This document shows, one piece after another, positions 1 through 64,000 of a DNA stretch of 64,000 bases. The stretch lies in the NCBI GenBank assembly GCA_965213865.1, contig OZ243928.1, positions 1,706,945-1,770,944 on the forward strand. Direction: 5' to 3'. Positions within the stretch are counted from its first letter, which is position 1; every line of letters starts with the position of its first letter. Source of the stretch: Arenicellales bacterium. Lineage in GTDB: Bacteria > Pseudomonadota > Gammaproteobacteria > Arenicellales > JAJDZL01. Under the pieces are notes generated by a model. It had not been told where the DNA came from, did not search any database, and saw only the letters and a program-made list of their open reading frames with translations. Made by a program: the position numbers and the translations under genes.

Positions 1-1
1 C

Positions 2-433
2 ATGGAAACAAGTAAACGCATACGCATATCCTCTGGCTCAATCTTTGAGGAGAAAGTCGGTTACTCACGCGCGATTTGTGATGGACGTTGGATCTTTGTC
101 GCGGGCACGACAGGTTTCAATTACGACACCATGGAAATCTCCGCGAGCGTGACCGATCAGTGTCGCCGGACCCTGGACAACATCGCCAAGGTGCTGATCG
201 AGGCGGGCAGCAGCTTGGATGATGTCGTTCGAGTCAACTATATCTTCCCAGATCCAGACGATTTCAAATCATGCTGGCCGATACTGAGCGAATGCTTCGG
301 TCAGGTACGGCCGGCGTCAACAATGATCAGTGCGAGTCTGGCAGACCCGCGCATGAAAGTTGAGATTGAAGTGACAGCTCTGAGATCGTCTGGGTCGGCT
401 GCATTGCCATCGCGGGCAGATGCTGCCGAATGA
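2..433 (+). CDS. RidA/YjgF/UK114 family protein
   Basis: Motifs VGYSRA, VAGTTG, RPASTMI and KVEIEVTA are typical of the Rid family. Confidence 0.85.
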   Translation: METSKRIRISSGSIFEEKVGYSRAICDGRWIFVAGTTGFNYDTMEISASVTDQCRRTLDNIAKVLIEAGSSLDDVVRVNYIFPDPDDFKSCWPILSECFGQVRPASTMISASLADPRMKVEIEVTALRSSGSAALPSRADAAE

Positions 434-438
434 CCGGA

Positions 439-1071
439 TTACTCAGCAAGAATTTTCTGAGCCAAATATTCGACGACACGAAGGGCTTTTTCTTCAGACT
501 GCACCATGGAAGGGGAAGTTTTATACTTGCCGCCAACAACCAGTGTCGGCACCCCCGTAACCTTGTACTTGGATGCCAGATGGGCGGCCTGCGAGACTTT
601 TGACTGCACTGCGAACGACGTGAGTGTTGCTGCCAGCTTGTCAGCGTCTGTTTCCGCAATCGGCGCTGCCCATTCGACAAATTGATCAAAATTCCGCATG
701 CGGGTTCCATTTATGTGAATTTCGTCATAAAACTTTTGCATCAGCTTGTCTTTCAGATCCAGCAGCTCCATTGCATAGTAGATGTGCGCATGAAAGACCC
801 AGCGGTCGCTGAAGGTGGCAGGAACGTTTTTGAAATCGATCGCTGGCGGAATATCCCAAGCAACAAGATACGGCTCAAATCGAAAGCATGAGGGGCAGGC
901 AAACCAGAAGAACTCCAAAACCTCGACATTGCCGTCTGGCAGCACTTCGGCCTCGCCGGGCAGAACGATATAGTCAACGCCCTCGGTGAAGCTCTGCGCC
1001 TGCGCGGCAGCGCCTCCGGCACCCGCGACGATCAATGCCGCCAGAAAGATTCGTTTCATCATTTTGTTCAT
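439..1071 (-). CDS. dsbA: Thiol:disulfide interchange protein DsbA
   Basis: Signal peptide, VLEFFWFACPSC (CxxC) and the GVP cis-Pro loop. Start moved to the ATG at 1071. Confidence 0.85.
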   Translation of the reverse strand: MNKMMKRIFLAALIVAGAGGAAAQAQSFTEGVDYIVLPGEAEVLPDGNVEVLEFFWFACPSCFRFEPYLVAWDIPPAIDFKNVPATFSDRWVFHAHIYYAMELLDLKDKLMQKFYDEIHINGTRMRNFDQFVEWAAPIAETDADKLAATLTSFAVQSKVSQAAHLASKYKVTGVPTLVVGGKYKTSPSMVQSEEKALRVVEYLAQKILAE

Positions 1072-1114
1072 GTTTTCGCCCATACTGAGATATACAAAAA
1101 TATTTGGAATTTGC

Positions 1115-2470
1115 TCACTGCAGAGCCGCAATGAGTCTTGATCGAAGATTCTCAAAGCCGCCGTTGCTCATTATCAAGATCGAATCGCTTGCAGTCACCT
1201 GCTCAATCAGCGCGTCAAGCAGGCCCGAAACAGAATCGAATACAAAGAAGTTGTCGTCGGCGCGCTCGCTCTCATTCCAGATCACATTCGGGGCACGATA
1301 CATATACACAAAATCTGCCTGTTCGAAGGCTTCAATCAGCTTCTTGCCATGAATTCCCATCCGCATGGTGTTGGAACGCGGTTCAAAGACGGCAAAGACG
1401 CGGCTGGGTTTGGTGTGCTTCGCAATCGCGTCGATACTGGCGCGAATCGCAGTCGGATGGTGTGCGAAATCATCGAAAAGACGACTGCCGCGTCTGGTTT
1501 TGTATTCCTCAAGCCGCCGTTTGACCGGCGTAAATTTTTCCAGCGCCTTGATCGCAGCCTCAAATTTGATGCCGATATGACACGCCGCCGCCACTGCGGC
1601 CAGTGCATTGGCTGCATTATGCTGGCCGGGCACTTGCCATTGAAACGGCAAGGAGCCGTGTACATGCGAGTGAAAGGTCAGCTTTGAGTAATCTTCTGCT
1701 GAGGATTCCGCATACCAGTCTGCGTCGCGGCTGCCGGAGACGCTGAAGCGCGTCGACGGCGTGAATGAGCTTCGGGTGATCACGTCCTGCAGACGCGGGT
1801 CTTCGAAGTTCGATATGATTTGCCCTGTGCTCGGCAGGGTCCGCACCAGGTACTCAAATTGCTTTTCGATCGCTTCTATTGACTCAAAAATATCCGCATG
1901 ATCATACTCAAGGTTCAGCAAAACGGCAATATTCGGCCGATAATGGATGAATTTGGAGCGCTTGTCAAAGTAGGCCGTGTCATATTCGTCTCCTTCGACC
2001 ACAAACCATTCGCCGCCGCCGATGCGTGCGGCGCTTGAATCTCTCAGTACCCCGCCGATCAGGTAGCCGGGGTCATAGCCGGCCTGCGTGAGAATCGAGG
2101 CAATCATGCTGGAGGTTGTCGTTTTTCCGTGCGTGCCTGCGACCGTAATCACGCTGCGGTGCTTGAGTATGTTTTCATACAGCCACTGAGGGCCGGAAGT
2201 GTAGTCAATGCCGAGATCAAGCATAGCATTGACTTCCGGGTTGGAACGGCTGATCGTATTGCCCACTGCAACCATATCGGGCTTCGTTTTCAGATTGTCA
2301 GGATGGTAGCCGGCTGCGATCTTAATGTCCTGCGCCTGCAGCATGTCGCTCATGGGCGGATATGAATTCAAGTCCGAGCCCGTGACACGATAGCCGAGCT
2401 CAGTGGCCAGCAGGGCAAGATTGCCCATGAATGTGCCGCAGATGCCGATGATGTGCAGATGCTGGCTCAC
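1115..2470 (-). CDS. mpl: UDP-N-acetylmuramate:L-alanyl-gamma-D-glutamyl-meso-diaminopimelate ligase
   Basis: HLHIIGICGTFMG, AGTHGKTTT, EGDEYDTAYFDKRSKF, DDFAHHPTAI. GTG start at 2470 overlaps the upstream stop. Confidence 0.92.
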   Translation of the reverse strand: MSQHLHIIGICGTFMGNLALLATELGYRVTGSDLNSYPPMSDMLQAQDIKIAAGYHPDNLKTKPDMVAVGNTISRSNPEVNAMLDLGIDYTSGPQWLYENILKHRSVITVAGTHGKTTTSSMIASILTQAGYDPGYLIGGVLRDSSAARIGGGEWFVVEGDEYDTAYFDKRSKFIHYRPNIAVLLNLEYDHADIFESIEAIEKQFEYLVRTLPSTGQIISNFEDPRLQDVITRSSFTPSTRFSVSGSRDADWYAESSAEDYSKLTFHSHVHGSLPFQWQVPGQHNAANALAAVAAACHIGIKFEAAIKALEKFTPVKRRLEEYKTRRGSRLFDDFAHHPTAIRASIDAIAKHTKPSRVFAVFEPRSNTMRMGIHGKKLIEAFEQADFVYMYRAPNVIWNESERADDNFFVFDSVSGLLDALIEQVTASDSILIMSNGGFENLRSRLIAALQ

Positions 2471-3063
2471 GATTGAATTTGCTGCTCGCTTTCGAGCAGG
2501 CTGCCGGTCCCAGTTAAATCGTTTATAGGAACCAAGGCAAAGACTGTGAACGATGTGAATAGCGCGATACTGAAAGCGACAAAAAAGGCGCGCCCAGTGG
2601 TGGTCTCGATGGCTTCTTTGAAAATAAAAGTGGATGCGCAGAGAATCCAGATGGCAAATGGCAAGATGATGAGCGCCGACCAGAATAGGATTTGCTCCGG
2701 GGTTTGAGCGAAGGCTTGGATAAAACTCACAGGCAAATACGAAAGCAGCCGAATGACGCAGCTGACCCCAAACAGCGCCAGCAATGTCTGCGGCCAGCGG
2801 CTGGCTTTGCCAGCCATGCGCAGCGCCAGCCACACTGCACCCCCATAAATGAGGATTTGCAGTGCGGTGACGTTGATCAGGCTAATGCTTGAATCGCCTT
2901 GGCTGACGAGCAAAGTGATGCCGAATAATGCGAATGCAAACAGTGCAACCAGCCGGGTTGAGGACGGCAGATTTTGTGGCTTGTCCGCAAAAAAAGCAAT
3001 TTTTGCGAGCAGGGTGACCACAGCGGACAGACTTGAGTGGCCGTGGGAACCTGGAAGTCTCAT
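2467..3063 (-). CDS. Hypothetical integral membrane protein
   Basis: 198-aa ORF with several hydrophobic helices; its stop overlaps the mpl start. Confidence 0.65.
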   Translation of the reverse strand: MRLPGSHGHSSLSAVVTLLAKIAFFADKPQNLPSSTRLVALFAFALFGITLLVSQGDSSISLINVTALQILIYGGAVWLALRMAGKASRWPQTLLALFGVSCVIRLLSYLPVSFIQAFAQTPEQILFWSALIILPFAIWILCASTFIFKEAIETTTGRAFFVAFSIALFTSFTVFALVPINDLTGTGSLLESEQQIQS

Positions 3064-3431
3064 GAATGCTGCTTGTTTTTTTGAAATTGGAGGTATTGCA
3101 TGAGCGAGAATAATTGGCGAGCGGCAGCTTCAGCGAAGTGCAGGCGCTCAATTCGAATTGTTGTTTCCTGTGTCGGTCGAATCATTAAAATCCTAGCTGC
3201 AGGCGGACTTGCGCAAATGCCAGATTGACTGCGGTCGCCGAATCAGCCATTTCGATTTCAAGAACAGCTTTCGGGTCAGTCTCAGCGAAGTGCATCGATG
3301 AGCTGAACCGGGGTCTTTTGGATTTCAGATTCGAATTTGCTCAAGTCAGCACTGGTTAAATTATACGCCATACAGCTTGATTTGATCGCCTTGGAAAACG
3401 GGCGCTCAAGTGTTCGCTTGAAGGAATTTCG

Positions 3432-4526
3432 ATGAAAACAATCAGCCAGCCAATCGTTGATCTGTCGCAGTGCCCGCAACTGCTCGCTTCCATGCGCCAA
3501 AGCTCAGCGATTGGCATTGATACTGAGTTTACGCGCATCAAGACCTACAATCCAATTCCTCAGCTGCTGCAGATTGCGACTGATGAAATGGTCGCCGTTG
3601 TGGATGTCGCTCAATGTGCAGACTTGTCCGCGCTCGCCGCCTTGCTGCGCGAGTATCAGCGTGATGTTGTCATCCATAGCACCTTCCAGGATATGGAAAT
3701 ACTCCATCTTCTGCAAGCTTTGCCTGCGAGCATTTTCGACACGCAGGTGGCGGCGCAGCTGTGCGGTCTTGAGCATATGTCATATCGCAAGCTGCTTGAT
3801 GTTCTGCTTGGTGTCAAGATCACAAAAGAGATGACACGTTCTGATTGGAATCAGCGTCCGCTGTCGGATTCGCAGCTGGGCTATGCCTTGGATGACGTTC
3901 GGTATTTGCTGCCCCTGTATCGGAAACTCTCGCGGCAAGTGGAGTCAATGCAGCGTACCGCCTGGATGCGCGAAGAGCAAGAGCTGCTCAAGCAAAGCTT
4001 CGCAGATTCCTTGAGTCCAGATCATGCCTGGATTGGATTCAAGGGTGCGGAACGGCTTTCAGCCGCTGACCAGCATCGCGTTCAGGCATTGCTGTTTTGG
4101 CGGGAAAAGCGCGCTCAGCGGCTTGACCGGCCGCGCCGCTGGATTATGAAAGACCAGCACATCCTGCAGCTCGTCCAGAGCAAGCCTAAAACGAGAGCGC
4201 AGCTGGCTCGCCTGCTGGCTCTTCGTCCCGCAAAAAGACGAGATTGGCTGGATACAGTGCTGACCATTGTCAACAGCAGGCCAATGCCACAGGCGAATGC
4301 TCGCCTTTGGCAATCAGCGCAGCGAATGACCCGCGAGCAGACTCGGCAGACGGATCTGCTCTATGCGAAACTCATTGGCTTGGCGCAGCAGCTGGGTGTT
4401 TCTGAGACGCTGCTTTGCAGTCGCTCGGATTGCAAGGCGATTGTTCGAGGCGTCGGCTCAAGTCGGCTCAACAGGGGCTGGCGCCGAGAAATCTCGCGAG
4501 AACTGATTGCCAAGCTCGAAAGCTGA
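3432..4526 (+). CDS. rnd: Ribonuclease D
   Basis: IGIDTEF, FDTQVAA, SDWNQRPLSDSQLGYALDDV (DEDD exonuclease) followed by an HRDC-like region. Confidence 0.88.
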   Translation: MKTISQPIVDLSQCPQLLASMRQSSAIGIDTEFTRIKTYNPIPQLLQIATDEMVAVVDVAQCADLSALAALLREYQRDVVIHSTFQDMEILHLLQALPASIFDTQVAAQLCGLEHMSYRKLLDVLLGVKITKEMTRSDWNQRPLSDSQLGYALDDVRYLLPLYRKLSRQVESMQRTAWMREEQELLKQSFADSLSPDHAWIGFKGAERLSAADQHRVQALLFWREKRAQRLDRPRRWIMKDQHILQLVQSKPKTRAQLARLLALRPAKRRDWLDTVLTIVNSRPMPQANARLWQSAQRMTREQTRQTDLLYAKLIGLAQQLGVSETLLCSRSDCKAIVRGVGSSRLNRGWRREISRELIAKLES

Positions 4527-4562
4527 TCACCGCCTGTGCGATCAGTTTTTGGCAAGCGCCTT

Positions 4563-6083
4563 TCAGGCGATCTCGACTGGGAATTCAGAGATAATTTTTT
4601 TCCATTTCGCAGGTCCGGTCTGATGAACGGATGTGCCGGCGCTGTCAACGGCGACTGTCGCCGGCATATCTTCGATCTCGAATTCATAAATCGCCTCCAT
4701 GCCGAGATCCTCAAAAGCAATCACCCGTGCAGATCGTATTGCCTTGGAGACCAGGTAGGCGGCTCCGCCCACTGCGATCAGGTAGACGGCGCCATGGCGC
4801 TGGATCGCTGAGACCGCTGCCGGTCCGCGCTCTGCCTTGCCGATCATGCCAATCAGCCCGGTCTCGGCAATCAATCGATCGGTATACATGTCCATGCGGG
4901 TGGCGGTGGTCGGCCCAGCCGGCCCGACCGCCTCGCTGCCGACTGCATCGACCGGACCCACATAGTAGATAAAGCGATTGCGCAGATCAACGCCGTGCGG
5001 CAGCGGCTCGCCGCGATCGAAACACTCAATCATGCGTTTATGGGCTGCATCTCGGCCGGTGAGAATTTTTCCCGAAATGAGCAGGCGCTCTCCAGCCTTC
5101 CAATCGCGCACATCTGCAGGTGCAAGTGTATCCAGATTGACCCGCCGGGCGCTTGAATTGTCTCTGACGATCTGCGGCCATGCGGCCAAAGATGGCAGCG
5201 GCAGCTCTGCCGGCCCGCTCCCGTCAAGGGTAAAGTGAATGTGCCGGGTGGCAGCGCAGTTCGGAATCAGCCCGATCGGCAATGAGGCTGCGTGGGTCGG
5301 GTACTGTTTTATTTTTACATCAAGTACGGTCGTCAGTCCGCCCAGTCCTTGCGCACCGATCCCCAGCCGGTTGATTTTTTCGTACAGCTCAAGGCGCAGC
5401 TCCTCAATCGGCGATTGCGGCCCGCTTGACTCAATGCGCTGGATATCGATCGGATCCATGAGGGATTCCTTGGCAAGCACGACGGCTTTTTCGGGTGAGC
5501 CGCCGATCCCCAGCCCCAGGATCCCCGGCGGGCACCAGCCGGCGCCCAGTTTGGGCATCGTCTCGAGTACCCAGTCAGCCAGATTCTGGCCAGGATTCAA
5601 AATCCCCAGCTTTGTTTTGTTTTCCGACCCGCCGCCTTTTGCTGCGACAGTGATGTCAACCTGATCGCCAGCCACCAATTCGGTATGCACGACTGCAGGC
5701 GAATTGTCACTGGTGTTTTTGCGTTGGCCCCAAGGCGGGCTCACGACCGAGGCGCGCAATGGATTGTCGGGATTCAGATAGGCTCGCCGTACGCCTTCAT
5801 CAATCATTTCTTGCAGTGTGACATGGGTGTTCCAGCGTACGTTCATGCCCACTTTTGCGAAGACTACGACGATACCGGTATCCTGGCAGATCGGCCGACG
5901 GCCTTCGGCCGACATTCTTGAGTTGATCAAAATTTGCGCGATCGCGTCTTTGGCGGCCGCTGACTGCTCACGCTCGTAGGCTCGGCTCATCGCTGCAACG
6001 AAGTCTGCACTGTGGTAGTACGAGATATGCTGCAAGCTGTCGGCGATGCTTTGAATCAGATGCTCGCGCTCAATGGTTGCCAT
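4563..6083 (-). CDS. Class I (Fe-S) fumarate hydratase
   Basis: ICQDTG, AKGGGSEN, GWCPP, TGRDAAH, GPTTATRMD. Start moved to the ATG at 6083. Confidence 0.9.
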   Translation of the reverse strand: MATIEREHLIQSIADSLQHISYYHSADFVAAMSRAYEREQSAAAKDAIAQILINSRMSAEGRRPICQDTGIVVVFAKVGMNVRWNTHVTLQEMIDEGVRRAYLNPDNPLRASVVSPPWGQRKNTSDNSPAVVHTELVAGDQVDITVAAKGGGSENKTKLGILNPGQNLADWVLETMPKLGAGWCPPGILGLGIGGSPEKAVVLAKESLMDPIDIQRIESSGPQSPIEELRLELYEKINRLGIGAQGLGGLTTVLDVKIKQYPTHAASLPIGLIPNCAATRHIHFTLDGSGPAELPLPSLAAWPQIVRDNSSARRVNLDTLAPADVRDWKAGERLLISGKILTGRDAAHKRMIECFDRGEPLPHGVDLRNRFIYYVGPVDAVGSEAVGPAGPTTATRMDMYTDRLIAETGLIGMIGKAERGPAAVSAIQRHGAVYLIAVGGAAYLVSKAIRSARVIAFEDLGMEAIYEFEIEDMPATVAVDSAGTSVHQTGPAKWKKIISEFPVEIA

Positions 6084-6129
6084 TGCTGCTAATGACCGTT
6101 TGCACAGATACGCATGATGCCCGCGCTGA

Positions 6130-7920
6130 TTATGCGGTGTCGAGGCGTCGGCAGAACGCTTCGCAGATGGCCTCGAAGCGCCGTCGAAGGGCCTGGCACT
6201 GCTCGGCGGGGACAGGTCCGATGGTGCACAGATTTGCCAGCGACTGTCGGGTCCGGGCATCTTCGCCCGCCTGACCGGGCTTTTGTCTGTGGCTGAGTGA
6301 TGCGGTAAGGCGATCAACTTTATGCTGCATGCGGGCTTGCGCGAATTCCGGCGGTGACTCCAATTCGAAGAGAGCCTCAAGTTCCAGACACAGATTCAGC
6401 TTGAGCTCAAGATTCTTTTTTTCGCACTCATCGGGCGCCGGTCCATTGGAATAGCGCTGGCAGGCGGCATCAAAGCGAAGCTGCATGGCAGCTTCGAATT
6501 CTCCGCAGTCATGACTCATTGCCTGCCAGTTTTTTTGCAAGCCTTCCAGCTTGAGTGATGCATCTGGCACCCTGGCTTGAGCCTCGATTTGATCGCATAG
6601 CATCGCTTTTTTTGCCAGTACTGACAAGGTTGACTTGAAGTCAATATTTTGTACCAGTCGGCACCTTTGCCTGAATTTGGCAAATTCCTCATCGAATTTG
6701 TTGTCGACAGTCCGCTGGACACTGCTGCTCGGGGTTCTAGTGCGTGTGTACTGCTGGTGAACTTCTACTGCTCGTGATTCGGAATATTTGGCTTTTTCGA
6801 TTGGCAAAGCGTTAATGGATCTCAATTCGCTGAGCAGCTGCTTTTTGATCTCAATGCTTTCCTTGCGTTTTGCATCTTGCTCGCGGCGCCGCTCAAACGG
6901 CCTGTCGCAAGCAGTTTTAAATTCGTCCCATAGAATCTTTTCCTGTGCTTTTTTTGCCCGAACATTCACGGTGTTCCATTCCTGCTGATACTTTTTTACC
7001 CGCTCGGTGGCAATTTTGATCGGCAATTCCTCACAGGCGATCGCCTGTTGAATCAGCTGCCGTCGAAATTCAATGCCGCGTTCGCGCTCTTTTGAGATGT
7101 AAGGCTGATAGAGAGCCAAGACGGTGTCAAAGCGCGTTTTGGTTGACTTCCAGTCTTTCTTATTGAGCGGCACAGCAAGCTTCCATTGCTTGCGCGCTTC
7201 GCGGATGGCTTTGGTTATGGCCGGCCAGTCCGGATGACTCCAGTCGATGGTCTGAAACAATTCTTCCAGAGAGATGCAAATGGCTTTTCTTGTTTTTTTG
7301 TTTCGTTTCCGTTGTTTTTTCTGTTCCTTGAAGTGTTCCTTGCAAGGCGCATAGGCGATTTCGTAGGCGCTGTCGAAACGCTCGCGCAAACTGCGGTTCG
7401 GAAAGTCACCTGCCTTGTTCCAGTGATCCCATTGCTTCCTGATCGCATTCAGGCAGTCGGCTAAGGATTTTGGCTCTCCTTTGAAATCTTTAAGTTTTTC
7501 AAGCTGCTCAATCAGGTCATTGCGAGCATTGTCTGTACTCCAATGCCGCCATTGCTTGAGCTCACGGATTTTTTTCTCGATTTGCTTGAGGTCCTTGAGT
7601 ATTTTCAGATTTGCCTTGGCATCATCCAAAACCGCGATTTTTGACTGACAGCGCTCATAGATTGAAATGCATTTTCTCAACTGTCCCTGCGCCAGCTGCG
7701 TATTGAGCTGACGAATCAAGTCGTCTATTTCTGCGTGCAGATCCTCAGGTGTGTCAGGGGCTGCATCAGTGCCGCTTGTTGCAGGTGCGCCAGCATTCGA
7801 GGACTTTATATGCGAGTCGCTTTCGGCATCCGATGCGGGTCCGCTGGCGCAATCTGATTCCAAGCTCGAATGGCTCGCTGCAGTGTCTTTTTCAAGTGAC
7901 TCTGTGTTGCTCATGACCAT
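6130..7920 (-). CDS. DUF349-like helical repeat protein
   Basis: Long charged helical protein with repeated W..RF..A...(K/R) units (ELKQWRHW, LWDEFKTACDRPFERR). Confidence 0.65.
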   Translation of the reverse strand: MVMSNTESLEKDTAASHSSLESDCASGPASDAESDSHIKSSNAGAPATSGTDAAPDTPEDLHAEIDDLIRQLNTQLAQGQLRKCISIYERCQSKIAVLDDAKANLKILKDLKQIEKKIRELKQWRHWSTDNARNDLIEQLEKLKDFKGEPKSLADCLNAIRKQWDHWNKAGDFPNRSLRERFDSAYEIAYAPCKEHFKEQKKQRKRNKKTRKAICISLEELFQTIDWSHPDWPAITKAIREARKQWKLAVPLNKKDWKSTKTRFDTVLALYQPYISKERERGIEFRRQLIQQAIACEELPIKIATERVKKYQQEWNTVNVRAKKAQEKILWDEFKTACDRPFERRREQDAKRKESIEIKKQLLSELRSINALPIEKAKYSESRAVEVHQQYTRTRTPSSSVQRTVDNKFDEEFAKFRQRCRLVQNIDFKSTLSVLAKKAMLCDQIEAQARVPDASLKLEGLQKNWQAMSHDCGEFEAAMQLRFDAACQRYSNGPAPDECEKKNLELKLNLCLELEALFELESPPEFAQARMQHKVDRLTASLSHRQKPGQAGEDARTRQSLANLCTIGPVPAEQCQALRRRFEAICEAFCRRLDTA

Positions 7921-8227
7921 GCTGCTAGCGCCGGCCTGCTGTCAAGACTGTGGGCGAATCCGCGCAAAAATATCGGAACTGACGGATTGCGGTCATCGAT
8001 TTATTCCAAAGATAACATGCATTTATTCGGATTCATGCCGACGCATGGCGTGAATCAGCCGCACCGCAGCATTCCCCCGCTGAGCCTGCCTTAGACTGAC
8101 AGTCAAAGGTGCGTTTGTGATTTTAAAAGGCAATCTGAAGCGCACTCTCCTCAAGCGAGGAGCCAGCGAAAGCGCGATTATAGTGATGTTCAGCTCGCCT
8201 GAGCGAAAAAGATCGATTGCAAATCGG

Positions 8228-9451
8228 TCAGAGGATGTTTCGTACTGCCTCTATGCGCGAAGTGCGGATTTTCTCGACCAGCGCGGAGCCCGTATGCGTC
8301 TTTGCCAGGCCAGCGGCATCGATAGCGCGCATTGCATCTTTGCAGCGATGCAGCCTGTTGACCAGCCTTTCGATGTCAGGATGGCCGCTTGCAGCGAGAA
8401 TCAGGACGCAGGCTTGCGTAAAATCCGTAAACTGCCGGGCGTCTCGCAAGCCATTCAAAGCCAGCACCAGCGTCACAATCGTCTCAGCATCCGCTTGATC
8501 CAGTTGCGCGATGTCATTGAGATGCTTGAACAGATTGACACAGAATCTGCAGATTGCCGCCGGCACTCTAAGGCGTTTGCATAACTGCGCGACTGCCTGG
8601 GAATCGGGTGTCTGCGGCGATCCGAGATTCGAATCTGCAATACGGAACTCTGCGTCTTTGTGCATCGCAGAGACGGCTAGAAACCCGAAACGAATAGCCA
8701 GTTTCGCAGTTTGCTGTGACAGACGCTTAAAACGCAGCATCGTCTCAGTTTCTGCAGGAGCATCGCGGTTTTCAAACAATCTGTCAAATTCGGGAATCAG
8801 CTCAGCGAGTGATCCGCAACGGTGCAGCACAATGAAAAACTGTTCCGGTGCATCACCGATCAATGCCTTTCGAACTTCCAGCCACACCCGCTCTGGCGCC
8901 AGATAGCGCAGCTCGCCGCTTGCGGCAATGGCTTTCATGATCTGCATTGTCGAATCAGCGATGCTGAATCCGAGTCGGTGGTATCGTGCGGCAAAGCGAG
9001 CGACACGCAACACTCGCAGCGGGTCTTCAACGAAATGTTTGGATACGTGCCGCAAGACTTTGCCGCGCAGATCGGCCTGTCCGCCAAACGGATCAATCAA
9101 TTGGCCGTCATGCGTCATGGCCATTGCATTGATTGTCAAATCACGCCGAAAAAGATCGTCCTCCAAGGTAATGTCTGGAGAGGCGTCCACTTCAAAGCCT
9201 TTGTAGCCGGGCCCCTTTTTGACTTCTGTTCGAGCCAGCGCCCACTCTTCATGAGTGTGTGGATGCAAATAAACCGGGAAATCCTTGCCGACTGGCCTGA
9301 ATCCAAGCAACTGCATTGTCTCGGGGCTTTCGCCGACAACGACATGATCATGCTCGGTGACCGTCAGACCTAGCAGCCGGTCGCGCACTGCACCGCCAAC
9401 CAGATAATGGTCAAGGTCCTCGATTGTTTTTTTGGCTTGTGCTCGCTTCAT
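8228..9451 (-). CDS. cca: CCA-adding tRNA nucleotidyltransferase (HD domain degenerate)
   Basis: YLVGGAVRD, GKDFPVYLHP, LEDDLFRRDLTINAMA, EDPLRVLRVARF. Confidence 0.9.
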   Translation of the reverse strand: MKRAQAKKTIEDLDHYLVGGAVRDRLLGLTVTEHDHVVVGESPETMQLLGFRPVGKDFPVYLHPHTHEEWALARTEVKKGPGYKGFEVDASPDITLEDDLFRRDLTINAMAMTHDGQLIDPFGGQADLRGKVLRHVSKHFVEDPLRVLRVARFAARYHRLGFSIADSTMQIMKAIAASGELRYLAPERVWLEVRKALIGDAPEQFFIVLHRCGSLAELIPEFDRLFENRDAPAETETMLRFKRLSQQTAKLAIRFGFLAVSAMHKDAEFRIADSNLGSPQTPDSQAVAQLCKRLRVPAAICRFCVNLFKHLNDIAQLDQADAETIVTLVLALNGLRDARQFTDFTQACVLILAASGHPDIERLVNRLHRCKDAMRAIDAAGLAKTHTGSALVEKIRTSRIEAVRNIL

Positions 9452-9476
9452 CGATAAAGCGATTCGGAAGAGGGAA

Positions 9477-10439
9477 TCAGCGTCGTGCCTCGGCTCGATA
9501 AGCGTTGAATCGATCTTTCTGGGGCGACAGCCAGATTTTTGCAGTCGCCTCAAATTCAGATTTTTGGTTGCCGAAAGGGGCTGGAAAATTCCCGTTGCTT
9601 ACATTGGGCACTGAAAGTGACCTGATATTGTCAGGCGTAAGCGGCTGGCTGGGAACAAATTGCAGGAATTGAGCCATCAGCATAGAAAGCGAGCTGTTCA
9701 GGCCGATGATGCGATGGCTGCCGCCGGTCAGTCGGGAGATTATGCTGAGAATCTCACGCATCGAAAAACGCTGCGGGCCAGCCACATCGCAGATTTGACA
9801 CTCCAGATCGCGCTGAGCGGCTGCGTACGCAATGCACTGCACCAGGTCATCTACATAGACTGGCTGCATCATTGCGTCCGGGCAAGGTGCGACAAAAATT
9901 CCTTTTGCCAGTCTCAGCAGCTGCTCGAAACGCCGAGTGAACGAATCATCCGCGCCAAAAATGATCGAAGGGCGAAGCACGATGCTGCTCAAGCCGCGAT
10001 CACCCGCATCAAGAACTGCGTTTTCCCCCAGCGCCTTGGAGCGCAAATAGGCGCTCGCAGATGTGACGCTCGCTCCGATCGCGCTGATATGAATGAGCCG
10101 GCGCGCCTTTTTTGCAAGACAGGCCTGTGCAATCTCATCCGGCAGTTTTGCGTGGACTTGCTTAAATGCGACCTTCCTGGACGGGTTCAAAATTCCGACC
10201 AGATTGATGACTGTGTCACCGCTTGAAATGACTGCACTGATGGAGGCCTGAGTCAGTGTTTTGTCCTCAATCAGCCTTACGCCTGGGATCACCTGCAGAT
10301 CGCGGTGCCGATGGGGCCGCCTTGTCACCACGCTGATCATCCACTGCTGTCGACTCAACTGCTTGATCAGATGCTTGCCGACAAACCCGGCGCCGCCGAA
10401 AATGACTGCATGGCCGGGGGTGAGCTGTGCAAATTTCAT
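9477..10439 (-). CDS. Complex I NDUFA9-family NAD-dependent epimerase/SDR
   Basis: GGAGFVG Rossmann motif, YLRSK and RPSIIFG. Start uncertain (10439 or 10478). Confidence 0.8.
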   Translation of the reverse strand: MKFAQLTPGHAVIFGGAGFVGKHLIKQLSRQQWMISVVTRRPHRHRDLQVIPGVRLIEDKTLTQASISAVISSGDTVINLVGILNPSRKVAFKQVHAKLPDEIAQACLAKKARRLIHISAIGASVTSASAYLRSKALGENAVLDAGDRGLSSIVLRPSIIFGADDSFTRRFEQLLRLAKGIFVAPCPDAMMQPVYVDDLVQCIAYAAAQRDLECQICDVAGPQRFSMREILSIISRLTGGSHRIIGLNSSLSMLMAQFLQFVPSQPLTPDNIRSLSVPNVSNGNFPAPFGNQKSEFEATAKIWLSPQKDRFNAYRAEARR

Positions 10440-10467
10440 CGAGTTCATTGATGCGGCGAAAAAGGAG

Positions 10468-11112
10468 CTATTGCGCAATGTACATATTAAAGTAGTTTCG
10501 CATGGCAGGCAGAAAAGGTTTCACACTTTCATTCGCTTCAGCAAACCGCAGCAGGTCGTAAAAGTTGGCGATCGAATGAACATCCATCTTATGCGTTCTG
10601 CGTACAGCTTCGATCGCGGATATTTGCGAATTTTGACTGCGTTCCATTCGGTCCAGGCTGATCACTGCTGCTTTGGGCTTGCCGCCGCTCGCGCGAATGA
10701 CTTGAACTGCGGTATTGATTGAAATCCCAGAGGTAATGACATCCTCGACAATAATCACTGCGCCTTGTATCGGCGCCCCCACGGTCCAGCCGTGGTCGCC
10801 ATGATCTTTGGCTTCCTTGCGGTTAAACGCGAATGCCGCACAGATATCGTGTCTTTCATACAGAGATAAAGCCGTGGCGGCCGCCAGCGGGATTCCCTTG
10901 TATGCGGGTCCATAGAGCATATATTCGCCGTCATAGCAAGTCGCAATTTCTGCGGCGTAAAACGCAGCCAGACGCGACAGGCCGAAACCGTCTGAGAATT
11001 TGCCGGTATTGAGGAAATATGGACTTATGCGGCCTGAATTCAGCGTAAATTCTCCGAACTGAAGGGCGCCGATCTCAAAAGCCAGCTCCAGAAATTTCTG
11101 CGATACTTGCAT
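10468..11112 (-). CDS. pyrE: Orotate phosphoribosyltransferase
   Basis: FGEFTLNSGRISPYF, GPAYKGIP, NRKEAKDHG, VEDVITSG. Confidence 0.93.
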   Translation of the reverse strand: MQVSQKFLELAFEIGALQFGEFTLNSGRISPYFLNTGKFSDGFGLSRLAAFYAAEIATCYDGEYMLYGPAYKGIPLAAATALSLYERHDICAAFAFNRKEAKDHGDHGWTVGAPIQGAVIIVEDVITSGISINTAVQVIRASGGKPKAAVISLDRMERSQNSQISAIEAVRRTHKMDVHSIANFYDLLRFAEANESVKPFLPAMRNYFNMYIAQ

Positions 11113-11785
11113 CGGTGTAGGGTCGCTTGCAAAACTCTAATTTTAACCGATCCAGATGCAGGCCGGCGGCGTTGTGCCAGCGCGTATTGCAGTCCCTGAG
11201 CGCTTTTGCAGACGCAATTTGCCTGCCGTTCTGTTTTTGATTGCTGCGGATCTGTGCCGATAAAAAACTTGTCTGCAGCGTGTTTCAAGTTATGCCCGCT
11301 TGTCGCGCATTGGCGAAAAAATCGTTGTCAAGCACACAGTTGATGCGTTCTTCGCATGGTGCCAATTGGCAAAGCAGCTCAGACAGGCCAAAGAGATTGC
11401 AAAGTCACGTATTCGTATGTTGCGTTTGCACTGCCTCTATGATCGGCTCACTGTCAAGCGACCCTGATTATGGCGTACACGATCGCTTCCGAATATTAAA
11501 ACGCACACCGCCGCCATGCCGAGACAGACGGACTGAACGCAGTCGCTTGGGAAAAACAGTGCCGCTTTGCTGCGGTCTGTTCTGGAAAAATGCAGAATTG
11601 ATCATTCAGATGATGATGGCAATGTTCCAGTGCGCCTTTCGGATTCATTTCTTATGGAACGGCAATTGTTGCCGATCAGCCTGGATAAATTGTTTAGAAT
11701 GTATGGCATAGCGGCAAACGGCGTATCGGGCAAGTTGCGCTGCCCGGAAGTAAAAGAAAGTGCTAAAAGACGAAGGAGACAGCCA

Positions 11786-12172
11786 GTGGCATCCAGTTTA
11801 GCGGTGCAAGCCTATGACACGCTTTCAATTGCGCGGAATCTAGAGCAGGATTATGCGCTCGAAAAGCAGCAGGCGGAGGGAATCGCCCGGACCATTCACG
11901 AGCATTTGGCAAGCAACGTTGCGACCAAAGAGGACTTGAAAAATTTTGGCGCTGAGCTGCGCAGTGAAATACGAGCTGAGAGCGCCAAGCTGCGCGGTGA
12001 ATTTCAAGCTGAGATCAACGAGGTTCGCGCTGAGATGGCAGAGATGCGAGTTGAGATGGCAAATATAAACAACCGAATCGACAATCTCGCAAAAACACTG
12101 ACGATTCGTACCGGAGCGATGATCGTCGCAGCGGTCGGAGCCATGTCGGCGCTGCAGGCGCTGATTGGTTAA
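11786..12172 (+). CDS. DUF1640/CCDC90-like membrane-anchored coiled-coil protein (paralogue 1, 128 aa)
   Basis: YDTLSIARNLE...QAEGIA...VATKEDL head and neck, coiled coil, C-terminal TM helix. AAGGAG RBS precedes the GTG at 11786. Confidence 0.75.
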   Translation: MASSLAVQAYDTLSIARNLEQDYALEKQQAEGIARTIHEHLASNVATKEDLKNFGAELRSEIRAESAKLRGEFQAEINEVRAEMAEMRVEMANINNRIDNLAKTLTIRTGAMIVAAVGAMSALQALIG

Positions 12173-12607
12173 ATTCGGCTTCGCTTGATTGACTGTTGCC
12201 AGCGGCAGAAGTGCGGCGAATCGGCGTTTGCTCCAGTTTCCTGTGTTCGGACAGGTTTCGTTTCCCGTTGTGCGGCGCCGATTCCATGCAGTATCGTGTA
12301 AATACGATCTGTTTTCGTTGGTTTTCTGCAACACGATAAAGATCGCTCTGTTGATAGACAATCTGAAAGATAGGCCGTGAGATGACAGCCTTTCGCTCGC
12401 ATGAGTGCTGTACTCGCAACTGACTGCCGGCTCGGACGGAGATATGCGGTTTCTTGCAGACATGCATTGATCGCAGCCTCCATTGTGAGAGCCAGCGGGC
12501 ATGCATTCGATCGGTGCAATGAATGGCTCAGACAGTTCTCGCTTGAGCGGCATAATGCCGTCACTGACCGCAGCTTCAACTGTGTTTGGCGCAGTGGCTG
12601 ATGATCG

Positions 12608-13201
12608 ATGCTTCTGATTATTGACAATTACGATTCATTCACCTTCAACCTGGTTCAGTACCTAGGTGAGTTGGGTCAGGATTGTCATGTTGTACGCAAT
12701 GATGAGATCAGCGTTGACCAGATCAAGCAAGAGAATCCTCAAGGCATTGTGATATCCCCGGGCCCATGTACGCCGAATGAAGCCGGAATCTCTGTCGCTG
12801 TGGTCGAGCAGCTCAGTGCCGACTATCCCATATTGGGTGTTTGCCTTGGACACCAAAGCATATGCCAGGCGTTCGGAGCGAGTATTGTTCGCGCCGATTT
12901 TGTCATGCACGGAAAAGTGTCTCAAATCTATCATCATAACGGCAGTCTGTTCGCCGCGATAGAAAATCCGTTTGCTGCGACACGCTACCACTCGCTGGTG
13001 GCTCAGGCAGACAGCTTGCCGCCTTGCCTGGAAATGACAGCCTGGACAGCCGACCAAATCATTATGGGGGTGAGGCATCGCGAGCGTCAGGTATTTGGCG
13101 TACAATTTCATCCAGAGTCATTTTTAACCCGATGCGGTCGCCAGCTGCTGGCCAATTTTCTGGATGTCGGTGGCATTTCAGCTCCGCGTCTGTCGCAATA
13201 A
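12608..13201 (+). CDS. trpG: Anthranilate synthase component II (glutamine amidotransferase)
   Basis: IIDNYDSFTFN, SPGPCTP, GVCLGHQ, RYHSL, QFHPES; directly upstream of trpD and trpC. Confidence 0.9.
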   Translation: MLLIIDNYDSFTFNLVQYLGELGQDCHVVRNDEISVDQIKQENPQGIVISPGPCTPNEAGISVAVVEQLSADYPILGVCLGHQSICQAFGASIVRADFVMHGKVSQIYHHNGSLFAAIENPFAATRYHSLVAQADSLPPCLEMTAWTADQIIMGVRHRERQVFGVQFHPESFLTRCGRQLLANFLDVGGISAPRLSQ

Positions 13202-13222
13202 GCGCAATAAGCAGCCTACTCA

Positions 13223-14260
13223 GTGATGGATATTCAAGCCGCTCTGAAGCAGCTCACCGCAGGTGCGAGCCTTAGCGGCGAGCAGATGCATGCGGTCATG
13301 AGGCAAATCATGACCGGCCAGTTGACCGAAGCCCAAATCGGCGGTTTTTTGATCGCCCTGCAAATGAAGGGCGAATCAGTTGAGGAGATTACGGCGGCGG
13401 CGACGGTGATGCGTGAACTGGTGACCCGCGTCGATGTGTCAATGCCGCACTTGATCGATGTGGTCGGTACCGGCGGTGACGGCCGTTCGTCATTCAATGT
13501 TTCGACCGCCTCCGCTTTCGTGGCTGTGGCCGCCGGAGCCAGTGTTGCAAAGCACGGCAACCGCGCTGCATCCAGCAATAGCGGCAGCGCGGATCTGCTT
13601 GAAATCTCAGGCGCCAGAATTGATCTTGATGCGCATCAGGTCGCCCGCTGTGTGCACCAGACTGGCTTCGGCTTCATGCTGGCGCCCGCTCATCACACCG
13701 CTATGAAGCATGCGATTGGGGCTCGCCGGGAGCTGGGTGTGCGGACTATTTTTAACGTTTTGGGCCCGCTGACCAATCCAGCGCATGTCACACGCGAAAT
13801 GATGGGTGTGTTCAGTCCTGAGCTGGTCGAGCCGCTGGCCAGGGTGCTGGCCAAGCTTGGGTCGGAGCATGTTCTGGTGGTGCACTCGGATGACGGCCTG
13901 GACGAAATCAGCATCAGCGCGCCGACTCGCATAGCGGAGCTTCGGGACGGCGAGGTGCATGCCTACAAGATTCAGCCCAGTGATTTCGATATGCAGCCTG
14001 GCGCGATAGATGCGATCGTGGTTTCGAGTCCGGGCGAGAGCCTGGCAATGATCAAGGCCGTGCTTGGCGGCACGGCGTCGCCGGCAGCCAATATTACAGC
14101 TCTCAATGCCGGCGCTGCCATATACGTGGCTGGCCTTGCCAGCACATTGCGCGCTGGCGTCGCCAAAGCCAGGGAAATTATCACCAGCGGCGCTGCATTG
14201 CAGCGCTTTGAGGACTACATTCAGTTCACCCGGCATCTCAAAGATGGCGAAGACGCCTGA
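13223..14260 (+). CDS. trpD: Anthranilate phosphoribosyltransferase
   Basis: DVVGTGGDG, KHGNRAASS, RTIFNVLGPLTNP, DGLDEIS. Confidence 0.94.
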   Translation: MMDIQAALKQLTAGASLSGEQMHAVMRQIMTGQLTEAQIGGFLIALQMKGESVEEITAAATVMRELVTRVDVSMPHLIDVVGTGGDGRSSFNVSTASAFVAVAAGASVAKHGNRAASSNSGSADLLEISGARIDLDAHQVARCVHQTGFGFMLAPAHHTAMKHAIGARRELGVRTIFNVLGPLTNPAHVTREMMGVFSPELVEPLARVLAKLGSEHVLVVHSDDGLDEISISAPTRIAELRDGEVHAYKIQPSDFDMQPGAIDAIVVSSPGESLAMIKAVLGGTASPAANITALNAGAAIYVAGLASTLRAGVAKAREIITSGAALQRFEDYIQFTRHLKDGEDA

Positions 14261-15071
14261 CATCCTGCGCGCCATCGTCGCCGACAAGCGGCATCAGGTC
14301 AATGAGCTGAAGAAAACGATGCAGATCTCGCAGCTGCGCAGCCAGGCGCTGGATCAGCCGCCCGCACGAGGTTTTGAAAAAAGAATCCGCACCCAAGTAG
14401 AGGCTCGCCGGCTCGCCGTAATCGCTGAGTGCAAAAAAGCCTCGCCAAGCAAAGGCATCATCCGTCCGGACTATTGCGTCGATGAAATTGCAGCGAGTTA
14501 TGCCGCCGGCGGTGCGACTTGCCTGTCAGTGCTGACCGATACAAAGTATTTCTCTGGCTCTTCAGCACACCTGCTCACTGCCCGGGCAATCTGCGACCTC
14601 CCGATTTTGCGCAAGGATTTTATAATTGATCCCTGCCAAGTTTACGAATCCAGAGTTTGCGGCGCTGATTGCATTCTGCTGATTGCCGCAGTGCTTGATG
14701 AGACGCAACTGCTCGAATTGGGTCAGCTGGCCGGCGAGCTTGGAATGGATGTCCTGATTGAGGTTCATTCCAATGCTGAGCTTCAGACAGCTTTGCGCCT
14801 GCCGTACGGGCTGGTTGGCATCAACAACCGCAATCTGCATACATTTGAGACTGATTGCCAGACCTCAGTGAGATTGAGACCTCAAGTTCCATCCGATCGA
14901 ATTGTTGTGACCGAAAGCGGCATCCATACTCAAGACGATGTTGCGCTGATGGCCGGCAACGGCATCTATGCGTTTTTGGTCGGCGAGTCGCTGATGAGGG
15001 CGCGCGATCCCGGTCTTCAGCTGAAATCGCTGTTTTCCTTCGATCGGCAGCAGCTGCGCGAGGCGGATTAG
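14244..15071 (+). CDS. trpC: Indole-3-glycerol phosphate synthase
   Basis: IAECKKASPSKG, LSVLTD, LRKDF, GINNRNL, ESGI. ATG at 14244 overlaps the trpD end. Confidence 0.94.
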   Translation: MAKTPDILRAIVADKRHQVNELKKTMQISQLRSQALDQPPARGFEKRIRTQVEARRLAVIAECKKASPSKGIIRPDYCVDEIAASYAAGGATCLSVLTDTKYFSGSSAHLLTARAICDLPILRKDFIIDPCQVYESRVCGADCILLIAAVLDETQLLELGQLAGELGMDVLIEVHSNAELQTALRLPYGLVGINNRNLHTFETDCQTSVRLRPQVPSDRIVVTESGIHTQDDVALMAGNGIYAFLVGESLMRARDPGLQLKSLFSFDRQQLREAD

Positions 15072-15073
15072 TT

Positions 15074-15496
15074 TTGGAGGGCACAGTCGAGTGGCTGCAA
15101 GGCGTTAATTTTCGAGTCACCTCAGGCTCGGGGCACGTTTCTCATACCGACGGGCCGGCGGAAAGCGGCGGCGTGAATGCCGGCATGCGGCCGATGGAAA
15201 TGGTGCTTTTGGGCATGGGCGGGTGCACCGCGTACGATGTTGTGGAAATGTTGCGCAAATCAAGATGCGATGTCAGCGCATTGAAGATTGAGATGCACGC
15301 GCAGCGAGCGGATGAAATCCCGCAGGTGTTTACCGCAATTCATCTGCACTATCAGGTTGCCGGCGATGGCATCACAGCCCAAAAAGTGCAGCGTGCAATT
15401 GATTTGTCGATCCAGAAATACTGCTCCGCCACGCGCATGCTGGCGGCAACCGCCAGCGTGACCTGTGATTTTGAGATAATGGAAACTGCGTCCTGA
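15074..15496 (+). CDS. OsmC/YhfA family protein
   Basis: RPMEMVLLGMGGCTAYDV and KYCSAT. TTG start at 15074 assumed. Confidence 0.82.
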   Translation: MEGTVEWLQGVNFRVTSGSGHVSHTDGPAESGGVNAGMRPMEMVLLGMGGCTAYDVVEMLRKSRCDVSALKIEMHAQRADEIPQVFTAIHLHYQVAGDGITAQKVQRAIDLSIQKYCSATRMLAATASVTCDFEIMETAS

Positions 15497-15536
15497 GACA
15501 ATCGGTTCGCGCATTTCACGCAAAGACTCAAGGCTC

Positions 15537-16610
15537 ATGCAAAACATCGTCGATTGGTTCAAGCGCCAGTTCAATAATCCGCAGATCATCATTCTGTCGG
15601 TATTTTTGATCGGCGGATTCGCGCTGATTATTTTTGCCGGCGCGATCATGGCGCCGGTGATTACTGCACTGGTGATCGCCTACATCCTCGAGGGCGGGGT
15701 CAAGCGCTTTGAAAAAATCGGTATCCCGCGACTGGGCGGGGTCTTGATTATCTTGCTGCTGTTTCTGCTGCTGCTGCTGTCCGCCCTGTTCGGCGTCCTT
15801 CCGCTGGTTACGCGCCAGGCTGTGCAGATTGCATCACAGATTCCATACTGGCTGACAGACGCGCAGTCCGCGCTGCTGTCACTGCCAGCGAGATACCCGG
15901 AGCTCTTGTCGGAACAGCAGATTCAGGATGTGCTGCGAACGATCACCGGCTTCATTGCCGAGTTCGGGCAGCAGACCTTCATCAACTGGTCTTCTTCGTC
16001 TGTGGTTGGCATTATCAACGTAGTCATTTATATGATCATCGTTCCGATTCTGGTGTTCTTTTTCTTAAAGGACAAGCAGAAAGTGCTCGCCTGGTGCCAG
16101 ACCTTTTTCCCGCGCCAGGATCATGGGCTCACAATGCAGGTGTGGCAGGACCTTGACCGGCAGATGTCAAATTACATTCGCGGGAAGTTCTGGGAAATCC
16201 TCATCGTCGGCTCGGTAACTTTTGTTGTGTTTTCGATCTTCGGTCTGCAATACTCGGCTCTTCTCAGTCTGGTGGTCGGCTTGTCGGTGCTGATTCCCTA
16301 TGTCGGCGCCGCGCTGGTGACCATTCCAGTTGTGATTGTCGCTGCGGTTCAATGGGGGCTGTCACCAGAGTTTTTTTACTTGATCGCAGCTTACCTGATC
16401 ATTCAGCTTTTGGATGGCAACGTTCTGGTACCGCTGATTTTCTCAGAAGTTGTTAACCTGCATCCGATTGCGATTGTTGTTGCGGTGCTTTTCTTCGGCG
16501 GACTGTGGGGTGTATGGGGCATCTTTTTCGCGATTCCGCTTGCCACCTTGGTGCAAGCCATTCATCTTGCCTGGCCGCGCAGGAATCATGATGAGTCAGC
16601 GCCGCTTTGA
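15537..16610 (+). CDS. AI-2E family transporter (PerM-like)
   Basis: Multi-TM protein with YIRGK, IPYVGA, QLLDGNVLVP and LHP motifs. Confidence 0.85.
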   Translation: MQNIVDWFKRQFNNPQIIILSVFLIGGFALIIFAGAIMAPVITALVIAYILEGGVKRFEKIGIPRLGGVLIILLLFLLLLLSALFGVLPLVTRQAVQIASQIPYWLTDAQSALLSLPARYPELLSEQQIQDVLRTITGFIAEFGQQTFINWSSSSVVGIINVVIYMIIVPILVFFFLKDKQKVLAWCQTFFPRQDHGLTMQVWQDLDRQMSNYIRGKFWEILIVGSVTFVVFSIFGLQYSALLSLVVGLSVLIPYVGAALVTIPVVIVAAVQWGLSPEFFYLIAAYLIIQLLDGNVLVPLIFSEVVNLHPIAIVVAVLFFGGLWGVWGIFFAIPLATLVQAIHLAWPRRNHDESAPL

Positions 16611-17697
16611 GCTGCAGGCGAAGCCGCTGCACAAGGGCCGAGCGGTCCAATCCAATCGCAGCGGCCGGTTCGAAAGCTGGTCTAGAGAATACTGCGCGCC
16701 TGATGACTGGGATCAGGCCGCAGCGTCGAAAGCTAAAGTCACAGTGGCAGTCGATGCGGCCAAGTCGGCAATTGCCCGCAATCAGTCGCCTGATTTGCCT
16801 TTTGAGCAGGCGGTCAACATGTATCGCGGGTGCGAGCATGGCTGTCCCTACTGTTATGCACGTCCCAGCCACACCTACCTTGGTTACTCTGCTGGACTGG
16901 ACTTTGAAACCCGTTTGCTAGCCAAAACTGAGATTGCGCAGCGCTTGCGCGAAGAGATTTCAAAACCCTCATACGTGTGCAAGCCCATAACGCTGGGCTC
17001 CAACACCGATCCTTATCAGCCGATTGAGCGCCAATACAAACTTACGCGTCGCGTGCTTGAGGTATTGCTGGAACATCGCCACCCGCTGCAGATTACCACG
17101 AAATCTGCCTCTATTGTGCGTGATCTTGATCTGCTCGCTGAGCTGGCGGCGCTTGAGCTGCTTGAAGTCAATATCACACTCACCACTTTGGATGGCGATC
17201 TGTCCAGAGCGATGGAACCGTATGCAAGCAGCCCGCAAAAGCGACTCAAGGCAATTGCGGAATTGGCACAGGCCGGCATTCCGGTTACAATATTCATTGC
17301 GCCAGTGATTCCCGGCCTGAACGATTATGAGATTGAGACAATCTTGCAGAACTGTGCGGCTGCCGGGGCGGTCAGAGCCCGGTGGACAATGATTCGCTTG
17401 CCGCAGGAAGTCAGGCAATTGTTTCACGAATGGGTGAATGAGCGTTTTCCCGATCAGGCATCGAAAATTTTCAGCCTGATTCGGCAGGTGCGAGCCGCCG
17501 CTGGCAACGACTCGGAGTTTTTCAGTCGCATGCGCGGCAGCGGCCCGGTCGCGGATATGATTGACAGAAGGTTTGAGATGGCAGTGCGAAGGTTTGGACT
17601 CGGCCAGCCGCCGCTGCAGCTGGATCGCAGCCAGTTTCGCCATGCGCCCGCAGCGCCGCTGCAGGCTGAGATTTTTTCGCAGACCGGCGCCACATAA
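16588..17697 (+). CDS. PA0069/Rv2578c-family radical SAM protein
   Basis: NMYRGCEHGCPYCYAR (CxxxCxxC), NTDPYQPIE, ITTKS. Confidence 0.87.
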   Translation: MMSQRRFELQAKPLHKGRAVQSNRSGRFESWSREYCAPDDWDQAAASKAKVTVAVDAAKSAIARNQSPDLPFEQAVNMYRGCEHGCPYCYARPSHTYLGYSAGLDFETRLLAKTEIAQRLREEISKPSYVCKPITLGSNTDPYQPIERQYKLTRRVLEVLLEHRHPLQITTKSASIVRDLDLLAELAALELLEVNITLTTLDGDLSRAMEPYASSPQKRLKAIAELAQAGIPVTIFIAPVIPGLNDYEIETILQNCAAAGAVRARWTMIRLPQEVRQLFHEWVNERFPDQASKIFSLIRQVRAAAGNDSEFFSRMRGSGPVADMIDRRFEMAVRRFGLGQPPLQLDRSQFRHAPAAPLQAEIFSQTGAT

Positions 17698-17739
17698 ATA
17701 AAAACCAAAATGAGCGTCCTAGGGTAAAGGGAGGTTCGT

Positions 17740-19026
17740 ATGAGTATCGAACGACAGGGAACACCTTTAGCACTGAGTGAGACCAAACGGAGCCGGTCTG
17801 CTGAAAATTCAGCGCCGCCGTCGGCAGTCGACCGCTACCTTGTTCGCAAGCTGCTGAAACTCTCTGGCTGCCCGCGTATTGAGATCGAGCTTTGGGATCA
17901 GTCAAAGCATGCGGTCGGCGACCAGCCGCCGCTGGCCACGCTGCGCATAAGGTCCCGCAGCGCATTTCACAGCTTGATTCTTCAGAATGAAATCGGTTTT
18001 GGCGATGGCTACACCGAAGGCGAGATTGAGGTTGCCGGCAGCCTGCTTGATTTTCTCTGCGAAGTCTTCGCTTCACGCAGTCGTGCTTCTCAAGATGCCA
18101 GTGCGCTGCGCGGCATCTTGAGCGCCGTCAGCAAAAAACGCGTCCGGCAGAATACGCTGGATGGCTCGCAGTCGAACATTCATCATCACTATGACCTGGG
18201 CAATGATTTTTATTCGCTGTGGCTGGATCGTGACTACATGCAATACACCTGCGCTTATTTTGCCCATCCGCAGATGTCCATTGAGGAAGCCCAAGTCGCC
18301 AAGATGGAACATGTCTGCCGCAAACTCAGGCTCAAGCCTGGTCAAACCGTGGTCGAGGCGGGCTGCGGCTGGGGCGGACTGGCACGCTACATGGCGCGCA
18401 CCCATGGGGTGACGGTGAAGTCCTATAATATTTCTCATCAGCAGATTATCCACGGAACCGAGCTGGCAGCGCGCCAAGGACTGTCGGACCAGGTCGAGTA
18501 TATTGAGGATGATTACCGCAACATCAAAGGTGATTTTGATGTGTTTGTATCGGTCGGAATGCTGGAGCACGTGGGCGCCAAGCATTATCCTGAGCTGGGC
18601 AGTGTAGTAGACCGCTGCCTCAAAGACAATGGACTGGCGCTGATTCACAGCATTGGACGCAACAGCCCTGATCTGATGAGCGCTTGGATCGAAAAACGTA
18701 TTTTTCCAGGCGCCTATCCGCCCACCATTCGAGAAATGATGGATATTGTTGAGCCATACAAGTTTTCAGTGCTTGACATTGAGAATTTAAGACTCCACTA
18801 CGCGGAGACGCTGCGTCACTGGCTGGATCGGTTCGATCAGAATGAGACCGCTGTAGCTCAAATGTTCGACGAGCGGTTTGTGCGCGCGTGGCGTTTGTAC
18901 CTCACTGGATCCATGGCCTCTTTTTTAACCAGCTCGCTGCAGCTGTTCCAGATGCTGTTTGCTCGCGGCACCAGCAATGAGGTGCCCATGACCCGGTCTC
19001 ATCTGTATTTGAATGAGGAGCATTAG
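17740..19026 (+). CDS. cfa: Cyclopropane-fatty-acyl-phospholipid synthase family methyltransferase
   Basis: NIHHHYDLGNDFY, MQYTCAYF, EAGCGWGG, SVGMLEHVG, IFPG, HYAETL. Confidence 0.82.
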   Translation: MSIERQGTPLALSETKRSRSAENSAPPSAVDRYLVRKLLKLSGCPRIEIELWDQSKHAVGDQPPLATLRIRSRSAFHSLILQNEIGFGDGYTEGEIEVAGSLLDFLCEVFASRSRASQDASALRGILSAVSKKRVRQNTLDGSQSNIHHHYDLGNDFYSLWLDRDYMQYTCAYFAHPQMSIEEAQVAKMEHVCRKLRLKPGQTVVEAGCGWGGLARYMARTHGVTVKSYNISHQQIIHGTELAARQGLSDQVEYIEDDYRNIKGDFDVFVSVGMLEHVGAKHYPELGSVVDRCLKDNGLALIHSIGRNSPDLMSAWIEKRIFPGAYPPTIREMMDIVEPYKFSVLDIENLRLHYAETLRHWLDRFDQNETAVAQMFDERFVRAWRLYLTGSMASFLTSSLQLFQMLFARGTSNEVPMTRSHLYLNEEH

Positions 19027-19403
19027 TGCGAGTCGCAGAACGTACCGGCGATGCGCCGCTTGATCGGCTGACCGATGATATTCGACAGTTCGTCGCTGAG
19101 CGCGATTGGGAGCAGTTTCACTCGCCCAAGAATCTGGCCATGGCGCTGAGCGTTGAGGCCGCCGAACTGGTTGAGATTTTCCAGTGGATGTCGCAGGAAC
19201 AGAGTGACAATTTAAGCGCTGCAGACTTGGTGCATGCCCGCCATGAAATTGCAGACATACTGGTTTATCTGCTGCGCATTGCCGATCGTCTTGACATCAA
19301 TGTGGTTGCAGCGGCCCATGATAAAATCCTTGCAAACCAGAAGAAATATCCAGCAGATCTGGTGCGCGGCAAGGCAAACAAATATACTGACTACAAGTCT
19401 TGA
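19026..19403 (+). CDS. MazG-like nucleotide pyrophosphohydrolase (dCTPase-like)
   Basis: RDWEQFHSPKNLAMALSVEAAELVE and EIADIL. Confidence 0.85.
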   Translation: MRVAERTGDAPLDRLTDDIRQFVAERDWEQFHSPKNLAMALSVEAAELVEIFQWMSQEQSDNLSAADLVHARHEIADILVYLLRIADRLDINVVAAAHDKILANQKKYPADLVRGKANKYTDYKS

Positions 19404-19714
19404 TTCGCGTCTATATTGCTCAGGATCTGGCTGATGCCCATCTGCTTTGCCACCGCATCCGTGACAGCGGCATTGCAGCGCACATCTTTAACGAGCATGC
19501 GGATGGCGCAGTGGGAGAATTGCCCTTTACCCATACCTATCCCGAGATCTGGGTTGAAAATGAGCGTGACTGCAGAAATGCTCAAAAAATCATTGCGATT
19601 TGTCAGGCGCAGCCGGCGGCTGATCAGGAATGGCGCTGTGCGGTGTGTTCAGAACTCAATCCGGCTAACTTTGAAATCTGCTGGAACTGTTCGGCGACAT
19701 CTTCTAGCGAGTAG
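19400..19714 (+). CDS. DUF2007 domain protein with C-terminal RanBP2-type zinc finger
   Basis: GELPFTHTYPEIWV plus WRCAVCSELN...FEICWNC. Confidence 0.78.
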   Translation: MIRVYIAQDLADAHLLCHRIRDSGIAAHIFNEHADGAVGELPFTHTYPEIWVENERDCRNAQKIIAICQAQPAADQEWRCAVCSELNPANFEICWNCSATSSSE

Positions 19715-20062
19715 CGGACACCCAATAGTTTGGAGATTACATGCCCTATTCACGCTGCGAAAATTTAGACGCAATCCATGATCAGCATGATTTGCATGAA
19801 GAGTTGAGGCTTTTCCATTGACTTGAGCCCTTCGTGTGTCTGAACCAGCGAGGGGTGAAAATTTTCTTTACCCCGCAGTGCCTGCGCTCAATCATCAGGA
19901 CGCTGGCGACGTGACAAAAAAAATGCTCCAACGAAAAACCCTCTGTTCAGTCTGCAATCAAATTTATAATGCAGAGCAAGGACAATATGCAGTGTGCCGG
20001 CGGCCGGCGGCGCTGCGCGGGCGCGAAGCAAGGCGTGAGGCAAAAAACGAAGAGCATTTCCA

Positions 20063-20611
20063 ATGACAGCGAGTTTGGCAGTACACGCCTACGACACGCT
20101 CTCGATTGCGAGGAATCTTGAGCAAGACTATGCGTTCAACAAGAGGCAGGCAGAGGGAATTGCGAGGACCATTCACGAGCATCTGGTCGCCAATGTCGCG
20201 ACTAAGGATGATCTTGAGAAACTTGCTGCTGAGCTGCGCGGCGAGATACGCGCTGAGGTGGGCGAGCTGCGCACCGAGATCGCCGAGATGCACACTGAGA
20301 TCGCCGGACTGCGCACCGAGATGCACACTGAGATCGCCGGACTGCGCACCGAGATGCACACTGAGATCGCCGGACTGCGCACCGAGATGCACACTGAGCT
20401 GGGCGAGCTGCGCACCGAGATGGGCGAGCTGCGCACCGAGCTGGGCGAGCTGCGCACCGAGCTGCGCACTGAGATCGCCGGACTGCGCACTGAGATCGCT
20501 GCGATCAATAACAGAATTGACAATTTGAGCAAGACCCTGACGATCCGCACCGGTGCGATGATCGTGGCCGCAATGGGATTTTTCTCAGCATTGCAAGCCG
20601 TCATCGGCTGA
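20063..20611 (+). CDS. DUF1640/CCDC90-like membrane-anchored coiled-coil protein (paralogue 2, 182 aa, repeat-expanded stalk)
   Basis: Head, neck and C-terminal anchor nearly identical to the 11786 protein; central tandem repeats. Confidence 0.78.
   Translation: MTASLAVHAYDTLSIARNLEQDYAFNKRQAEGIARTIHEHLVANVATKDDLEKLAAELRGEIRAEVGELRTEIAEMHTEIAGLRTEMHTEIAGLRTEMHTEIAGLRTEMHTELGELRTEMGELRTELGELRTELRTEIAGLRTEIAAINNRIDNLSKTLTIRTGAMIVAAMGFFSALQAVIG
20283..20398 (+). repeat. Perfect 33-bp coding tandem repeat, 3.5 copies (CCGAGATGCACACTGAGATCGCCGGACTGCGCA; 11-aa unit)
   Basis: Units start at 20283, 20316 and 20349, with a partial unit from 20382. Confidence 0.95.
20396..20458 (+). repeat. 21-bp coding tandem repeat, 3 copies (GAG(C/A)TGGGCGAGCTGCGCACC; 7-aa unit)
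   Basis: Units start at 20396, 20417 and 20438; one mismatch. Confidence 0.93.
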
Positions 20612-20759
20612 CTTCAGCGAGCGCCGTTCGGACGCTCATTTGCCGAATGTCGAGGCTCATGCCGGCAGCGCTTCCTTCTCATGACTCTCTCGCTTTTTTT
20701 CGCTATAGCTATATCGCTATATCAAACTTCAGTACCGATCAGCCATGCACTCAAGCGGG

Positions 20760-20788
20760 ATTTCTCTCTAAATATTTCTCTCTAAATA
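20760..20788. repeat. 14-bp tandem duplication ATTTCTCTCTAAAT x2 in an AT-rich intergenic region
   Basis: Read directly from the sequence. Confidence 0.85.
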
Positions 20789-21113
20789 GTGTCTGTCAGA
20801 AAACCCCTATCCGACAGTGTTGCAGTTTGAAAATTTGCTTACTTTTCAGAAAGTAAAAAGGGCTTATATACCTAACTTGACAAAGTTAAAACATGAGTCA
20901 ATTAATTCTCAAAGAAAGAAAAATATCGAGTGATTTGGAGAATTGATTTGAATATTTGTCGATAGATGGATGCATTTTGCATAGCTCAAGCCAAGTATAT
21001 AAACTCCAAAAAATAGCTAAGCTTACATCTCTTTTCGACGCAACAAAAGCCCTAAATTCTGCGCTGGGTTGATCAGTGATGCAGAAGGTTTGTAATCCAA
21101 AAATTTCTGCATC

Positions 21114-23417
21114 ATGCCGCGTACACAGACGAAATCAGATTCGAGAAAAAAAGATCGACGCCGCACTAGACACTCTGGCGGCCGCGACCTCCTGCGCGGC
21201 CTGCTGTGGCGCTTCATTGCTTGGCTGGCAGCACTGGCTGCGGTCTCAGCCGGGGCTGTTTTTTTCTGGATCGATAGTCAGATTCATGACCGCTTTGGCA
21301 ATCCGCTGTGGGCAGTGCCGGTGCATATCTACAGTCATCCCTTTGAGCTTTATCCAGGCTTGTCTATCAGCACTGAGCAGCTGGCCAAGCGGCTTCGCAG
21401 CTCTGGCTATCGCGAGAGTCAGACAGCTCGCCGCAGCGGACAGTATGCCATCCGCAATGGCGGTATCGACGTTGTCACCCGAGCTTTTGTCTTTTGGGAT
21501 GGGCCGCAGCCTTCGGTTAACGCTCGCATTGAGTTGACTGCGAATAAAATTAGAGCTTTGCAGGACATCGACAGCGGTGCGGCGCTGCCGTTCATCCGCC
21601 TGCGCCCCGTCTTGATAGGCAGTCTTTCGGATGAGCAGCATCAGGACCGCTATGTAGTGCGCCTGACCGAAATGCCGCCGCTGTTTCTGTCGACGCTGCT
21701 GGCGGTCGAGGATCGAAATTTTGTGCACCACCGAGGGGTTGATTTCCGCGCCATTGGCCGGGCGTTCGTATCCAACATGCTGGCCGGGCGGATTGTTCAA
21801 GGGGGCAGCACACTGACGCAGCAGCTGGTGAAGAATGTTTTCGGCCGCGGCCAGCGCAGTTACAGTCGCAAGCTGCTGGAAATCGCCACTGCTGTGGTTC
21901 TGGAGCATCGGCTGAGCAAAGATCAAATTCTGGAAGCCTACTGCAACGAAGTTTTCCTGGGCCAGGATGGCAAGCGCGCGGTGCATGGGTTTGAGCTGGG
22001 CAGCCGCTATCTTTTCGGACGCCCGGCTGCGGAACTCAACGCAGCTGAAATCGCACAGCTGGTCGGCATGATCAAAGCGCCGACCTCATATCACCCGGGC
22101 CGTCATCCGCAGCGCGCCCGGCAACGGCGGCAGGTGGTGCTGGATGTGATGCTGAATCAAGATCTGATCACTGCCGCTGAACACCAAAAATACAGCGCTG
22201 CTGAATTGCCGCTGGCGGCCGATCGCGAGCGCAGCGCTGTGCAGTACGGGTCGTTTGTCGATTACGTGCTGCGCAAGATGAAAAATCAAAATGTATCTGA
22301 ACCTCTAAGCGCCAGCAGCTATTCCGTGTTTACTACAATGGATGTTGAGGTGCAGCAAGCTGCGGAGAGCGCTCTGGCACGCCAGCTTGAAGAGCTTGAG
22401 GAGCGTTATTCAATTGCATCGGGCTCGCTTCAAGGCGGCATCGTAGTCGTGCGTCCGGATGACGGCGGGATTCTTGCCTTGGCGGGTGGTCGCCGCACAT
22501 ACATTGGAGAGTTCAATCGTAGTGTCGATGCTCGCCGTCCAATCGGTTCTTTGCTCAAGCCATTGATTTATATGACTGCTTTGGCTGACAGCAGCAACTG
22601 GACGCTGAGCACCATCGTTGCCGACCAGCCGGTAAGCTACGAGACGCAGGATTCCGGCACGTGGTCACCCAAAAACTTTGATGAGAAATTTGCCGGCGAT
22701 GTGACGGTGCTCAAGGCGCTGGCCGAATCGAGAAATGTACCCGCAGTGCGGGTTGGGATGACCGTCGGTGTTCGCAAAATCGCGGCCAATGTCAGGAAGA
22801 TGGGACATGACCTGCCGGGACCGGTCTACCCGTCCATGCTGCTTGGCGCAGTGGAGATGTCACCGTTTGAAGTTGCGCAAATCTATCAGACTTTGGCCAA
22901 CTACGGATATAAAATACCGCTTCGGGCTGTATCAAAAATTTCCGCAAAGGCACGCGAGATCACAAATCCGATCCAGCTGGACTCCAGTTCGGCGGTGCCG
23001 CCGGATCCAGCCGCTCTGACACTGTTTGCGCTGCAAGAAGCGGTTCGGTCCGGCACCGGCAGAGGTCTGGCGCAAACTTTTCCAGCCAGTTTGGGACTGG
23101 CAGGCAAAACCGGCACGACGGACGATTTCAGGGACAGCTGGTTTGTTGGACTGAGCGGCAATCTGCTCGGTGTTGTCTGGGTGGGCCGGGATGACAACCA
23201 GCCGGTTGGACTGACTGGTTCCGCGGGTGCGCTGCGAGTCTGGGAAGCAATGATGTCGCGATTGAATTTGCAGCCGCTGCGCATTGGCGGCAGCGACAAT
23301 TTGGAGTTTGTTGAGATTGATCTTGAATCAGGCCTGAGGGCGTCGCCGCGGTGCAGACAGATTCGGAAAGTACCGTACATCAGCGATTCCCAGCCGCAGA
23401 AAACAGCGCCATGCTAG
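21114..23417 (+). CDS. mrcB: Penicillin-binding protein 1B
   Basis: N-terminal TM helix, UB2H-like region, EDRNF and QGGSTLTQQLVKN (transglycosylase), GSLLKP, SRN and KTGT (transpeptidase). Confidence 0.9.
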   Translation: MPRTQTKSDSRKKDRRRTRHSGGRDLLRGLLWRFIAWLAALAAVSAGAVFFWIDSQIHDRFGNPLWAVPVHIYSHPFELYPGLSISTEQLAKRLRSSGYRESQTARRSGQYAIRNGGIDVVTRAFVFWDGPQPSVNARIELTANKIRALQDIDSGAALPFIRLRPVLIGSLSDEQHQDRYVVRLTEMPPLFLSTLLAVEDRNFVHHRGVDFRAIGRAFVSNMLAGRIVQGGSTLTQQLVKNVFGRGQRSYSRKLLEIATAVVLEHRLSKDQILEAYCNEVFLGQDGKRAVHGFELGSRYLFGRPAAELNAAEIAQLVGMIKAPTSYHPGRHPQRARQRRQVVLDVMLNQDLITAAEHQKYSAAELPLAADRERSAVQYGSFVDYVLRKMKNQNVSEPLSASSYSVFTTMDVEVQQAAESALARQLEELEERYSIASGSLQGGIVVVRPDDGGILALAGGRRTYIGEFNRSVDARRPIGSLLKPLIYMTALADSSNWTLSTIVADQPVSYETQDSGTWSPKNFDEKFAGDVTVLKALAESRNVPAVRVGMTVGVRKIAANVRKMGHDLPGPVYPSMLLGAVEMSPFEVAQIYQTLANYGYKIPLRAVSKISAKAREITNPIQLDSSSAVPPDPAALTLFALQEAVRSGTGRGLAQTFPASLGLAGKTGTTDDFRDSWFVGLSGNLLGVVWVGRDDNQPVGLTGSAGALRVWEAMMSRLNLQPLRIGGSDNLEFVEIDLESGLRASPRCRQIRKVPYISDSQPQKTAPC

Positions 23418-23525
23418 CGCTTGGGCATATTGACGCGGCACTGACCTGATGCCGGATTGCCGGGATAGAGGCATGCAGGCCTGCGGTCAGCTTTGAAAAA
23501 GCATCATCGAGTACCATTTGGCGCC

Positions 23526-26027
23526 ATGACTGAGCATTACGATTTTGCTGCTATTGAATCCCAAGTCCAGCGGTTCTGGGAGGACAACGAAAGCTTTAAG
23601 GCCGTCGAGGACCCGCAGCGGGAGAAATTCTATTGCCTGTCCATGTTTCCCTATCCGTCTGGGGCGCTGCATATGGGGCATGTGCGCAATTATTCCATTG
23701 GTGACGCCATGAGCCGCTATCAGAGAATGCGGGGCAAGAATGTATTGCAGCCGATGGGATGGGACGCGTTCGGGCTGCCCGCGGAAAACGCGGCCATCGC
23801 CAAAGGCGTGCCGCCTGCCAAATGGACGCAGGACAATATCGCGCATATGAAACATCAGCTTAAGCAGCTCGGTTTTGGATACGACTGGTCGCGCGAGCTG
23901 GCAACCTGCGCGCCCGACTATTACCGCTGGGAGCAGTGGTTTTTTACCCGCTTGCTTGAAAAGGGACTGGCGTACCGCAAGCTGGCTGTAGTCAACTGGG
24001 ACCCGGTGGAGCAGACTGTATTGGCGAATGAGCAGGTTGACGCGCAAGGGCGCGGATGGCGTTCCGGCGCATTGGTGGAGCAGCGCGAAATTCCGCAATG
24101 GTTCATTCGCATTACGGCGTACGCAGATGAGCTGCTTGATGAGCTCGATAATCTCGATGGCTGGCCTGAATCAGTCAAGACGATGCAGCGCAACTGGATC
24201 GGCCGCTCCGAAGGCGTGAATTTCGATATTCAAGTCAAGGGGGGCCGCGCGCCGCTTCGGGTCTATACCACTCGTCCCGATACGGTAATGGGCATCACCT
24301 TCATGGCTGTCGCTCCGGAACACCCTTTGGCGCTGGAGTTTGCCAGATCTGACAGCAAGATCGCCCAGTTTGTCGAATCCTGCAAACAGATCAATACTGC
24401 CGAGGAAGCCATGGAAACCATGGAAAAACGCGGCATGCAGCTGCCGATTCATGCGATCCATCCAGTCAGCGCAGAGCCGCTGCCTGTCTTTGTTGCCAAT
24501 TTTGTGCTGATCTCTTACGGCACCGGCGCCATCATGGCAGTGCCCGGGCACGATCAGCGGGATTGGGAATTTGCCCGCAAATATGGCATTGAGATACGGC
24601 AGGTGGTCAAGCCTGCGAGCGGCCAGGCAGATTTGAGCCGGGCCGCGTTCGTTGACAAGGACGATACCCTTTCTTGCAATTCGGGTCAATTTGATGGTCT
24701 TGACTTTGAGGGCTGTTTCAATGCCATTGCGGATTATCTGTGCGAGCATGCCGCAGGCGAGCGGGCCACCCGCTATCGCCTGCGTGACTGGGGTGTCTCG
24801 CGCCAGCGCTACTGGGGCTGTCCGGTGCCGGTTGTTTACGACGAAAATGGAGATTATCATCCGGTTGAGGATGCCTCGCTGCCAGTGGAGCTGCCGCAGG
24901 AGGTTGAGTTTCAAGGTGTGGTTTCGCCGATTCGCGATGATCCAGATTTCATCAACACCAATATTCCGGGCACCGATCAGCCCGGGCGGCGCGAAACCGA
25001 TACGTTTGATACTTTCTTTGAGTCATCTTGGTATTTCGCGCGCTTTTGCTGTCCCGGCGCCGATGCGAAAGTTGACGGGAGAGCCAAATACTGGCTGCCA
25101 GTCGATCACTATATTGGCGGCATTGAGCATGCGGTCTTGCACCTGCTGTATGCGCGCCTGTACAACAAGCTGATGCGCGACTGCGGCCTGCTTGACAACG
25201 ATGAGCCGTTCACCAATTTACTGACACAGGGCATGGTGCTCAAGGACGGCTCGAAAATGTCAAAATCAGTCGGCAATGTCGTCGATCCGGAGGAAATGAT
25301 TCAGCGCTATGGCGCGGATGCAGTGCGCCTGTTTGTACTGTTTACGTCGCCGCCGCACCAGACGCTCGAATGGAATGATGAGGCGCTGGCTGGCGCGCAC
25401 CGATTCTTGACTCGAATCTGGAATTTGGTGAATCGCCACCGCGAGGACATATGCCGGTGCATTTCAAGCCAGCCGGATTTCCAGCTGGATGCCAGCTGCC
25501 AGCTGTCAGAGCCGAATAATCCGTCCGTTCGTCGCCAAAGATGGCTCACCCATTCGCTGCTGCAGCGCATGTGCCGGGACTTCGAGCGCCACAACTACAA
25601 TACCGCAATTGCAGCCTGCATGGAACTGGTCAATGCCATCAGCGCTTTTGAGACTGACGCTGGCGAGGCTTGCCCTGACGATCGCCTGCGGGTGATCGCT
25701 GAGGCTGTGTTCGCGCTGGTGCGGGTTCTCGCACCGGTATCTCCGCATGTTTGCCACGAATTATGGGAACGGCTGGGACTCGCGACTGCGCTGCTTGACG
25801 CGCCCTGGCCGACGGTTGATGAATCGGCGCTGGTGCAAGAAACTATAATCATGCCTGTACAGGTGAATGGCCGCTTGCGGGGACAGATCGAGGTCGCAGC
25901 AGATGCGGATCGCGAAGCAGTCAAAAAAGCGGCCCTGGCCAATGATGCGGTTCGGCGTCATCTCGAGGATCAGCCGCTTAAGAAAGTCATCGTGGTTCCG
26001 AAGAAGTTGATCAATTTAGTGGTATGA
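23526..26027 (+). CDS. leuS: Leucine--tRNA ligase
   Basis: MFPYPSGALHMGH, TTRPDT, KMSKS. Confidence 0.96.
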   Translation: MTEHYDFAAIESQVQRFWEDNESFKAVEDPQREKFYCLSMFPYPSGALHMGHVRNYSIGDAMSRYQRMRGKNVLQPMGWDAFGLPAENAAIAKGVPPAKWTQDNIAHMKHQLKQLGFGYDWSRELATCAPDYYRWEQWFFTRLLEKGLAYRKLAVVNWDPVEQTVLANEQVDAQGRGWRSGALVEQREIPQWFIRITAYADELLDELDNLDGWPESVKTMQRNWIGRSEGVNFDIQVKGGRAPLRVYTTRPDTVMGITFMAVAPEHPLALEFARSDSKIAQFVESCKQINTAEEAMETMEKRGMQLPIHAIHPVSAEPLPVFVANFVLISYGTGAIMAVPGHDQRDWEFARKYGIEIRQVVKPASGQADLSRAAFVDKDDTLSCNSGQFDGLDFEGCFNAIADYLCEHAAGERATRYRLRDWGVSRQRYWGCPVPVVYDENGDYHPVEDASLPVELPQEVEFQGVVSPIRDDPDFINTNIPGTDQPGRRETDTFDTFFESSWYFARFCCPGADAKVDGRAKYWLPVDHYIGGIEHAVLHLLYARLYNKLMRDCGLLDNDEPFTNLLTQGMVLKDGSKMSKSVGNVVDPEEMIQRYGADAVRLFVLFTSPPHQTLEWNDEALAGAHRFLTRIWNLVNRHREDICRCISSQPDFQLDASCQLSEPNNPSVRRQRWLTHSLLQRMCRDFERHNYNTAIAACMELVNAISAFETDAGEACPDDRLRVIAEAVFALVRVLAPVSPHVCHELWERLGLATALLDAPWPTVDESALVQETIIMPVQVNGRLRGQIEVAADADREAVKKAALANDAVRRHLEDQPLKKVIVVPKKLINLVV

Positions 26028-26584
26028 GCATGGCAGCCAAAGATCTTAAAGGGCTGGGTCGCGCGCGGCGCTTGTGCCCGGCAGCATTGGCGCTGGCGCT
26101 CGCCGTGGCCGTCTGCGGATGCAGCGGCGGTTTTCATCTGCGCGGAACGCAATCGTCTCCGCCGACCCTGATTGACCGCGCCGGCATCGCGATCGAGGTC
26201 AGCAGTCGCGATCCTGAATTGCGCTATACGCTCACCGCGGCGCTGCACCAGCGTGGATTCCGTGTTGTCATGCAAAATGCCGCCTATTCGATTGCAGTCA
26301 GTGAGGGTCGTGCAGGCGAGCCTGTCGGGGAGACATCGGAACTCGAAGGCATGTTCTCAATGCCGACTGAGACGCAGCGCTATGCGCTGCTCATGCATGT
26401 GACGGATCTGGGCAGCGGTGCCAGGATATCGAAAATTTTCAGAGTCGAGACAGACTATACCAATCCCAGCGAGAGCGATTTGATCGAAACCTCGCTTCTG
26501 GATGCCGTTGCTGAGCAAAGTCGCGAGCAGGCGGTGCGTCAGGCGACAGACTATCTGATTCGCTGGCTCGCCGATCACAATTGA
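26024..26584 (+). CDS. lptE: LPS-assembly lipoprotein LptE
   Basis: Lipobox-like VCGC followed by GFHLRG; conserved position between leuS and holA. Confidence 0.7.
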   Translation: MSMAAKDLKGLGRARRLCPAALALALAVAVCGCSGGFHLRGTQSSPPTLIDRAGIAIEVSSRDPELRYTLTAALHQRGFRVVMQNAAYSIAVSEGRAGEPVGETSELEGMFSMPTETQRYALLMHVTDLGSGARISKIFRVETDYTNPSESDLIETSLLDAVAEQSREQAVRQATDYLIRWLADHN

Positions 26585-26602
26585 CAGGAATCATTGACTT
26601 GG

Positions 26603-27619
26603 ATGAACCTGAGCTATACTGAGCTGAGTCGCCACCTGAGCGAGCAGATTGCTGAGCGCTATCTGGTTTTCGGCAATGAGCCGTTTCTCAACGACACCTG
26701 CACACGAGCGATTCGGGACCAGGCTCGAAGCCTGGGATTCAGCGAAAAAATCACGCTTGCCGTCTCCGCGGATTTCAGCTGGAGCCAGCTCCATGAGCAC
26801 CTCGACAATCACTCGCTTTTTGCTGATAGGAAGCTGATTGAGATCCGGTTTGCGGACGCGATCAAACCCGGAACGCAAGGTGCGATTGCATTGCGCGATT
26901 GTCTCAGTCAAAGCGACAAGAATGTGATATTGATGGTGAGCGGCGGTGAAATCGAATACGCGGCACGACGGTCAAAATGGTTCACTCAGTGGCAGCAAAA
27001 AGCGGTCGTAGTCGAAACCAAGCCGATGGGGCATTCCCAGTACCGCGGCTGGATTCAAGCGGTGATGCAAAAGCGGAATTTGAAGTTTGAGCCTCAAGTG
27101 CCTGAGCGGCTGGCCTATTATTTTGAGGGCAATATGCTCGCGGCAGCCAACGAGGTGCGCAAACTCGCTCTCGGATATGATGAGCAGACCCTCACGGTTG
27201 CAGATGTGGAGCGCATTGTTGCGGATCAAGGCCGGTTCAGTGTTTACGGGCTGACTGATTCTTTTCTGGCATTCAACCTGGCGCGGACGGTGCGGCAGAT
27301 CAATGGGCTCAGAAAAGAGGGCACCGCGCCGGCTTTTATTTTGTGGGCGCTGCTGAGAGAGATGCGGCTGGTCTACCGATATGCATTTCTTGAGGCGCGG
27401 CGCATGTCGGCACAGCAGTTTTTCAAACAACACCGCATCTGGCAGTCGCGACAGAGCTCAATCGTTCAAACAGCTCGCAAACTGGGGCCAGGCGGCTGCG
27501 GAGAAGTAGTCAGCTCGCTGGCGGCGATGGATCGCATCATCAAGGGTCGAGAGCGCGACCGCAGCAGCGAGTCATTTTGGGATGAGCTTGAGAAATTGGC
27601 GCATAAGGTATGCGCATAG
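26603..27619 (+). CDS. holA: DNA polymerase III delta subunit
   Basis: YLVFGNEPFL, SLFADRKLIE, EGNMLAAANE; synteny. Confidence 0.88.
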   Translation: MNLSYTELSRHLSEQIAERYLVFGNEPFLNDTCTRAIRDQARSLGFSEKITLAVSADFSWSQLHEHLDNHSLFADRKLIEIRFADAIKPGTQGAIALRDCLSQSDKNVILMVSGGEIEYAARRSKWFTQWQQKAVVVETKPMGHSQYRGWIQAVMQKRNLKFEPQVPERLAYYFEGNMLAAANEVRKLALGYDEQTLTVADVERIVADQGRFSVYGLTDSFLAFNLARTVRQINGLRKEGTAPAFILWALLREMRLVYRYAFLEARRMSAQQFFKQHRIWQSRQSSIVQTARKLGPGGCGEVVSSLAAMDRIIKGRERDRSSESFWDELEKLAHKVCA

Positions 27620-27709
27620 CGCTCATTGACGGCTGAATGTATGGCATACTATCGCCTACAGGTGACATTGCGCCAACGCCAGTCACAATGCACGGATTGA
27701 TTCTGCCTG

Positions 27710-28990
27710 ATGAACGCTCAAACCCAGCTTGAATTTGATCTCGAAGCCTATGTTGCAAAGCTTGCGAGAGATGCGCGCAGTGCGTCGAGAACGGTCGCCG
27801 CCGCTGCCACTGCGCAGAGAAATCAGGCATTGACCAGCGCCGCGCAGTCCATCGAGGCATCCGCCGATACGATCGCTCGCCAAAATGCGATCGACTTGAA
27901 GGCAGGTGAGCAGTCGGGCTTGTCGGCGCCGCTGCTCGATCGTCTTGAGCTGACGGGCCCGCGGATTCAGCAGATGGCGGAAAATTTGCGCCAGGTGGCT
28001 GAGCTGGAGGATCCAGTCGGCCAGATTACTGATCTTGCGAGCCGGCCCTCGGGCATCCGCGTCGGGCGCATGCGCGTGCCGCTCGGCGTGATTGGAATCA
28101 TTTATGAATCCCGTCCAAATGTCACGGTCGAGGCTGGCAGCCTGTGCCTCAAGTCAGCCAATGCGGCCGTATTGCGCGGCGGTTCCGAAGCGTTTTACTC
28201 AAATCAAGCCATTGTCAAGTGTCTGCATGCAGGTCTGCAGGCGGCGGCTTTGCCGGTCGAGACAATCCAATATATCGAGACAACGGACCGCAGCGCCATT
28301 GATGCACTGATCGCTCAGGATGCGGCAGTGGATGTCATCATTCCGCGCGGCGGCAAGGGACTGATCGAGCGCATCGCGGCAAACTCAGCGATTCCCGTCA
28401 TCAAGCACCTTGATGGAGTATGCCATGTTTATGTGGATGCCGGTGCGGATATGGCGCAGGCGGTGCCGATTGTCATCAATTCGAAAACGCATCGTTACGG
28501 GGTTTGCAACGCGATGGAGACACTGCTGGTCCACGAGGCCGCCGCACCGCAGATTTTTGCTTCTGCAGTGCCGCAGCTGAAGGCGAAGGGGGTGGAGCTC
28601 AGAGGCTGCGAGAGCGCCTGCGCCATCGATCCGGACCTGTCACCGGCGACCGAGGCAGACTGGTATGAAGAGTATCTGGCGCCGATCCTTGCCATCCGGC
28701 TGGTCGACAGCATTGAGCAGGCAATTGCGCATATCAATCAGTACGGCTCGCAGCACACCGATTGCATTGTCACCCGCGACATCTCGAGCGCCGACCGGTT
28801 TCTTAAAGAAGTGGATTCAAGTTCGGTCATGGTCAACGCCTCGACTCGATTTGCGGACGGTTTCGAATATGGACTCGGCGCCGAAATCGGCATCAGTACC
28901 AATAAACTGCATGCGCGCGGTCCGGTTGGACTTGAAGGCTTGACGATGCAGAAATTTGTTGTTTTCGGGCAGGGGCAGATCAGGCAGTGA
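27710..28990 (+). CDS. proA: Gamma-glutamyl phosphate reductase
   Basis: [42 protein letters not shown]. Confidence 0.95.
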
Positions 28991-29088
28991 GAAGCATCCG
29001 CCAAGGGATGGAATCCTGCTTTTGAGCCACGCCATATGAAAGCGATTCAATCGGCTGTGCTGCCCTCGGCTTGGCATGATTCCACCGC

Positions 29089-29715
29089 ATGAAGCCAATT
29101 GGGATTTACGGCGGCACATTTGATCCGGTCCACTACGGCCATATATGGCCAGTGCTTGAAGTCCGAGACCGAACCGGCATCACTGAGATTCGCTATATTC
29201 CCAATTTCCACCCGCCGCACCGAAGTGCGCCCCGAACCGATGCTGCTCATCGTTTGAATATGCTGCGCATGGCTTTGAGCAGCTATCCGGGCATGCAGGC
29301 GGATGATCGTGAGATTGTGCAGGCGGGCCGGTCGCGCACGGTGTCAACTTTGCGTTCCTTGCGCGGCGAGTTTCCATTGCGTCCGCTGTGTCTGTTGATT
29401 GGCATGGATGCTTTTTTGGAATTCGAAAAGTGGCATTCCTGGCAGCATGTCCTGCGCCTGGCCAACGTGATTGTGATGACTCGGCCGGGATTCAGCAGAC
29501 CCAGGCGCCTGCCGTCTTGGTGGCGCTGCGCCGATACGGACGATTCGGCAGCGCTGTCTCGAACGGTCGCTGGCCTTGTCTATCAGGCGGCCGTGCAGCC
29601 CGTTCGGATTTCCGCCACCGAAGTGCGCCGCAAGCTTGCTTGCGGAAGCGACATCTCTGCCGAGGTGCCGCAGACGGTTATTGATTATCTAACGAACAAC
29701 AACTTGTATAAATAA
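29089..29715 (+). CDS. nadD: Nicotinate-nucleotide adenylyltransferase
   Basis: GGTFDPVHYGH, PPHR, IGMDAF, ISATEVR. Confidence 0.92.
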   Translation: MKPIGIYGGTFDPVHYGHIWPVLEVRDRTGITEIRYIPNFHPPHRSAPRTDAAHRLNMLRMALSSYPGMQADDREIVQAGRSRTVSTLRSLRGEFPLRPLCLLIGMDAFLEFEKWHSWQHVLRLANVIVMTRPGFSRPRRLPSWWRCADTDDSAALSRTVAGLVYQAAVQPVRISATEVRRKLACGSDISAEVPQTVIDYLTNNNLYK

Positions 29716-29727
29716 AGTCAGAGAGCT

Positions 29728-30081
29728 ATGAGTTTGAGCGTCGAAAAGATTCTGGAAACGATTATTGATTCAATAGGGAATGCGAAAGGGCTGAATATCA
29801 GCGTTCTGGATGTCAAGGAAGCGACCGATATGACTGATGTCATTGTGATTGTGACGGGGTCATCCAATCGTCATGTCAAGTCGATTATGAAAACTGTGGT
29901 CAATGAGATGAAAGATCTGGGTGTCAAGCCGATCGGGGTCGAAGGCGAGCAGTATGCGCAGTGGATACTGATTGACTATACCGATGTCATTGTCAATATC
30001 ATGCTTGCTGAGAGTCGGGAGTTTTACGATCTCGAAAGCTTGTGGCAGGAAACACTTAAGGTTCCTGCTGCCAGGATTTGA
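29728..30081 (+). CDS. rsfS: Ribosome silencing factor RsfS
   Basis: TGSSNRHV, EGEQ..WILID, REFYDLESLW. Confidence 0.9.
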   Translation: MSLSVEKILETIIDSIGNAKGLNISVLDVKEATDMTDVIVIVTGSSNRHVKSIMKTVVNEMKDLGVKPIGVEGEQYAQWILIDYTDVIVNIMLAESREFYDLESLWQETLKVPAARI

Positions 30082-31021
30082 CCGTTTTGGGCTTGAATCA
30101 GATGGCTGAATCCAAATGTTATCAGCTCCGTGCGGTAATGTGAAAAAGATTCTTGAGTCAAAGCCTGAATTTGAAGGTTATCAAAAAAGCAAGTGAGATA
30201 TCTTTTGACCCGTTAGACAGTCGGTGAGAACAAGCTGGACAAAACTCTGAGCAGGTGCTGAAACAAAGCGAGTCTGCAAGGAATCGACTGCGCTATGGAA
30301 CCCCAGCTGCTCTGGTGTATCGGCTTGTGTCTGCTCTTGAGGATTTGGCGCAAAGACACGCATAATTCGTTTCGCTGGAGCGGAATTGTTTTCTACAATA
30401 TCCAGTGAGTCTGCATCTGTAAACTTTTACGGCAAAGCAAATCTAAGTTTTGTACCTTTCATAGCAGCCAATCCCGCGCGGCGGGAACATCGTCATGAAA
30501 GAAAAAAATAGTGTTGCCATATTTATCAAATACTTGTGATTTTAGTTGCTAAAAAGTAACCCGCTCTGCGCAGCGGCCTGGCGGACTGTATCTGTTTACT
30601 GCAACTGAAAAGCAAGTGTTCAATGAGATAAACCGTAGCAATCGAAAAATACCGCTCCATGCGCAATTGATTCAGATGCGCGCGGATAAGAATTAAATTA
30701 CGCGCAGGACAGGACAACGCGAAGATAATTAGATATCAAAGGTTCCGTCACTCTATACATGGGCAGAAACAGATCTTGCAGTGATGCTGCCTGCCGTTCA
30801 TAATTCAGCATTCAGATTCGGTCAGCTGACAACTGCGCTTTTTTATTTTTCGGGTTCAGCAAGCTGCGCGCAGTGCGCAGCTTTATGACGGGGAAGAATC
30901 TTTTTTTGGCCCAGCTGCCATCTTGAGCAGGCGGCGCTGGCAATAAAGCAGACTGATTCAGTCAGTGTCTGCAATGTGGGGAATGCTCGTTTTCTTCGAA
31001 AAAACTGCTTGCTTGCTGCAT

Positions 31022-31711
31022 ATGAAAGATCGGAATCCGCCTGAACTGTACCTTGCGTCGCAATCGCCGCAGCGACAGCGGCTGCTGAGCGCAATCTGCT
31101 CAGACTTTGAGCTGCTTGACCTTGAAGTGGATGAGACCCCGCTGATGCCGGAGCCTGCTCGCGAATACGTTTTGCGCCTCGCCAACGCCAAAGCAGGAGC
31201 AGGATTCAGGCGCGCCGCAGGCAATGTCCGTGATTTTGACGGCCGTACTGCTTGCTGTGTGGTCGGATCCGATACTTGTGTTGTAATCGATGAGACTAAA
31301 CTCGGCAAGCCCGTTGACGATGAGAATGCGTTTGCAATGCTGCGCCTGCTGCGCGGCCGCACGCATCAGGTTTATTCTGCGGTAGCGGTTCATTGTGACC
31401 TCAATGCTGTGTCCATGGCAGTGGCAGCTGAGGTAGAATTCTCACCAATAACGGACCGGCAAATCAGTGAATTCATTGCCGCTGGCGAATCCAAAGGCCG
31501 AGCAGGCGCCTATGGCATTCAGGGGCAGGCGAAAGAGTTCATCACCCGCCTGCGAGGTTCTTGGAGCTGTGTGGTCGGGCTGCCCGTTCTAGAGACCGCA
31601 AAGTGTCTGCAAATGTGTGGGGTCAAAGTGAATAGCTATCAACAGTCAGTGGCTGAGATCTTGCGTGATTTTGGCACTCTGGAGGCTTTTGATGGTCAAA
31701 TTAGAGTCTAG
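31022..31711 (+). CDS. maf: Maf family nucleotide pyrophosphatase (YhdE-like)
   Basis: LYLASQSPQR, VDETP, GSDTCVV, LGKP, AGAYGIQG, VVGLP. Confidence 0.88.
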   Translation: MKDRNPPELYLASQSPQRQRLLSAICSDFELLDLEVDETPLMPEPAREYVLRLANAKAGAGFRRAAGNVRDFDGRTACCVVGSDTCVVIDETKLGKPVDDENAFAMLRLLRGRTHQVYSAVAVHCDLNAVSMAVAAEVEFSPITDRQISEFIAAGESKGRAGAYGIQGQAKEFITRLRGSWSCVVGLPVLETAKCLQMCGVKVNSYQQSVAEILRDFGTLEAFDGQIRV

Positions 31712-31735
31712 CCACTACCCTGAGCTGTCTATTCC

Positions 31736-34700
31736 GTGAATAATCTGGCCTCTTTGGTGTTCGAAAACAGGCTTGCAAAGAGCTTGCGCGCAGCGCTGTC
31801 GGCATTGCTCAAGGTGATGCTGCGGATTATGGCTCTGCTTGGCAGCCTGGCTGCCTTGCTGGCTGTAATGCTGGCATTTATACTTTTCAATCTTGAGATC
31901 ATACTCCCATGGGCTGTCGACGAGGCTTCCAAAAGCTACGGCCGTGAGATCACTGTTGGACAGGTCGATTCCGGATTGGTCGGTACAAATTTTACGGTAC
32001 GCTTGACCGATATTTCTTTGGCCGGCGGCGACCGAGGAGATCTTCACTTCAGCGCTGATGCAATCGAAGTGCGCCTCGGCCGCGGTCTGTTCAGTCGCGA
32101 CGGTCTCCAGCTCGACTATTTTGGCATTGCCCGACCGCATCTGAGCGGGCGCATCGTATTGCACTCGACACAAGTGCCTGATGCAGAGGCACAGCCTCGG
32201 GGGCAGCAGAATTTTGCGGCCTACCTGGCTGCCTTGCCAGCCATCGCAACTTTGCATGTCGAGCAAGGCCATTATGATATCGCACTCGAATCGGATGAGC
32301 TGAATGTAGAGCTGCTGGGCGAGTTTCAGCTAAGCGGCGCTCAGCGCGACGATCGCTACGTTTTTGAGGGCTCGTTTTTGCCGCAGGACGTGAGTGACAC
32401 AGACTTGAATGTGCGCTTTGAGTCCATGCGCTCAGCTGCCAGTGAGACAGCCTCAAGCCTGAGTTTGAACGCTCGCAGCCTGAATTTGGTATGGTTCACT
32501 GCGCTGTGGAACAGCTTCTTTCCACAGCGTGCCGTTGATGCGGCGAATGTGTTTGCTGTGATGGATGCAGATGTTGAGAGCCGGTGGACTGAAGGCGCGC
32601 TGGATACCGTCTCATGGGACATCAATCTGACGGATGCAGTTCTTGATGGAGCCATCAGCGATGCCAAGCAGTTCGTATTTGCGTCAAACGGCACACTGCG
32701 CCGCCAGAGCGACGACTCGAATCGGCTGGATATAAATTTTGATGCCAAGTCCCTAGATGTCACGGAACTGCTCCAGCGCTATCCGAATCTGTTTCCGCCA
32801 AAATTCTATGCGCATGCATCGAATCAGCTTGAAGCCCTGTGGATTCGGCATCTGGCGGGCAGGGTTTCTGGCAATTTGATGCTGCCGGGCCAAGCGATAA
32901 GCGACTTGAGCCTGAGCGTGACGGGTGCATTCGAAAACTATGATTATCGGTTTTCCGAAGTCTGGCCCCCGCTGCTGGACGGCCAGGGTACGCTGAAAGT
33001 GACGGACAGGCAGGTTGACATTGAATTCAGCCAAGGCGCTATTCATGGCCGCCCTCTTGAGAATGCCGCCGCCCATATCGCGGACTTTCTGGCTGCCGAT
33101 CCAATTTTGGACTTCCAGGCGCAGGTGCGGCTGTCAGTCGATGATGCAATGGATTTTTTCGGCCCGAATGGAACTGTCAAGTCCGGCATGACGGACGGGA
33201 TCGTCCGCGGCAGCGGCAACTCAGCGGTCACCGTATCGGCAGCTGTGCCGCTGCGGCGGGGGCGAGAGTTCACGCTCGTCGGCTCGGTTGAGCCGCAGGG
33301 ATTGACTGCATTGACATCATACGGCATCGAAGCGAGCGATATACGCGGAAAAATTGATTTCAGCCGCACTGGCCTGACCACCGGGAGCTTGCAGGGCAAA
33401 GTGCCTGACGGCGAGTTCGAGCTGAATTTTGGCAGTACAGCCGGCAGCCGCGGTTTTGGGGTTGCCGGCTCGGGGTCTGGGACTGCGGCAGTCCAGACAT
33501 TTGCGCCGCTGATGCCGGGACAGCTGGCGCATGACCTCAATGGAGTGATTGACTGGACTGCGGACTACAGTTTCAGCCCTGATGTGGATGAAATAGGCAT
33601 TACATCGTCTTTGCGTGATGTGCGCTCAGAGCTGCCTTATCCAATGACCAAACCGTCCGGCACGGCGCTGCCAGCCAAAGTTTTTGTTTCCACGCGTGAC
33701 GGCCATCATCGCCGCATAGCGCTGCAATTCGGGACCATTCTTGAGGGCGTTTTGAGCCTGCGCCGCGCCGCCGGTCAGTGGCAGGTGGAATCCGGCGCCG
33801 TGGCCGTTGGGTCGGTTCAGATGCCCAGAGAGGATAGCTCTGGCGTCATCATCAACGCCTATCTGCCCGAGTTCGATTACGAGCGATGGCTGGCAGTCAT
33901 GCGCTCAGATGACAAGAGCCCAGCGCTGAATCAAGGGCGCTTGAAAGAGATCAGCCTCTCGGCTGACGCATTGAATTTCGCTCGTGGCAGAATGTTTCAC
34001 GATGTGAATCTTCATATCGCCAAAGAGAATCGACTTTGGCATATCGATGTGGTTTCGAGAGAGATTATCGGTCGGGCAACTTATCTTGATCGACAATCCA
34101 TACAGGAAGGTGAAGCGCCGACCTTGACGATTGATTTCGCCCGCTGTCATATCCCCGAGGCACAGTCTCCGCCAGTCAAAGGCGGGATTGACCCGAGGAA
34201 TCTGCCGCGCCTGCGGTTCAATTGCGCTGACACCCGCTATGGGAATTATGCCCTGGGCAAAAGCGCTATTTCCGCTGAGCAGCGGGCCGACAGCTGGGTG
34301 ATCACAGCAGCTGAGTTTGCCACTCCTGAATTCGTTCTCACGTCCAGCGGCCAGTGGAATTATAGCAACACATCTGCGCTGCAGTTCGCTTTCGATGCGC
34401 CTGATTTCGGCAAAGCGATGGATAAACTCAGTTACGGCCGATTGTTCAACGGCGGCCGCGGATCGATATCCGGCAATCTGAGCTGGGATGATGCGCTCAC
34501 CCAGTGGCGTACTGACATTACCTCGGGCGACTACACTCTGGCTGTCGAGTCAGGCTCTTTAATCACCCAGAAAGATGAGACAGCGGCCAAGCTGATCGGC
34601 ATTCTCAATTACGACACGCTGCTGAATCGAGTTTCGGCGGATATTGCCGATTTCGGCGAGGAGGGCATCCCTTTTGAGACGGTATCGGGGCAGGGCGATA

Positions 34701-35026
34701 TCCAGGCAGGCCGCATCAATGTGCCGGGTTTGCGCGTCCAAGGACCGACTTCTGAAATTGATGTTTCGGGACATGTGGACTGGAACACCAAGCAGCTGGA
34801 TATGCTGGCAAAAATCAACGTTGAGGTCGGCAAGCCGCTGACGACAATCGCCACCATTGCCGGCGGCCCGGTTACCGGATTGGTGACTTATCTAGGCAAG
34901 CAAATTTTGGAAAAATCTGATATTGAGCTGTTTGCACACCAATATTCGATCAAAGGTCCATGGTCAGAGCCGCAGGTTGTCGCTGTGCAGCGAGCCGCTC
35001 CCGATGCCGCCGGCAGCCAGGAATGA
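31736..35026 (+). CDS. yhdP: YhdP-family AsmA-like phospholipid transporter
   Basis: 1096 aa with N-terminal TM anchor and AsmA-like C-terminus; sits between maf and nitrilase-tldD. Confidence 0.75.
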   Translation: MNNLASLVFENRLAKSLRAALSALLKVMLRIMALLGSLAALLAVMLAFILFNLEIILPWAVDEASKSYGREITVGQVDSGLVGTNFTVRLTDISLAGGDRGDLHFSADAIEVRLGRGLFSRDGLQLDYFGIARPHLSGRIVLHSTQVPDAEAQPRGQQNFAAYLAALPAIATLHVEQGHYDIALESDELNVELLGEFQLSGAQRDDRYVFEGSFLPQDVSDTDLNVRFESMRSAASETASSLSLNARSLNLVWFTALWNSFFPQRAVDAANVFAVMDADVESRWTEGALDTVSWDINLTDAVLDGAISDAKQFVFASNGTLRRQSDDSNRLDINFDAKSLDVTELLQRYPNLFPPKFYAHASNQLEALWIRHLAGRVSGNLMLPGQAISDLSLSVTGAFENYDYRFSEVWPPLLDGQGTLKVTDRQVDIEFSQGAIHGRPLENAAAHIADFLAADPILDFQAQVRLSVDDAMDFFGPNGTVKSGMTDGIVRGSGNSAVTVSAAVPLRRGREFTLVGSVEPQGLTALTSYGIEASDIRGKIDFSRTGLTTGSLQGKVPDGEFELNFGSTAGSRGFGVAGSGSGTAAVQTFAPLMPGQLAHDLNGVIDWTADYSFSPDVDEIGITSSLRDVRSELPYPMTKPSGTALPAKVFVSTRDGHHRRIALQFGTILEGVLSLRRAAGQWQVESGAVAVGSVQMPREDSSGVIINAYLPEFDYERWLAVMRSDDKSPALNQGRLKEISLSADALNFARGRMFHDVNLHIAKENRLWHIDVVSREIIGRATYLDRQSIQEGEAPTLTIDFARCHIPEAQSPPVKGGIDPRNLPRLRFNCADTRYGNYALGKSAISAEQRADSWVITAAEFATPEFVLTSSGQWNYSNTSALQFAFDAPDFGKAMDKLSYGRLFNGGRGSISGNLSWDDALTQWRTDITSGDYTLAVESGSLITQKDETAAKLIGILNYDTLLNRVSADIADFGEEGIPFETVSGQGDIQAGRINVPGLRVQGPTSEIDVSGHVDWNTKQLDMLAKINVEVGKPLTTIATIAGGPVTGLVTYLGKQILEKSDIELFAHQYSIKGPWSEPQVVAVQRAAPDAAGSQE

Positions 35027-35030
35027 AGTT

Positions 35031-35390
35031 ATGCGCAGGCTTGCTCCTTTTATCTTGATGGCTGCCGGCTTGGCCGCGTCAGGCGCTTTGCAAGGCCAGG
35101 GCAGCGATGAGTTCCAGCTTTCCCGCTATGAGTGGCCGGTCCGCGCATCCGCGGATGCCATGCTGGAAATCCCGCAGCTCAAGCGGGCGGTCTCGCGGCT
35201 GCTTGCGGCAGAGGACCGGATTCTCATGATTCACTACTCAGGAGGGGTCTCTGGCAACGAGTGGGCGCTGGCGCTGAAAAATCATCTGGTGGCCCTCGGA
35301 ATCGAAGGGCAGCGTATCCGCTTGCGGGCGCCGTCCGGCGATGAGGAGATTCTGCTGCTGGAGATCCTCGCAAGCGAGTCCGCACAATGA
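35031..35390 (+). CDS. Hypothetical exported protein
   Basis: Signal-peptide-like start (MRRLAPFILMAAGLAASGA); stop overlaps the next gene's start. Confidence 0.6.
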   Translation: MRRLAPFILMAAGLAASGALQGQGSDEFQLSRYEWPVRASADAMLEIPQLKRAVSRLLAAEDRILMIHYSGGVSGNEWALALKNHLVALGIEGQRIRLRAPSGDEEILLLEILASESAQ

Positions 35391-36196
35391 AAATTGCCGC
35401 GATACAGATGAATTCCAGCAATGAGCTGGATAAGAATCTTGATTTGGCAGCGCAGCTGATTCAAAAGGCGCAGCGCCGCGAGGCGCAGATAGCGGTTCTG
35501 CCAGAGTGCTTTGCATTCATGGCGGCGGACCATCATGAGCGGCTGCAATCAGCGCAGTCCGCAAACGGTGACGGCGTCATTCAGCGGCGTGTGTCTGAGC
35601 TTGCCAGGAGCACTGGCATGTGGATTCTGGCAGCCGGCATATTCATGCGCGAGGCGCAGGCAATGAAAGTCAGCAACACCTCGCTTCTTTTCGATGACCT
35701 CGGCGGCATCGCTGCCCGCTATGACAAGATCAATCTGTTCGACATTCAGCTGCCTGATGGAGAAAATTACAACGAATCTTCGTATACTATCGCAGGCGAT
35801 CAGGTTGTGGCTGTTGATACCCCGGCCGGGAGAGCAGGGCTGACGGTGTGTTTTGATGTTCGGTTTCCGGGCCTGTACCGCCGCCTCGCCGCATTGGGCG
35901 CCATCTGGTACGCCGTGCCGTCTGCGTTCTCATACACCACCGGGCGCGATCACTGGGAAGTGCTGCTGCGAGCTCGGGCGATTGAAAACCGCGCTTATGT
36001 TGTCGCTCCTGCGCAGTGGGGCGAGCACCCCGGCGGGCGGCAGACCTACGGGCATTCGATGATAGTCGATCCATGGGGGCGCTTTTCGGTTTGCGAGCGC
36101 TCTGGCAATCAGGTGCTGATTGCAGATGTATGCGCGAGCCGAGTGCAGGAGATTCGCGGCCGGTTCGAGTATTGCGAAAGCGAGGGTTTCGAATAA
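35387..36196 (+). CDS. Carbon-nitrogen hydrolase (Nit1/deaminated glutathione amidase family)
   Basis: LPECF, YDKINLFD, VCFDVRFP, HWEVLLRARAIEN, GHSMIVDPWG. Confidence 0.9.
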   Translation: MKIAAIQMNSSNELDKNLDLAAQLIQKAQRREAQIAVLPECFAFMAADHHERLQSAQSANGDGVIQRRVSELARSTGMWILAAGIFMREAQAMKVSNTSLLFDDLGGIAARYDKINLFDIQLPDGENYNESSYTIAGDQVVAVDTPAGRAGLTVCFDVRFPGLYRRLAALGAIWYAVPSAFSYTTGRDHWEVLLRARAIENRAYVVAPAQWGEHPGGRQTYGHSMIVDPWGRFSVCERSGNQVLIADVCASRVQEIRGRFEYCESEGFE

Positions 36197-36300
36197 TGCG
36201 CTTGGAGCGGCGGCAGCAATGGCTTGAAAACGCCTGCAGCGGCTTTATATTGATAGAAATATGATGGCAATATTGCCCAATTCCACCATTTCTTTACATA

Positions 36301-37749
36301 ATGAGTGACCATTTGCAGATCGCCCGCAGCGCACTGCTGGAACCCGCTGAGGTGGGCGAGCGGGAATTGGATTCGCTTCTCGGAGCGGTCGCCGGCAAAT
36401 CTATCGATCATGCCGATGTCTTCTTGGAGTACAGCCGCGGCGAGAGCTGGAGTCTTGAAGAGGGCATTGTCAAATCGGGAGCATTCCACATTGATCGCGG
36501 CGCTGGCCTGCGTGCGGTCAGCGGCGACAAGACAGGCTTTGCCTGTTCCGACGATTTGAGTCTGACCGCTTTGACGCGGGCGGCCCGATACGCCCGTACG
36601 ATTGCCCGCAGCGGCAGCGATGGCAGCGGTGCAAATGTCGCTGTCCGTCCGGCTCAGGCGCCGGCGCTGTATGCGGACGATGATCCGCTTGGCTCACTGA
36701 CGGATACACAGAAAATTGACTTGATTGCCAGTGTCGAGCGCGATGCGCGTCAGCAAGATCCGCGTGTGCGGGAAGTGATTGTGAATCTCAGCGGCTCTCA
36801 CAAGATTGTGCTCGTCGCCAGAAGCGACGGGATGCTGTGTGCGGATGCGCGTCCGCTGATTCGCCTGGATGTATCCGTAGTCGCCGAGCATAATGGCCGC
36901 CGCGAGCGCGGTTCCTTCGGCGGCGGCACGCGCGGCGGTTACGAATTCTTTGTCGATCAGCAAAGAGCTTTCAGCTATGGGCGCGAAGCAGTGCGCCAGG
37001 CGCTCATCAATCTTGAGTCTGTGGAGGCGCCTGCCGGCACGATGACTGTGGTGCTCGGTCCCGGCTGGCCTGGCATTTTGCTGCATGAGGCGATCGGACA
37101 TCCGCTGGAAGGAGACTTCAACCGCAAAGGGACCTCTGCTTTTGCCGGCCGCATCGGCGAGCGGGTCGCGTCCAAGCTTTGCACAGTGGTGGACGACGGC
37201 ACCATCCCTGAGCGCAGAGGATCGCTGAGTGTTGATGACGAGGGCACGGCGACCAGCAATACAGTATTGATTGAAAATGGCGTGCTGAAAGGATACATGC
37301 ACGACTTGACCAATGCGCGGCTGATGCGGCAGGCGCCGACTGGCAACGGCCGGCGCGAAAGCTACCAGCATCTGCCGATGCCGAGAATGACCAATACCTA
37401 TATGCTCGCAGGCGAGTCGAGTCATGAGGAGATTATCGAATCTGTCGACAGCGGCATTTATGCTGTCAGCTTCGGCGGCGGGCAGGTGGATCCAACCTCC
37501 GGGAATTTTGTGTTTTCAGCCACGGAGGCCTATCGCATCGAGAAAGGCAGGATTACCTGCCCGGTCAAGGGCGCAACTTTGATTGGCAGCGGTCCCCAAG
37601 TATTGACCAAAGTCTCGATGGTGGGCAATAATCTTGAGCTTGATTCCGGCATCGGCACTTGCGGGAAAGCTGGACAATCAGTGCCCGTGGGTGTTGGGCT
37701 GCCGACGATTCGAGTTGATGAGCTGACAGTCGGCGGCTCGCAGGTGTAG
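36301..37749 (+). CDS. tldD: Metalloprotease TldD
   Basis: GILLHEAIGHPLEGDFNRKG, PRMTNT, CGKAGQSVPVG. Confidence 0.95.
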   Translation: MSDHLQIARSALLEPAEVGERELDSLLGAVAGKSIDHADVFLEYSRGESWSLEEGIVKSGAFHIDRGAGLRAVSGDKTGFACSDDLSLTALTRAARYARTIARSGSDGSGANVAVRPAQAPALYADDDPLGSLTDTQKIDLIASVERDARQQDPRVREVIVNLSGSHKIVLVARSDGMLCADARPLIRLDVSVVAEHNGRRERGSFGGGTRGGYEFFVDQQRAFSYGREAVRQALINLESVEAPAGTMTVVLGPGWPGILLHEAIGHPLEGDFNRKGTSAFAGRIGERVASKLCTVVDDGTIPERRGSLSVDDEGTATSNTVLIENGVLKGYMHDLTNARLMRQAPTGNGRRESYQHLPMPRMTNTYMLAGESSHEEIIESVDSGIYAVSFGGGQVDPTSGNFVFSATEAYRIEKGRITCPVKGATLIGSGPQVLTKVSMVGNNLELDSGIGTCGKAGQSVPVGVGLPTIRVDELTVGGSQV

Positions 37750-37753
37750 ACGC

Positions 37754-39112
37754 ATGAGTTCCAGCCATTGCATTGAGCGCGGCGGCGCTGGATCTGAAGC
37801 CGATGCTCTGACGGATGTTGCTGCAAACGCGCTGGAAATCGCGTCTCAGGTCAAGGCCGATGCCGCAGCGGTCAGTGTCTCGCGCTCGCACAGCAGTGAT
37901 CTGAGTGTGCGTCTGGGCAAGCTCGAGACAGTGGAAAGCGCTGATCAAAAAAGTTTAGCGGTATCCGTTTATTTGGGCCGGCATCGCGGGGCCAGCACGA
38001 CCAGTGATCTCAGTCACGATGCAATCACCGATGCGGTACGCGCGGCTTACTCGATTGCCAAATATACGGCGGAAGATCCATACAGCGGACTGCCGCCAGC
38101 GGATCGCCTGCTTTGGGAGCCGGTTGATCTGCAACTGCACCATCCCCGAGAGGTGGATCGCGATGCGGCCTTGGAGATTGCGCTGCGCTGCGAGGACGCT
38201 GCGCGGCAAGCGGATCAGCGCATCACCAATTCTGAGGGCGCTTCCTTCAGTTCAGCAGTGGTGGAATCGGTCTTGGGCAACAGCGACGGATTGCTGATCA
38301 GCGAGAAAAAAACACTCTACAGTGTCGGCTGCTGCGTTGTGGCGCAGACTGGCAGCGGAATGCAGTCGGATTACTGGAGTTCCTCCGCGCGAGAGTTTGA
38401 TGAAATCGAGTCGCCTGAAGCGGTCGGTCTGCGCACAGCGCAGCGCGCGCTGCGCCGGGTCGATTCCCGGCGTTTGAAAACCTGCTCGGCGCCGGTGCTG
38501 TTCGAGTCGCCGGTTGCGGGCGATTTGCTGCGATCGCTGATCAGTGCGGTCTCGGGTTCAGCGCAATACCGCAAGTCAACGTTTTTGCTGGACAGTCTGG
38601 GACAGGAAATTTTTCCGAAGTGGGTTCGCATTCATGAGCAGCCGCATCTGGCGCGCGGACTGGGCAGCGCAATGGCGGATGCAGAGGGCGTTGCGACGGC
38701 AGCGCGCGATATTGTTCGAGATGGAACTTTGTGCGGCTATGTCCTTGATTCTTACTCGGCGCGCAAACTGGGCATGGAGACAACGGGCAATGCCGGCGGT
38801 GTTTTTAATCTGACCCTTGACAGCGGCAAGCGGGATTTCGATGCCATGGTGAAATTGATGGATCGCGGTTTGCTGGTTACTGAATTGATGGGGTTCGGAA
38901 AAAACATCGTCACCGGTGATTATTCCATGGGCGCTCGGGGTCTTTGGGTTGAGGGCGGCGCGATTCAGTACCCGGTTGAAGAGCTGACTATTGCCGGAAA
39001 TTTGCGGCAGATGTTTGCCGATCTAGTCGATGTCGGAACGGATATTGACCCGCGACGCAGCCTGCGCACCGGCTCCGTTCTGGTCGGCAATATGTCGATC
39101 GCCGGCGCCTGA
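37754..39112 (+). CDS. pmbA: Metalloprotease PmbA/TldE
   Basis: Follows tldD; DAEGV, YSARKLG, TGDYSMGA, TIAGNL. Confidence 0.92.
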   Translation: MSSSHCIERGGAGSEADALTDVAANALEIASQVKADAAAVSVSRSHSSDLSVRLGKLETVESADQKSLAVSVYLGRHRGASTTSDLSHDAITDAVRAAYSIAKYTAEDPYSGLPPADRLLWEPVDLQLHHPREVDRDAALEIALRCEDAARQADQRITNSEGASFSSAVVESVLGNSDGLLISEKKTLYSVGCCVVAQTGSGMQSDYWSSSAREFDEIESPEAVGLRTAQRALRRVDSRRLKTCSAPVLFESPVAGDLLRSLISAVSGSAQYRKSTFLLDSLGQEIFPKWVRIHEQPHLARGLGSAMADAEGVATAARDIVRDGTLCGYVLDSYSARKLGMETTGNAGGVFNLTLDSGKRDFDAMVKLMDRGLLVTELMGFGKNIVTGDYSMGARGLWVEGGAIQYPVEELTIAGNLRQMFADLVDVGTDIDPRRSLRTGSVLVGNMSIAGA

Positions 39113-39252
39113 GAAAATGCCGGAACCCGGCCGCGCCGGCACCGGCGCGCATATAATGCCGGGCGGCCTGCCTGCTGCGGCGATGAAACAATGAATCTGC
39201 GGACGATCGCCGCAGCCCACTGAGACGCATGACTGTATTGCGCTGAAACGAG

Positions 39253-39621
39253 ATGCCGATTTACGAATATATTTGCAATCACTGCGAACATGAGCTTGAG
39301 GTTCTGCAGAGTATCAAGCATCCGCCGCTGACTGATTGTCCAGCCTGCGGTCAAGCCGCGCTGCGGAAAAAGCTGTCGGTGGCCGCTTTCCGCCTCAAGG
39401 GTACTGGCTGGTATGAGACGGATTTCAAGAATGCAGCGAACGGCAAAGCGAAAGACAGCGAGCCGGGCAAGGACAAGGAGGCCAAATCAGATTCTGAGGC
39501 CGCCAGCTCCAGCTCCACCGAGAATAAATCCAGCGCCGCGGCTGGCGACAAGGGCAAAAGCGGCAAGCCGGCCGCTGATGCTCAAGCCAAATCTGCTGCG
39601 ACTTCGACAGCGGCAACTTGA
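39253..39621 (+). CDS. FmdB-family zinc-ribbon protein
   Basis: MPIYEYICNHC...CPAC...FRLKGTGWYETDF with a low-complexity tail; upstream of aspS. Confidence 0.88.
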   Translation: MPIYEYICNHCEHELEVLQSIKHPPLTDCPACGQAALRKKLSVAAFRLKGTGWYETDFKNAANGKAKDSEPGKDKEAKSDSEAASSSSTENKSSAAAGDKGKSGKPAADAQAKSAATSTAAT

Positions 39622-39651
39622 TTCGATTCTCGCCTGTTCGTGAAAGACCCC

Positions 39652-41451
39652 ATGCGAACACATTCCTGCGCGGCCGCCGGTCATCCTGATGCAGACCGCG
39701 AGGTACGCCTCTGCGGCTGGGTCAACAGCCGACGCGACCACGGAGGGGTCATCTTTGTCGATCTGCGCGATGCAAGCGGGATTGTGCAGGTTGTGTTTGA
39801 TCCACAGAACAAGCTCAGCTTCGCGACGGCTGAATCGGTCAGGAACGAATTTGTGCTGCAGGTGCAAGGGCGTGTGCGGCTGCGACCCGAGGGCACAGAA
39901 AACGATGCCATTCCCACAGGCCAGTTTGAGGTGGTCGCGCAGTCGGTGACAATTCTGAACAGCGCCGAAAGCTTGCCGTTTCAGTTTGAAGAAGCTTCGG
40001 TGAACGAGAATCTACGCCTGACCTACCGATTTATCGACTTGCGCAATGCGCGCATGCAGCGCAATCTGCGACTGCGTCATGAGCTGGTGCGCTCCATACG
40101 CAATTTTCTCAATGAACGCGGTTTTACCGATATTGAGACTCCTATTCTGACTCGATCCACGCCCGAAGGCGCCCGCGACTACTTGGTGCCAAGTCGGGTG
40201 CAGAGCGGCTCGTTTTACGCGCTGCCGCAGTCTCCCCAGATGTTCAAGCAGATGCTGGTCATATCCGGGTTCGAGCGCTACTACCAGATCGCCCGGTGCT
40301 TTCGGGATGAGGATTTGCGAGCGGACCGTCAGCCGGAATTCACTCAGCTTGATGTTGAAATGGCCTTTGTCAGCGAGACCGAGGTCATGCAGCTCATGGA
40401 GGCGATGCTGCGGGAAATTTTCGAGCGTCTCGCGGGGGTCCGTCTCGCAGCTGAATTGCCGGTGCTGACCTATGCGGAGGCCATGAATCGTTACGGTACC
40501 GATCGTCCGAATCTGCAGATACCGATGGAGCTTGCGGAGCTGTCTGACAGCGTCAAAGATGAGGATTTTCAGGTGTTCAGTCGTCCAGCGAATCAGTCTG
40601 ACGGGCGGGTCGCCGCACTCAACGTGCCGGGCGGCGCAGCGTTATCGCGCCAGCAGATTGATGACTACACAAAATTTGTTGCTGACTACGGTGCGAAGGG
40701 GCTGGCTTACATTAAGGTCAGCGATGCCGCTGGCGGACGTGACGGGCTGCAATCGCCAATTCTCAAATTCCTGTCAGACAAAGCCTTGGCAGACATCATC
40801 CGCAGGTGTGGCAGCAGCAGCGGCGACTTGATCTTTTTTGGTGCAGATACGCGCACAATCGTCAACGCATCACTCGGTGCCTTGCGGGTTCGCCTCGGCG
40901 AGGATTTGGCGATGAAAACCGACAGCTGGCATCTGCTCTGGGTGGTGGATTTTCCGCTGGTTGAATTCGACCATGAGCATCAGCGCTGGACATCGCTGCA
41001 TCATCCGTTTACAGCGCCGGTCTCGGAGCACATTGATTTGATCGAGTCGGATCCGGGGGCAGTTTTATCTCGGGCCTATGACATGGTGCTCAATGGCGCT
41101 GAAATTGGCGGCGGATCCATTCGAAACCACAGCATTGAGGTGCAGCGCAGGATCTTCAAGATGCTGGGACTTGATGCGCAGAGCATTGAGTCAAAGTTTG
41201 GATTTTTGCTTGAGGCGCTCAGATATGGCGCGCCGCCGCATGGCGGAATTGCGTTTGGCATTGACCGGATTGCAGCATTGCTGTGCGGTGAAAATTCAAT
41301 TCGCGATACGATCGCATTTCCCAAAACTCAAAGAGCGCACTGTCCGCTGACGAATGCGCCGAATATGGTCAGTGCGGATCAGCTCAATGAGCTGCAGCTG
41401 CGGCTCAAGCCGTCTGCTGCCGCCAGCCGGCCGATGGATCAAAACAGCTGA
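39652..41451 (+). CDS. aspS: Aspartate--tRNA ligase
   Basis: RRDHGGVIF, STPEGARDY, FRDEDLRADRQPEFTQ, GAPPHGG. Confidence 0.96.
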   Translation: MRTHSCAAAGHPDADREVRLCGWVNSRRDHGGVIFVDLRDASGIVQVVFDPQNKLSFATAESVRNEFVLQVQGRVRLRPEGTENDAIPTGQFEVVAQSVTILNSAESLPFQFEEASVNENLRLTYRFIDLRNARMQRNLRLRHELVRSIRNFLNERGFTDIETPILTRSTPEGARDYLVPSRVQSGSFYALPQSPQMFKQMLVISGFERYYQIARCFRDEDLRADRQPEFTQLDVEMAFVSETEVMQLMEAMLREIFERLAGVRLAAELPVLTYAEAMNRYGTDRPNLQIPMELAELSDSVKDEDFQVFSRPANQSDGRVAALNVPGGAALSRQQIDDYTKFVADYGAKGLAYIKVSDAAGGRDGLQSPILKFLSDKALADIIRRCGSSSGDLIFFGADTRTIVNASLGALRVRLGEDLAMKTDSWHLLWVVDFPLVEFDHEHQRWTSLHHPFTAPVSEHIDLIESDPGAVLSRAYDMVLNGAEIGGGSIRNHSIEVQRRIFKMLGLDAQSIESKFGFLLEALRYGAPPHGGIAFGIDRIAALLCGENSIRDTIAFPKTQRAHCPLTNAPNMVSADQLNELQLRLKPSAAASRPMDQNS

Positions 41452-41468
41452 CCCGCGCCTGCCAGCGA

Positions 41469-41933
41469 ATGGTGCAACAGCTGCAGCAGTCATTCCGCCG
41501 GCCGGAGTCGATTTTGCTGGTGATTGTTTCTGATGGACGGCAGACTCTGCTATTGAGAAGAGCGCCGCCGCGAGGTTTCTGGCAGTCGGTCACCGGATCG
41601 ATGCGATGGCATTCTGAGACTGCCAAGCAGGCGGCGGCGCGTGAAATGCACGAAGAGACGGGCATCGCAGTCGAGTTAAGCCAGATCCATGATTGGGAGC
41701 GAAAATTCCGATTTGCCATCCCCAAAGTGCTGCGGCATCGGTATCATCCGAAAATCACGACAAATACTGAATCGATGTTCTCTGTCTTGATCCCGAGTGC
41801 GGTCAATGTTACGCTCAGGCCGCAGGAGCATATCGATTATCAGTGGACAGATATCGATCAGGCGCAGTCCATTGTCTGGTCGTGGTCGAACCGTGAGGCC
41901 CTGCGGCTGGTTGCGCGCTCTCTGGCGGATTGA
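41469..41933 (+). CDS. nudB: Dihydroneopterin triphosphate diphosphatase
   Basis: PESILL, FWQSVTGS, Nudix box AAREMHEETG; follows aspS. Confidence 0.85.
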   Translation: MVQQLQQSFRRPESILLVIVSDGRQTLLLRRAPPRGFWQSVTGSMRWHSETAKQAAAREMHEETGIAVELSQIHDWERKFRFAIPKVLRHRYHPKITTNTESMFSVLIPSAVNVTLRPQEHIDYQWTDIDQAQSIVWSWSNREALRLVARSLAD

Positions 41934-42429
41934 TGACTGGCTGCTCGATCTTGCAGCGGTCAGCATGGTTTTGACTGGCCTGCCTGCGCACAGACGAGCG
42001 CATTCGTGGCAATCCAGAAAGCAGAGGAGCCGGGCTTGTTTGGGGTACAGAAAATCTCATTGAGTCATTGCGAGAGCCAGCCATCGTCCAGACTACTGGG
42101 TGTGCGTCAAATTTATGCAATTGTCAGCCGCCAATGGATTGGTCATGCCCAAAGATATCAAAGCGACTGCTTTTTCTCTGGCAGCCCGATGCAGTGATAG
42201 AATTGGCGATGACAATGAGATATTGCATGCCGCTTGGCTTGAATTGAGCTGAGAGCCGGCGGCGTCTTGGCATCCGTCCTGAGCCGCACCGCTTGAAACG
42301 CAAAGGCCTTGTTGCCGGAATCCCTTGCACCGCATCCGATGCCGGCTCATGCGGGGATGCCTGCTGCCTCAATGCCTCAATATCGGTTCAACGGGCGGCG
42401 GCTCGGCTTGACAATCAGGTTTGCATGGG

Positions 42430-42453
42430 AAAAGGGCGGCCTGCGGGCCGCCC
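42430..42453 (-). terminator. Intrinsic terminator of the Cys-rich secreted protein gene
   Basis: GGGCGGCC-TGCG-GGCCGCCC stem; T4 tail on the minus strand, 27 nt after the stop. Confidence 0.75.
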
Positions 42454-42479
42454 CTCGAATGCGTGCTGCCGGACGGAAG

Positions 42480-43328
42480 TCAGGGGAAGCGCACATCGAC
42501 CGTGATATCGCACCATTTGGCATAGGCCGGCGCACCGGCCGCCTCCAGCTCCGGCGTGGGCCAGCTGGGCGGGCCGCAATGCCTGGCAGTCCGAAAGGTG
42601 GCCCCATAGCCTGCCTGATTGGCAACAAAGGCAAAGGCCGGGGGCGGGGTTGGGTTTTTCAAGTCCCAGCAGCGCTGCACATTGGAATCGGCTGCATGAC
42701 ACACCTTGCCCCAGACCCGCACCCGGAAGATGCCGTTGCTCGGGGTCCGCTCCGGGGTGTATGAGCTGTCTTGCTGATTCGGCGTATTCCCGGTGTACTC
42801 GCCAGGCAGGGGGGTTGTGTCACCAGTGCACGCCGGGTACCCTTTATTGGCGGTGAACGTCCTGCCCATGAAGGTCACGGAGCGCGAGCACTTGCGGGTC
42901 GTATAGGTCTGGCAGGCGATGGCGATGGGCCCGCCGCGGGAATAGGTGCCGGCCGGGTTGTGGAATTCGACCCCTCCGCTTACTCCCGCACTGTGGGCGC
43001 AATGGGAACCGGGTCCCACGCCGAAGGTCGTCCTGTCGTGAGTCATTCCGCCCGGACTGTCCAGGGCCTCGATCGTCAGGTTGTTGATCACGCCGCTCAA
43101 GGTCCGACTGTTAACCTGGGGGGCGGGCCAGACCAGATTCTGGTTCAGACGGGTGGCGTAAGTGATGGCGGGATCCGAAACCCGTGAAACTCTGGCCGCC
43201 CGATCTGTCTGTGCCGATGCGGGCAGGGAAAGGGCCGTGCTCAGCAGAATGGCGGCGAAAGCCTTGAGAAAGACGGCGAGGGGGGGGGGTTGCCGCAATT
43301 TTCCTGTCATTTTCTTATCTCTTATCAT
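42480..43328 (-). CDS. Hypothetical Cys-rich secreted protein with a C10 tract in the signal-peptide region (in frame)
   Basis: Leader ...RQPPPLAVFLKAFAAILLSTALSLPASA-Q, 8 Cys in the mature part, extended -10 upstream and terminator downstream. Start at 43328 or 43310. Confidence 0.72.
   Translation of the reverse strand: MIRDKKMTGKLRQPPPLAVFLKAFAAILLSTALSLPASAQTDRAARVSRVSDPAITYATRLNQNLVWPAPQVNSRTLSGVINNLTIEALDSPGGMTHDRTTFGVGPGSHCAHSAGVSGGVEFHNPAGTYSRGGPIAIACQTYTTRKCSRSVTFMGRTFTANKGYPACTGDTTPLPGEYTGNTPNQQDSSYTPERTPSNGIFRVRVWGKVCHAADSNVQRCWDLKNPTPPPAFAFVANQAGYGATFRTARHCGPPSWPTPELEAAGAPAYAKWCDITVDVRFP
43280..43289 (-). repeat. C10 homopolymer (coding strand) in the leader of the secreted protein
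   Basis: Ten consecutive G on the + strand. Confidence 0.95.
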
Positions 43329-43362
43329 TTTCTTATCCTCGAAACAGCATAATGTTGCGGCG

Positions 43363-43371
43363 ATTATACCA
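43363..43371 (-). promoter_or_regulatory. Extended -10 promoter element TGGTATAAT
   Basis: Perfect TGnTATAAT 35 nt upstream of the ATG at 43328. Confidence 0.6.
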
Positions 43372-43450
43372 GTTTCAGCCGGCAAAACGACGGATTTTCA
43401 AGCTGAGCGACTGTCGTTTAGCGAGATGCTTCCGGTTTTTATGTATTTGC

Positions 43451-43473
43451 GGCTTATAATGATGGCTTATAAT
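43451..43473 (+). promoter_or_regulatory. Direct repeat GGCTTATAAT x2 (13-bp period), each containing TATAAT
   Basis: Located in the divergent intergenic region upstream of the autotransporter. Confidence 0.45.
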
Positions 43474-43605
43474 AAGAATAAGTATTTCATTCCATTTCAG
43501 GCAAGTGAAAAGCCTCAGATGCAGGTGACTTCATGGCAGGCAGGCAAGTCGAGCTCGCCTGCTTGGAGAGGCAGGTTCAGCCTATTCATGCAGGAGCAGA
43601 GACCA

Positions 43606-46600
43606 ATGATAGCATTTAAAACTGATTTATCCGCGCGCCAAGGACTTGAGATGCGGGGGGGGGCAGAAGCTATAAACTGAGCAGCAAACTTTGCTGCGCT
43701 GCCATTCTCTGGATTCTGTCGCTTGCCGCTGCTCCGGCGAAGGCCGCTGAGGAATGCGGCGACCTCAACGACCCTGCGAGTTCTCAAACCATCGACTGCA
43801 CGACTGAGAATTACAAGGCGGAAGAAGATGGCAATGTCTTCTATGAGCTGCCGGACAGCTTGACAGATCCGGACTACAGTTTCACCCTGAGCCTGAAATC
43901 CGGCACCCGGATTGTCGGCCAGCGCGACCGGTCCCAGGTTCCCGAAGAGGAACAGAAGGACGATCACGGCCGGCGGGCTGACTCACCATGGGCGATTTAC
44001 GGTGCCGTCTTCGTCGATACCGGATTCGATCACGAAGGCAACATCACGATCCGGTCAGCGGCTGACATCGAGGCGGGCAACCGCACTGGTGTCACAATTG
44101 GCCAAGCAACCATTCGGGCCCGCGGCATCTATGCGCGCCATCAAGGCAGGTCCGGAGACCTCAACATTCATCTTGCCGATGGCACCATTACCAGCACCGG
44201 CCCCGGTGTCCACGCCCATATCGACAGCCAAAAAAGCGGCGAAAACAGCGGCAATTTCAAAGATGCTGAATTCGAGGGGAACATCGACATTGATTTGTCA
44301 CCCGGTGCGACCATCCGAACATCCGGCGACAACGGGGACGGCGTCCAGGCGCACCACCGCGGCCGCGGGAAGATCCGCCTCACCGCGACCGGGAAGGCGG
44401 ATTCTGAAGAGCCCGACATCGGGACCACTGGCAATGATGCCGGCGGGATCTCGGTTGAAATGGGCAATTGGTGGGATGATTTTGCCGATTCAGCGAGAGG
44501 GGACATCGGTATCGATTTGAGGAATTATTTCATCCGCACGACGGGCGACAGGGGAGTGCTCTTCGGTTCGGGCTTGAAGGTTTACAATTACATCTCCGGT
44601 GACATTGACGTTGATGTGACCGGCAGCCGGATCAAGACGCAGGCCCAGCGCGGTATCTATGCGTGGCGGGTGCCAGGTGAACGTGCCGGCGGCAGGATAG
44701 ATATCGATGTCAGGAACTCGGAGATTGCGACGGGGGTCCAGGGAAAGAATGGCAATCATGCCATCATTGCCCAGCACCAGTCGACCGGCACTGGCCTTAT
44801 CGCCATTGATGTTGACAGCAGTGAGATCTCGACGCGGGGCGCAGACTCCCACGCTGTCTACGGCCGGCATTTCGGCGCCGGCGATGTGGTCATCGCCGCG
44901 CGCGACAGCGAGATCTCGACGCAGGATGCCGGGTCGTACGGCATCTACGGTCGCCACCAGTATTTGTCAAACTATAGGTTTTGGGCGAGGTTGCTAGCGC
45001 GCGGGACGCCCGCGGCGAACTATGCGGTAAGAATCGATGTCGATGGCGGCCGCATCTGCGCGGATCGCGATGACCGAGGGACCGAGGACCCCGGCGATGA
45101 TATCTGCCAGGGGACGGGCATTGTGGCCGAGATCGCCGAGAGCGGGCAGAATGACCGGGCTGAGGTGGATCTCGCCGGGGCGGTGGTCCAGGGCAGCACA
45201 GCCGTCGAGTTCAGGGGTGTCAAGGGCGCTCTCCGCCTGACCGACAGCCATCTGGCGGGCGATATCCGGTTTGCCAGGGGCGACTACAATGATGCGCTGC
45301 ATGTAAAGCTGGACCGCACCTCGCGCCGGCTGGCCGGAGACATCGATTTCTCCGGCGGCGAGGATAAGATGACGGTCGACATTGCCCGTGGGCAGCATTT
45401 GGCCTTCGACGGGCCGATCAGCATCAGCGGGCTGGAGTCCCTGACCAAGCGGGGCGACGGCTGGGTGCGCTTCGCTGACAATGTCAACTTCGAGGACGGC
45501 AGCCTGCGGCTGGAGGACGGGCATCTGGTCGTGGCTGGACGGCTGAATCTTGGCAACGGCCGGCTGACCATAGAAGATGCCGGCCGGCTGGTGTTCGAGG
45601 CGGGCCAGGATGTCAGGCCTGACGACAGCAAGCTGTTGTGGTTCGGGCAGCTCCTTGCTGGCGAAGTGCACTTTGCGGACGCGCAGGGCGATCCGGCGGT
45701 GTTTCTGCAGCTGAGCGAGGGACTGGACGAGGCGGCGGCCGATCAGGTGCGGGAGTTTCTGGCTGCGGGCCCATTGGCGCTGATCACCGGCCGTCTGACA
45801 CAGGGAAGCAATGATGATACGGTGATGAGTCTGGCGCTCCGGTCATTATCAGATGGCACGGTCTCGGAAGTCGGAACGGTCAATCCCGCAACCGGCGTCG
45901 CCACCATCACAGAAAACATGAAAGGCCGGATCGGCCGGCTGAAATTGCCGGGGACGATCTCTCTGGCATCGATTCCTTCAAGCGGCGGCACAGCCGGCGG
46001 CGGAAGTGGCAGCGGCTCAGGTGGCAGCGCCGGTTCCGGCTCCAGCGGCGGCATCCTGGGGTTGGGCCTGCTGGCGGTGCTGCTGGCATCCTTCGGCGCG
46101 GATGAGGAGGCGGAGGAGGCGAGCTGGGCCGGCTACGGCATCGGCGCACCCGGGGCGGCTTATGCCGTCGAGCGTGTTGACGGGGGCGACCGGATGTGGA
46201 TGCGCACCGCGCGGCCGATGACCGGGATCACGCAGGCCGGCGTCAGCGGCGCGGCGGCGGGCTTGAGCCTGCACGAGGGCGATCATTTCTACCTGGGCGC
46301 CTCCGCGGCGCCTGCGGTGACCGCCCGGGTCGACTCGCTGAATCTGGCGGCCCGGGGCGCGGTGCACTCGCTGCGCGCCGGCTGGCGCGCCGAGCGCTGG
46401 TTCGCCGGGCTGCGCCTGTCGCAGGGCGACTTCCAGGTGGCGACGTCCGTTGCCAATCCGGCGACCAGCGGCGCTTTGGCGAGCCGCTTCGCGCTGCGCA
46501 GCGCACAGGCACAGCTGCGGGCGGGCCTGCACCTTGATGCGGGGGCGCTGCGATTCACGCCGTCGGCCGCGGTGCAGGCGGGGCGCCTCGCGCACAGCGC

Positions 46601-46991
46601 GCATGTGGCGGAAAGCCCGGCGCTGCGGGCGCGTGTCCCGGCCTTCTCGCAGGACTACACCGGCTGGCAGCTGGGGCTGCGGATGAGCGCGAGCCGGTGG
46701 CTGGATGCGGCCGGCGGCGGACGGTGGCAGCCGCAGCTGCAGTTCCAGACAATCCGCACGACTGCGGCGGGCGGCGCGGTGAGCCTGCGCCAGGCGGATC
46801 GGCTCGGAGCGCTGAGCTTCAATACGCCGGCCGGGATCCGGGCCCTGCCGAAGGCGGTTCACTCGCTGCGCCTGGGCGCCCGGGTGCGTCCGGCCGGCCA
46901 TCGGGGGATTTGGAAGCTCGGCCTCGCCGGCCTGGAGGCGGACGGCGAGGCGCATTATGCGGCGCTGGCAGCCTACCAGCTGCGGTTCTGA
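43606..46991 (+). CDS. Type Va autotransporter, frameshifted at a G9 tract in the signal-peptide region
   Basis: Passenger repeats I.T.G....GI.A.H, amphipathic beta-strands and terminal YQLRF. The frame containing 43860 is open from 43650 and encodes a signal peptide, while the ATG at 43606 (with RBS) is in another frame. Confidence 0.78.
43655..43663 (+). repeat. G9 homopolymer at the 5' end of the autotransporter
   Basis: Read directly from the sequence. Confidence 0.95.
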
Positions 46992-47055
46992 GCGACACCG
47001 GGTTCAGCATCCGTATCACCAGGAGGCGATCTCAGGCCACAGCGGCACTGCGGAC

Positions 47056-47084
47056 AAAGGGGGCGGCAAAGGCCGCCACCTTTT
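47056..47084 (+). terminator. Intrinsic terminator after the autotransporter
   Basis: AAAGGGGGCGGC-AAAG-GCCGCCACCTTTT stem-loop with one mismatch and a T tail. Confidence 0.65.
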
Positions 47085-47271
47085 GCTGGCTCTTGCTGGG
47101 TGCTGGGCTCGTTCCTGCCATGGTGAGATATCAGTTTTATGCGGCGGGGGAGCGGGTCGCCGCGAAGTCTGGCAGACCGGTGTTATGTGCGGCACAAATC
47201 TCAAGTCCACTGAAATTCAAAAACGACAGGCCGCTTGACAGCGTTCGCGTGTTCATCCGGATTTTTTCTGT

Positions 47272-47299
47272 TTGATCCTCTGGCGCTCAACGATATAAT
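47272..47299 (+). promoter_or_regulatory. Putative sigma70 promoter of the HIT gene
   Basis: TTGATC-16 nt-TATAAT. Confidence 0.4.
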
Positions 47300-47344
47300 T
47301 CGCCAGCCGAATCCTGATTGTTTTGTGTTATTGGCGGAGGAGTC

Positions 47345-47689
47345 GTGGCCGAAGAGACCCTATTCAGCAAAATTATTCGTAAAGAAATACCCGCCGACAT
47401 TGTCTATGAGGATGAAGCGGTGATGGCATTTCGGGATATTTCACCGCAGGCCCCGGTGCACTGCCTGATTATTCCTAAAAAAGTCATACCAACAGTCAAT
47501 GATGCAACCGCAGAGGATGAGCGGGTTCTAGGGCGGCTGTTTACGGTTGCCGCCAAGCTGGCCAGGGAGAATGGCATTGACCGCAGCGGCTATCGCTTGT
47601 CCGTGAATTGCAATGCCGATGGCGGACAGGAAGTGTTTCATCTGCATATGCACTTGATGGGCGGTCGCCGCCTGCAGCGCATGGGGTAG
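47345..47689 (+). CDS. hinT: Histidine triad nucleotide-binding protein
   Basis: [38 protein letters not shown]. Confidence 0.88.
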
Positions 47690-47793
47690 CGGTGCATATT
47701 GCTTCCAATCGTCCGAGCGCCGGCTTTGGTCCGATTTCGGATTGGCTGCGCCCCGGCTCGCAAGTGCGGATGATTCTGCGGTATTGATCGAGG

Positions 47794-48945
47794 ATGTCAA
47801 TACAGTTTTCCGAAAACGAATACGAAAATCGACGCGAGCGAGTCATTGCGCAGCTCAAAGAAGCGCAATTGCATGGCATTTTGCTCTTTCGGCAAGAGAG
47901 CATGTATTACCTCACAGGCTACGATACTTTCGGCTACTGTTTCTTTCAATGCCTGTTCATCGGGGTCGATGGGCAGTATGCATTGCTGACGCGCGCCCCG
48001 GATAAATTGCAGGCGCAGCTGACCTCTACGATCAAGGATATTCGCATCTGGGTTGATCAGGCGCATATCAATCCTGCCAGCGACTTGATCGCGATGCTTG
48101 ACGATTTCGGCTGCCAGGGAGAGTCACTTGCCGTTGAATTGAATGCCTACGGCCTCACTGCCGGCTTGTGGGAGCGGGTTGGCCCGCCGCTCAAATCCTA
48201 TTGCAATCTTGTCGACCAGTCAGAATTGGTCAGCAAGCTGCGTGTGATCAAGTCACCGGATGAGATAGCCTATACCGAAAAAGCGGCAAAGCTGGCTGAT
48301 GATGCGCTTGATGAGGCGCTGGATCTCACCGGACCGGGTGTCTATGACGGTGACATCCTGGCGGCGATGCACAGCGCGATCTACCGCGGCGGCGGCGATG
48401 ATCCGGCGAATGAGTTTATTTTGGGATCCGGTGAAAATGCACTGCTCTGCCGGTATCATACTGGACGGCGCCATTTGTCCTCGAAAGATCAGCTCACCAT
48501 CGAATTTGCAGGTGTCTACCGACACTATCATGCATGTCTAATGCGGACTCTCTTGGTAGGTCAGCCGGACCGGCGCCAGATCGCGATGTATCAGGCCTGT
48601 CAAGAGGCGATGCTGACCTGTCAGGAAGCGCTCAAGCCTGGTGCGACTGCCGGTGATGTGTTTGATGCGCATGCACGCGTTTTGGATCGCTGCGGATATC
48701 GCGACCTGCGGATGAACGCGTGCGGTTACAGCTTGGGTGCAACTTACGCGCCAACCTGGATGGATTGGCCGATGTTTTATTCCGGCAACTCGGTTGAGAT
48801 CAAGCCGAATATGGTATATTTCGTGCACATCATTTTGTTTGATTCTGCCAGCGGACTGGCGATGACGCTGGGGGAGACAGTGGCTGTGACTGAGGATGAG
48901 CCGCGCCGCCTGAGCCGGCATCATCTGGATTTGGCGATCAAGTGA
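47794..48945 (+). CDS. M24 Xaa-Pro peptidase family protein (creatinase/ectoine hydrolase-like)
   Basis: RVIKSPDEI, IEFAGVYRHYHACLMRT, GYSLG, GETVAVT. Several metal ligands of typical M24B enzymes appear replaced. Confidence 0.75.
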   Translation: MSIQFSENEYENRRERVIAQLKEAQLHGILLFRQESMYYLTGYDTFGYCFFQCLFIGVDGQYALLTRAPDKLQAQLTSTIKDIRIWVDQAHINPASDLIAMLDDFGCQGESLAVELNAYGLTAGLWERVGPPLKSYCNLVDQSELVSKLRVIKSPDEIAYTEKAAKLADDALDEALDLTGPGVYDGDILAAMHSAIYRGGGDDPANEFILGSGENALLCRYHTGRRHLSSKDQLTIEFAGVYRHYHACLMRTLLVGQPDRRQIAMYQACQEAMLTCQEALKPGATAGDVFDAHARVLDRCGYRDLRMNACGYSLGATYAPTWMDWPMFYSGNSVEIKPNMVYFVHIILFDSASGLAMTLGETVAVTEDEPRRLSRHHLDLAIK

Positions 48946-49046
48946 GACTGGCCTGGCGCGACTGTGCAGATGCGATCTTGTCGGTCCTGCAATCGCAAGT
49001 CGGCTGCCCGTACTGTTCGCTGAGGTGCTTTGTTTGAGATTTGCCC

Positions 49047-50597
49047 ATGCCCGAGACCAGACGCTTAGGGGGCCGCGCCGCCAGAAAAGCCATTCGAGCC
49101 GCGCCTTTAGCCGAAGAAGATAAAGCCGTTCGGCCGGGCATGCGCGGCGGGCGATTTGCGCCGCTGACTGATGCTGACATCATCGCAGTCAATGATGCGG
49201 TGATGGATGTGCTCGAAAATATCGGCCTGTCACAGGCGATTCCGTCATGCATTGAGCTGGTCACGCAGGCCGGCGGCCAGTACACGCCCGAAGCCAGACT
49301 GACTTTCCCGCGATCTTTGGTTGAGGACACGATTGCCGAAGCCTGTCGGGATTATGTTCTGTGCGGACGCGACCCTCGACACGATTTGGAACTTACCGAC
49401 ACGCGAGTTTATTTCGGCACCGCCGGGGCTGCTGTCCATGTGGTCGATCTTGAGACGCGCAAATACCGCGAGTCCACCCTGAAAGACTTGTACGATATCG
49501 CGAGAATCGTCGATCAGATGGAGCATATTCATTTCTTCCAGCGCCCATTGGTGTGTCGGGATATGGAAATTCCGTATGAAATGGATCTGAACACCTGCTA
49601 TGCATGTATCACCGGCACCTCAAAACATATCGGTTCAAGCTGGGTTTTGCCTGAGCATCTGGACACATCAGTTGAGATGCTGCATATTGTTGCCGGGGGA
49701 GAGAAGCAGTGGCGTGAGCGGCCCTTCGTCAGCTGCTCGTCTTGTTTTGTGGTGCCGCCGCTGCGTTTTGCAGAAGATGCCTGTGCGGTGCTTGAGCAGT
49801 CGGTGCGAGCGGGCATGCCAGTACTGCTGCTGGCGGCCGGACAGGCGGGCGCAACGAGTCCGGCATCACTGGCCGGTGCGGTAGTGCAGGAAACCGCTGA
49901 GACGCTTGCCGGTCTGGTTTATGTCAATGCAATCAAGAAAAAACACCCCGCGATTCTCGGCATTTGGCCGTTTGTCTCAGACTTGCGGACCGGGGCCATG
50001 AGCGGCGGCAGCGGCGAGCAGGCGGTGCTGATGGCCGCCTGCGGTCAGATGGGACGCTATTATGACCTGCCCACTGGCATTGCGGCGGGGATGGCAGATT
50101 CCAAACTGCCTGACTCACAGTCCGGGTTCGAGAAGGGCTATACCACAACTTTAGCCGGACATTCTGGCGCCAACATGGTCTATGAGGCCGCTGGCATGCA
50201 TGCCAGTCTGCTGGGTGTCAGTCTGGAAAGCTTTGTTGTCGACAACGACATGCTCGGCGCTGTCAATCGATCCATTCGCGGCATTGAGATTAATGATCAG
50301 TCGCTGTCCACGGAGGTTATGCGTGACGTTTGTATTGGCGGTCCAAGCCATTTTTTAGGTCATGATCAGACGATGGCCTTGATGCAGAAAGATTATGTTT
50401 ACCCCGATGTCGGCGATCGCACCAGTCCCAAAGAATGGGCGGAGCGCGGCTCAACCGACGTGATACAAAAAGCGCAGCTGCGCGTCGACGAGATCTTATC
50501 GAATCATTTCCCGCGCTACGTCGATGATGCCACTGATGCGCTGCTTCGAGAGCAATTCCCGATTCGGCTGCCTAGAGAGCTGATGTCGCCCGGATGA
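49047..50597 (+). CDS. Trimethylamine methyltransferase (MttB) superfamily, non-pyrrolysine
   Basis: GATSPASLAGAVVQ, SDLRTGAMSGG, DSKLPDSQSGFEK, YEAAG. No in-frame TAG. Confidence 0.87.
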   Translation: MPETRRLGGRAARKAIRAAPLAEEDKAVRPGMRGGRFAPLTDADIIAVNDAVMDVLENIGLSQAIPSCIELVTQAGGQYTPEARLTFPRSLVEDTIAEACRDYVLCGRDPRHDLELTDTRVYFGTAGAAVHVVDLETRKYRESTLKDLYDIARIVDQMEHIHFFQRPLVCRDMEIPYEMDLNTCYACITGTSKHIGSSWVLPEHLDTSVEMLHIVAGGEKQWRERPFVSCSSCFVVPPLRFAEDACAVLEQSVRAGMPVLLLAAGQAGATSPASLAGAVVQETAETLAGLVYVNAIKKKHPAILGIWPFVSDLRTGAMSGGSGEQAVLMAACGQMGRYYDLPTGIAAGMADSKLPDSQSGFEKGYTTTLAGHSGANMVYEAAGMHASLLGVSLESFVVDNDMLGAVNRSIRGIEINDQSLSTEVMRDVCIGGPSHFLGHDQTMALMQKDYVYPDVGDRTSPKEWAERGSTDVIQKAQLRVDEILSNHFPRYVDDATDALLREQFPIRLPRELMSPG

Positions 50598-50641
50598 GTG
50601 GCGCAGCGGTGCGAATCTGCACCGCCTGTTGATCGCTGAGA

Positions 50642-52162
50642 TCAAGGGTTGAAGCGTGGAAATCTCGCCATTTGTGCCATTTCGTCGCAATTCTGATGAG
50701 TGCGCACATAGGACTGCGCAGCATCTTTCAGCGGCTGATAGTCCCAGGCAACACCGGGATTGTGCCGCGCTGCTGCCTGCACCAGAAGCCTCGATTGCTG
50801 ATCGGCAATGATGTCCTGTCGAGTTCTTTCCAAGTCCCATCTGGCATGAACCTCGCTGGCAAATGACTTGACGATGCTTTGATGCGATGGCTGCGGCGCC
50901 AGATTATTGAGCTCGTCGGGGTCATCGACAAGATTGAACAGCATCGGCGGGTCGATTTCGCAGTGAATGTATTTCAGAGGGCCGCGCCGGAGCATCACCA
51001 TCGGATGAGAAGTGCATTCGGCTGAATACTGGCTGACCACAGTGCGATCGGAACAGTCGCCATTCTCGGTGAGCAGATTGCACAGGCTGTGTCCATCAAG
51101 TTGGTCCGATGCGGTTCCTGCGCCGTCCGCGGCAAGTTCCACTAAAGTGGGCAGCAGATCAACTGTTGAGCACACGCTGGGAATCGCTGCGCTGCGGATG
51201 CCGGGTCCTGCGATGATCAGCGGCACTCGTGCGGCTTGCTCGAAAAAGCACATTTTGTACCACAGCCCGCGTTCGCCGAGCATATCGCCGTGATCTGCGG
51301 TGAACACCACAATGGTTTTCTCCAGCAGGCGGGTTTTCTCCAGCGTATCAATGAACTGTCCAAGCCAGTCATCCACGTAGGAGGTGTTGGCATAGTAGGC
51401 TTGTCTTGCCTGGCGGATCAAGCATTCTGCGGGCGGATCAACATCGGCCTGCATGCCTGAAATGAGCCGCTGAGTGTGCGGGTCCGCAGACGCTGAATCG
51501 AGATTTATGCGCGGCAAGTCGATTTCCTTTTCTGCATACAGGTCCCACCACTTTGAGCGTGCGACGTAAGGATCATGCGGATGGGTGAATGAAGCCACCA
51601 TGAAGAATGGAGCTGAATCGGGATTGCGGGCGTAGTCGTAGAGCTTGCGGATGCCATGAAATCCTGTTTCATCGTCAAACTCAAGCTGAAAAGTCATTTC
51701 AGCATGACCTGCTTCTCGCACCGAACTCATGTTGTGATAAAAGTCGTCATTGCGCTCATCGGCAGTTTCCCAGTTGGGTGTGAACGCGTAATCGGCTGGA
51801 TAGATGTCGGTGGTCAGCCGTTCGGAAAAGCCGTGCAGCTGATCCGGGCCGACAAAGTGCATTTTTCCAGTCAGGCAGCTTTGGTATCCGATACGAGCGA
51901 GGTAGTGACAGACTGTCGGAATCGCAGAAGAGAATTCTGCGGCGTTGTCGTAGGCCCGAATACGCCACGGCAATTGTCCTGCCAGCATCGAAAATCGGGC
52001 TGGGGCACACTGTGGATAGGGCGTATAGGCTGCATCGAAGCGGCAGCCTCGCTCTGCCAGCCGATTCATGTGGGGCGTCTGAACGATGCGATGACCATAG
52101 GCGCCGGTGTAATGCGGCGCCAGCTGGTCTACCATCAGCACTAGAATATTCGGCGATTTCAT
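50642..52162 (-). CDS. betC: Choline-sulfatase
   Basis: PNILVLMVDQL, CAPAR, GKMHFVGPDQLHGF, SFTHPHDPY, DHGDMLGERGLWYKM. Confidence 0.88.
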   Translation of the reverse strand: MKSPNILVLMVDQLAPHYTGAYGHRIVQTPHMNRLAERGCRFDAAYTPYPQCAPARFSMLAGQLPWRIRAYDNAAEFSSAIPTVCHYLARIGYQSCLTGKMHFVGPDQLHGFSERLTTDIYPADYAFTPNWETADERNDDFYHNMSSVREAGHAEMTFQLEFDDETGFHGIRKLYDYARNPDSAPFFMVASFTHPHDPYVARSKWWDLYAEKEIDLPRINLDSASADPHTQRLISGMQADVDPPAECLIRQARQAYYANTSYVDDWLGQFIDTLEKTRLLEKTIVVFTADHGDMLGERGLWYKMCFFEQAARVPLIIAGPGIRSAAIPSVCSTVDLLPTLVELAADGAGTASDQLDGHSLCNLLTENGDCSDRTVVSQYSAECTSHPMVMLRRGPLKYIHCEIDPPMLFNLVDDPDELNNLAPQPSHQSIVKSFASEVHARWDLERTRQDIIADQQSRLLVQAAARHNPGVAWDYQPLKDAAQSYVRTHQNCDEMAQMARFPRFNP

Positions 52163-52473
52163 TGATTGATGCATTCCGTACAAGAAAATTGGAATTGTAC
52201 CTGATAAGCAGCCGCAGGCTTGCGCATCTTCACCCGCAATCACACCGGGCAGAAATTCAGTCTCTGCCGGACGTGGATTGCAGTTTTTGGCAAGAGTTTC
52301 AGCAGGCAATCAAGTGGCTTGTGCATTTTTTCAAGACAGAATGCTGTCCAGATAATCAAGGTGTGGAAGCGGCATGGCGCAGGCAATTCAGCGTTGCGAG
52401 AATCTGCAAGCAGGTACAATGAATTCCACACATTGAAACACCTGAAATTTTTCCACCTGAGTCCAATGCGAAT

Positions 52474-53361
52474 ATGAATCAAGAAGTTGTCATCACCTGT
52501 GCAGTAACAGGTTCTGGAGAGACGCAGCACAAGCATCCTGATCTGCCGATTACACCGCAGCAGATCGCCGATGCCTGCATTGAGGCTGCCAACGCTGGCG
52601 CCGCGATCGTGCATATTCATGTGCGCGACCCGCAGACCGGCGCCGGCGCGCGCGATCACGAGTCCTTCACCGAAGTCGTGCACCGGGTCCGCGCGAGCGG
52701 CATTGATGTTGTGATCAACCTGACGACCGGCATGGGCGGTGACTATGTGGTTGGCGAGCACAATCCGACAGAGCCCGGCGAGGGAACTGATTTCGTATTG
52801 CCGCTGGAGAGAGTCAGTCATATTGACAGCCTGCTGCCAGAAATCTGCTCGCTTGATTGCGGCACCATGAATTTTGGCGATGGCAATCTGCTTATGGTCA
52901 ATACGCCCGATCATCTGCGCATTGCCGCGAGGCATATTCAGAAGACTGGGATCAAGCCTGAGTTGGAAGTGTTTGACACCGGTCATGTCTGGATGGCAAA
53001 CCGCATGGTTGAGGAGGGCTTGATCGATGAGCCGCCGCTTTATCAGATTTGTCTCGGCATTCCCTACGGCGCGCCGGCGACGACCGCGGCGATGAAGGCG
53101 ATGTGTGAGATGCTGCCGGCAGGCGCCAATTGGACGGCGTTTGGCATCAGTCGCCATCAGATGCCCATGGCGGCGCAGGCAGTTTTGCTCGGGGGACATG
53201 TCAGAGTTGGATTGGAAGACAACCTGTATTTGAAAAAGGGAGAGTTTGCCACCAACGGCCAGCTGGTCGAAAAGGCAGTCAGTATTGTAGAGATGCTCGG
53301 CGCTCAAGTTGCGAGTCCACAAACGGCGCGCGAGAAGTTCAAGCTGACCAAGCAGATCTAG
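52474..53361 (+). CDS. 3-keto-5-aminohexanoate cleavage (BKACE) family enzyme, CdhC-like
   Basis: IITCAVTG, HIHVRDP, SLDCGTMNFG, ELEVFD, VRVGLEDN. Confidence 0.87.
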   Translation: MNQEVVITCAVTGSGETQHKHPDLPITPQQIADACIEAANAGAAIVHIHVRDPQTGAGARDHESFTEVVHRVRASGIDVVINLTTGMGGDYVVGEHNPTEPGEGTDFVLPLERVSHIDSLLPEICSLDCGTMNFGDGNLLMVNTPDHLRIAARHIQKTGIKPELEVFDTGHVWMANRMVEEGLIDEPPLYQICLGIPYGAPATTAAMKAMCEMLPAGANWTAFGISRHQMPMAAQAVLLGGHVRVGLEDNLYLKKGEFATNGQLVEKAVSIVEMLGAQVASPQTAREKFKLTKQI

Positions 53362-53407
53362 CCTGCTTGTGCTGAATGTGAAACGCTGATTCTGCTGCCG
53401 CCCGATG

Positions 53408-53560
53408 ATTGATGCGCATGGGCTGCAAACGACTGCGGGCAGTCGCAAGGCATTCGACTGCTACGAGCAGGCGGTTGATGAGATGCTGCGCCTTTTGCCT
53501 GTCTGCGAGTCGACCGCTGAGACAGCTGTCAATGAATACTGCAATTTCCCGATGGCACAC
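53408..53560 (+). pseudogene. 5' stub of a TTC38-like TPR protein
   Basis: IDAHGLQTTAGS...YEQAVD...F.MAH resembles the N-terminus of bacterial TTC38-like proteins as recalled; similarity ends after MAH. Confidence 0.45.
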
Positions 53561-53694
53561 TCATCCACACTGCCGATCGCATCGCCAGCCTGCCCCATCA
53601 GGTCCATGAGCTCCTCAAAACGACACTCCATCGCCGGGTGCCCGTCCGTAAACCGGTTCAATCTCGCCCGCCTTTCTGATACCGGCTGACTCAT
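53560..53694 (-). pseudogene. 5' stub of an unidentified gene on the opposite strand
   Basis: MSQPVSERRARLNRFTDGHPAMECRFEELMDLMGQAGDAIGSV looks coding and runs head-on into the TPR stub. Confidence 0.3.
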
Positions 53695-53918
53695 TGCGCA
53701 AAACCTATCGCGGGTGAATATTGTCCCTATACCCTAAACGTTGCGCTTCACTTTCAATCGCACCCAAAAATACGCAAAATGCGTGATTTTTCGTATAAAA
53801 TCATGCATGGAAGAATAAGATTAAATAACATTGAATATGGCTGGACCGGTGACGGCGCAAAGCCAAAGCATATTTCGGAAAAGAAGATAGCAGCAACCAA
53901 GCCTGAAAGGAGCAAACC

Positions 53919-54669
53919 ATGAAATTCAAAAAAGCGTTTACCCCCCCCTTACAAGCTAGCAGTACTCACTGCCGCGCTGGCGGCCCTGACCATGATCCCG
54001 CCGGCGTGGGCACAACAGATGCTGCCGGAAATCAGCATAGATTATGCGGACGGCGTCAGTGAAACTCAGGCCTTTGCCGAAACCATCGTTCAGCCCTGCA
54101 ACAACACCGCCAGGGGCGGCCTGCCGGTCCAGATCCGGGCCAGCCGTCCCGCCAACGGCGTGACGGTCAATACCATGGCTTTCACCGTCTCCGGTTATGA
54201 CCGGCTTCGGGACCATGGCGTGCCCCCCTATGTCGACCCAAGTGCTCAGAATGGAGGACCCGTTGTCTACCGCCCCAGCGGCGCCGCGACCTATACGGGC
54301 AATTCAACGGGATGGTTTCGACTGAACCAGTTTAGCGGCGGCAGGGGAAGTCCCTGCTTCCCGAACGACGTCCTCATCACCGACGACACTGTCATTGAGG
54401 TCGTGCTGATGCCCGGCAATGGCTACACGATCAACCCGGACATGCGGTCGGTTCGGCTCACTGTTGAGGATGACAGCGAAGAGGCATGCGATAACTTAGA
54501 GGAAATTGGCCGAAGAGCTATGTCAAGCAATGCGCCGCTCTTGTACAAGGTGCGGAACGGCAACCTCAACGATACCTGCATCTGTGCAACCGAAGCCCAG
54601 GTGGACAAGTACCGACTGAAACCCGAACTGATGTGTGACGATTCACCCTGGCCAGGGTCAGGCAGCTAA
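53919..54669 (+). CDS. Secreted Calx-beta-like protein, frameshifted at a C8 tract in the signal-peptide region
   Basis: AAAGGAG RBS and ATG at 53919; the h-region YKLAVLTAALAALTMIPPAWA lies in the 53992 frame. VVLMPGNGYTINP...VRLTVEDD resembles the end of a Calx-beta domain; 6 Cys. Confidence 0.68.
53941..53948 (+). repeat. C8 homopolymer in the leader
   Basis: Read directly from the sequence. Confidence 0.95.
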
Positions 54670-54686
54670 CCGCACTCAACGAACTG

Positions 54687-54715
54687 AAAAGGGCGGTATT
54701 GCGACCGCCCTTTTT
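54687..54715 (+). terminator. Intrinsic (possibly bidirectional) terminator
   Basis: AAAAGGGCGGT-ATTGCG-ACCGCCCTTTTT, 17 nt after the stop. Confidence 0.85.
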
Positions 54716-54747
54716 CGGATGCTAAATTACGCCACTTTCGTATATAA

Positions 54748-54930
54748 CTCCCTCAGTTTATATGCATAAATAAAGTTGCTCTGATTTATCCCGCCACCAC
54801 TGAGTTTCAGAAGCCGCTGCCGCCGTTCAAGTTCCAATACGGAAATTTAGAGTTGCTCTGCTTGCCGTTCGATGTCAAAGATCCAAAAAATAGTGTTTGC
54901 ATTGCAATGAATCAGCTGGAAAATGAATAA
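54748..54930 (+). pseudogene. C-terminal remnant of an McrC-family restriction protein
   Basis: KVALIYPATTEFQKPLPPFKF...LLCLPFD, preceded by a frameshifted LYA(Y/stop) trace; no start codon. Confidence 0.55.
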
Positions 54931-54980
54931 TGGAGCCAAAGCGTCGCATTGGAATTCCATTAGCAGCCGAATCCAGTCAT

Positions 54981-56150
54981 CTAGTATCCGGTCATTTCAA
55001 GATAGCCGTTACCCGAAAACCTGTTTGACCCTTCGGTCACTGTCACATCAATCATTCCCTCCCAATAACGGAAAGAGCCATCCCTTTCCTGATTATCTGT
55101 GACTGCGTCGACGCTCAGACTTAAGCCTCTGCTTGGGATCATGATCGACCAGCCGATCGGATATTGAGCCTGGCTTGCATCACTTCGCCAGATTCTTTGC
55201 GGCTTGAATTCGATTTCGTCTAGCTTCAGCACCTCCGTCGTCCCATCGGAGCTGATCAGTATTCCATATTTGAAACTGGGCATATTCGGATCTCGCTTTC
55301 GAACCTGAAACAGCATCATTTCACGATTGTTCTCAAACTGCAGCGAAAACCAATCCCAGCCGGCATCATCATCGCTCAGAACTGCTGAAAACCACTCATG
55401 ATCCATCCAGCTGAAGCCGTGGACATGCACAGACTGGCCGTTGATCTTCATTTCACCGTGAGTAGCCAGGCGGGTCAGTGAGTAGTAATATGAGGCGCTG
55501 TCTGTCGTGCTGCTTTTGCGGCTCAATCCGGCCTCGCCCTGCAGTACAACTGGTTTTTCGCTTTGCAGATGCAAATGAAACGAAAACTCTTCTGAATCTG
55601 CCTTGAGGGTCAAATCAAGGCACCCCTCACAGGCGCCTTCGCGACCTTGGACTTGCCACTTTTCCACCCAAACCCGAAACGGCTGCGCCTGCGAGCCGGA
55701 CAGGTCCAGTGCGCCGCGACCATATTTCTCTGCATGTAAGAGTCGGTTTCCGGCCGCGTCCGTAATGCCAATATGGGCTAGATAAATCTGATCGCTTGCC
55801 CAATTGGATTCCAGCTGCGCCTGGTCAGCTCCAGTTGATCGTCTGAAAATGGTGAATTGATACCCGTAGCGCCGCTTGTCACTGCCAAAGACATTGCCGG
55901 TGAAATACCACCATTCTGATTCAAATTCCAGATGGGGGCCATGGTCTTGCGGAAACTTGAATGTGCGAATTTCTTTCACTTGAGCGAAAGTCTTCTCTGC
56001 ACTGCCTTGCAAGAAATCACCAATGGATGCGGTCTCTTGCGTGTATGCATCAGTTCGCTCTGCATCTGATTCAGAAACTTTCAACGCCATCGCAGCAACT
56101 GTTCCGATGACAGTCAGCACCAGCAGCACTGGCAGTGCTTTGCGGTACAT
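54981..56150 (-). CDS. AttH/lipocalin-like (carotenoid hydratase-like) protein
   Basis: FPQDHGPH, EWWYFTGN, WMDHEW, GWDWF, YWEG, GYLEMTGY. Confidence 0.82.
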   Translation of the reverse strand: MYRKALPVLLVLTVIGTVAAMALKVSESDAERTDAYTQETASIGDFLQGSAEKTFAQVKEIRTFKFPQDHGPHLEFESEWWYFTGNVFGSDKRRYGYQFTIFRRSTGADQAQLESNWASDQIYLAHIGITDAAGNRLLHAEKYGRGALDLSGSQAQPFRVWVEKWQVQGREGACEGCLDLTLKADSEEFSFHLHLQSEKPVVLQGEAGLSRKSSTTDSASYYYSLTRLATHGEMKINGQSVHVHGFSWMDHEWFSAVLSDDDAGWDWFSLQFENNREMMLFQVRKRDPNMPSFKYGILISSDGTTEVLKLDEIEFKPQRIWRSDASQAQYPIGWSIMIPSRGLSLSVDAVTDNQERDGSFRYWEGMIDVTVTEGSNRFSGNGYLEMTGY

Positions 56151-58645
56151 CAGTCGCTGTACGCCGGCTTTCTGGCGACTTTTGTGGATAGAAAGTAGGC
56201 TGGAATCAAGCCGGCCAGCAGTGCGGACCCGCTGGCCAGCAAAACCGCATCGCTGAGCAGTGCGGGGTCAATGATCAGCTGCATTGTCCAGCCGAAGGAG
56301 CGCTGATTGATAACCCAGATCAGCAGCCATGACAGCATCAGTCCGACTGGAATCGACAGCAGGCCGGCAAACAGTCCCATAAAAAACGATTCAATACTCG
56401 CCGAGCTCCAAATCTGTCTCGCGGTAAAGCCAATCGCATGCTGCACCTGCAGTTCCCGGACGCGATCAATCTGCATCATTGCCAAGACCGCAAGAACGGC
56501 AATGACGGCAACAATCACGGCCAGCACGCGAAGTACGGCAGTGATCGCAAAGGTTTGATCGAACACATTCATTGTTTCGTCGCGCAGGCTGCGGGCATTC
56601 CAGATTTGGGTATCCTGTGTCGAGAAGATTTTCGCAACAGCTGATTGCACGGCGCTCAAGTCTGCACCATCTTGCAGGAAGAGCGCCACTGAATTTATCG
56701 TGTCGTCTTCAAAGTGCGCCAGATAAACGTCACGATGCATAGAGATCACACCGCGGTCTGAGCTGTAGTCGTGGTAAATCCCCAGCACCGGCAGCCGCGC
56801 AGTTGCTCGCGGCGTGGAGTATTCCAGTACATCCCCGATGGATACGCCATGGTGCCAGGCGTAGGGTTCGCTGACGATAATGCCATCATTCTGGAAGCGA
56901 TTCCAAATGAGCGGCGCCTGTTCCTTGAATTGGTAGCCATCAAACGCCTGCTTGCTGTAGTCTACTGCAAAGGCTCTGACCTTGTTATTCGATTCCTGCA
57001 GCCAGGTCCAGTTCGCGACTCCCACAAACTGCATCTCAGGGATGGCTCGCAGCTGTGCGATTTCTGCATCGGTGAAGCTCGCGCCATAGCCGCGCGTCGA
57101 CACATAAAAGTCTGCCCGCAGCCGGTCGGTCACCCAGCCGTCGACGGCGATGCGAAAACTGTGGATCATTGCGCCTACGCCTATGGTGGCTGAAATCGCA
57201 ATGCATAGCGCACAAATCGCAACGGAAGTTCTGCCGCCGGACAGGACCAATGCGCGACTCGCCAGTACCCCGCGCGCACCGAAGATGCGCTTGGCGCCAG
57301 CGCGTGCCGCGCTCCCCAGCCATTTGCAAAAAACTGGGACAAGGCACATGTAGGCAGCGATGAAAAAGTAAATGCCGATGAAACCAGCTGCGACGCCAGT
57401 AGCATTGAGGCGTAATGTCATCGCCCCCAAGAGACTGAAGCCGGCACAGGCAGCGGCTGCGAGACCAAAGCGACTGCGCGGTGCAGCGCTGCCGATGCGA
57501 TAGGATCCGAAAGAAGGCTGAATGATTCGTGTCATCTGCAATGCAGGCAACGTTGCAATCAGTGTCGCCGCGATGCCGATGCCGGCAACAATCAGGATAT
57601 TTGCAGTCGAGATGATGGGTATTTCTGCCCGAATCGGGAAATAAAGATTGGCAATCGATCGCTCGACCATGGCGAGGAGTGTCTCGGCAAGCTCAATGCC
57701 AGCAATGATGCCGATGACCGAGGCTGCAGCCCCCAAACACAGTGCCTCAAGTGCAAGCGCTGCCACAGCTTGGCGATGCGTGACACCAACCGCTTGCAGA
57801 AGTGCGATGCTGGTCTGACGCCGCATCACTAGAAAAGTCATGGTGTTGTAGAGGAGAAACAAGGCGACAAGCAAGGTCAGCAGACTCATTGCGGTCAGAT
57901 TGGTTTCGAATGCTTGGGTGACCGAAGCAATCGACTGTCTGCGGCTGTTTTGCCCGTTCATGCGAACGCTTTCGGGAAGGATGCTTTCGACAGCCAGGAT
58001 ATCCTCTGCATTCTCAAGCTGCAGCTGAACTGACGAGAGCTGCCCTCGCATATTCAAAATAGTCTGTGCAACCGCGATATCGGTGAGCAAGATGCCAGTC
58101 AGTGACTGCTCTTCAATCGGGCTGCTCGTCTCAAGCACGGCGGTCAATGCAACTTCATAAGTTTGTCGTCCGTATCGTACTGCAATGCGCTGGCCTAGTT
58201 CGATTCCGAGTTGCTCAAGCGTTTGAGGAGTGGCAAAAGCGCTGAAGGCATGATCGAAAAGCTCCATCACGTTTTCGGATGCCATGCGGTTCGTATCGGT
58301 CTGACCCTGGAACTGGAGGTTGGCAATTGGATCAATCCCCACGATCGTGGCCGACTGACCTGTCGCTGCGATGAGAACCTGGCCGCGTACGATGGGCTGC
58401 ATTGGATAGGGGAGGGAAAGTTTCAGCGCTTGATACAGATCATCGCTCACATTGTCGGTGATGATGTGGGTTGCAGATTCTTCGATTGCGCCGGCCGCTG
58501 CAATGAAACTTGTGCGAGCGCTGTGATTTGCGACGTTCACGGCGACAATGGCAGCGATGCCGAGCGCGACGCCGAGCACCGACAGGGTCGATTGCAAAGG
58601 AGAGCGGATGACCTCCCTCAGCCAGGCGACTAGAACGAGCTTCAA
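56150..58645 (-). CDS. ABC transporter permease (duplicated MacB/FtsX domains)
   Basis: Two GVALG/FtsX-type halves; INQRSFGWT near the C-terminus. Confidence 0.85.
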   Translation of the reverse strand: MKLVLVAWLREVIRSPLQSTLSVLGVALGIAAIVAVNVANHSARTSFIAAAGAIEESATHIITDNVSDDLYQALKLSLPYPMQPIVRGQVLIAATGQSATIVGIDPIANLQFQGQTDTNRMASENVMELFDHAFSAFATPQTLEQLGIELGQRIAVRYGRQTYEVALTAVLETSSPIEEQSLTGILLTDIAVAQTILNMRGQLSSVQLQLENAEDILAVESILPESVRMNGQNSRRQSIASVTQAFETNLTAMSLLTLLVALFLLYNTMTFLVMRRQTSIALLQAVGVTHRQAVAALALEALCLGAAASVIGIIAGIELAETLLAMVERSIANLYFPIRAEIPIISTANILIVAGIGIAATLIATLPALQMTRIIQPSFGSYRIGSAAPRSRFGLAAAACAGFSLLGAMTLRLNATGVAAGFIGIYFFIAAYMCLVPVFCKWLGSAARAGAKRIFGARGVLASRALVLSGGRTSVAICALCIAISATIGVGAMIHSFRIAVDGWVTDRLRADFYVSTRGYGASFTDAEIAQLRAIPEMQFVGVANWTWLQESNNKVRAFAVDYSKQAFDGYQFKEQAPLIWNRFQNDGIIVSEPYAWHHGVSIGDVLEYSTPRATARLPVLGIYHDYSSDRGVISMHRDVYLAHFEDDTINSVALFLQDGADLSAVQSAVAKIFSTQDTQIWNARSLRDETMNVFDQTFAITAVLRVLAVIVAVIAVLAVLAMMQIDRVRELQVQHAIGFTARQIWSSASIESFFMGLFAGLLSIPVGLMLSWLLIWVINQRSFGWTMQLIIDPALLSDAVLLASGSALLAGLIPAYFLSTKVARKPAYSD

Positions 58646-58649
58646 CGGA

Positions 58650-59324
58650 TTATTGCGAGGTTAGCTGACCTGATTGCAGATGCCACCTGCAATCGCTGCT
58701 TTGGGCGATTTCTTTGCTGTGTGTGACCATTATGACGGTGGATTCGCGGCTCGCTTCCCGCAGCGTTTCCATGACTCCCTGGGCTGTCTGATCATCAAGG
58801 TTGCCTGTCGGCTCATCGGCCAAGATCAAGATCGGCTGATGCACAAGCGCTCGCGCAATCGCAACTCGCTGCTGCTCGCCGCCTGAGAGTGATGATGGAT
58901 AGCTGCCATGCCGACTGCCGAGTCCCACGCGCTCAAGCATTGCATCAACCCTCGCTTTTCGGTTTGGCAGATTATTCAATTCCAGCGGCAGCAATACGTT
59001 CTCAGCGACAGTCAGCGAGGGGATCAGATTGAAGAACTGAAAAATGATGCCGATATGGCGGCGGCGCAATAGTGTACGCTCGGTTCGCTGCAAAGAGCTG
59101 ACAGGAGTATTGGCAACCATAATTGTGCCTTTATCAGGAATATCAATACCGCAGATGAGATTGAGCAGAGTTGATTTTCCTGAGCCGCTGCGGCCAGTGA
59201 TGACATGAATTGAACCGGCTTTGAATTCAGCGTCTGCGTTGATCAGGACATTGCGCGTGATATCGCCTTCGAGGAAGGCTTTGTGCACGTTTGAAATGGC
59301 AACAGCACAAGAATCGGCGGTCAT
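58650..59324 (-). CDS. ABC transporter ATP-binding protein (LolD/MacB type)
   Basis: GRSGSGKS, LSGGEQQRVAIARAL, ADEPTGNLD, VTH. Confidence 0.92.
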   Translation of the reverse strand: MTADSCAVAISNVHKAFLEGDITRNVLINADAEFKAGSIHVITGRSGSGKSTLLNLICGIDIPDKGTIMVANTPVSSLQRTERTLLRRRHIGIIFQFFNLIPSLTVAENVLLPLELNNLPNRKARVDAMLERVGLGSRHGSYPSSLSGGEQQRVAIARALVHQPILILADEPTGNLDDQTAQGVMETLREASRESTVIMVTHSKEIAQSSDCRWHLQSGQLTSQ

Positions 59325-59567
59325 TGTTTGGGAAATCAAATCTTCGCTTTTTAGGTGTTGAGTTTTCGAAAAGCAGCGCTTCGATTGCAACTGAGCAATG
59401 AGCCGAGGCCACTTGCTGATTCGCGAGCCTGCAAAGAAAATCAGTTTGTCCTAGACAATCTTTAGCGACTGGAAATACTCAATTGAGTTTGTCTGCTCCG
59501 AAAAGCAAACTGTGAACTTGCTGGAAAGGAAAATACAGATATTGCACAGTTCGGCTTGGAACCGATC

Positions 59568-61124
59568 TCACATGCCCCAGACGGTCACCCTGCGGCCGCC
59601 GGCTGAGGCCTCGCGCCGGAACACCTTCTCATCCCAGGAGCGCTGCTCCGAGCGGTCAAAGACCACCAGATGGCCGCTCGCCGCGCCGCACCTGTCCATG
59701 TAGCCGCCGATCTGAGCCAGGCCCTCCTCCACCGTGCGCTCCAGGCCGCTGCGGCGCAGCTTGCACTCGATCACCTCCCGCTGCCGCTGCGGACCCCACT
59801 CGATCAGCAGGTCGGTGCGCATTCTTCCCAATCCGTACTCGCGCTCGATGCGCCCGCCGGCGTTGACCACCCGCTGCAGGAACGCCTGCAGCAGCAGCTG
59901 CGGACCTGCCTCTTTATAGTCAAAGCGCTCCACCCAGTGCTCGGACTGCTCTCTGAAGAACGCCTGGAACGATGCCATCAGCTTGTCCATCTGCAGTTTT
60001 CCGTCCTCGACAAACCAAGCCGTCTCATGCGGCAGCGCCTCATCGGCCGAGGTGATCAGCTCGCGCGGAATCACCTCGCGGTAGATGGCGTTGGCAATCT
60101 GGATCCGCTGGCCCGGACTGATCAGGCCCAGGTCCCGCACATACTGCACATCGTCCGGCTGGTACGGCTGCGGCACAGCGCCGCTGACCAAAGGCTCGAT
60201 GACCCGCCTGACGCGTCCCTCGCGCAGCTTGTCGGCCAGCTGGTCCAGATGCGTGTCGCGGCGCCGGATCAACTCCTCCCGGGCGTCAATCACATCATCG
60301 TGCCCGATGGTCACCCTGCGGTCCCTCACTTTCTTCAAGGCCTCATGCGCCAGCGCATTGACCAGCCACGGCTGCCCGGCGGTGGAGTCCCATACCTCGG
60401 CCAGCGCCTCCCCGCTCCACGGCTGGCCGGTCTCTTCGGTGTGCTGGCGCAGCAGGGCGCGGGTCTCGGCCGCGGTGAAGTCCCCCATCCGCAGGGACTC
60501 CGCCTTGATGTTGAAGGCGCTGCCGCCGGTGATGATCGCCTTCTCGGCGCCGGAGTGGATGCGGTAGTCTCTGACATCGCGGATGCCGCACAGGATCACG
60601 CACTGCGGAAAATGCTTCGGCCGCTCGGCATAGCCGGCGCGCAGCTGGCGCAGCACCGAGATCAGCGTGTCGCCGACCAGCGCGTCGATCTCGTCGAGCA
60701 TGACCACCAGCGGCCGGGAATCGTCCCGCGCCCAGCGCCGCAGCACCTCTCGCAAGGCGCCGTGCGGCCCCGAGGCCTTGAGAATATCCTCCCATCTGTC
60801 CTCGACGAAACGGTCCTCAAGGTGATCCACCGCTGAGCCGGAAAGGCCGCTGAGAATCGCCTGCATCGCGACCTGCGTATCTTCCCGCGCGGCCTGCGCC
60901 GGCTCGACATTGACATACACCGCGCGATAGCGATGGGACTGGTTCAGTTCGTCCATCAGGGCGAGCAGCGCCGAGGTCTTGCCCGTCTGGCGCGGGGCAT
61001 GCAGGATGAAATACCGCTTCTGCCCGATCAGCCCAAACAACTCATCCCGGTCCATGCGGTCCAAAGGCGCAATGTGATAGTTGTCTTCCGGCACAACCGG
61101 GCCGGCGGTGTTGAAAAATCGCAT
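59568..61124 (-). CDS. AAA-like ATPase with a C-terminal PD-(D/E)XK nuclease-like domain
   Basis: MRFFNTAGP, APRQTGKTS (Walker A), LDEID (Walker B), C-terminal RTDLL...IECK; GC-rich. Confidence 0.8.
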   Translation of the reverse strand: MRFFNTAGPVVPEDNYHIAPLDRMDRDELFGLIGQKRYFILHAPRQTGKTSALLALMDELNQSHRYRAVYVNVEPAQAAREDTQVAMQAILSGLSGSAVDHLEDRFVEDRWEDILKASGPHGALREVLRRWARDDSRPLVVMLDEIDALVGDTLISVLRQLRAGYAERPKHFPQCVILCGIRDVRDYRIHSGAEKAIITGGSAFNIKAESLRMGDFTAAETRALLRQHTEETGQPWSGEALAEVWDSTAGQPWLVNALAHEALKKVRDRRVTIGHDDVIDAREELIRRRDTHLDQLADKLREGRVRRVIEPLVSGAVPQPYQPDDVQYVRDLGLISPGQRIQIANAIYREVIPRELITSADEALPHETAWFVEDGKLQMDKLMASFQAFFREQSEHWVERFDYKEAGPQLLLQAFLQRVVNAGGRIEREYGLGRMRTDLLIEWGPQRQREVIECKLRRSGLERTVEEGLAQIGGYMDRCGAASGHLVVFDRSEQRSWDEKVFRREASAGGRRVTVWGM

Positions 61125-61226
61125 GATCTCGGATTATACCGTTCGCAACTCGCCGACAATCGTGACTGCAAGATCAACCGAAACGAAAAATCAGCAGGAT
61201 TGGCTCAATAGTGTCTTTTTACACAT

Positions 61227-61830
61227 TCAAGTCTCAATGCTATTTGGACAATGTCGATCAATTGCAGCCTCCAGATCATCCGGATCGAAAATGATATCTT
61301 CGCACCAGACGCCGAAACCTCCATCAGTATTGACCGCTGTCACCCACTCCTGCAGGAATTTTCTTTTCAGATTAGCCTCTTCAGTGTCTATCCCCTTTAC
61401 TTCCATTACAAGAGTCTTGTCATTTTTCAGCCTGACTATGAAATCTGGACGATATTTCTTGACCACTCCGCCAGATGCATAGCTAATGTCGAAATCCAAA
61501 TGATCGTTCTTTGCCTATGCAGCTGCATTTTCTTTTCGGTCTAATTTTGAGGTAGCAGTCTTCTCCCATGTGTGTCATATATACAGAAATTGATGTGACT
61601 TCGAGCAGTGGGGGTAAATGGTTTGCTCGTCAGTCCAATGCTTAAGCAGTCTTTTTGTGATGCCGGTTACGTCTGGGTAATTGAGAAATCGCCAGTTTTT
61701 TACGCGGGTGCGAATCTTGTTGCCAAGAGGAATTTCCTTAAATTCGCCTGCATCATCAAATGAACCTGCTGAGTCGGATGCGATTAGATGTCCAGCTGAT
61801 CGGCACCTTGGAACCTCGTCAAACAGTTGG
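61227..61830 (-). pseudogene. Type III restriction endonuclease (Res) remnant with a large internal deletion
   Basis: N-terminal IRTRVKNWR..YPDVTGITKRLLKHW joined to C-terminal SH(I)NFCIYD..WE...*AKNDHLDF...YRPDFIVRL...EVKG; frameshifts and an in-frame TAG. Confidence 0.72.
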
Positions 61831-61893
61831 CTGCTGATTTCTAGGATTCGCAATTGCGATCAAACAGGACGTATCGACGAATACCTTCTTCAT
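61819..61893 (-). pseudogene. 5' stub of a PIN-domain (VapC) toxin
   Basis: MKKVFVDTSCLIAIANPRNQ matches the PIN N-terminus pattern (VFVDTS); its ATG overlaps the stop of the upstream small ORF. Confidence 0.62.
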
Positions 61894-62072
61894 TCATGCT
61901 CTTTTTCGTAAAGATAGTAATCAAGATTTTCGATCAGATTCGGCGGGAGTTTCGCCCATTCCTCATCAGGAGCCTCACTTGCGATCTTGTCGACTTTTTC
62001 TTCAAAATTCGGTTTTGAGGCATCAAAATCATTTGAAGAATTTGATGCGATCGCCTCATCGATCAGTTTCAA
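61890..62072 (-). CDS. Small antitoxin-like protein (possibly 5'-truncated)
   Basis: EEWAKLPPNLIENLDYYLY resembles the LP.D...HDHYLY small proteins found upstream of PIN toxins; coupled to the VapC stub. Confidence 0.5.
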   Translation of the reverse strand: MKLIDEAIASNSSNDFDASKPNFEEKVDKIASEAPDEEWAKLPPNLIENLDYYLYEKEHE

Positions 62073-62400
62073 GCTTTCGATGCCCCTTGCTAATCAATAA
62101 TTTTTACAGCGACACGCCGGTGCTCGCCAAGTTCAAAAGGCAGAGATGCAGTGCCTAGATACACTTCAACCAGATCCGCGGCCAATTCGCTGCAAAGACT
62201 GTTCGCGAGTTTGGACCAGCCATCATCTTTTCCGGCCATTGAAAAAAAAACTTGGCGCGGCAAGAGACTGCGTCCATCGTAATCGATGTCAAGCATCCAC
62301 ATTGCAATTTTGTCGCTGCCGCCTGATTCCAGTGAGCCATTCGAAATGTTGTAGTAATCGAATCCATTGACTGTAACTTGATGCGAAGGCGATAAATTGC
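62060..62400 (-). pseudogene. C-terminal remnant of a type III R-M methyltransferase (Mod)
   Basis: VNGFDYYN..ESGG..IAMWMLDIDYDGRSL.PRQVFF.MAG...RVAVKIID* then frameshifted GIESLK; no methyltransferase core upstream. Confidence 0.7.
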
Positions 62401-62615
62401 CTCATGGATATGAATTTCATTATCGGATATATTCAGCAGCCACTCAGGTCTGATTCGATTTTTTTGATAATTGCCGCCTGCGTATAAACTGAAACTTCAG
62501 TCCAGATCCGCGCTTTTGCTGTCCGGGCGCCAATACGGCTCTCTGCCGATGCCAGGATGTCTGAAGTTTTTATTCCTATTCTGCGCCTTCCTTAAGTGTA
62601 GATCCCGATGCTGTT

Positions 62616-63566
62616 TCACAATACTCTTTCGGTCAGATAGTGCGCGCATCCAGTCAGCGCAGCGTAATCATCTTCGATGACTGAGACGCCGAAATTCTGC
62701 ATAAAGCTGCTGAAACGGCCCTGGTCACAAAAGGCCTCGGCGAAGCCGTATTGCAGCAGGCGGGGGGCGATGGAGCGCGATACGCCGCCGACCAGAAATA
62801 TGCCGCCCAGCGGCAACAGGGTCAGTGCGAGATGGCCAGCTTGCATGCCGAGCATCCGTACGAAGATCCGCAGCGTTTGCTCAGCGCGGGCATCGCCCGC
62901 CGCCAGCGCATCAATGATGTCAGGCGCGCAGGCGGTTGAAAGCGTCTCATCCGAGCGGCCGAGCCAGGCGTGAATGTTCTCGATACCGCGGCCTGACAAA
63001 ACTTCCTCAGCATCAGCATATCCGCGGTGAGCCGCGATAAACTTTGCCAGCTCATGGTCTGCGTTCGTGCGGATTGGCATGCTGACATGACCGGCTTCCG
63101 CCGGTGCGGCAAAACGGCCGCCCGGCAAGTGGTAAACGGCAGTCGCATTGAACCCGGTGCCGACACCAATGACGAGTTGCGTTGCATTCGCTGCCGCTTC
63201 GGGCTGTACGATAATTTCCCGCAAGCCGGTTGAGGGCATTTGCCCCAGCGTGTGGCCATACGCCTGTAAATCATTCATAATTTCGACATGACGGATGCCG
63301 GTGGCTTGCGCAACCGTCGCGGTGTCGATACGCCAGTCGACGTTTGTGCATACAGCAGTGTCATCGTGTACCGGACCCGCAACCGCGACGCAGGCATGAT
63401 GGCATTCGATTGGTTTCGAGTTTGCCAGGTAGTGCTGCAGCAGCGCGGCGATATCGGAATACTCCGCATTGCGGTACGGTCGGATTGAGTCCTCTATCAC
63501 GGCTGACTCTTTGGCGAGTGCAACGCGTGTATTTGTGCCGCCGATATCCGCAACGAGTGAGTACAT
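62616..63566 (-). CDS. glk: Glucokinase
   Basis: LVADIGGTNTR, AVAGPV, MNDL, GVGTGFN, EAGH, EEVLSGRG. Confidence 0.88.
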   Translation of the reverse strand: MYSLVADIGGTNTRVALAKESAVIEDSIRPYRNAEYSDIAALLQHYLANSKPIECHHACVAVAGPVHDDTAVCTNVDWRIDTATVAQATGIRHVEIMNDLQAYGHTLGQMPSTGLREIIVQPEAAANATQLVIGVGTGFNATAVYHLPGGRFAAPAEAGHVSMPIRTNADHELAKFIAAHRGYADAEEVLSGRGIENIHAWLGRSDETLSTACAPDIIDALAAGDARAEQTLRIFVRMLGMQAGHLALTLLPLGGIFLVGGVSRSIAPRLLQYGFAEAFCDQGRFSSFMQNFGVSVIEDDYAALTGCAHYLTERVL

Positions 63567-63580
63567 GCTGCCGGATGGAG

Positions 63581-64000
63581 TCAGTCGCCGACACGATGCC
63601 CGCTGGCATCGAAGAAATGACAATGCTCCGGTGCGAACTGAAGTCCTGCCTCAGATCCGTAAGCGGATTCGGCATCTCCGGCGACCCGAATTGTCAGAGC
63701 TCCGAGCGGCCCGCAATCGATGACCAAAAATGTGTCGGCTCCAAGATATTCAATGACATCCACCTTGCCGGTGCATTGTCCATCACCGGGATTGCACAGC
63801 CTGATGTGCTCAGGTCTGACGCCGAGATGAGTCGGGCGCCCTCGGCCTGCAAAAATGCCCTCGCCGCCGCCCTCGAGCCGAAAACGCCCTCTCTCGGCGG
63901 TACAGGGCAGGATATTCATCTTGGGACTTCCGATGAATTGCGCGACGAACAGATTCTGTGGATGCCGGTAGAGCTCGCGGGGTGTGCCGATCTGTGAAAT
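63581..64000 (-). CDS. Sugar ABC transporter ATP-binding protein (MalK/UgpC family), C-terminal part, runs off the window
   Basis: GTPRELYRHPQNLFVAQFIGSPKMN, LGVRPEH, IEYLGADT. Confidence 0.87.
   Translation of the reverse strand: MSQIGTPRELYRHPQNLFVAQFIGSPKMNILPCTAERGRFRLEGGGEGIFAGRGRPTHLGVRPEHIRLCNPGDGQCTGKVDVIEYLGADTFLVIDCGPLGALTIRVAGDAESAYGSEAGLQFAPEHCHFFDASGHRVGD

Follow-up and report, generated by a model that had tools for sequence, protein, structure and literature searches.

Slipped-strand phase variation is textbook biology in Neisseria, Haemophilus, Campylobacter, Helicobacter and Bordetella. At lic1 of Haemophilus influenzae, two start codons in different frames lie 5' of a tetranucleotide repeat and two of the three length classes are translatable, while outer-membrane protein genes of Helicobacter pylori are switched within their signal sequences through CT dinucleotide repeats. 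In Neisseria meningitidis, the autotransporters NalP (AspA) and MspA (AusI) are switched by coding poly-C tracts, NalP being ON with 7, 10 or 13 C (PMC3723659). The phasomes of Campylobacter jejuni, Helicobacter and Bordetella pertussis comprise numerous G/C tracts, about 8-13 nt long, which lie in the promoters or 5' ends of surface-structure genes and are polymorphic among strains (PMC6321876, PMC2823697, PMC1891110). On a broader scale, 5'-biased homopolymers have been described as reversible inactivation devices across prokaryotes, the over-representation and 5' bias concerning short poly(A)/poly(T) (Orsi et al. 2010, PMC2831843).

Here we report three long G/C homopolymers at the start of three unrelated exported genes in a 64,000-nt stretch of DNA (the window) from an uncultured member of the Arenicellales. 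This group is known from sponges, and full-text literature searches returned no description of slipped-strand phase variation in symbionts of sponges or other marine invertebrates. The mechanism itself is classical, so the novelty proposed in the first-pass annotation of this DNA does not extend to it; what is apparently new is the lineage, the ecological setting and the gene families. We consider it probable (roughly 0.8) that all three tracts act as simple-sequence contingency switches through slipped-strand phase variation.

Results

G/C tracts at the 5' ends of predicted exported genes

A regular-expression scan of the window returned exactly three G/C homopolymers of at least 8 nt (G10, G9 and C8), in agreement with the first-pass annotation, which had named them by eye as the only ones. 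Shorter G/C runs comprise five of 6 nt and none of 7 nt. Extrapolated from the rate at which run counts fall with length in the window itself (ratio 0.18 for each further base), some 0.19 runs of at least 8 nt would be expected (Poisson P(>=3) ~1e-3); low-order Markov models predict 0.17-0.73. The genome has 56% G+C, and long poly(G)/poly(C) runs are otherwise strongly depleted. All three tracts fall in the range (about 7-8 nt or more) in which G/C homopolymers are hypermutable in length.

The tracts start 4-39 nt 3' of the start codon and precede the hydrophobic core in three of three predicted exported proteins, the placement that had been claimed for them. Based on 54 greedy-called genes in the window, the chance that all three tracts lie no further than 75 nt into a gene of any kind is ~2.5e-4, and ~3e-6 if only signal-peptide-like starts are counted. 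When in frame, all three products carry Sec signal peptides, as judged by eye and with a hydrophobicity heuristic, and one of them is an autotransporter. The early-coding position of the tracts is such that their length determines whether translation stops or is restored. In the assembled consensus gene A is in frame (ON), whereas B and C are frameshifted (OFF), calls that may be off by one base because they derive from the assembly and not from reads. The earlier statement that all three genes are ON at length 10 is arithmetically correct, but it reflects a coincidence of modulo-3 counting (a shared residue class has a chance of 1/9) and no property of the system, since homologs are ON at 14, 23, 31 and 12.

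Table 1. Coordinates of the genes, tracts and variable segments in the window.
Feature	Position (nt)	Strand	Basis or remarks
Segment with genes A and B	41934..47271		5.3-kb insertion relative to the closest species-level relative; blastn against L001
Gene A, exported Cys-rich orphan protein, 282 aa (P0084)	42480..43328	-	ORF and translation
Tract A, C10 on the coding strand (G10 on plus)	43280..43289	-	PPP, n-region codons 14-16; ON at 7, 10, 13
18-nt tandem duplication (repeat D4)	43302-43337		Just within the 5' end of gene A; copies the start-codon context
A/B divergent intergenic region	43329..43650		Presumed to contain both promoters
Gene B, type Va autotransporter, 1113 aa at G10	43651..46991	+	Translations; frameshifted (OFF) as assembled
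Tract B, G9	43655..43663	+	4 nt after ATG 43651; OFF here; ON at 7, 10, 13
Gene B autotransporter beta-barrel match	46242..46826 (approximate; residues ~865-1059)	+	PF03797
Variable slot with gene C	53562..54770		Closest relative has 2.7 kb with a TPR-like protein and McrBC-like restriction genes instead
Gene C, exported orphan protein, 249 or 250 aa at C7/C10	53919..54669	+	Translations; frameshifted (OFF) as assembled
Tract C, C8	53941..53948	+	22 nt after ATG 53919; OFF here; ON at 7, 10, 13

Genes A, B and C and their homologs

Gene A may start at ATG 43328 or 43310 and ends with the stop at 42480-42482; with C10 in frame, its N-terminus reads MIRDKKMTGKLRQPPPLAVFLKAFAAILLSTALSLPASA followed by Q. 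The label "Cys-rich" given to it earlier is borne out by 8 invariant Cys in the homolog alignment. The 31 homologs lie nearly all on Arenicellales-type long contigs, and the family comprises only 46 representative clusters in 1.84 billion proteins. A Pfam search gave no match, and a fold search with the predicted structure gave no PDB match at E<1. At the tract position, homologs in other Arenicellales have C9 (OFF, L081) or C22 (OFF, L082); ON proteins have 3, 4, 5, 7 or 8 Pro there, and others have an interrupted tract or none. The promoters of A and B are only inferred, since no strong sigma-70 consensus was found in the intergenic region between the two genes.

Gene B is a type Va (classical) autotransporter. 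Its C-terminal 314 aa match PF03797 (E=4.8e-8, 33.5 bits) above the curated cut-off of 26, which upholds the label assigned from the sequence; a scan of the full-length protein at E<=0.01 did not detect the domain, which required the C-terminal part alone. The protein ends in ...YAALAAYQLRF, with the terminal aromatic residue of the outer-membrane beta-signal, and among its homologs (P0002-P0013) PF03797 is carried by P0010, P0012 and P0013. The passenger domain has no Pfam match, and its repetitive "G..I.I.....I.T.G" pattern suggests a beta-helix. At G10 the 1113-aa ORF is uninterrupted, as had been predicted, and begins with a canonical signal peptide, MRGGGRSYKLSSKLCCAAILWILSLAAAPAKA followed by AEECG. 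At G9, translation from ATG 43651 yields MRGGAEAIN and stops at 43678-43680 after 9 aa; the 24-aa dead peptide proposed earlier holds when counted from an alternative in-frame ATG at 43606. The OFF allele is otherwise intact, with 1100 codons free of further stops, and gene calling retains a remnant of 1043 aa from TTG 43860 (P0001).

Homologs of gene B carry C13 (OFF, L083), C9 (OFF, L097/L098), C31 (ON, L085), G12 (ON, L096) or no tract (L084), the tract consisting of G in some members and of C in others, at differing positions; a more distant autotransporter (L018) has G11 at the gene start. The likeness to NalP and MspA comprises the type Va architecture, a translational poly-C switch of strain-variable length and the NalP arithmetic, which is that of gene B and its homologs. 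Unlike in NalP and MspA, the window's tract consists of G, and homologs have G or C at varied positions; the passenger is uncharacterised, no sequence relationship to NalP or MspA can be detected outside the beta-barrel, and switching of gene B is a prediction from the sequence. The organism also differs, being an uncultured marine Arenicellales bacterium instead of a human mucosal commensal or pathogen.

Gene C read from ATG 53919 at C8 runs into a stop at 54060-54062, and at C7 or C10 it has the N-terminus MKFKKAFTPP(P)YKLAVLTAALAALTMIPPAWA followed by QQ; both the stop and the restoration had been noted before, and the translations agree. In the OFF allele 239 codons are open 3' of the tract, and gene calling retains 225 aa from 53992 (P0045). 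No Pfam match was obtained even at E<=10. A Foldseek search with the predicted model (pLDDT 63) gave no match at E<=0.001; Calx-beta structures 3rb7, 3fq4 and 2qvk appeared with probability 0.80-0.89 and E 0.06-0.19 among many generic beta-sandwiches. The earlier "Calx-beta" label is therefore unproven, coming without a Pfam match and with weak fold matches from a low-confidence model, and the product is possibly a beta-sandwich protein.

All of these families are small and occur in uncultured Arenicellales; the gene C homologs form six clusters, some of them in metagenome-assembled genomes (MAGs) binned as Alphaproteobacteria. C11 (L086, L091-L095) is ON in this family, whereas C8 in the window is OFF. 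One 90% cluster contains PPPP, HPPP and HPPPP at the tract, which is absent in P0046 and P0051. At the C-family locus in L086-L090, two ATGs 17 nt apart in different frames lead into the same signal peptide (P0050, P0069), an arrangement like that of lic1. It differs from lic1 in the use of a homopolymer in place of a tetranucleotide repeat, and gene C of the window lacks a second start in an alternative frame.

Both the A+B segment and the C segment are accessory insertions missing from the closest species. The flanks of the A+B segment are 85-90% identical to L001, which has only 175 bp in its place, and a search for flanking repeats, a tRNA or an integrase was negative.

Tract length variation among relatives and alternative explanations

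Length polymorphism with conserved flanks was found at homologous loci of relatives. At the C-family locus, L086 has C11 and four short-read assemblies (L087-L090) have C7, with flanks ~99% identical. Among L091 and L092/L093, which are 99.8-100% identical, a promoter tract reads A+C13 versus C15. L097 (690x coverage) and L098 share 99.96% identity across 5217 nt, with G10 versus G11 as the sole indel, a difference that could be an assembly error. Tracts in promoter-like spacers were also found in three relatives, two of which differ between near-identical assemblies. Neither of two scans of the JGI metagenome collection yielded a homolog of A or C, and populations are accordingly sparsely sampled. 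Taken together, the variation in length and frame among homologs supports the earlier proposal that three unrelated exported genes carry slipped-strand switches within their signal-peptide regions, a proposal backed further by the differences between near-identical assemblies and by the promoter-like-spacer tracts of relatives.

A census of 672 kb of Arenicellales sequence identified 15 tracts of at least 8 nt. Ten of them lie at the 5' ends of signal-peptide ORFs and three in promoter-like spacers, two of these belonging to such genes and the third having first been scored as unclear. This census is partly ascertainment-biased, because homology to A, B and C was the criterion by which L081-L098 were retrieved; in the unbiased subset (the window and 25 anchored loci), five of seven tracts are at the 5' ends of secreted genes. 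The use of both promoter and coding tracts recalls B. pertussis. In contrast with the Campylobacter, Helicobacter and Bordetella phasomes, the Arenicellales tracts extend to C22 and C31 and so exceed the lengths typical there, the orphan families A, C and D lack relatives in Pfam and the PDB, and the bacterium is environmental or symbiotic and not a pathogen. The long poly(G)/poly(C) also sets these loci apart from the short poly(A)/poly(T) analysed by Orsi et al.

Across the loci, the tract is exactly one base too short for the ON frame in six of eight OFF alleles (binomial ~0.29, not significant), the pattern that systematic under-calling would give. The related MAGs resemble long-read assemblies, which are prone to homopolymer-length miscalls.

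It is unlikely, though the most serious of the alternatives, that the tracts are real and the OFF states of B, C and several homologs are long-read homopolymer errors, all three genes being expressed constitutively. The long-read-style names and coverage tags of related contigs, the six OFF alleles that are one base short and the position of the only L097/L098 indel in a homopolymer would all be expected under this explanation. Nevertheless, differences of 4 nt (C11 versus C7) and 13 nt (C9 versus C22) exceed one-base miscalls, Illumina-only assemblies are polymorphic too (L091 versus L092/L093; P0052 versus P0053), and OFF calls persist at 2209x, 690x and 181x coverage. Furthermore, other homopolymers in the window leave genes unbroken: 54 ORFs span 86% of it despite 59 A/T runs of at least 6 nt, and there is no general homopolymer damage in its assembly. 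Length errors would also leave the restriction of the tracts to these positions unexplained.

Selection might instead act on a poly-proline or poly-glycine motif of the n-region, for instance through EF-P-dependent translation control or export kinetics, with no switch involved. ON tracts do always encode Pro (or Gly) directly before the h-region, and do so in several unrelated families. We regard this explanation as highly improbable in view of the exclusive use of CCC (or GGG) codons in pure homopolymers of up to 31 nt, the otherwise similar signal peptides of members devoid of the motif (P0017, P0018, P0020, P0046, P0051), the frequency of out-of-frame alleles, the equivalent tracts in non-coding promoter-like spacers and the occurrence of G in some and C in other B-family members. 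Just as improbable is a pseudogene origin, in which B and C would be decaying in dispensable islands with the frameshift as the first inactivating lesion: the absence of their segments from the closest relative and the many homologs called as truncated proteins fit such decay, but the tract is the sole lesion ahead of the open 1100 (B) and 239 (C) codons, the single-site pattern recurs in independent lineages with differing tract lengths, and ON alleles with still longer tracts (C31, C17, G12) indicate that the tract is maintained and not a product of decay.

Discussion

Under the preferred reading of the tracts as contingency switches, slipped-strand mispairing in a pure G/C run would add or remove a base during replication at a rate far above that of point mutation. 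Any gain or loss of a number of bases not divisible by three would stop translation within 9 codons in B or 47 in C. With such an early stop, and with export not restorable from any downstream start, the gene would be cleanly OFF; a return to 7, 10 or 13 would bring back the full exported protein. In relatives, tracts in promoter-like spacers of the same families may provide an additional layer of transcriptional control. The pure homopolymers, the use of G or C among B members and the tracts in non-coding spacers point to selection on the DNA and not on the peptide. We infer that switching is reversible and frequent within the population, that the products of A, B and C are probably surface-exposed or secreted factors facing the host or phage, and that the organism presumably lives in a sponge or similar host.

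A broader reading, which we put forward tentatively and rate at slightly less than even odds, is that uncultured, probably sponge-associated bacteria possess a sizeable phasome made up of the orphan exported families A, C and D and autotransporters (B). A-D would be common to Arenicellales species, with C also in the Alphaproteobacteria-binned MAGs. Repeated independent gains of poly-G and poly-C, up to C31, in the n-region and in promoter spacers (some genes having both) would make the surface heterogeneous across the population, a form of bet-hedging against phage or against phagocytosis or recognition by the host.

Several tract genes were called from internal starts (P0001, P0045, P0014, P0016, P0002-P0006). 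Since gene callers truncate or drop such genes, exported proteins are hidden and pseudogene counts inflated in long-read MAGs. If switching is confirmed, the tract genes would form a short candidate list of host- or phage-interaction factors among the thousands of hypothetical proteins in MAGs, and uncultured symbionts would share the stochastic surface-variation strategy of mucosal pathogens. Should the broader phasome reading also be true, contingency-locus biology would reach beyond vertebrate mucosal pathogens into ancient invertebrate symbiosis, and the orphan proteins would be marked as the host- or phage-facing molecules of these symbionts.

Long G/C tracts at the starts of three exported-protein genes

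A regular-expression scan of the 64,000-base window (55.6% G+C) recovered exactly three G/C homopolymers of at least 8 nt, each of them near the start codon of one of three predicted exported-protein genes, designated A, B and C (see table). The run-length spectrum is discontinuous, with 32 runs of length 5, five of length 6, none of length 7 and one each of lengths 8, 9 and 10, and extrapolation of the window's own run-length decay gives an expectation of about 0.19 for runs of at least 8 (Poisson P for three or more, about 1e-3), indicating that the long runs form a separate class and not the tail of the background. All three tracts are located shortly 3' of the start codon and 5' of the hydrophobic core of a signal peptide, as predicted from sequence and a hydrophobicity heuristic. 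The probability that all three would fall within the first 75 nt of signal-peptide-like gene starts, with 54 genes called in the window, is about 3e-6.

As assembled, gene A is ON, with its start codon in frame with the rest of the gene, and genes B and C are OFF. At G10, gene B presents a 1113-codon open frame behind a predicted canonical signal peptide. Rescanning and translation reproduced all coordinates and frame statements of the first-pass annotation, whose 24-residue dead peptide for gene B is the product counted from the upstream ATG. Its proposal that all three genes are ON at length 10 is arithmetically true of A, B and C, but we rejected it as a property of the system, given the 1/9 chance of a shared modulo-3 class and the homologs that contradict it.

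At its 5' end, gene A contains an 18-nt tandem duplication (43302-43337; GATAAGAAAATGACAGGA / GATAAGAAAATGATAAGA on the coding strand), which repeats the start-codon context of the gene and generates two in-frame ATGs (43328 and 43310). The longest A/T homopolymer of the window, an A9 at 62242-62250, is apparently intergenic, between the ORFs at 59568-61124 and 62616-63623.

Tracts, genes and loci in the window and in other genomes (L-handles), each in the coordinates of its own sequence
Feature	Location	Strand	Sequence or state
Tract A	43280-43289		G10 (C10 on the minus coding strand of gene A)
Tract B	43655-43663		G9
Tract C	53941-53948		C8
Gene A	42480-43328	minus	N-terminus MIRDKKMTGKLRQ-PPP-LAVFLKAFAAILLSTALSLPASA/Q; C10 in frame
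Gene B	ATG 43651 (or in-frame ATG 43606)		G9 gives MRGGAEAIN-stop
Gene C	ATG 53919		C8 gives stop at 54060-54062; C7 or C10 restores the frame
Creatinase/prolidase-like M24 peptidase	47794-48945		adjoins MttB-family ORF
Choline sulfatase	50642-52309	minus	adjoins MttB-family ORF
TPR-like protein and McrBC-like restriction genes	L001 15768-18475		slot equivalent to that of gene C
B homolog	L083, N-terminal extension		C13; OFF, ON at 14
B homologs, close orthologs of L083	L097, L098		C9; OFF, ON at 10
B homolog	L085, directly 3' of ATGCGATTTA		C31; ON
B homolog	L096, fourteen codons into gene		G12; ON
B homolog	L084		no tract
More distant autotransporter (PF03797, 69.9 bits)	L018, at its start		G11
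C-family start region, upstream of poly-C tract	L086 about 5984-6024 (also L087-L090)		two ATGs 17 nt apart, in different frames
Family D paralogs, orphan exported, ~210 aa	L084 15654-16404 and 18481-19317	minus	
Promoter-like tract	L091 7561-7573; L092/L093 7559-7573		TTGTCA-(A+C13 or C15)-TAGTGTATAAAT

Identity of the three gene products

In gene B, the C-terminal 314 residues score 33.5 bits for the autotransporter beta-domain, above the curated Pfam cut-off of 26, the last residues read ...YQLRF, and the domain recurs in some homologs; by these sequence features the earlier autotransporter assignment holds, and gene B is a type Va autotransporter with an uncharacterised passenger. Gene A, which has no Pfam match, had been described as Cys-rich, in agreement with eight Cys residues invariant across 25 homologs. 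Its AlphaFold model is moderately confident (pLDDT 72, core above 90), a fold search returned no PDB match at E<1, and the family accounts for only 46 representative clusters in a set of 1.84 billion proteins. Gene A represents an orphan exported family. Gene C likewise has no Pfam match, and its Calx-beta label is unproven because the model is of low confidence (pLDDT 63) and the fold search yielded weak beta-sandwich matches, Calx-beta among them at E 0.06-0.19.

Genomic setting of genes A, B and C

A genome-collection scan with the M24 peptidase encoded between the tracts anchors the window in uncultured Arenicellales (Gammaproteobacteria), with a best match at 90% protein identity and many matches in chromosome-scale MAGs; the contig that holds the window is a chromosome of 3.29 Mb. 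In the literature, Arenicellales recur as associates of sponges, and from this lineage and the study-coded contig names we infer a sponge-host context. The genes near A-C (choline sulfatase, MttB-family methyltransferase, creatinase-like peptidase), together with dsr genes in one relative, fit a sulfur-oxidising and putatively host-associated lifestyle. A search for Neisseriaceae and Pasteurellaceae DNA uptake sequences, as a test of pathogen-like origin, found none.

The flanks align with those of the closest species, L001, at 85-96% nucleotide identity. The segment carrying genes A and B (41934-47271) is an insertion of 5.3 kb, the corresponding stretch of L001 being 175 bp long, and in the slot of gene C (53562-54770) L001 carries a TPR-like gene and McrBC-like genes instead, identifying this slot as a hotspot for accessory or defence genes. 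Since, in addition, no homologs of A, B or C occur in 80 syntenic loci, the three are strain-variable accessory genes and not conserved neighbours. Among mobile-element signatures, neither flanking repeats nor a tRNA or integrase were found at the A+B island; a sigma-70 consensus scan detected no promoter upstream of A/B or of C, and JGI metagenomes, scanned with the alignments of A and C, yielded no relatives.

Two side observations concern other ORFs on the plus strand. Positions 50091-50190, within the ORF at 49041-50597, match PYLIS_3 at the Rfam gathering level (48 bits against 38). PYLIS_3 is the pyrrolysine insertion element of mttB. This ORF encodes a full-length MttB-family methyltransferase (Pfam MTTB, E=9e-115) without an in-frame stop, and hence a non-pyrrolysine MttB homolog; the match most likely reflects coding-sequence homology. 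Together with the adjoining choline sulfatase and M24 peptidase, it suggests a cluster for methylated-amine or osmolyte catabolism. The ORF at 20063-20611 contains a coding tandem repeat (20234-20496; about 6 copies of a 33-nt unit encoding 11 aa) within super-repeats of 141 nt (TRF score 393), the source of the over-represented 12-mer CTCGGTGCGCAG, and its product is probably a coiled-coil-type repeat protein.

Tract variation among homologs

The decisive evidence for a putative switch comes from the comparison of homologous sequences. Many homologs of gene A are called as N-terminally truncated, because a tract at the same site puts the ATG out of frame, as seen in the DNA of L081 (C9; 87% identical protein, contig tagged 2209x) and L082 (C22). 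Full-length members of the family have 3, 4, 5, 7 or 8 Pro at the tract site, and others have an interrupted run (PPFP) or none. In the B family, the tracts differ between members in base, position and length, which argues for repeated independent acquisition of the switch and not for inheritance of a motif.

In the C family, the tract is an in-frame C11 in L086 and a C7 in four other assemblies from different pipelines, and the flanks are about 99% identical. Translation of both the C11 allele (MKRFTPPPINL...) and the C7 allele (MREHHHETLHPPINL..., P0069) leads into the same signal peptide; for C7, it starts from a second ATG that lies 17 nt further upstream in a different frame, a design resembling the multiple starts of H. 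influenzae lic1. Within one 90%-identity cluster of this family, N-termini read PPPP, HPPP or HPPPP, or are truncated. Some C-family members derive from MAGs labelled Roseovarius, Aestuariivita or Rhodobacteraceae, pointing to horizontal sharing or mis-binning.

Promoter-like tracts and census in relatives

Three relatives present a second tract in a promoter-like spacer. In L084, the 5' regions of the two family D paralogs are 97% identical and include TTGACT...C10 or C11...TAGGGAT; one copy is OFF through an additional, coding C11, and the coding tract of the other is interrupted, locking it ON. In L091-L093, the promoter-like tract lies 430 nt upstream of a C-family gene with a coding C11, and the A+C13 or C15 difference separates two Illumina MAGs that carry the label Aestuariivita and are 99.8-100% identical elsewhere. 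The C family has either spread horizontally between Gamma- and Alphaproteobacteria or is present in mislabelled bins (contig G+C 48-51%). For the B homolog in L083, L097 and L098, a G10 or G11 ends 5 nt before TACAAT and is the sole indel in 5217 nt between L097 (690x) and L098.

The N-terminus of family D (MTRLTRT..LPPPPLDRLTTAL) almost matches that of P0025, which belongs to the A family, and those of P0020 and P0009 are also alike at the peptide level. The first likeness hints that 5' ends may have been exchanged between unrelated genes. A 5' DNA cassette common to unrelated families is not supported by blastn, which revealed similarity within families only.

A census covering 672 kb from Arenicellales lists 15 G/C tracts of at least 8 nt, with a partial ascertainment bias from L081-L085, which were retrieved through their homology to A and B. 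Signal-peptide ORFs carry ten of these tracts at their 5' ends, and promoter-like spacers hold two or three; a further tract is close to the start of an ORF that is not secreted, and another is in frame in the middle of a gene. The density observed would correspond to tens of loci per genome. Three tracts depart from the signal-peptide pattern: a C13, read as PPPPP, close to the 5' end of a non-secreted ORF of 215 aa (L011 8715-8727), a G9 encoding GGG, in frame, mid-gene in a TRAP-type solute-binding protein (L035 4312-4320), and a G8 inside an enoyl-CoA hydratase-family gene (L096 17009-17016).

Proposed slipped-strand switching and its alternatives

Judged from sequence comparison, the tracts of A, B and C are best read as classical slipped-strand phase variation, to which we assign a probability of roughly 0.8. 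Replication slippage in a pure G or C run would change its length; because the run precedes the h-region, an out-of-frame shift would terminate translation after at most 9 codons in B or 47 in C, leaving no exportable product, and a compensating slip would restore the frame. The promoter-spacer tracts of relatives could add a layer of graded transcriptional control, and the C22 and C31 tracts probably also undergo transcriptional slippage, which would give leaky OFF states.

Homopolymer miscalls in long-read assemblies possibly underlie the exact ON or OFF state of genes B and C, and in six of eight OFF alleles a single additional base would turn the gene ON, although this proportion is not significant. 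Miscalls cannot, however, account for the existence and placement of the tracts; they leave length differences of 4 to 13 nt unexplained, and the polymorphism is present among Illumina-only assemblies and the OFF calls were made at 181x to 2209x coverage. Several observations contradict a functional poly-Pro or poly-Gly motif in the peptide: only CCC or GGG codons are used, G and C tracts interchange within the B family, and both out-of-frame alleles and non-coding tracts exist. Simple pseudogenisation of B and C is contradicted by reading frames that stay open beyond the tract and by the existence of ON alleles whose tracts are longer still.

Precedents and implications

The closest precedents for slipped-strand switching of this kind are the coding poly-C tracts of the meningococcal autotransporters NalP, which is ON at 7, 10 or 13 C (PMC3723659), and MspA, followed by the G/C-tract phasomes of Campylobacter, Helicobacter and Bordetella; 5' homopolymers have also been argued to act generally as inactivation devices in prokaryotes (PMC2831843). 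The mechanism is therefore already known. What appears to be new is the lineage in its setting, together with the orphan families that are switched and the extreme lengths of the tracts. No description of repeat-mediated phase variation in symbionts of sponges or marine invertebrates emerged from full-text literature searches. The mechanism will not surprise phase-variation specialists; the finding is of interest to specialists in symbiosis and MAG annotation. Tract-bearing genes lose their signal peptides in automated annotation because they are called from internal codons, as in the window (43860-46991 and 53992-54669) and in the homologs P0014, P0016 and P0002-P0006, a systematic artefact that hides exported proteins in these MAGs.

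What the first reader, a model, noticed from the sequence alone, without database searches (positions are those of the whole stretch)
43591..43860. Hidden signal peptide of the autotransporter, disconnected by one G
The ORF track starts this gene at TTG 43860. Its frame is actually open from 43650 with no canonical start and encodes RSYKLSSKLCCAAILWILSLAAAPAKA-AEECGDLND..., a clear Sec signal. The ATG at 43606 (CAGGAG RBS) and the ATG at 43651 are in another frame that stops at 43678-43680. One extra G gives MRGGGRSYKL... The remaining 3.3 kb has no lesions, which argues for a reversible OFF state rather than decay.
Basis: seen in the sequence. Interest (0 to 1): 0.7.

Follow-up and report, generated by a model that had tools for sequence, protein, structure and literature searches.

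The report
Phase-variable autotransporter gene, switched off
A surface-protein (autotransporter) gene of an uncultured marine bacterium is cut off from its start codon and export signal by a run of nine G's that is one G short; this is the classic, reversible on/off switch known from pathogens, here caught in the OFF state and next to two more genes with the same kind of switch.

Summary
ATG 43651 (or ATG 43606, same frame) is followed by a G9 run (43655-43663). That frame stops at 43678-43680. The 1113-codon autotransporter frame is open from 43650 but has no start before TTG 43860. G10 or G7 gives MRGGGRSYKLSSKLCCAAILWILSLAAAPAKA/AEEC..., a Sec signal peptide.

G9 is not an assembly error: contigs from four public runs carry it. 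The gene is not decaying. It has no indels, population SNPs are 10 synonymous to 6 non-synonymous (P=0.002), and the C-terminus matches Pfam Autotransporter.

Relatives in Arenicellales and Paracoccaceae MAGs carry a homopolymer at the same place (C9, C12, C13, C31, G12). Some are in frame and some are not.

The only other two G/C runs of 8 or more in the window also sit in the first ten codons of signal-peptide genes:
- C10 at 43280-43289, in the divergent neighbour, ON.
- C8 at 53941-53948, OFF, and C8 versus C9 between runs of one sample.

Best reading is slipped-strand phase variation, with OFF as the majority state. This is a known mechanism (as in Neisseria NalP) in a new lineage. Length variation at this particular tract was not seen, because only contigs were available.

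The parts
43451..43473 (+). Two tandem copies of GGCTTATAAT (-10-like TATAAT at 43455-60 and 43468-73); candidate promoter of the autotransporter gene
   Evidence: Direct repeat D2 and the sequence. The strict sigma-70 scan found no full promoter, so this is inferred only.
43517..43576 (+). 10-nt direct repeats (AGATGCAGGT / AGAGGCAGGT) flanking a 50-nt segment of the 5' leader. The segment holds a hairpin (43537-43565) and is missing in a sub-population.
   Evidence: Joint 43520->43571 in all four runs, at 16.7-100 depth against 26.6-113 for the full form. Repeats D4 and I1.
43606..43608 (+). Alternative upstream ATG, in the same frame as ATG 43651, with AGGAG at 43592-43596
   Evidence: It is not conserved in the related contig of run X5, which diverges upstream of 43646.
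43641..43653 (+). Shine-Dalgarno-like AAGGA (43641-45) and the likely start codon ATG 43651-43653
   Evidence: A related gene in run X5 is identical over 43646-43682 and has GGAGGA just before it.
43655..43663 (+). G9 homopolymer tract: the switch. G10 or G7 is ON; G8 or G9 is OFF.
   Evidence: G9 was confirmed in contigs of runs X1-X4.
43651..43680 (+). OFF-state mini-ORF MRGGAEAIN* (24 aa if started at 43606)
43665..43745 (+). Rest of the signal peptide in the autotransporter frame (RSYKLSSKLCCAAILWILSLAAAPAKA); predicted cleavage after A-K-A, between 43745 and 43746
   Evidence: A-x-A|A-[DEN]-E-C-G is conserved in orthologues.
43746..46100 (+). Passenger domain (no Pfam match; predicted all-beta, beta-helix-like), followed by a Gly/Ser-rich linker and a hydrophobic segment
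   Evidence: AlphaFold2 pLDDT is mostly 80-95 over residues 30-760. Top Foldseek hits are beta-helix proteins (tailspikes, Ag43, Hap, AlgG), none significant. No Pfam hits.
46101..46991 (+). C-terminal autotransporter beta-barrel domain and stop codon; ends ...YQLRF*
   Evidence: PF03797 E 4.6e-8, 33.6 bits against a cut-off of 26. 9 synonymous to 1 conservative SNP in this part.
47062..47087 (+). Terminator-like hairpin GGCGGCAAAGGCCGCC plus a T-rich tail, 70 nt after the stop
42480..43310 (-). Divergent neighbour: a 276-aa Cys-rich secreted protein of unknown function with its own switch, a C10 run (43280-43289 on the + strand as G10) in codons 8-10. In frame (ON) as assembled.
   Evidence: Family of 31 proteins with poly-Pro or truncated N-termini. 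84% aa identity to an ORF next to the autotransporter homologue in a Paracoccaceae MAG.
53919..54669 (+). Third gene of the same design: a 249-aa secreted protein with a C8 run at 53941-53948 in codons 8-10. OFF as assembled; ON at C7 or C10.
   Evidence: C9 in runs X1 and X3, C8 in X2, contigs broken at the tract in X4.

Best explanation
This is a homopolymer contingency locus: translational phase variation of a classical (type Va) autotransporter.

How it works. The gene starts at ATG 43651 (less likely 43606). Four bases later comes a poly-G run, placed between the start codon and the hydrophobic core of the Sec signal peptide. Slipped-strand mispairing during replication adds or removes G's.
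- With G10 or G7 the ribosome reads through into a 32-residue signal peptide, a roughly 750-residue beta-helix-like passenger and a C-terminal beta-barrel, and the protein is displayed on the cell surface.
- With G9 (the state in the window and in the majority of cells of four sequenced samples) or G8, translation ends after 7-9 codons and the 3.3-kb body is not made.

Shown: the anatomy; the frame arithmetic; that G9 is real; that the gene is intact and under purifying selection; that orthologues carry tracts of different lengths in both ON and OFF frames; and that a neighbouring tract varies within a sample.

Inferred: that this particular tract switches at an appreciable rate; that the ON protein is exported and acts at the surface, probably in adhesion or host interaction; and that OFF is selected or neutral in the sampled habitat.
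For: Anatomy and frame logic.

Signal-peptide features appear only in the G10/G7 frame.

Autotransporter identity: PF03797 above the cut-off. The passenger is predicted all-beta with beta-helix top hits.

G9 stands in the contigs of four runs from two samples, at the same depth as the flanking genome.

The gene is maintained: no indels anywhere, and 10 synonymous to 6 non-synonymous SNPs against 25.5% synonymous expected, binomial P=0.002.

Orthologues:
- L005, Arenicellales: C12, ON.
- L002: C31, ON.
- L003/L007, Paracoccaceae: G12, ON.
- L001 and L012, Arenicellales: C13, OFF.
- L010 and L011: CCA+C9, OFF.
- L006: no tract, intact.

L010 and L011 encode the identical protein but differ G10 versus G11 in a second tract 155 bp upstream. 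L001 and L012 differ G11 versus G9 there.

All three G/C runs of 8 or more in the window sit at the 5' end of signal-peptide genes. The third is C8 or C9 depending on the run, within one sample.

The neighbour's family shows many poly-Pro (ON) and truncated (OFF) N-termini. OFF alleles were confirmed at DNA level in L013 (C9) and L014 (C25).

Precedent: nalP, an autotransporter with a genic C(9-13) tract, in PMC5953494; badE in Bartonella, PMC11466379.
Against: - No G8 or G10 variant of this tract was seen in any of the four runs. However, only Logan contigs were available, and these drop minority variants.
- In run X5 the matching contig merely ends at the first G of the tract, which is ambiguous.
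- All OFF alleles of the autotransporter subfamily (window, the X5 relative, L001/L012, L010/L011) are off by the same amount: each needs +1 nt. This could hint at leaky decoding rather than a pure switch. The lineages are not independent, and L014 in the neighbour's family is off the other way.
- There are no expression data. The library type of the runs is not on record.
- In the wider family (105 full-length representatives), poly-P or poly-G runs in the first 45 residues are not more frequent than elsewhere in the proteins: 10/105 against 11%. The device is therefore a trait of the close subfamily, not of all relatives.
Confidence: 0.75

Rival explanations
1. G9 is the working state. The protein is made at a set low level by -1 ribosomal frameshifting on G_GGG_GGG, or by RNA-polymerase slippage on the G run. 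Either gives exactly the G10 product (MRGGGRSYKL...).
For: In the ATG frame the run forms a perfect X_XXY_YYZ heptamer. All OFF alleles of the autotransporter subfamily, and L013 in the neighbour's family, need +1 nt, i.e. a -1 shift. A diverged relative in run X5 keeps ATG-C-G9 and the next 19 nt identical while the following sequence is 16% different.
Against: The 77 nt after the tract fold no better than shuffles (z = 0.21), and the only hairpin starts 18 nt downstream, too far for a classical stimulator. Orthologues L005, L002 and L003 are simply in frame. Tract lengths range from 9 to 31 and change base (G or C), which does not fit a conserved recoding signal. L014 is off in the other direction. 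From general knowledge, slippage by RNA polymerase is best documented on A/T runs.
Confidence: 0.12
2. It is a young pseudogene. The frameshift is the first lesion of irreversible decay, not a switch.
For: The majority state is OFF in all four runs. Four of five SNPs in the passenger are non-synonymous.
Against: The 1113 codons are open, with chance P = 7e-14. There are no indels in the population. The barrel part shows 9 synonymous changes to 1 conservative change. The single lesion lies exactly in a hypermutable tract that orthologues also carry, in both ON and OFF frames.
Confidence: 0.07
3. It is a homopolymer error of the assembly; the true genome has G10.
For: Relatives come from long-read metagenome assemblies, where homopolymer length is the main error type (contig names).
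Against: Contigs built independently from four runs (depth 45-200) all have G9 with no gap. The same data do report a one-base difference at the C8 tract, so such differences are detectable.
Confidence: 0.03
4. In the G9 state translation starts at a non-canonical codon in the autotransporter frame (CTG 43677-79), giving MSSKLCCAAILWIL...
For: CTG 43677 overlaps the mini-ORF stop (CTGA). The G run 13 nt upstream could act as a weak Shine-Dalgarno sequence.
Against: From general knowledge, CTG is a very poor bacterial start. The spacing is long, and orthologues show no equivalent codon.
Confidence: 0.02

Closest known systems
NalP (NMB1969) of Neisseria meningitidis, and other phase-variable Neisseria autotransporters
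   Same: A classical autotransporter whose expression is switched by a poly-C/G run of 9-13 nt inside the 5' coding region (PMC5953494, table read). ON and OFF alleles are found among isolates.
   Different: No detectable sequence relationship in the passenger (no Pfam or NCBIfam hit). The host is an uncultured marine gammaproteobacterium, not a human pathogen. Here the tract sits before the hydrophobic core of the signal peptide.
badE trimeric autotransporter adhesin of Bartonella krasnovii
   Same: Mononucleotide repeats in the first part of the reading frame of an adhesin gene toggle it during host passage. Other secreted or lipoprotein genes in the same genomes carry G or C tracts (PMC11466379).
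   Different: badE is type Vc (trimeric) with an A9 repeat, and its switching was shown experimentally. Here the gene is type Va with G9, and only comparative evidence is available.
Intragenic G-tract switch of sortase-dependent pili in Bifidobacterium breve
   Same: An ON/OFF replication-slippage switch in a surface-structure gene of a non-pathogenic host-associated bacterium (PMC9187656; title and abstract seen).
   Different: A Gram-positive pilus gene, and the switch was measured by maximum-depth sequencing, which could not be done here.
Rescue of frameshifted genes by transcriptional slippage at poly(A) tracts in insect endosymbionts (from memory: Tamas et al. 2008)
   Same: Symbiont genes that look frameshifted at a homopolymer but still yield protein.
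   Different: Those tracts are poly(A), the rescue is at RNA level, and it is tied to genome decay. Here the tract is G/C, orthologues include in-frame alleles, and the DNA length varies.

Membership tests
Classical (type Va) autotransporter | C-terminal beta-barrel translocator domain (Pfam PF03797) ending in an aromatic residue | tested here: met
   The last 296 aa score 33.6 bits, E 4.6e-8, against a cut-off of 26. The hit was missed when the whole protein was scanned. The protein ends YQLRF. The AlphaFold2 model of this part is unreliable, with pLDDT below 50.
Classical (type Va) autotransporter | N-terminal Sec signal peptide | tested here: met
   Present only when the tract is G10 or G7: charge +4, hydrophobic core 2.81, AKA|A. 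SignalP was not available, so this rests on simple computed features and on conservation of AxA|A[DEN]ECG in orthologues.
Classical (type Va) autotransporter | Beta-helical passenger domain | tested here: inconclusive
   The model is all-beta with high confidence over residues 30-760. Top PDB matches are beta-helices, including Ag43, Hap, UpaB, IcsA and EspC, but none reaches E<=1e-3.
Homopolymer (simple-sequence-repeat) contingency locus, translational phase variation | Mononucleotide run of about 7 or more within the 5' coding region whose length sets the reading frame | tested here: met
   G9 at codons 2-5. Lengths 7 and 10 give 1112 and 1113 aa; all others give 10 aa or fewer.
Homopolymer (simple-sequence-repeat) contingency locus, translational phase variation | Tract length differs among cells or strains while the flanks are conserved | tested here: inconclusive
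   At this tract, G9 was found in all four runs, but only contigs were available. In orthologues the coding tract is C13 or CCA+C9, and the upstream tract is G9, G10 or G11 among 97%-identical alleles, two of which encode the identical protein. In the same genome, C8 versus C9 at 53941 within one sample.
Homopolymer (simple-sequence-repeat) contingency locus, translational phase variation | Both ON and OFF alleles occur and the body of the gene stays intact | tested here: met
   ON: L005, L002, L003. OFF: window, L001, L012, L010, L011. All have full-length downstream ORFs. SNP pattern is 10 synonymous to 6 non-synonymous, P=0.002.
Homopolymer (simple-sequence-repeat) contingency locus, translational phase variation | Measured reversible switching of expression | not testable with these tools
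   Needs raw or UMI reads, cultures or reporters.
Programmed -1 ribosomal frameshift site | Slippery heptamer X_XXY_YYZ in the zero frame | tested here: met
   G_GGG_GGG within CGG GGG GGG GCA.
Programmed -1 ribosomal frameshift site | Stimulatory RNA structure 5-9 nt downstream, and conservation of the out-of-frame arrangement | tested here: not met
   The downstream fold has z = 0.21 against shuffles. The hairpin at 43681-43697 lies 18 nt away. Three orthologues are in frame.

The most novel reading that the evidence does not exclude
The autotransporter switch is one instance of a portable 5' module: a start codon, a few codons (often M-x-x-F-T, i.e. TTYA), then a poly-C or poly-G run, then a signal peptide. 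At least three unrelated secreted-protein families carry it. It occurs in several co-resident genomes of different classes (Arenicellales-like Gammaproteobacteria and Paracoccaceae) within the same metagenomes, and one family is 84% identical in protein across classes. On this reading, uncultured marine and probably host-associated bacteria run a community-wide set of phase-variable surface genes that is exchanged horizontally. So far that strategy has been documented mainly in pathogens.
Probability: 0.4. Interest if true: 0.6.

Novelty: new member of a known kind. Interest (0 to 1): 0.4.

Why it matters
The mechanism is textbook, so the finding does not change how phase variation is understood. 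It matters in three practical ways.

1. Annotation. Gene callers start this gene at an internal TTG and its relatives at internal ATGs ('MAALCA...'). Public protein sets therefore hold signal-less, mis-started versions of a whole subfamily, and of the neighbour's family.

2. Biology. The finding indicates that uncultured Arenicellales-like and Paracoccaceae bacteria from marine metagenomes diversify their surface by stochastic switching of several secreted proteins. This bears on how such bacteria persist with hosts or phages.

3. Testability. Three tracts within 11 kb of each other, one already polymorphic within a sample, make a direct target for read-level population studies.

Tried and rejected
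- Whole-protein Pfam and NCBIfam scans found nothing. Only the isolated C-terminus hit PF03797. Passenger halves, gene 2 and gene 3 have no Pfam match.
- The first genome-contig scan, with the single protein, found nothing. The alignment-based scan found six loci.
- Both metagenome-contig scans found nothing: the protein alignment and the DNA pattern GATGC-N6-14-CAGAAGCTATAAACTGAG.
- The look-up of encoding contigs could not place the window's own proteins P0001 and P0039, so the window's sample and taxon are not directly known. The Arenicellales-like assignment rests on synteny: aspS lies next to the autotransporter in L005, with 57-62% aa identity.
- Strict promoter scans of the intergenic region were empty.
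- The sequence search of the barrel domain against solved structures gave nothing useful. Foldseek gave only non-significant beta-helix hits.
- I looked for a frameshift-stimulating RNA structure and found none.
- I tested whether poly-P or poly-G N-termini are enriched across the wider family of 105 full-length representatives. They are not: 9.5% against 11% background. I therefore restrict the claim to the close subfamily.
- No RNA-labelled runs or raw-read runs were available. A read-level tract-length distribution and transcript slippage could not be measured.
- Literature searches for homopolymer phase variation in sponge or marine symbionts returned nothing relevant.
Full report
**What is in the sequence.** Reading 43300-44100 shows ...AAGGACTTGAG ATG C GGGGGGGGG CAGAAGCTATAAACTGAGC.... 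The ATG is at 43651-43653 and the run is G9 at 43655-43663.

In the ATG frame the product is MRGGAEAIN, stopping at TGA 43678-80. ATG 43606, preceded by AGGAG, is in the same frame and gives a 24-aa product.

The long ORF listed mechanically as TTG 43860..46991 is open upstream to 43650, just after TGA 43647-49. It has no canonical start in between. In that stretch it reads DAGGGRSYKLSSKLCCAAILWILSLAAAPAKAAEECGDLND.

I varied the tract in silico. G7 and G10 give 1112 and 1113 aa, and every other length from 6 to 12 gives 10 aa or fewer.

The restored N-terminus has a +4 n-region, a strongly hydrophobic core and an A-K-A|A site. The N-terminus from TTG 43860 has none of these.

**What the gene is.** Whole-protein scans against Pfam and NCBIfam were empty. 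The last 296 residues on their own match the Autotransporter beta-domain PF03797 above the curated threshold (33.6 against 26 bits), and the protein ends in ...YQLRF.

An AlphaFold2 model built on eight homologues predicts an all-beta passenger with high confidence over residues 30-760. The barrel part is unreliable. Its best PDB matches are right-handed beta-helices: phage tailspikes, Ag43, Hap, AlgG, UpaB, IcsA and EspC. None is statistically significant.

A terminator-like hairpin follows the stop by 70 nt.

I read this as a monocistronic classical autotransporter whose passenger function is unknown.

**Is G9 real, and is the gene decaying?** Five public runs hold this sequence, but only as Logan contigs.

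In runs X1-X4 (two samples) one contig crosses the tract with no gap, so the tract is G9. Its depth equals that of the flanking genome.

Across 3.4 kb no run shows an indel. The 16 SNP sites split 10 synonymous to 6 non-synonymous, where 25.5% synonymous is expected (binomial P=0.002). In the barrel part the split is 9 synonymous to 1 conservative change; in the passenger it is 1 synonymous to 4 non-synonymous.

The chance of 1113 open codons at this composition is 7e-14. The gene is being maintained.

**Relatives.** Only 13 homologues were found among 5.8 billion proteins. The exhaustive representative search found 297.

Four close relatives (50-52% identity) are called from an internal Met as 'MAALCA..AQA|ADECGPL'. 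That is a signal peptide with its front missing. Others start MRFTPPPPPPPPPPPLKSF... or contain ...HWGGGAHK....

Their DNA explains this. Each carries a homopolymer between the start codon and the signal-peptide core:

| Locus | Source | Coding tract | State |
|---|---|---|---|
| L001 (=L004) | Arenicellales MAG OZ243980.1 | C13 | OFF |
| L012 | second strain in the same metagenome | C13 | OFF |
| L010, L011 | other metagenome assemblies | CCA+C9 | OFF |
| L005 | Arenicellales JAPYNL01 | C12 | ON |
| L002 | not named (1.68-Mb contig) | C31 | ON |
| L003 (=L007) | Paracoccaceae OZ241384.1 | G12 | ON |
| L006 | Paracoccaceae OZ244066.1 | none | intact |

The four L001-type alleles are 97% identical over 400 bp. 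They also carry a second tract 155 bp upstream, next to TACAAT, that is G11, G9, G10 and G11 respectively. L010 and L011 encode exactly the same protein and still differ there. That is the signature of hypermutable tracts.

Synteny suggests the window comes from a related gammaproteobacterium. aspS lies beside the autotransporter in L005 as in the window, at 57-62% aa identity. A macB/ftsX/AttH cluster lies near it in L002. This assignment is inferred.

**The neighbourhood.** The window has only three G/C runs of 8 or more, and each lies in codons 2-10 of a gene that then encodes a signal peptide.

The divergent neighbour runs from ATG 43310 to stop 42480 on the minus strand. It has C10 (43280-43289) and is in frame: MTGKLRQPPPLAVFLKAFAAILLSTALSLPASA|Q....

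A third gene (53919-54669) has C8 and is OFF; C7 or C10 would give a 249-aa secreted protein. At this third tract the contigs read C9 in X1 and X3 and C8 in X2, and they break at the tract in X4. X1, X2 and X4 come from one sample. This is direct evidence of within-population length variation in this genome.

At the neighbour's tract, contigs span it only in X3.

The neighbour belongs to a family of 31 unannotated proteins from MAG chromosomes. At least nine start with in-frame poly-Pro (MRFTPPPPLFLKAF..., MTHFTPPPPPFLKAF...) and about twelve are N-terminally truncated. DNA of two truncated members confirms out-of-frame tracts: C9 in L013 and C25 in L014.

One member, in a Paracoccaceae MAG, is 84% identical in protein and lies directly upstream of that genome's autotransporter homologue.

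**Mechanism and rivals.** The best-supported reading is slipped-strand phase variation, as in nalP of Neisseria (genic C9-13; PMC5953494) and badE of Bartonella (PMC11466379). The sampled majority is OFF.

The main rival is leaky decoding. G_GGG_GGG is a perfect -1 slippery heptamer, and a -1 shift gives the same protein as G10. All OFF alleles in the autotransporter subfamily need the same +1 nt. A diverged relative in run X5 keeps ATG-C-G9 and the next 19 nt identical.

Several points argue against it:
- The downstream RNA folds no better than shuffles.
- The nearest hairpin is 18 nt away.
- Three orthologues are plainly in frame.
- Tract base and length are not conserved.
- L014 is off in the other direction.

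Pseudogenisation, assembly error and CTG initiation are each unlikely, for the reasons given above.

**Limits.** I could not see minority tract lengths at 43655-43663, because contigs drop them. The library type of the runs is not on record. The window's own record could not be retrieved. The passenger's function is unknown.

In the wider family, poly-P or poly-G N-termini are not enriched. The device is a feature of the close subfamily and of the neighbour's family, not of every relative.

**Verdict.** This is a known kind of switch in a new lineage and gene family. The added points are that several such switches cluster here, and that public annotations of these families start at the wrong codon.

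Noticed in passing
window 42480-43310 (- strand), tract 43280-43289: The divergent neighbour is a 276-aa Cys-rich secreted protein with a C10 run in codons 8-10, in frame. Its family (31 proteins, no Pfam) shows many poly-Pro (ON) and truncated (OFF) N-termini. One member in a Paracoccaceae MAG is 84% identical and sits next to that genome's autotransporter homologue, which suggests exchange between bacterial classes.
   Followed up: partly
window 53919-54669, tract 53941-53948: A third switch-bearing gene (249-aa secreted protein, no Pfam), OFF at C8. Contigs show C9 in X1 and X3 and C8 in X2, and break at the tract in X4. X1, X2 and X4 are one sample.
   Followed up: partly
window 43517-43576: A 50-nt indel polymorphism in the 5' leader of the autotransporter gene, between 10-nt direct repeats. 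It removes a hairpin (43537-43565). The deleted form stands at about 30-48% of the depth in all four runs. It may be a second, slower layer of expression variation.
   Followed up: partly
window 43174-43272 and 43355-43405: Metagenome depth is 5-20 times the genome depth over the signal-peptide part of gene 2 and over its promoter region (TGGTATAAT on the minus strand). Several different continuations appear, including G12-13 runs. This looks like a multi-copy 5' module shared by paralogues or by co-resident genomes.
   Followed up: partly
L001 5765-5775, L012 1672-1680, L010 3769-3778, L011 3768-3778: In the Arenicellales orthologues a second tract (G9, G10 or G11), next to TACAAT and about 155 bp upstream of the coding C-tract, varies among 97%-identical alleles. 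The tract may lie in the promoter, which would give two-level control. No sigma-70 match was found by the strict scan.
   Followed up: partly
window 43302-43337: An 18-nt tandem duplication (TCCTGTCATTTTCTTATC x2). On the minus strand it duplicates the GATAAGAAAATGA start region of gene 2, giving two in-frame ATGs (43328 and 43310).
   Followed up: no
window 49041-50597 (Rfam hit 50091-50190): An MttB-family methyltransferase gene (Pfam MTTB, E 9e-115) contains an Rfam PYLIS_3 match (48 bits), yet the ORF is uninterrupted. It is probably a non-pyrrolysine MttB homologue, with the RNA hit reflecting coding-sequence similarity.
   Followed up: no
window about 45990-46100 (protein residues about 775-815): Between passenger and barrel lies a Gly/Ser-rich stretch followed by a hydrophobic segment (GGILGLGLLAVLLASFG). 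It is conserved in the gammaproteobacterial relatives but replaced in the Paracoccaceae ones. This is unusual for a type Va linker.
   Followed up: no
proteins P0002-P0004, P0006, P0014, P0016, P0019, P0021, P0022, P0030 and others: Public gene calls for both families often start at internal Met codons because the true start is out of frame. The deposited proteins therefore lack signal peptides and would be mis-sorted as cytoplasmic.
   Followed up: partly
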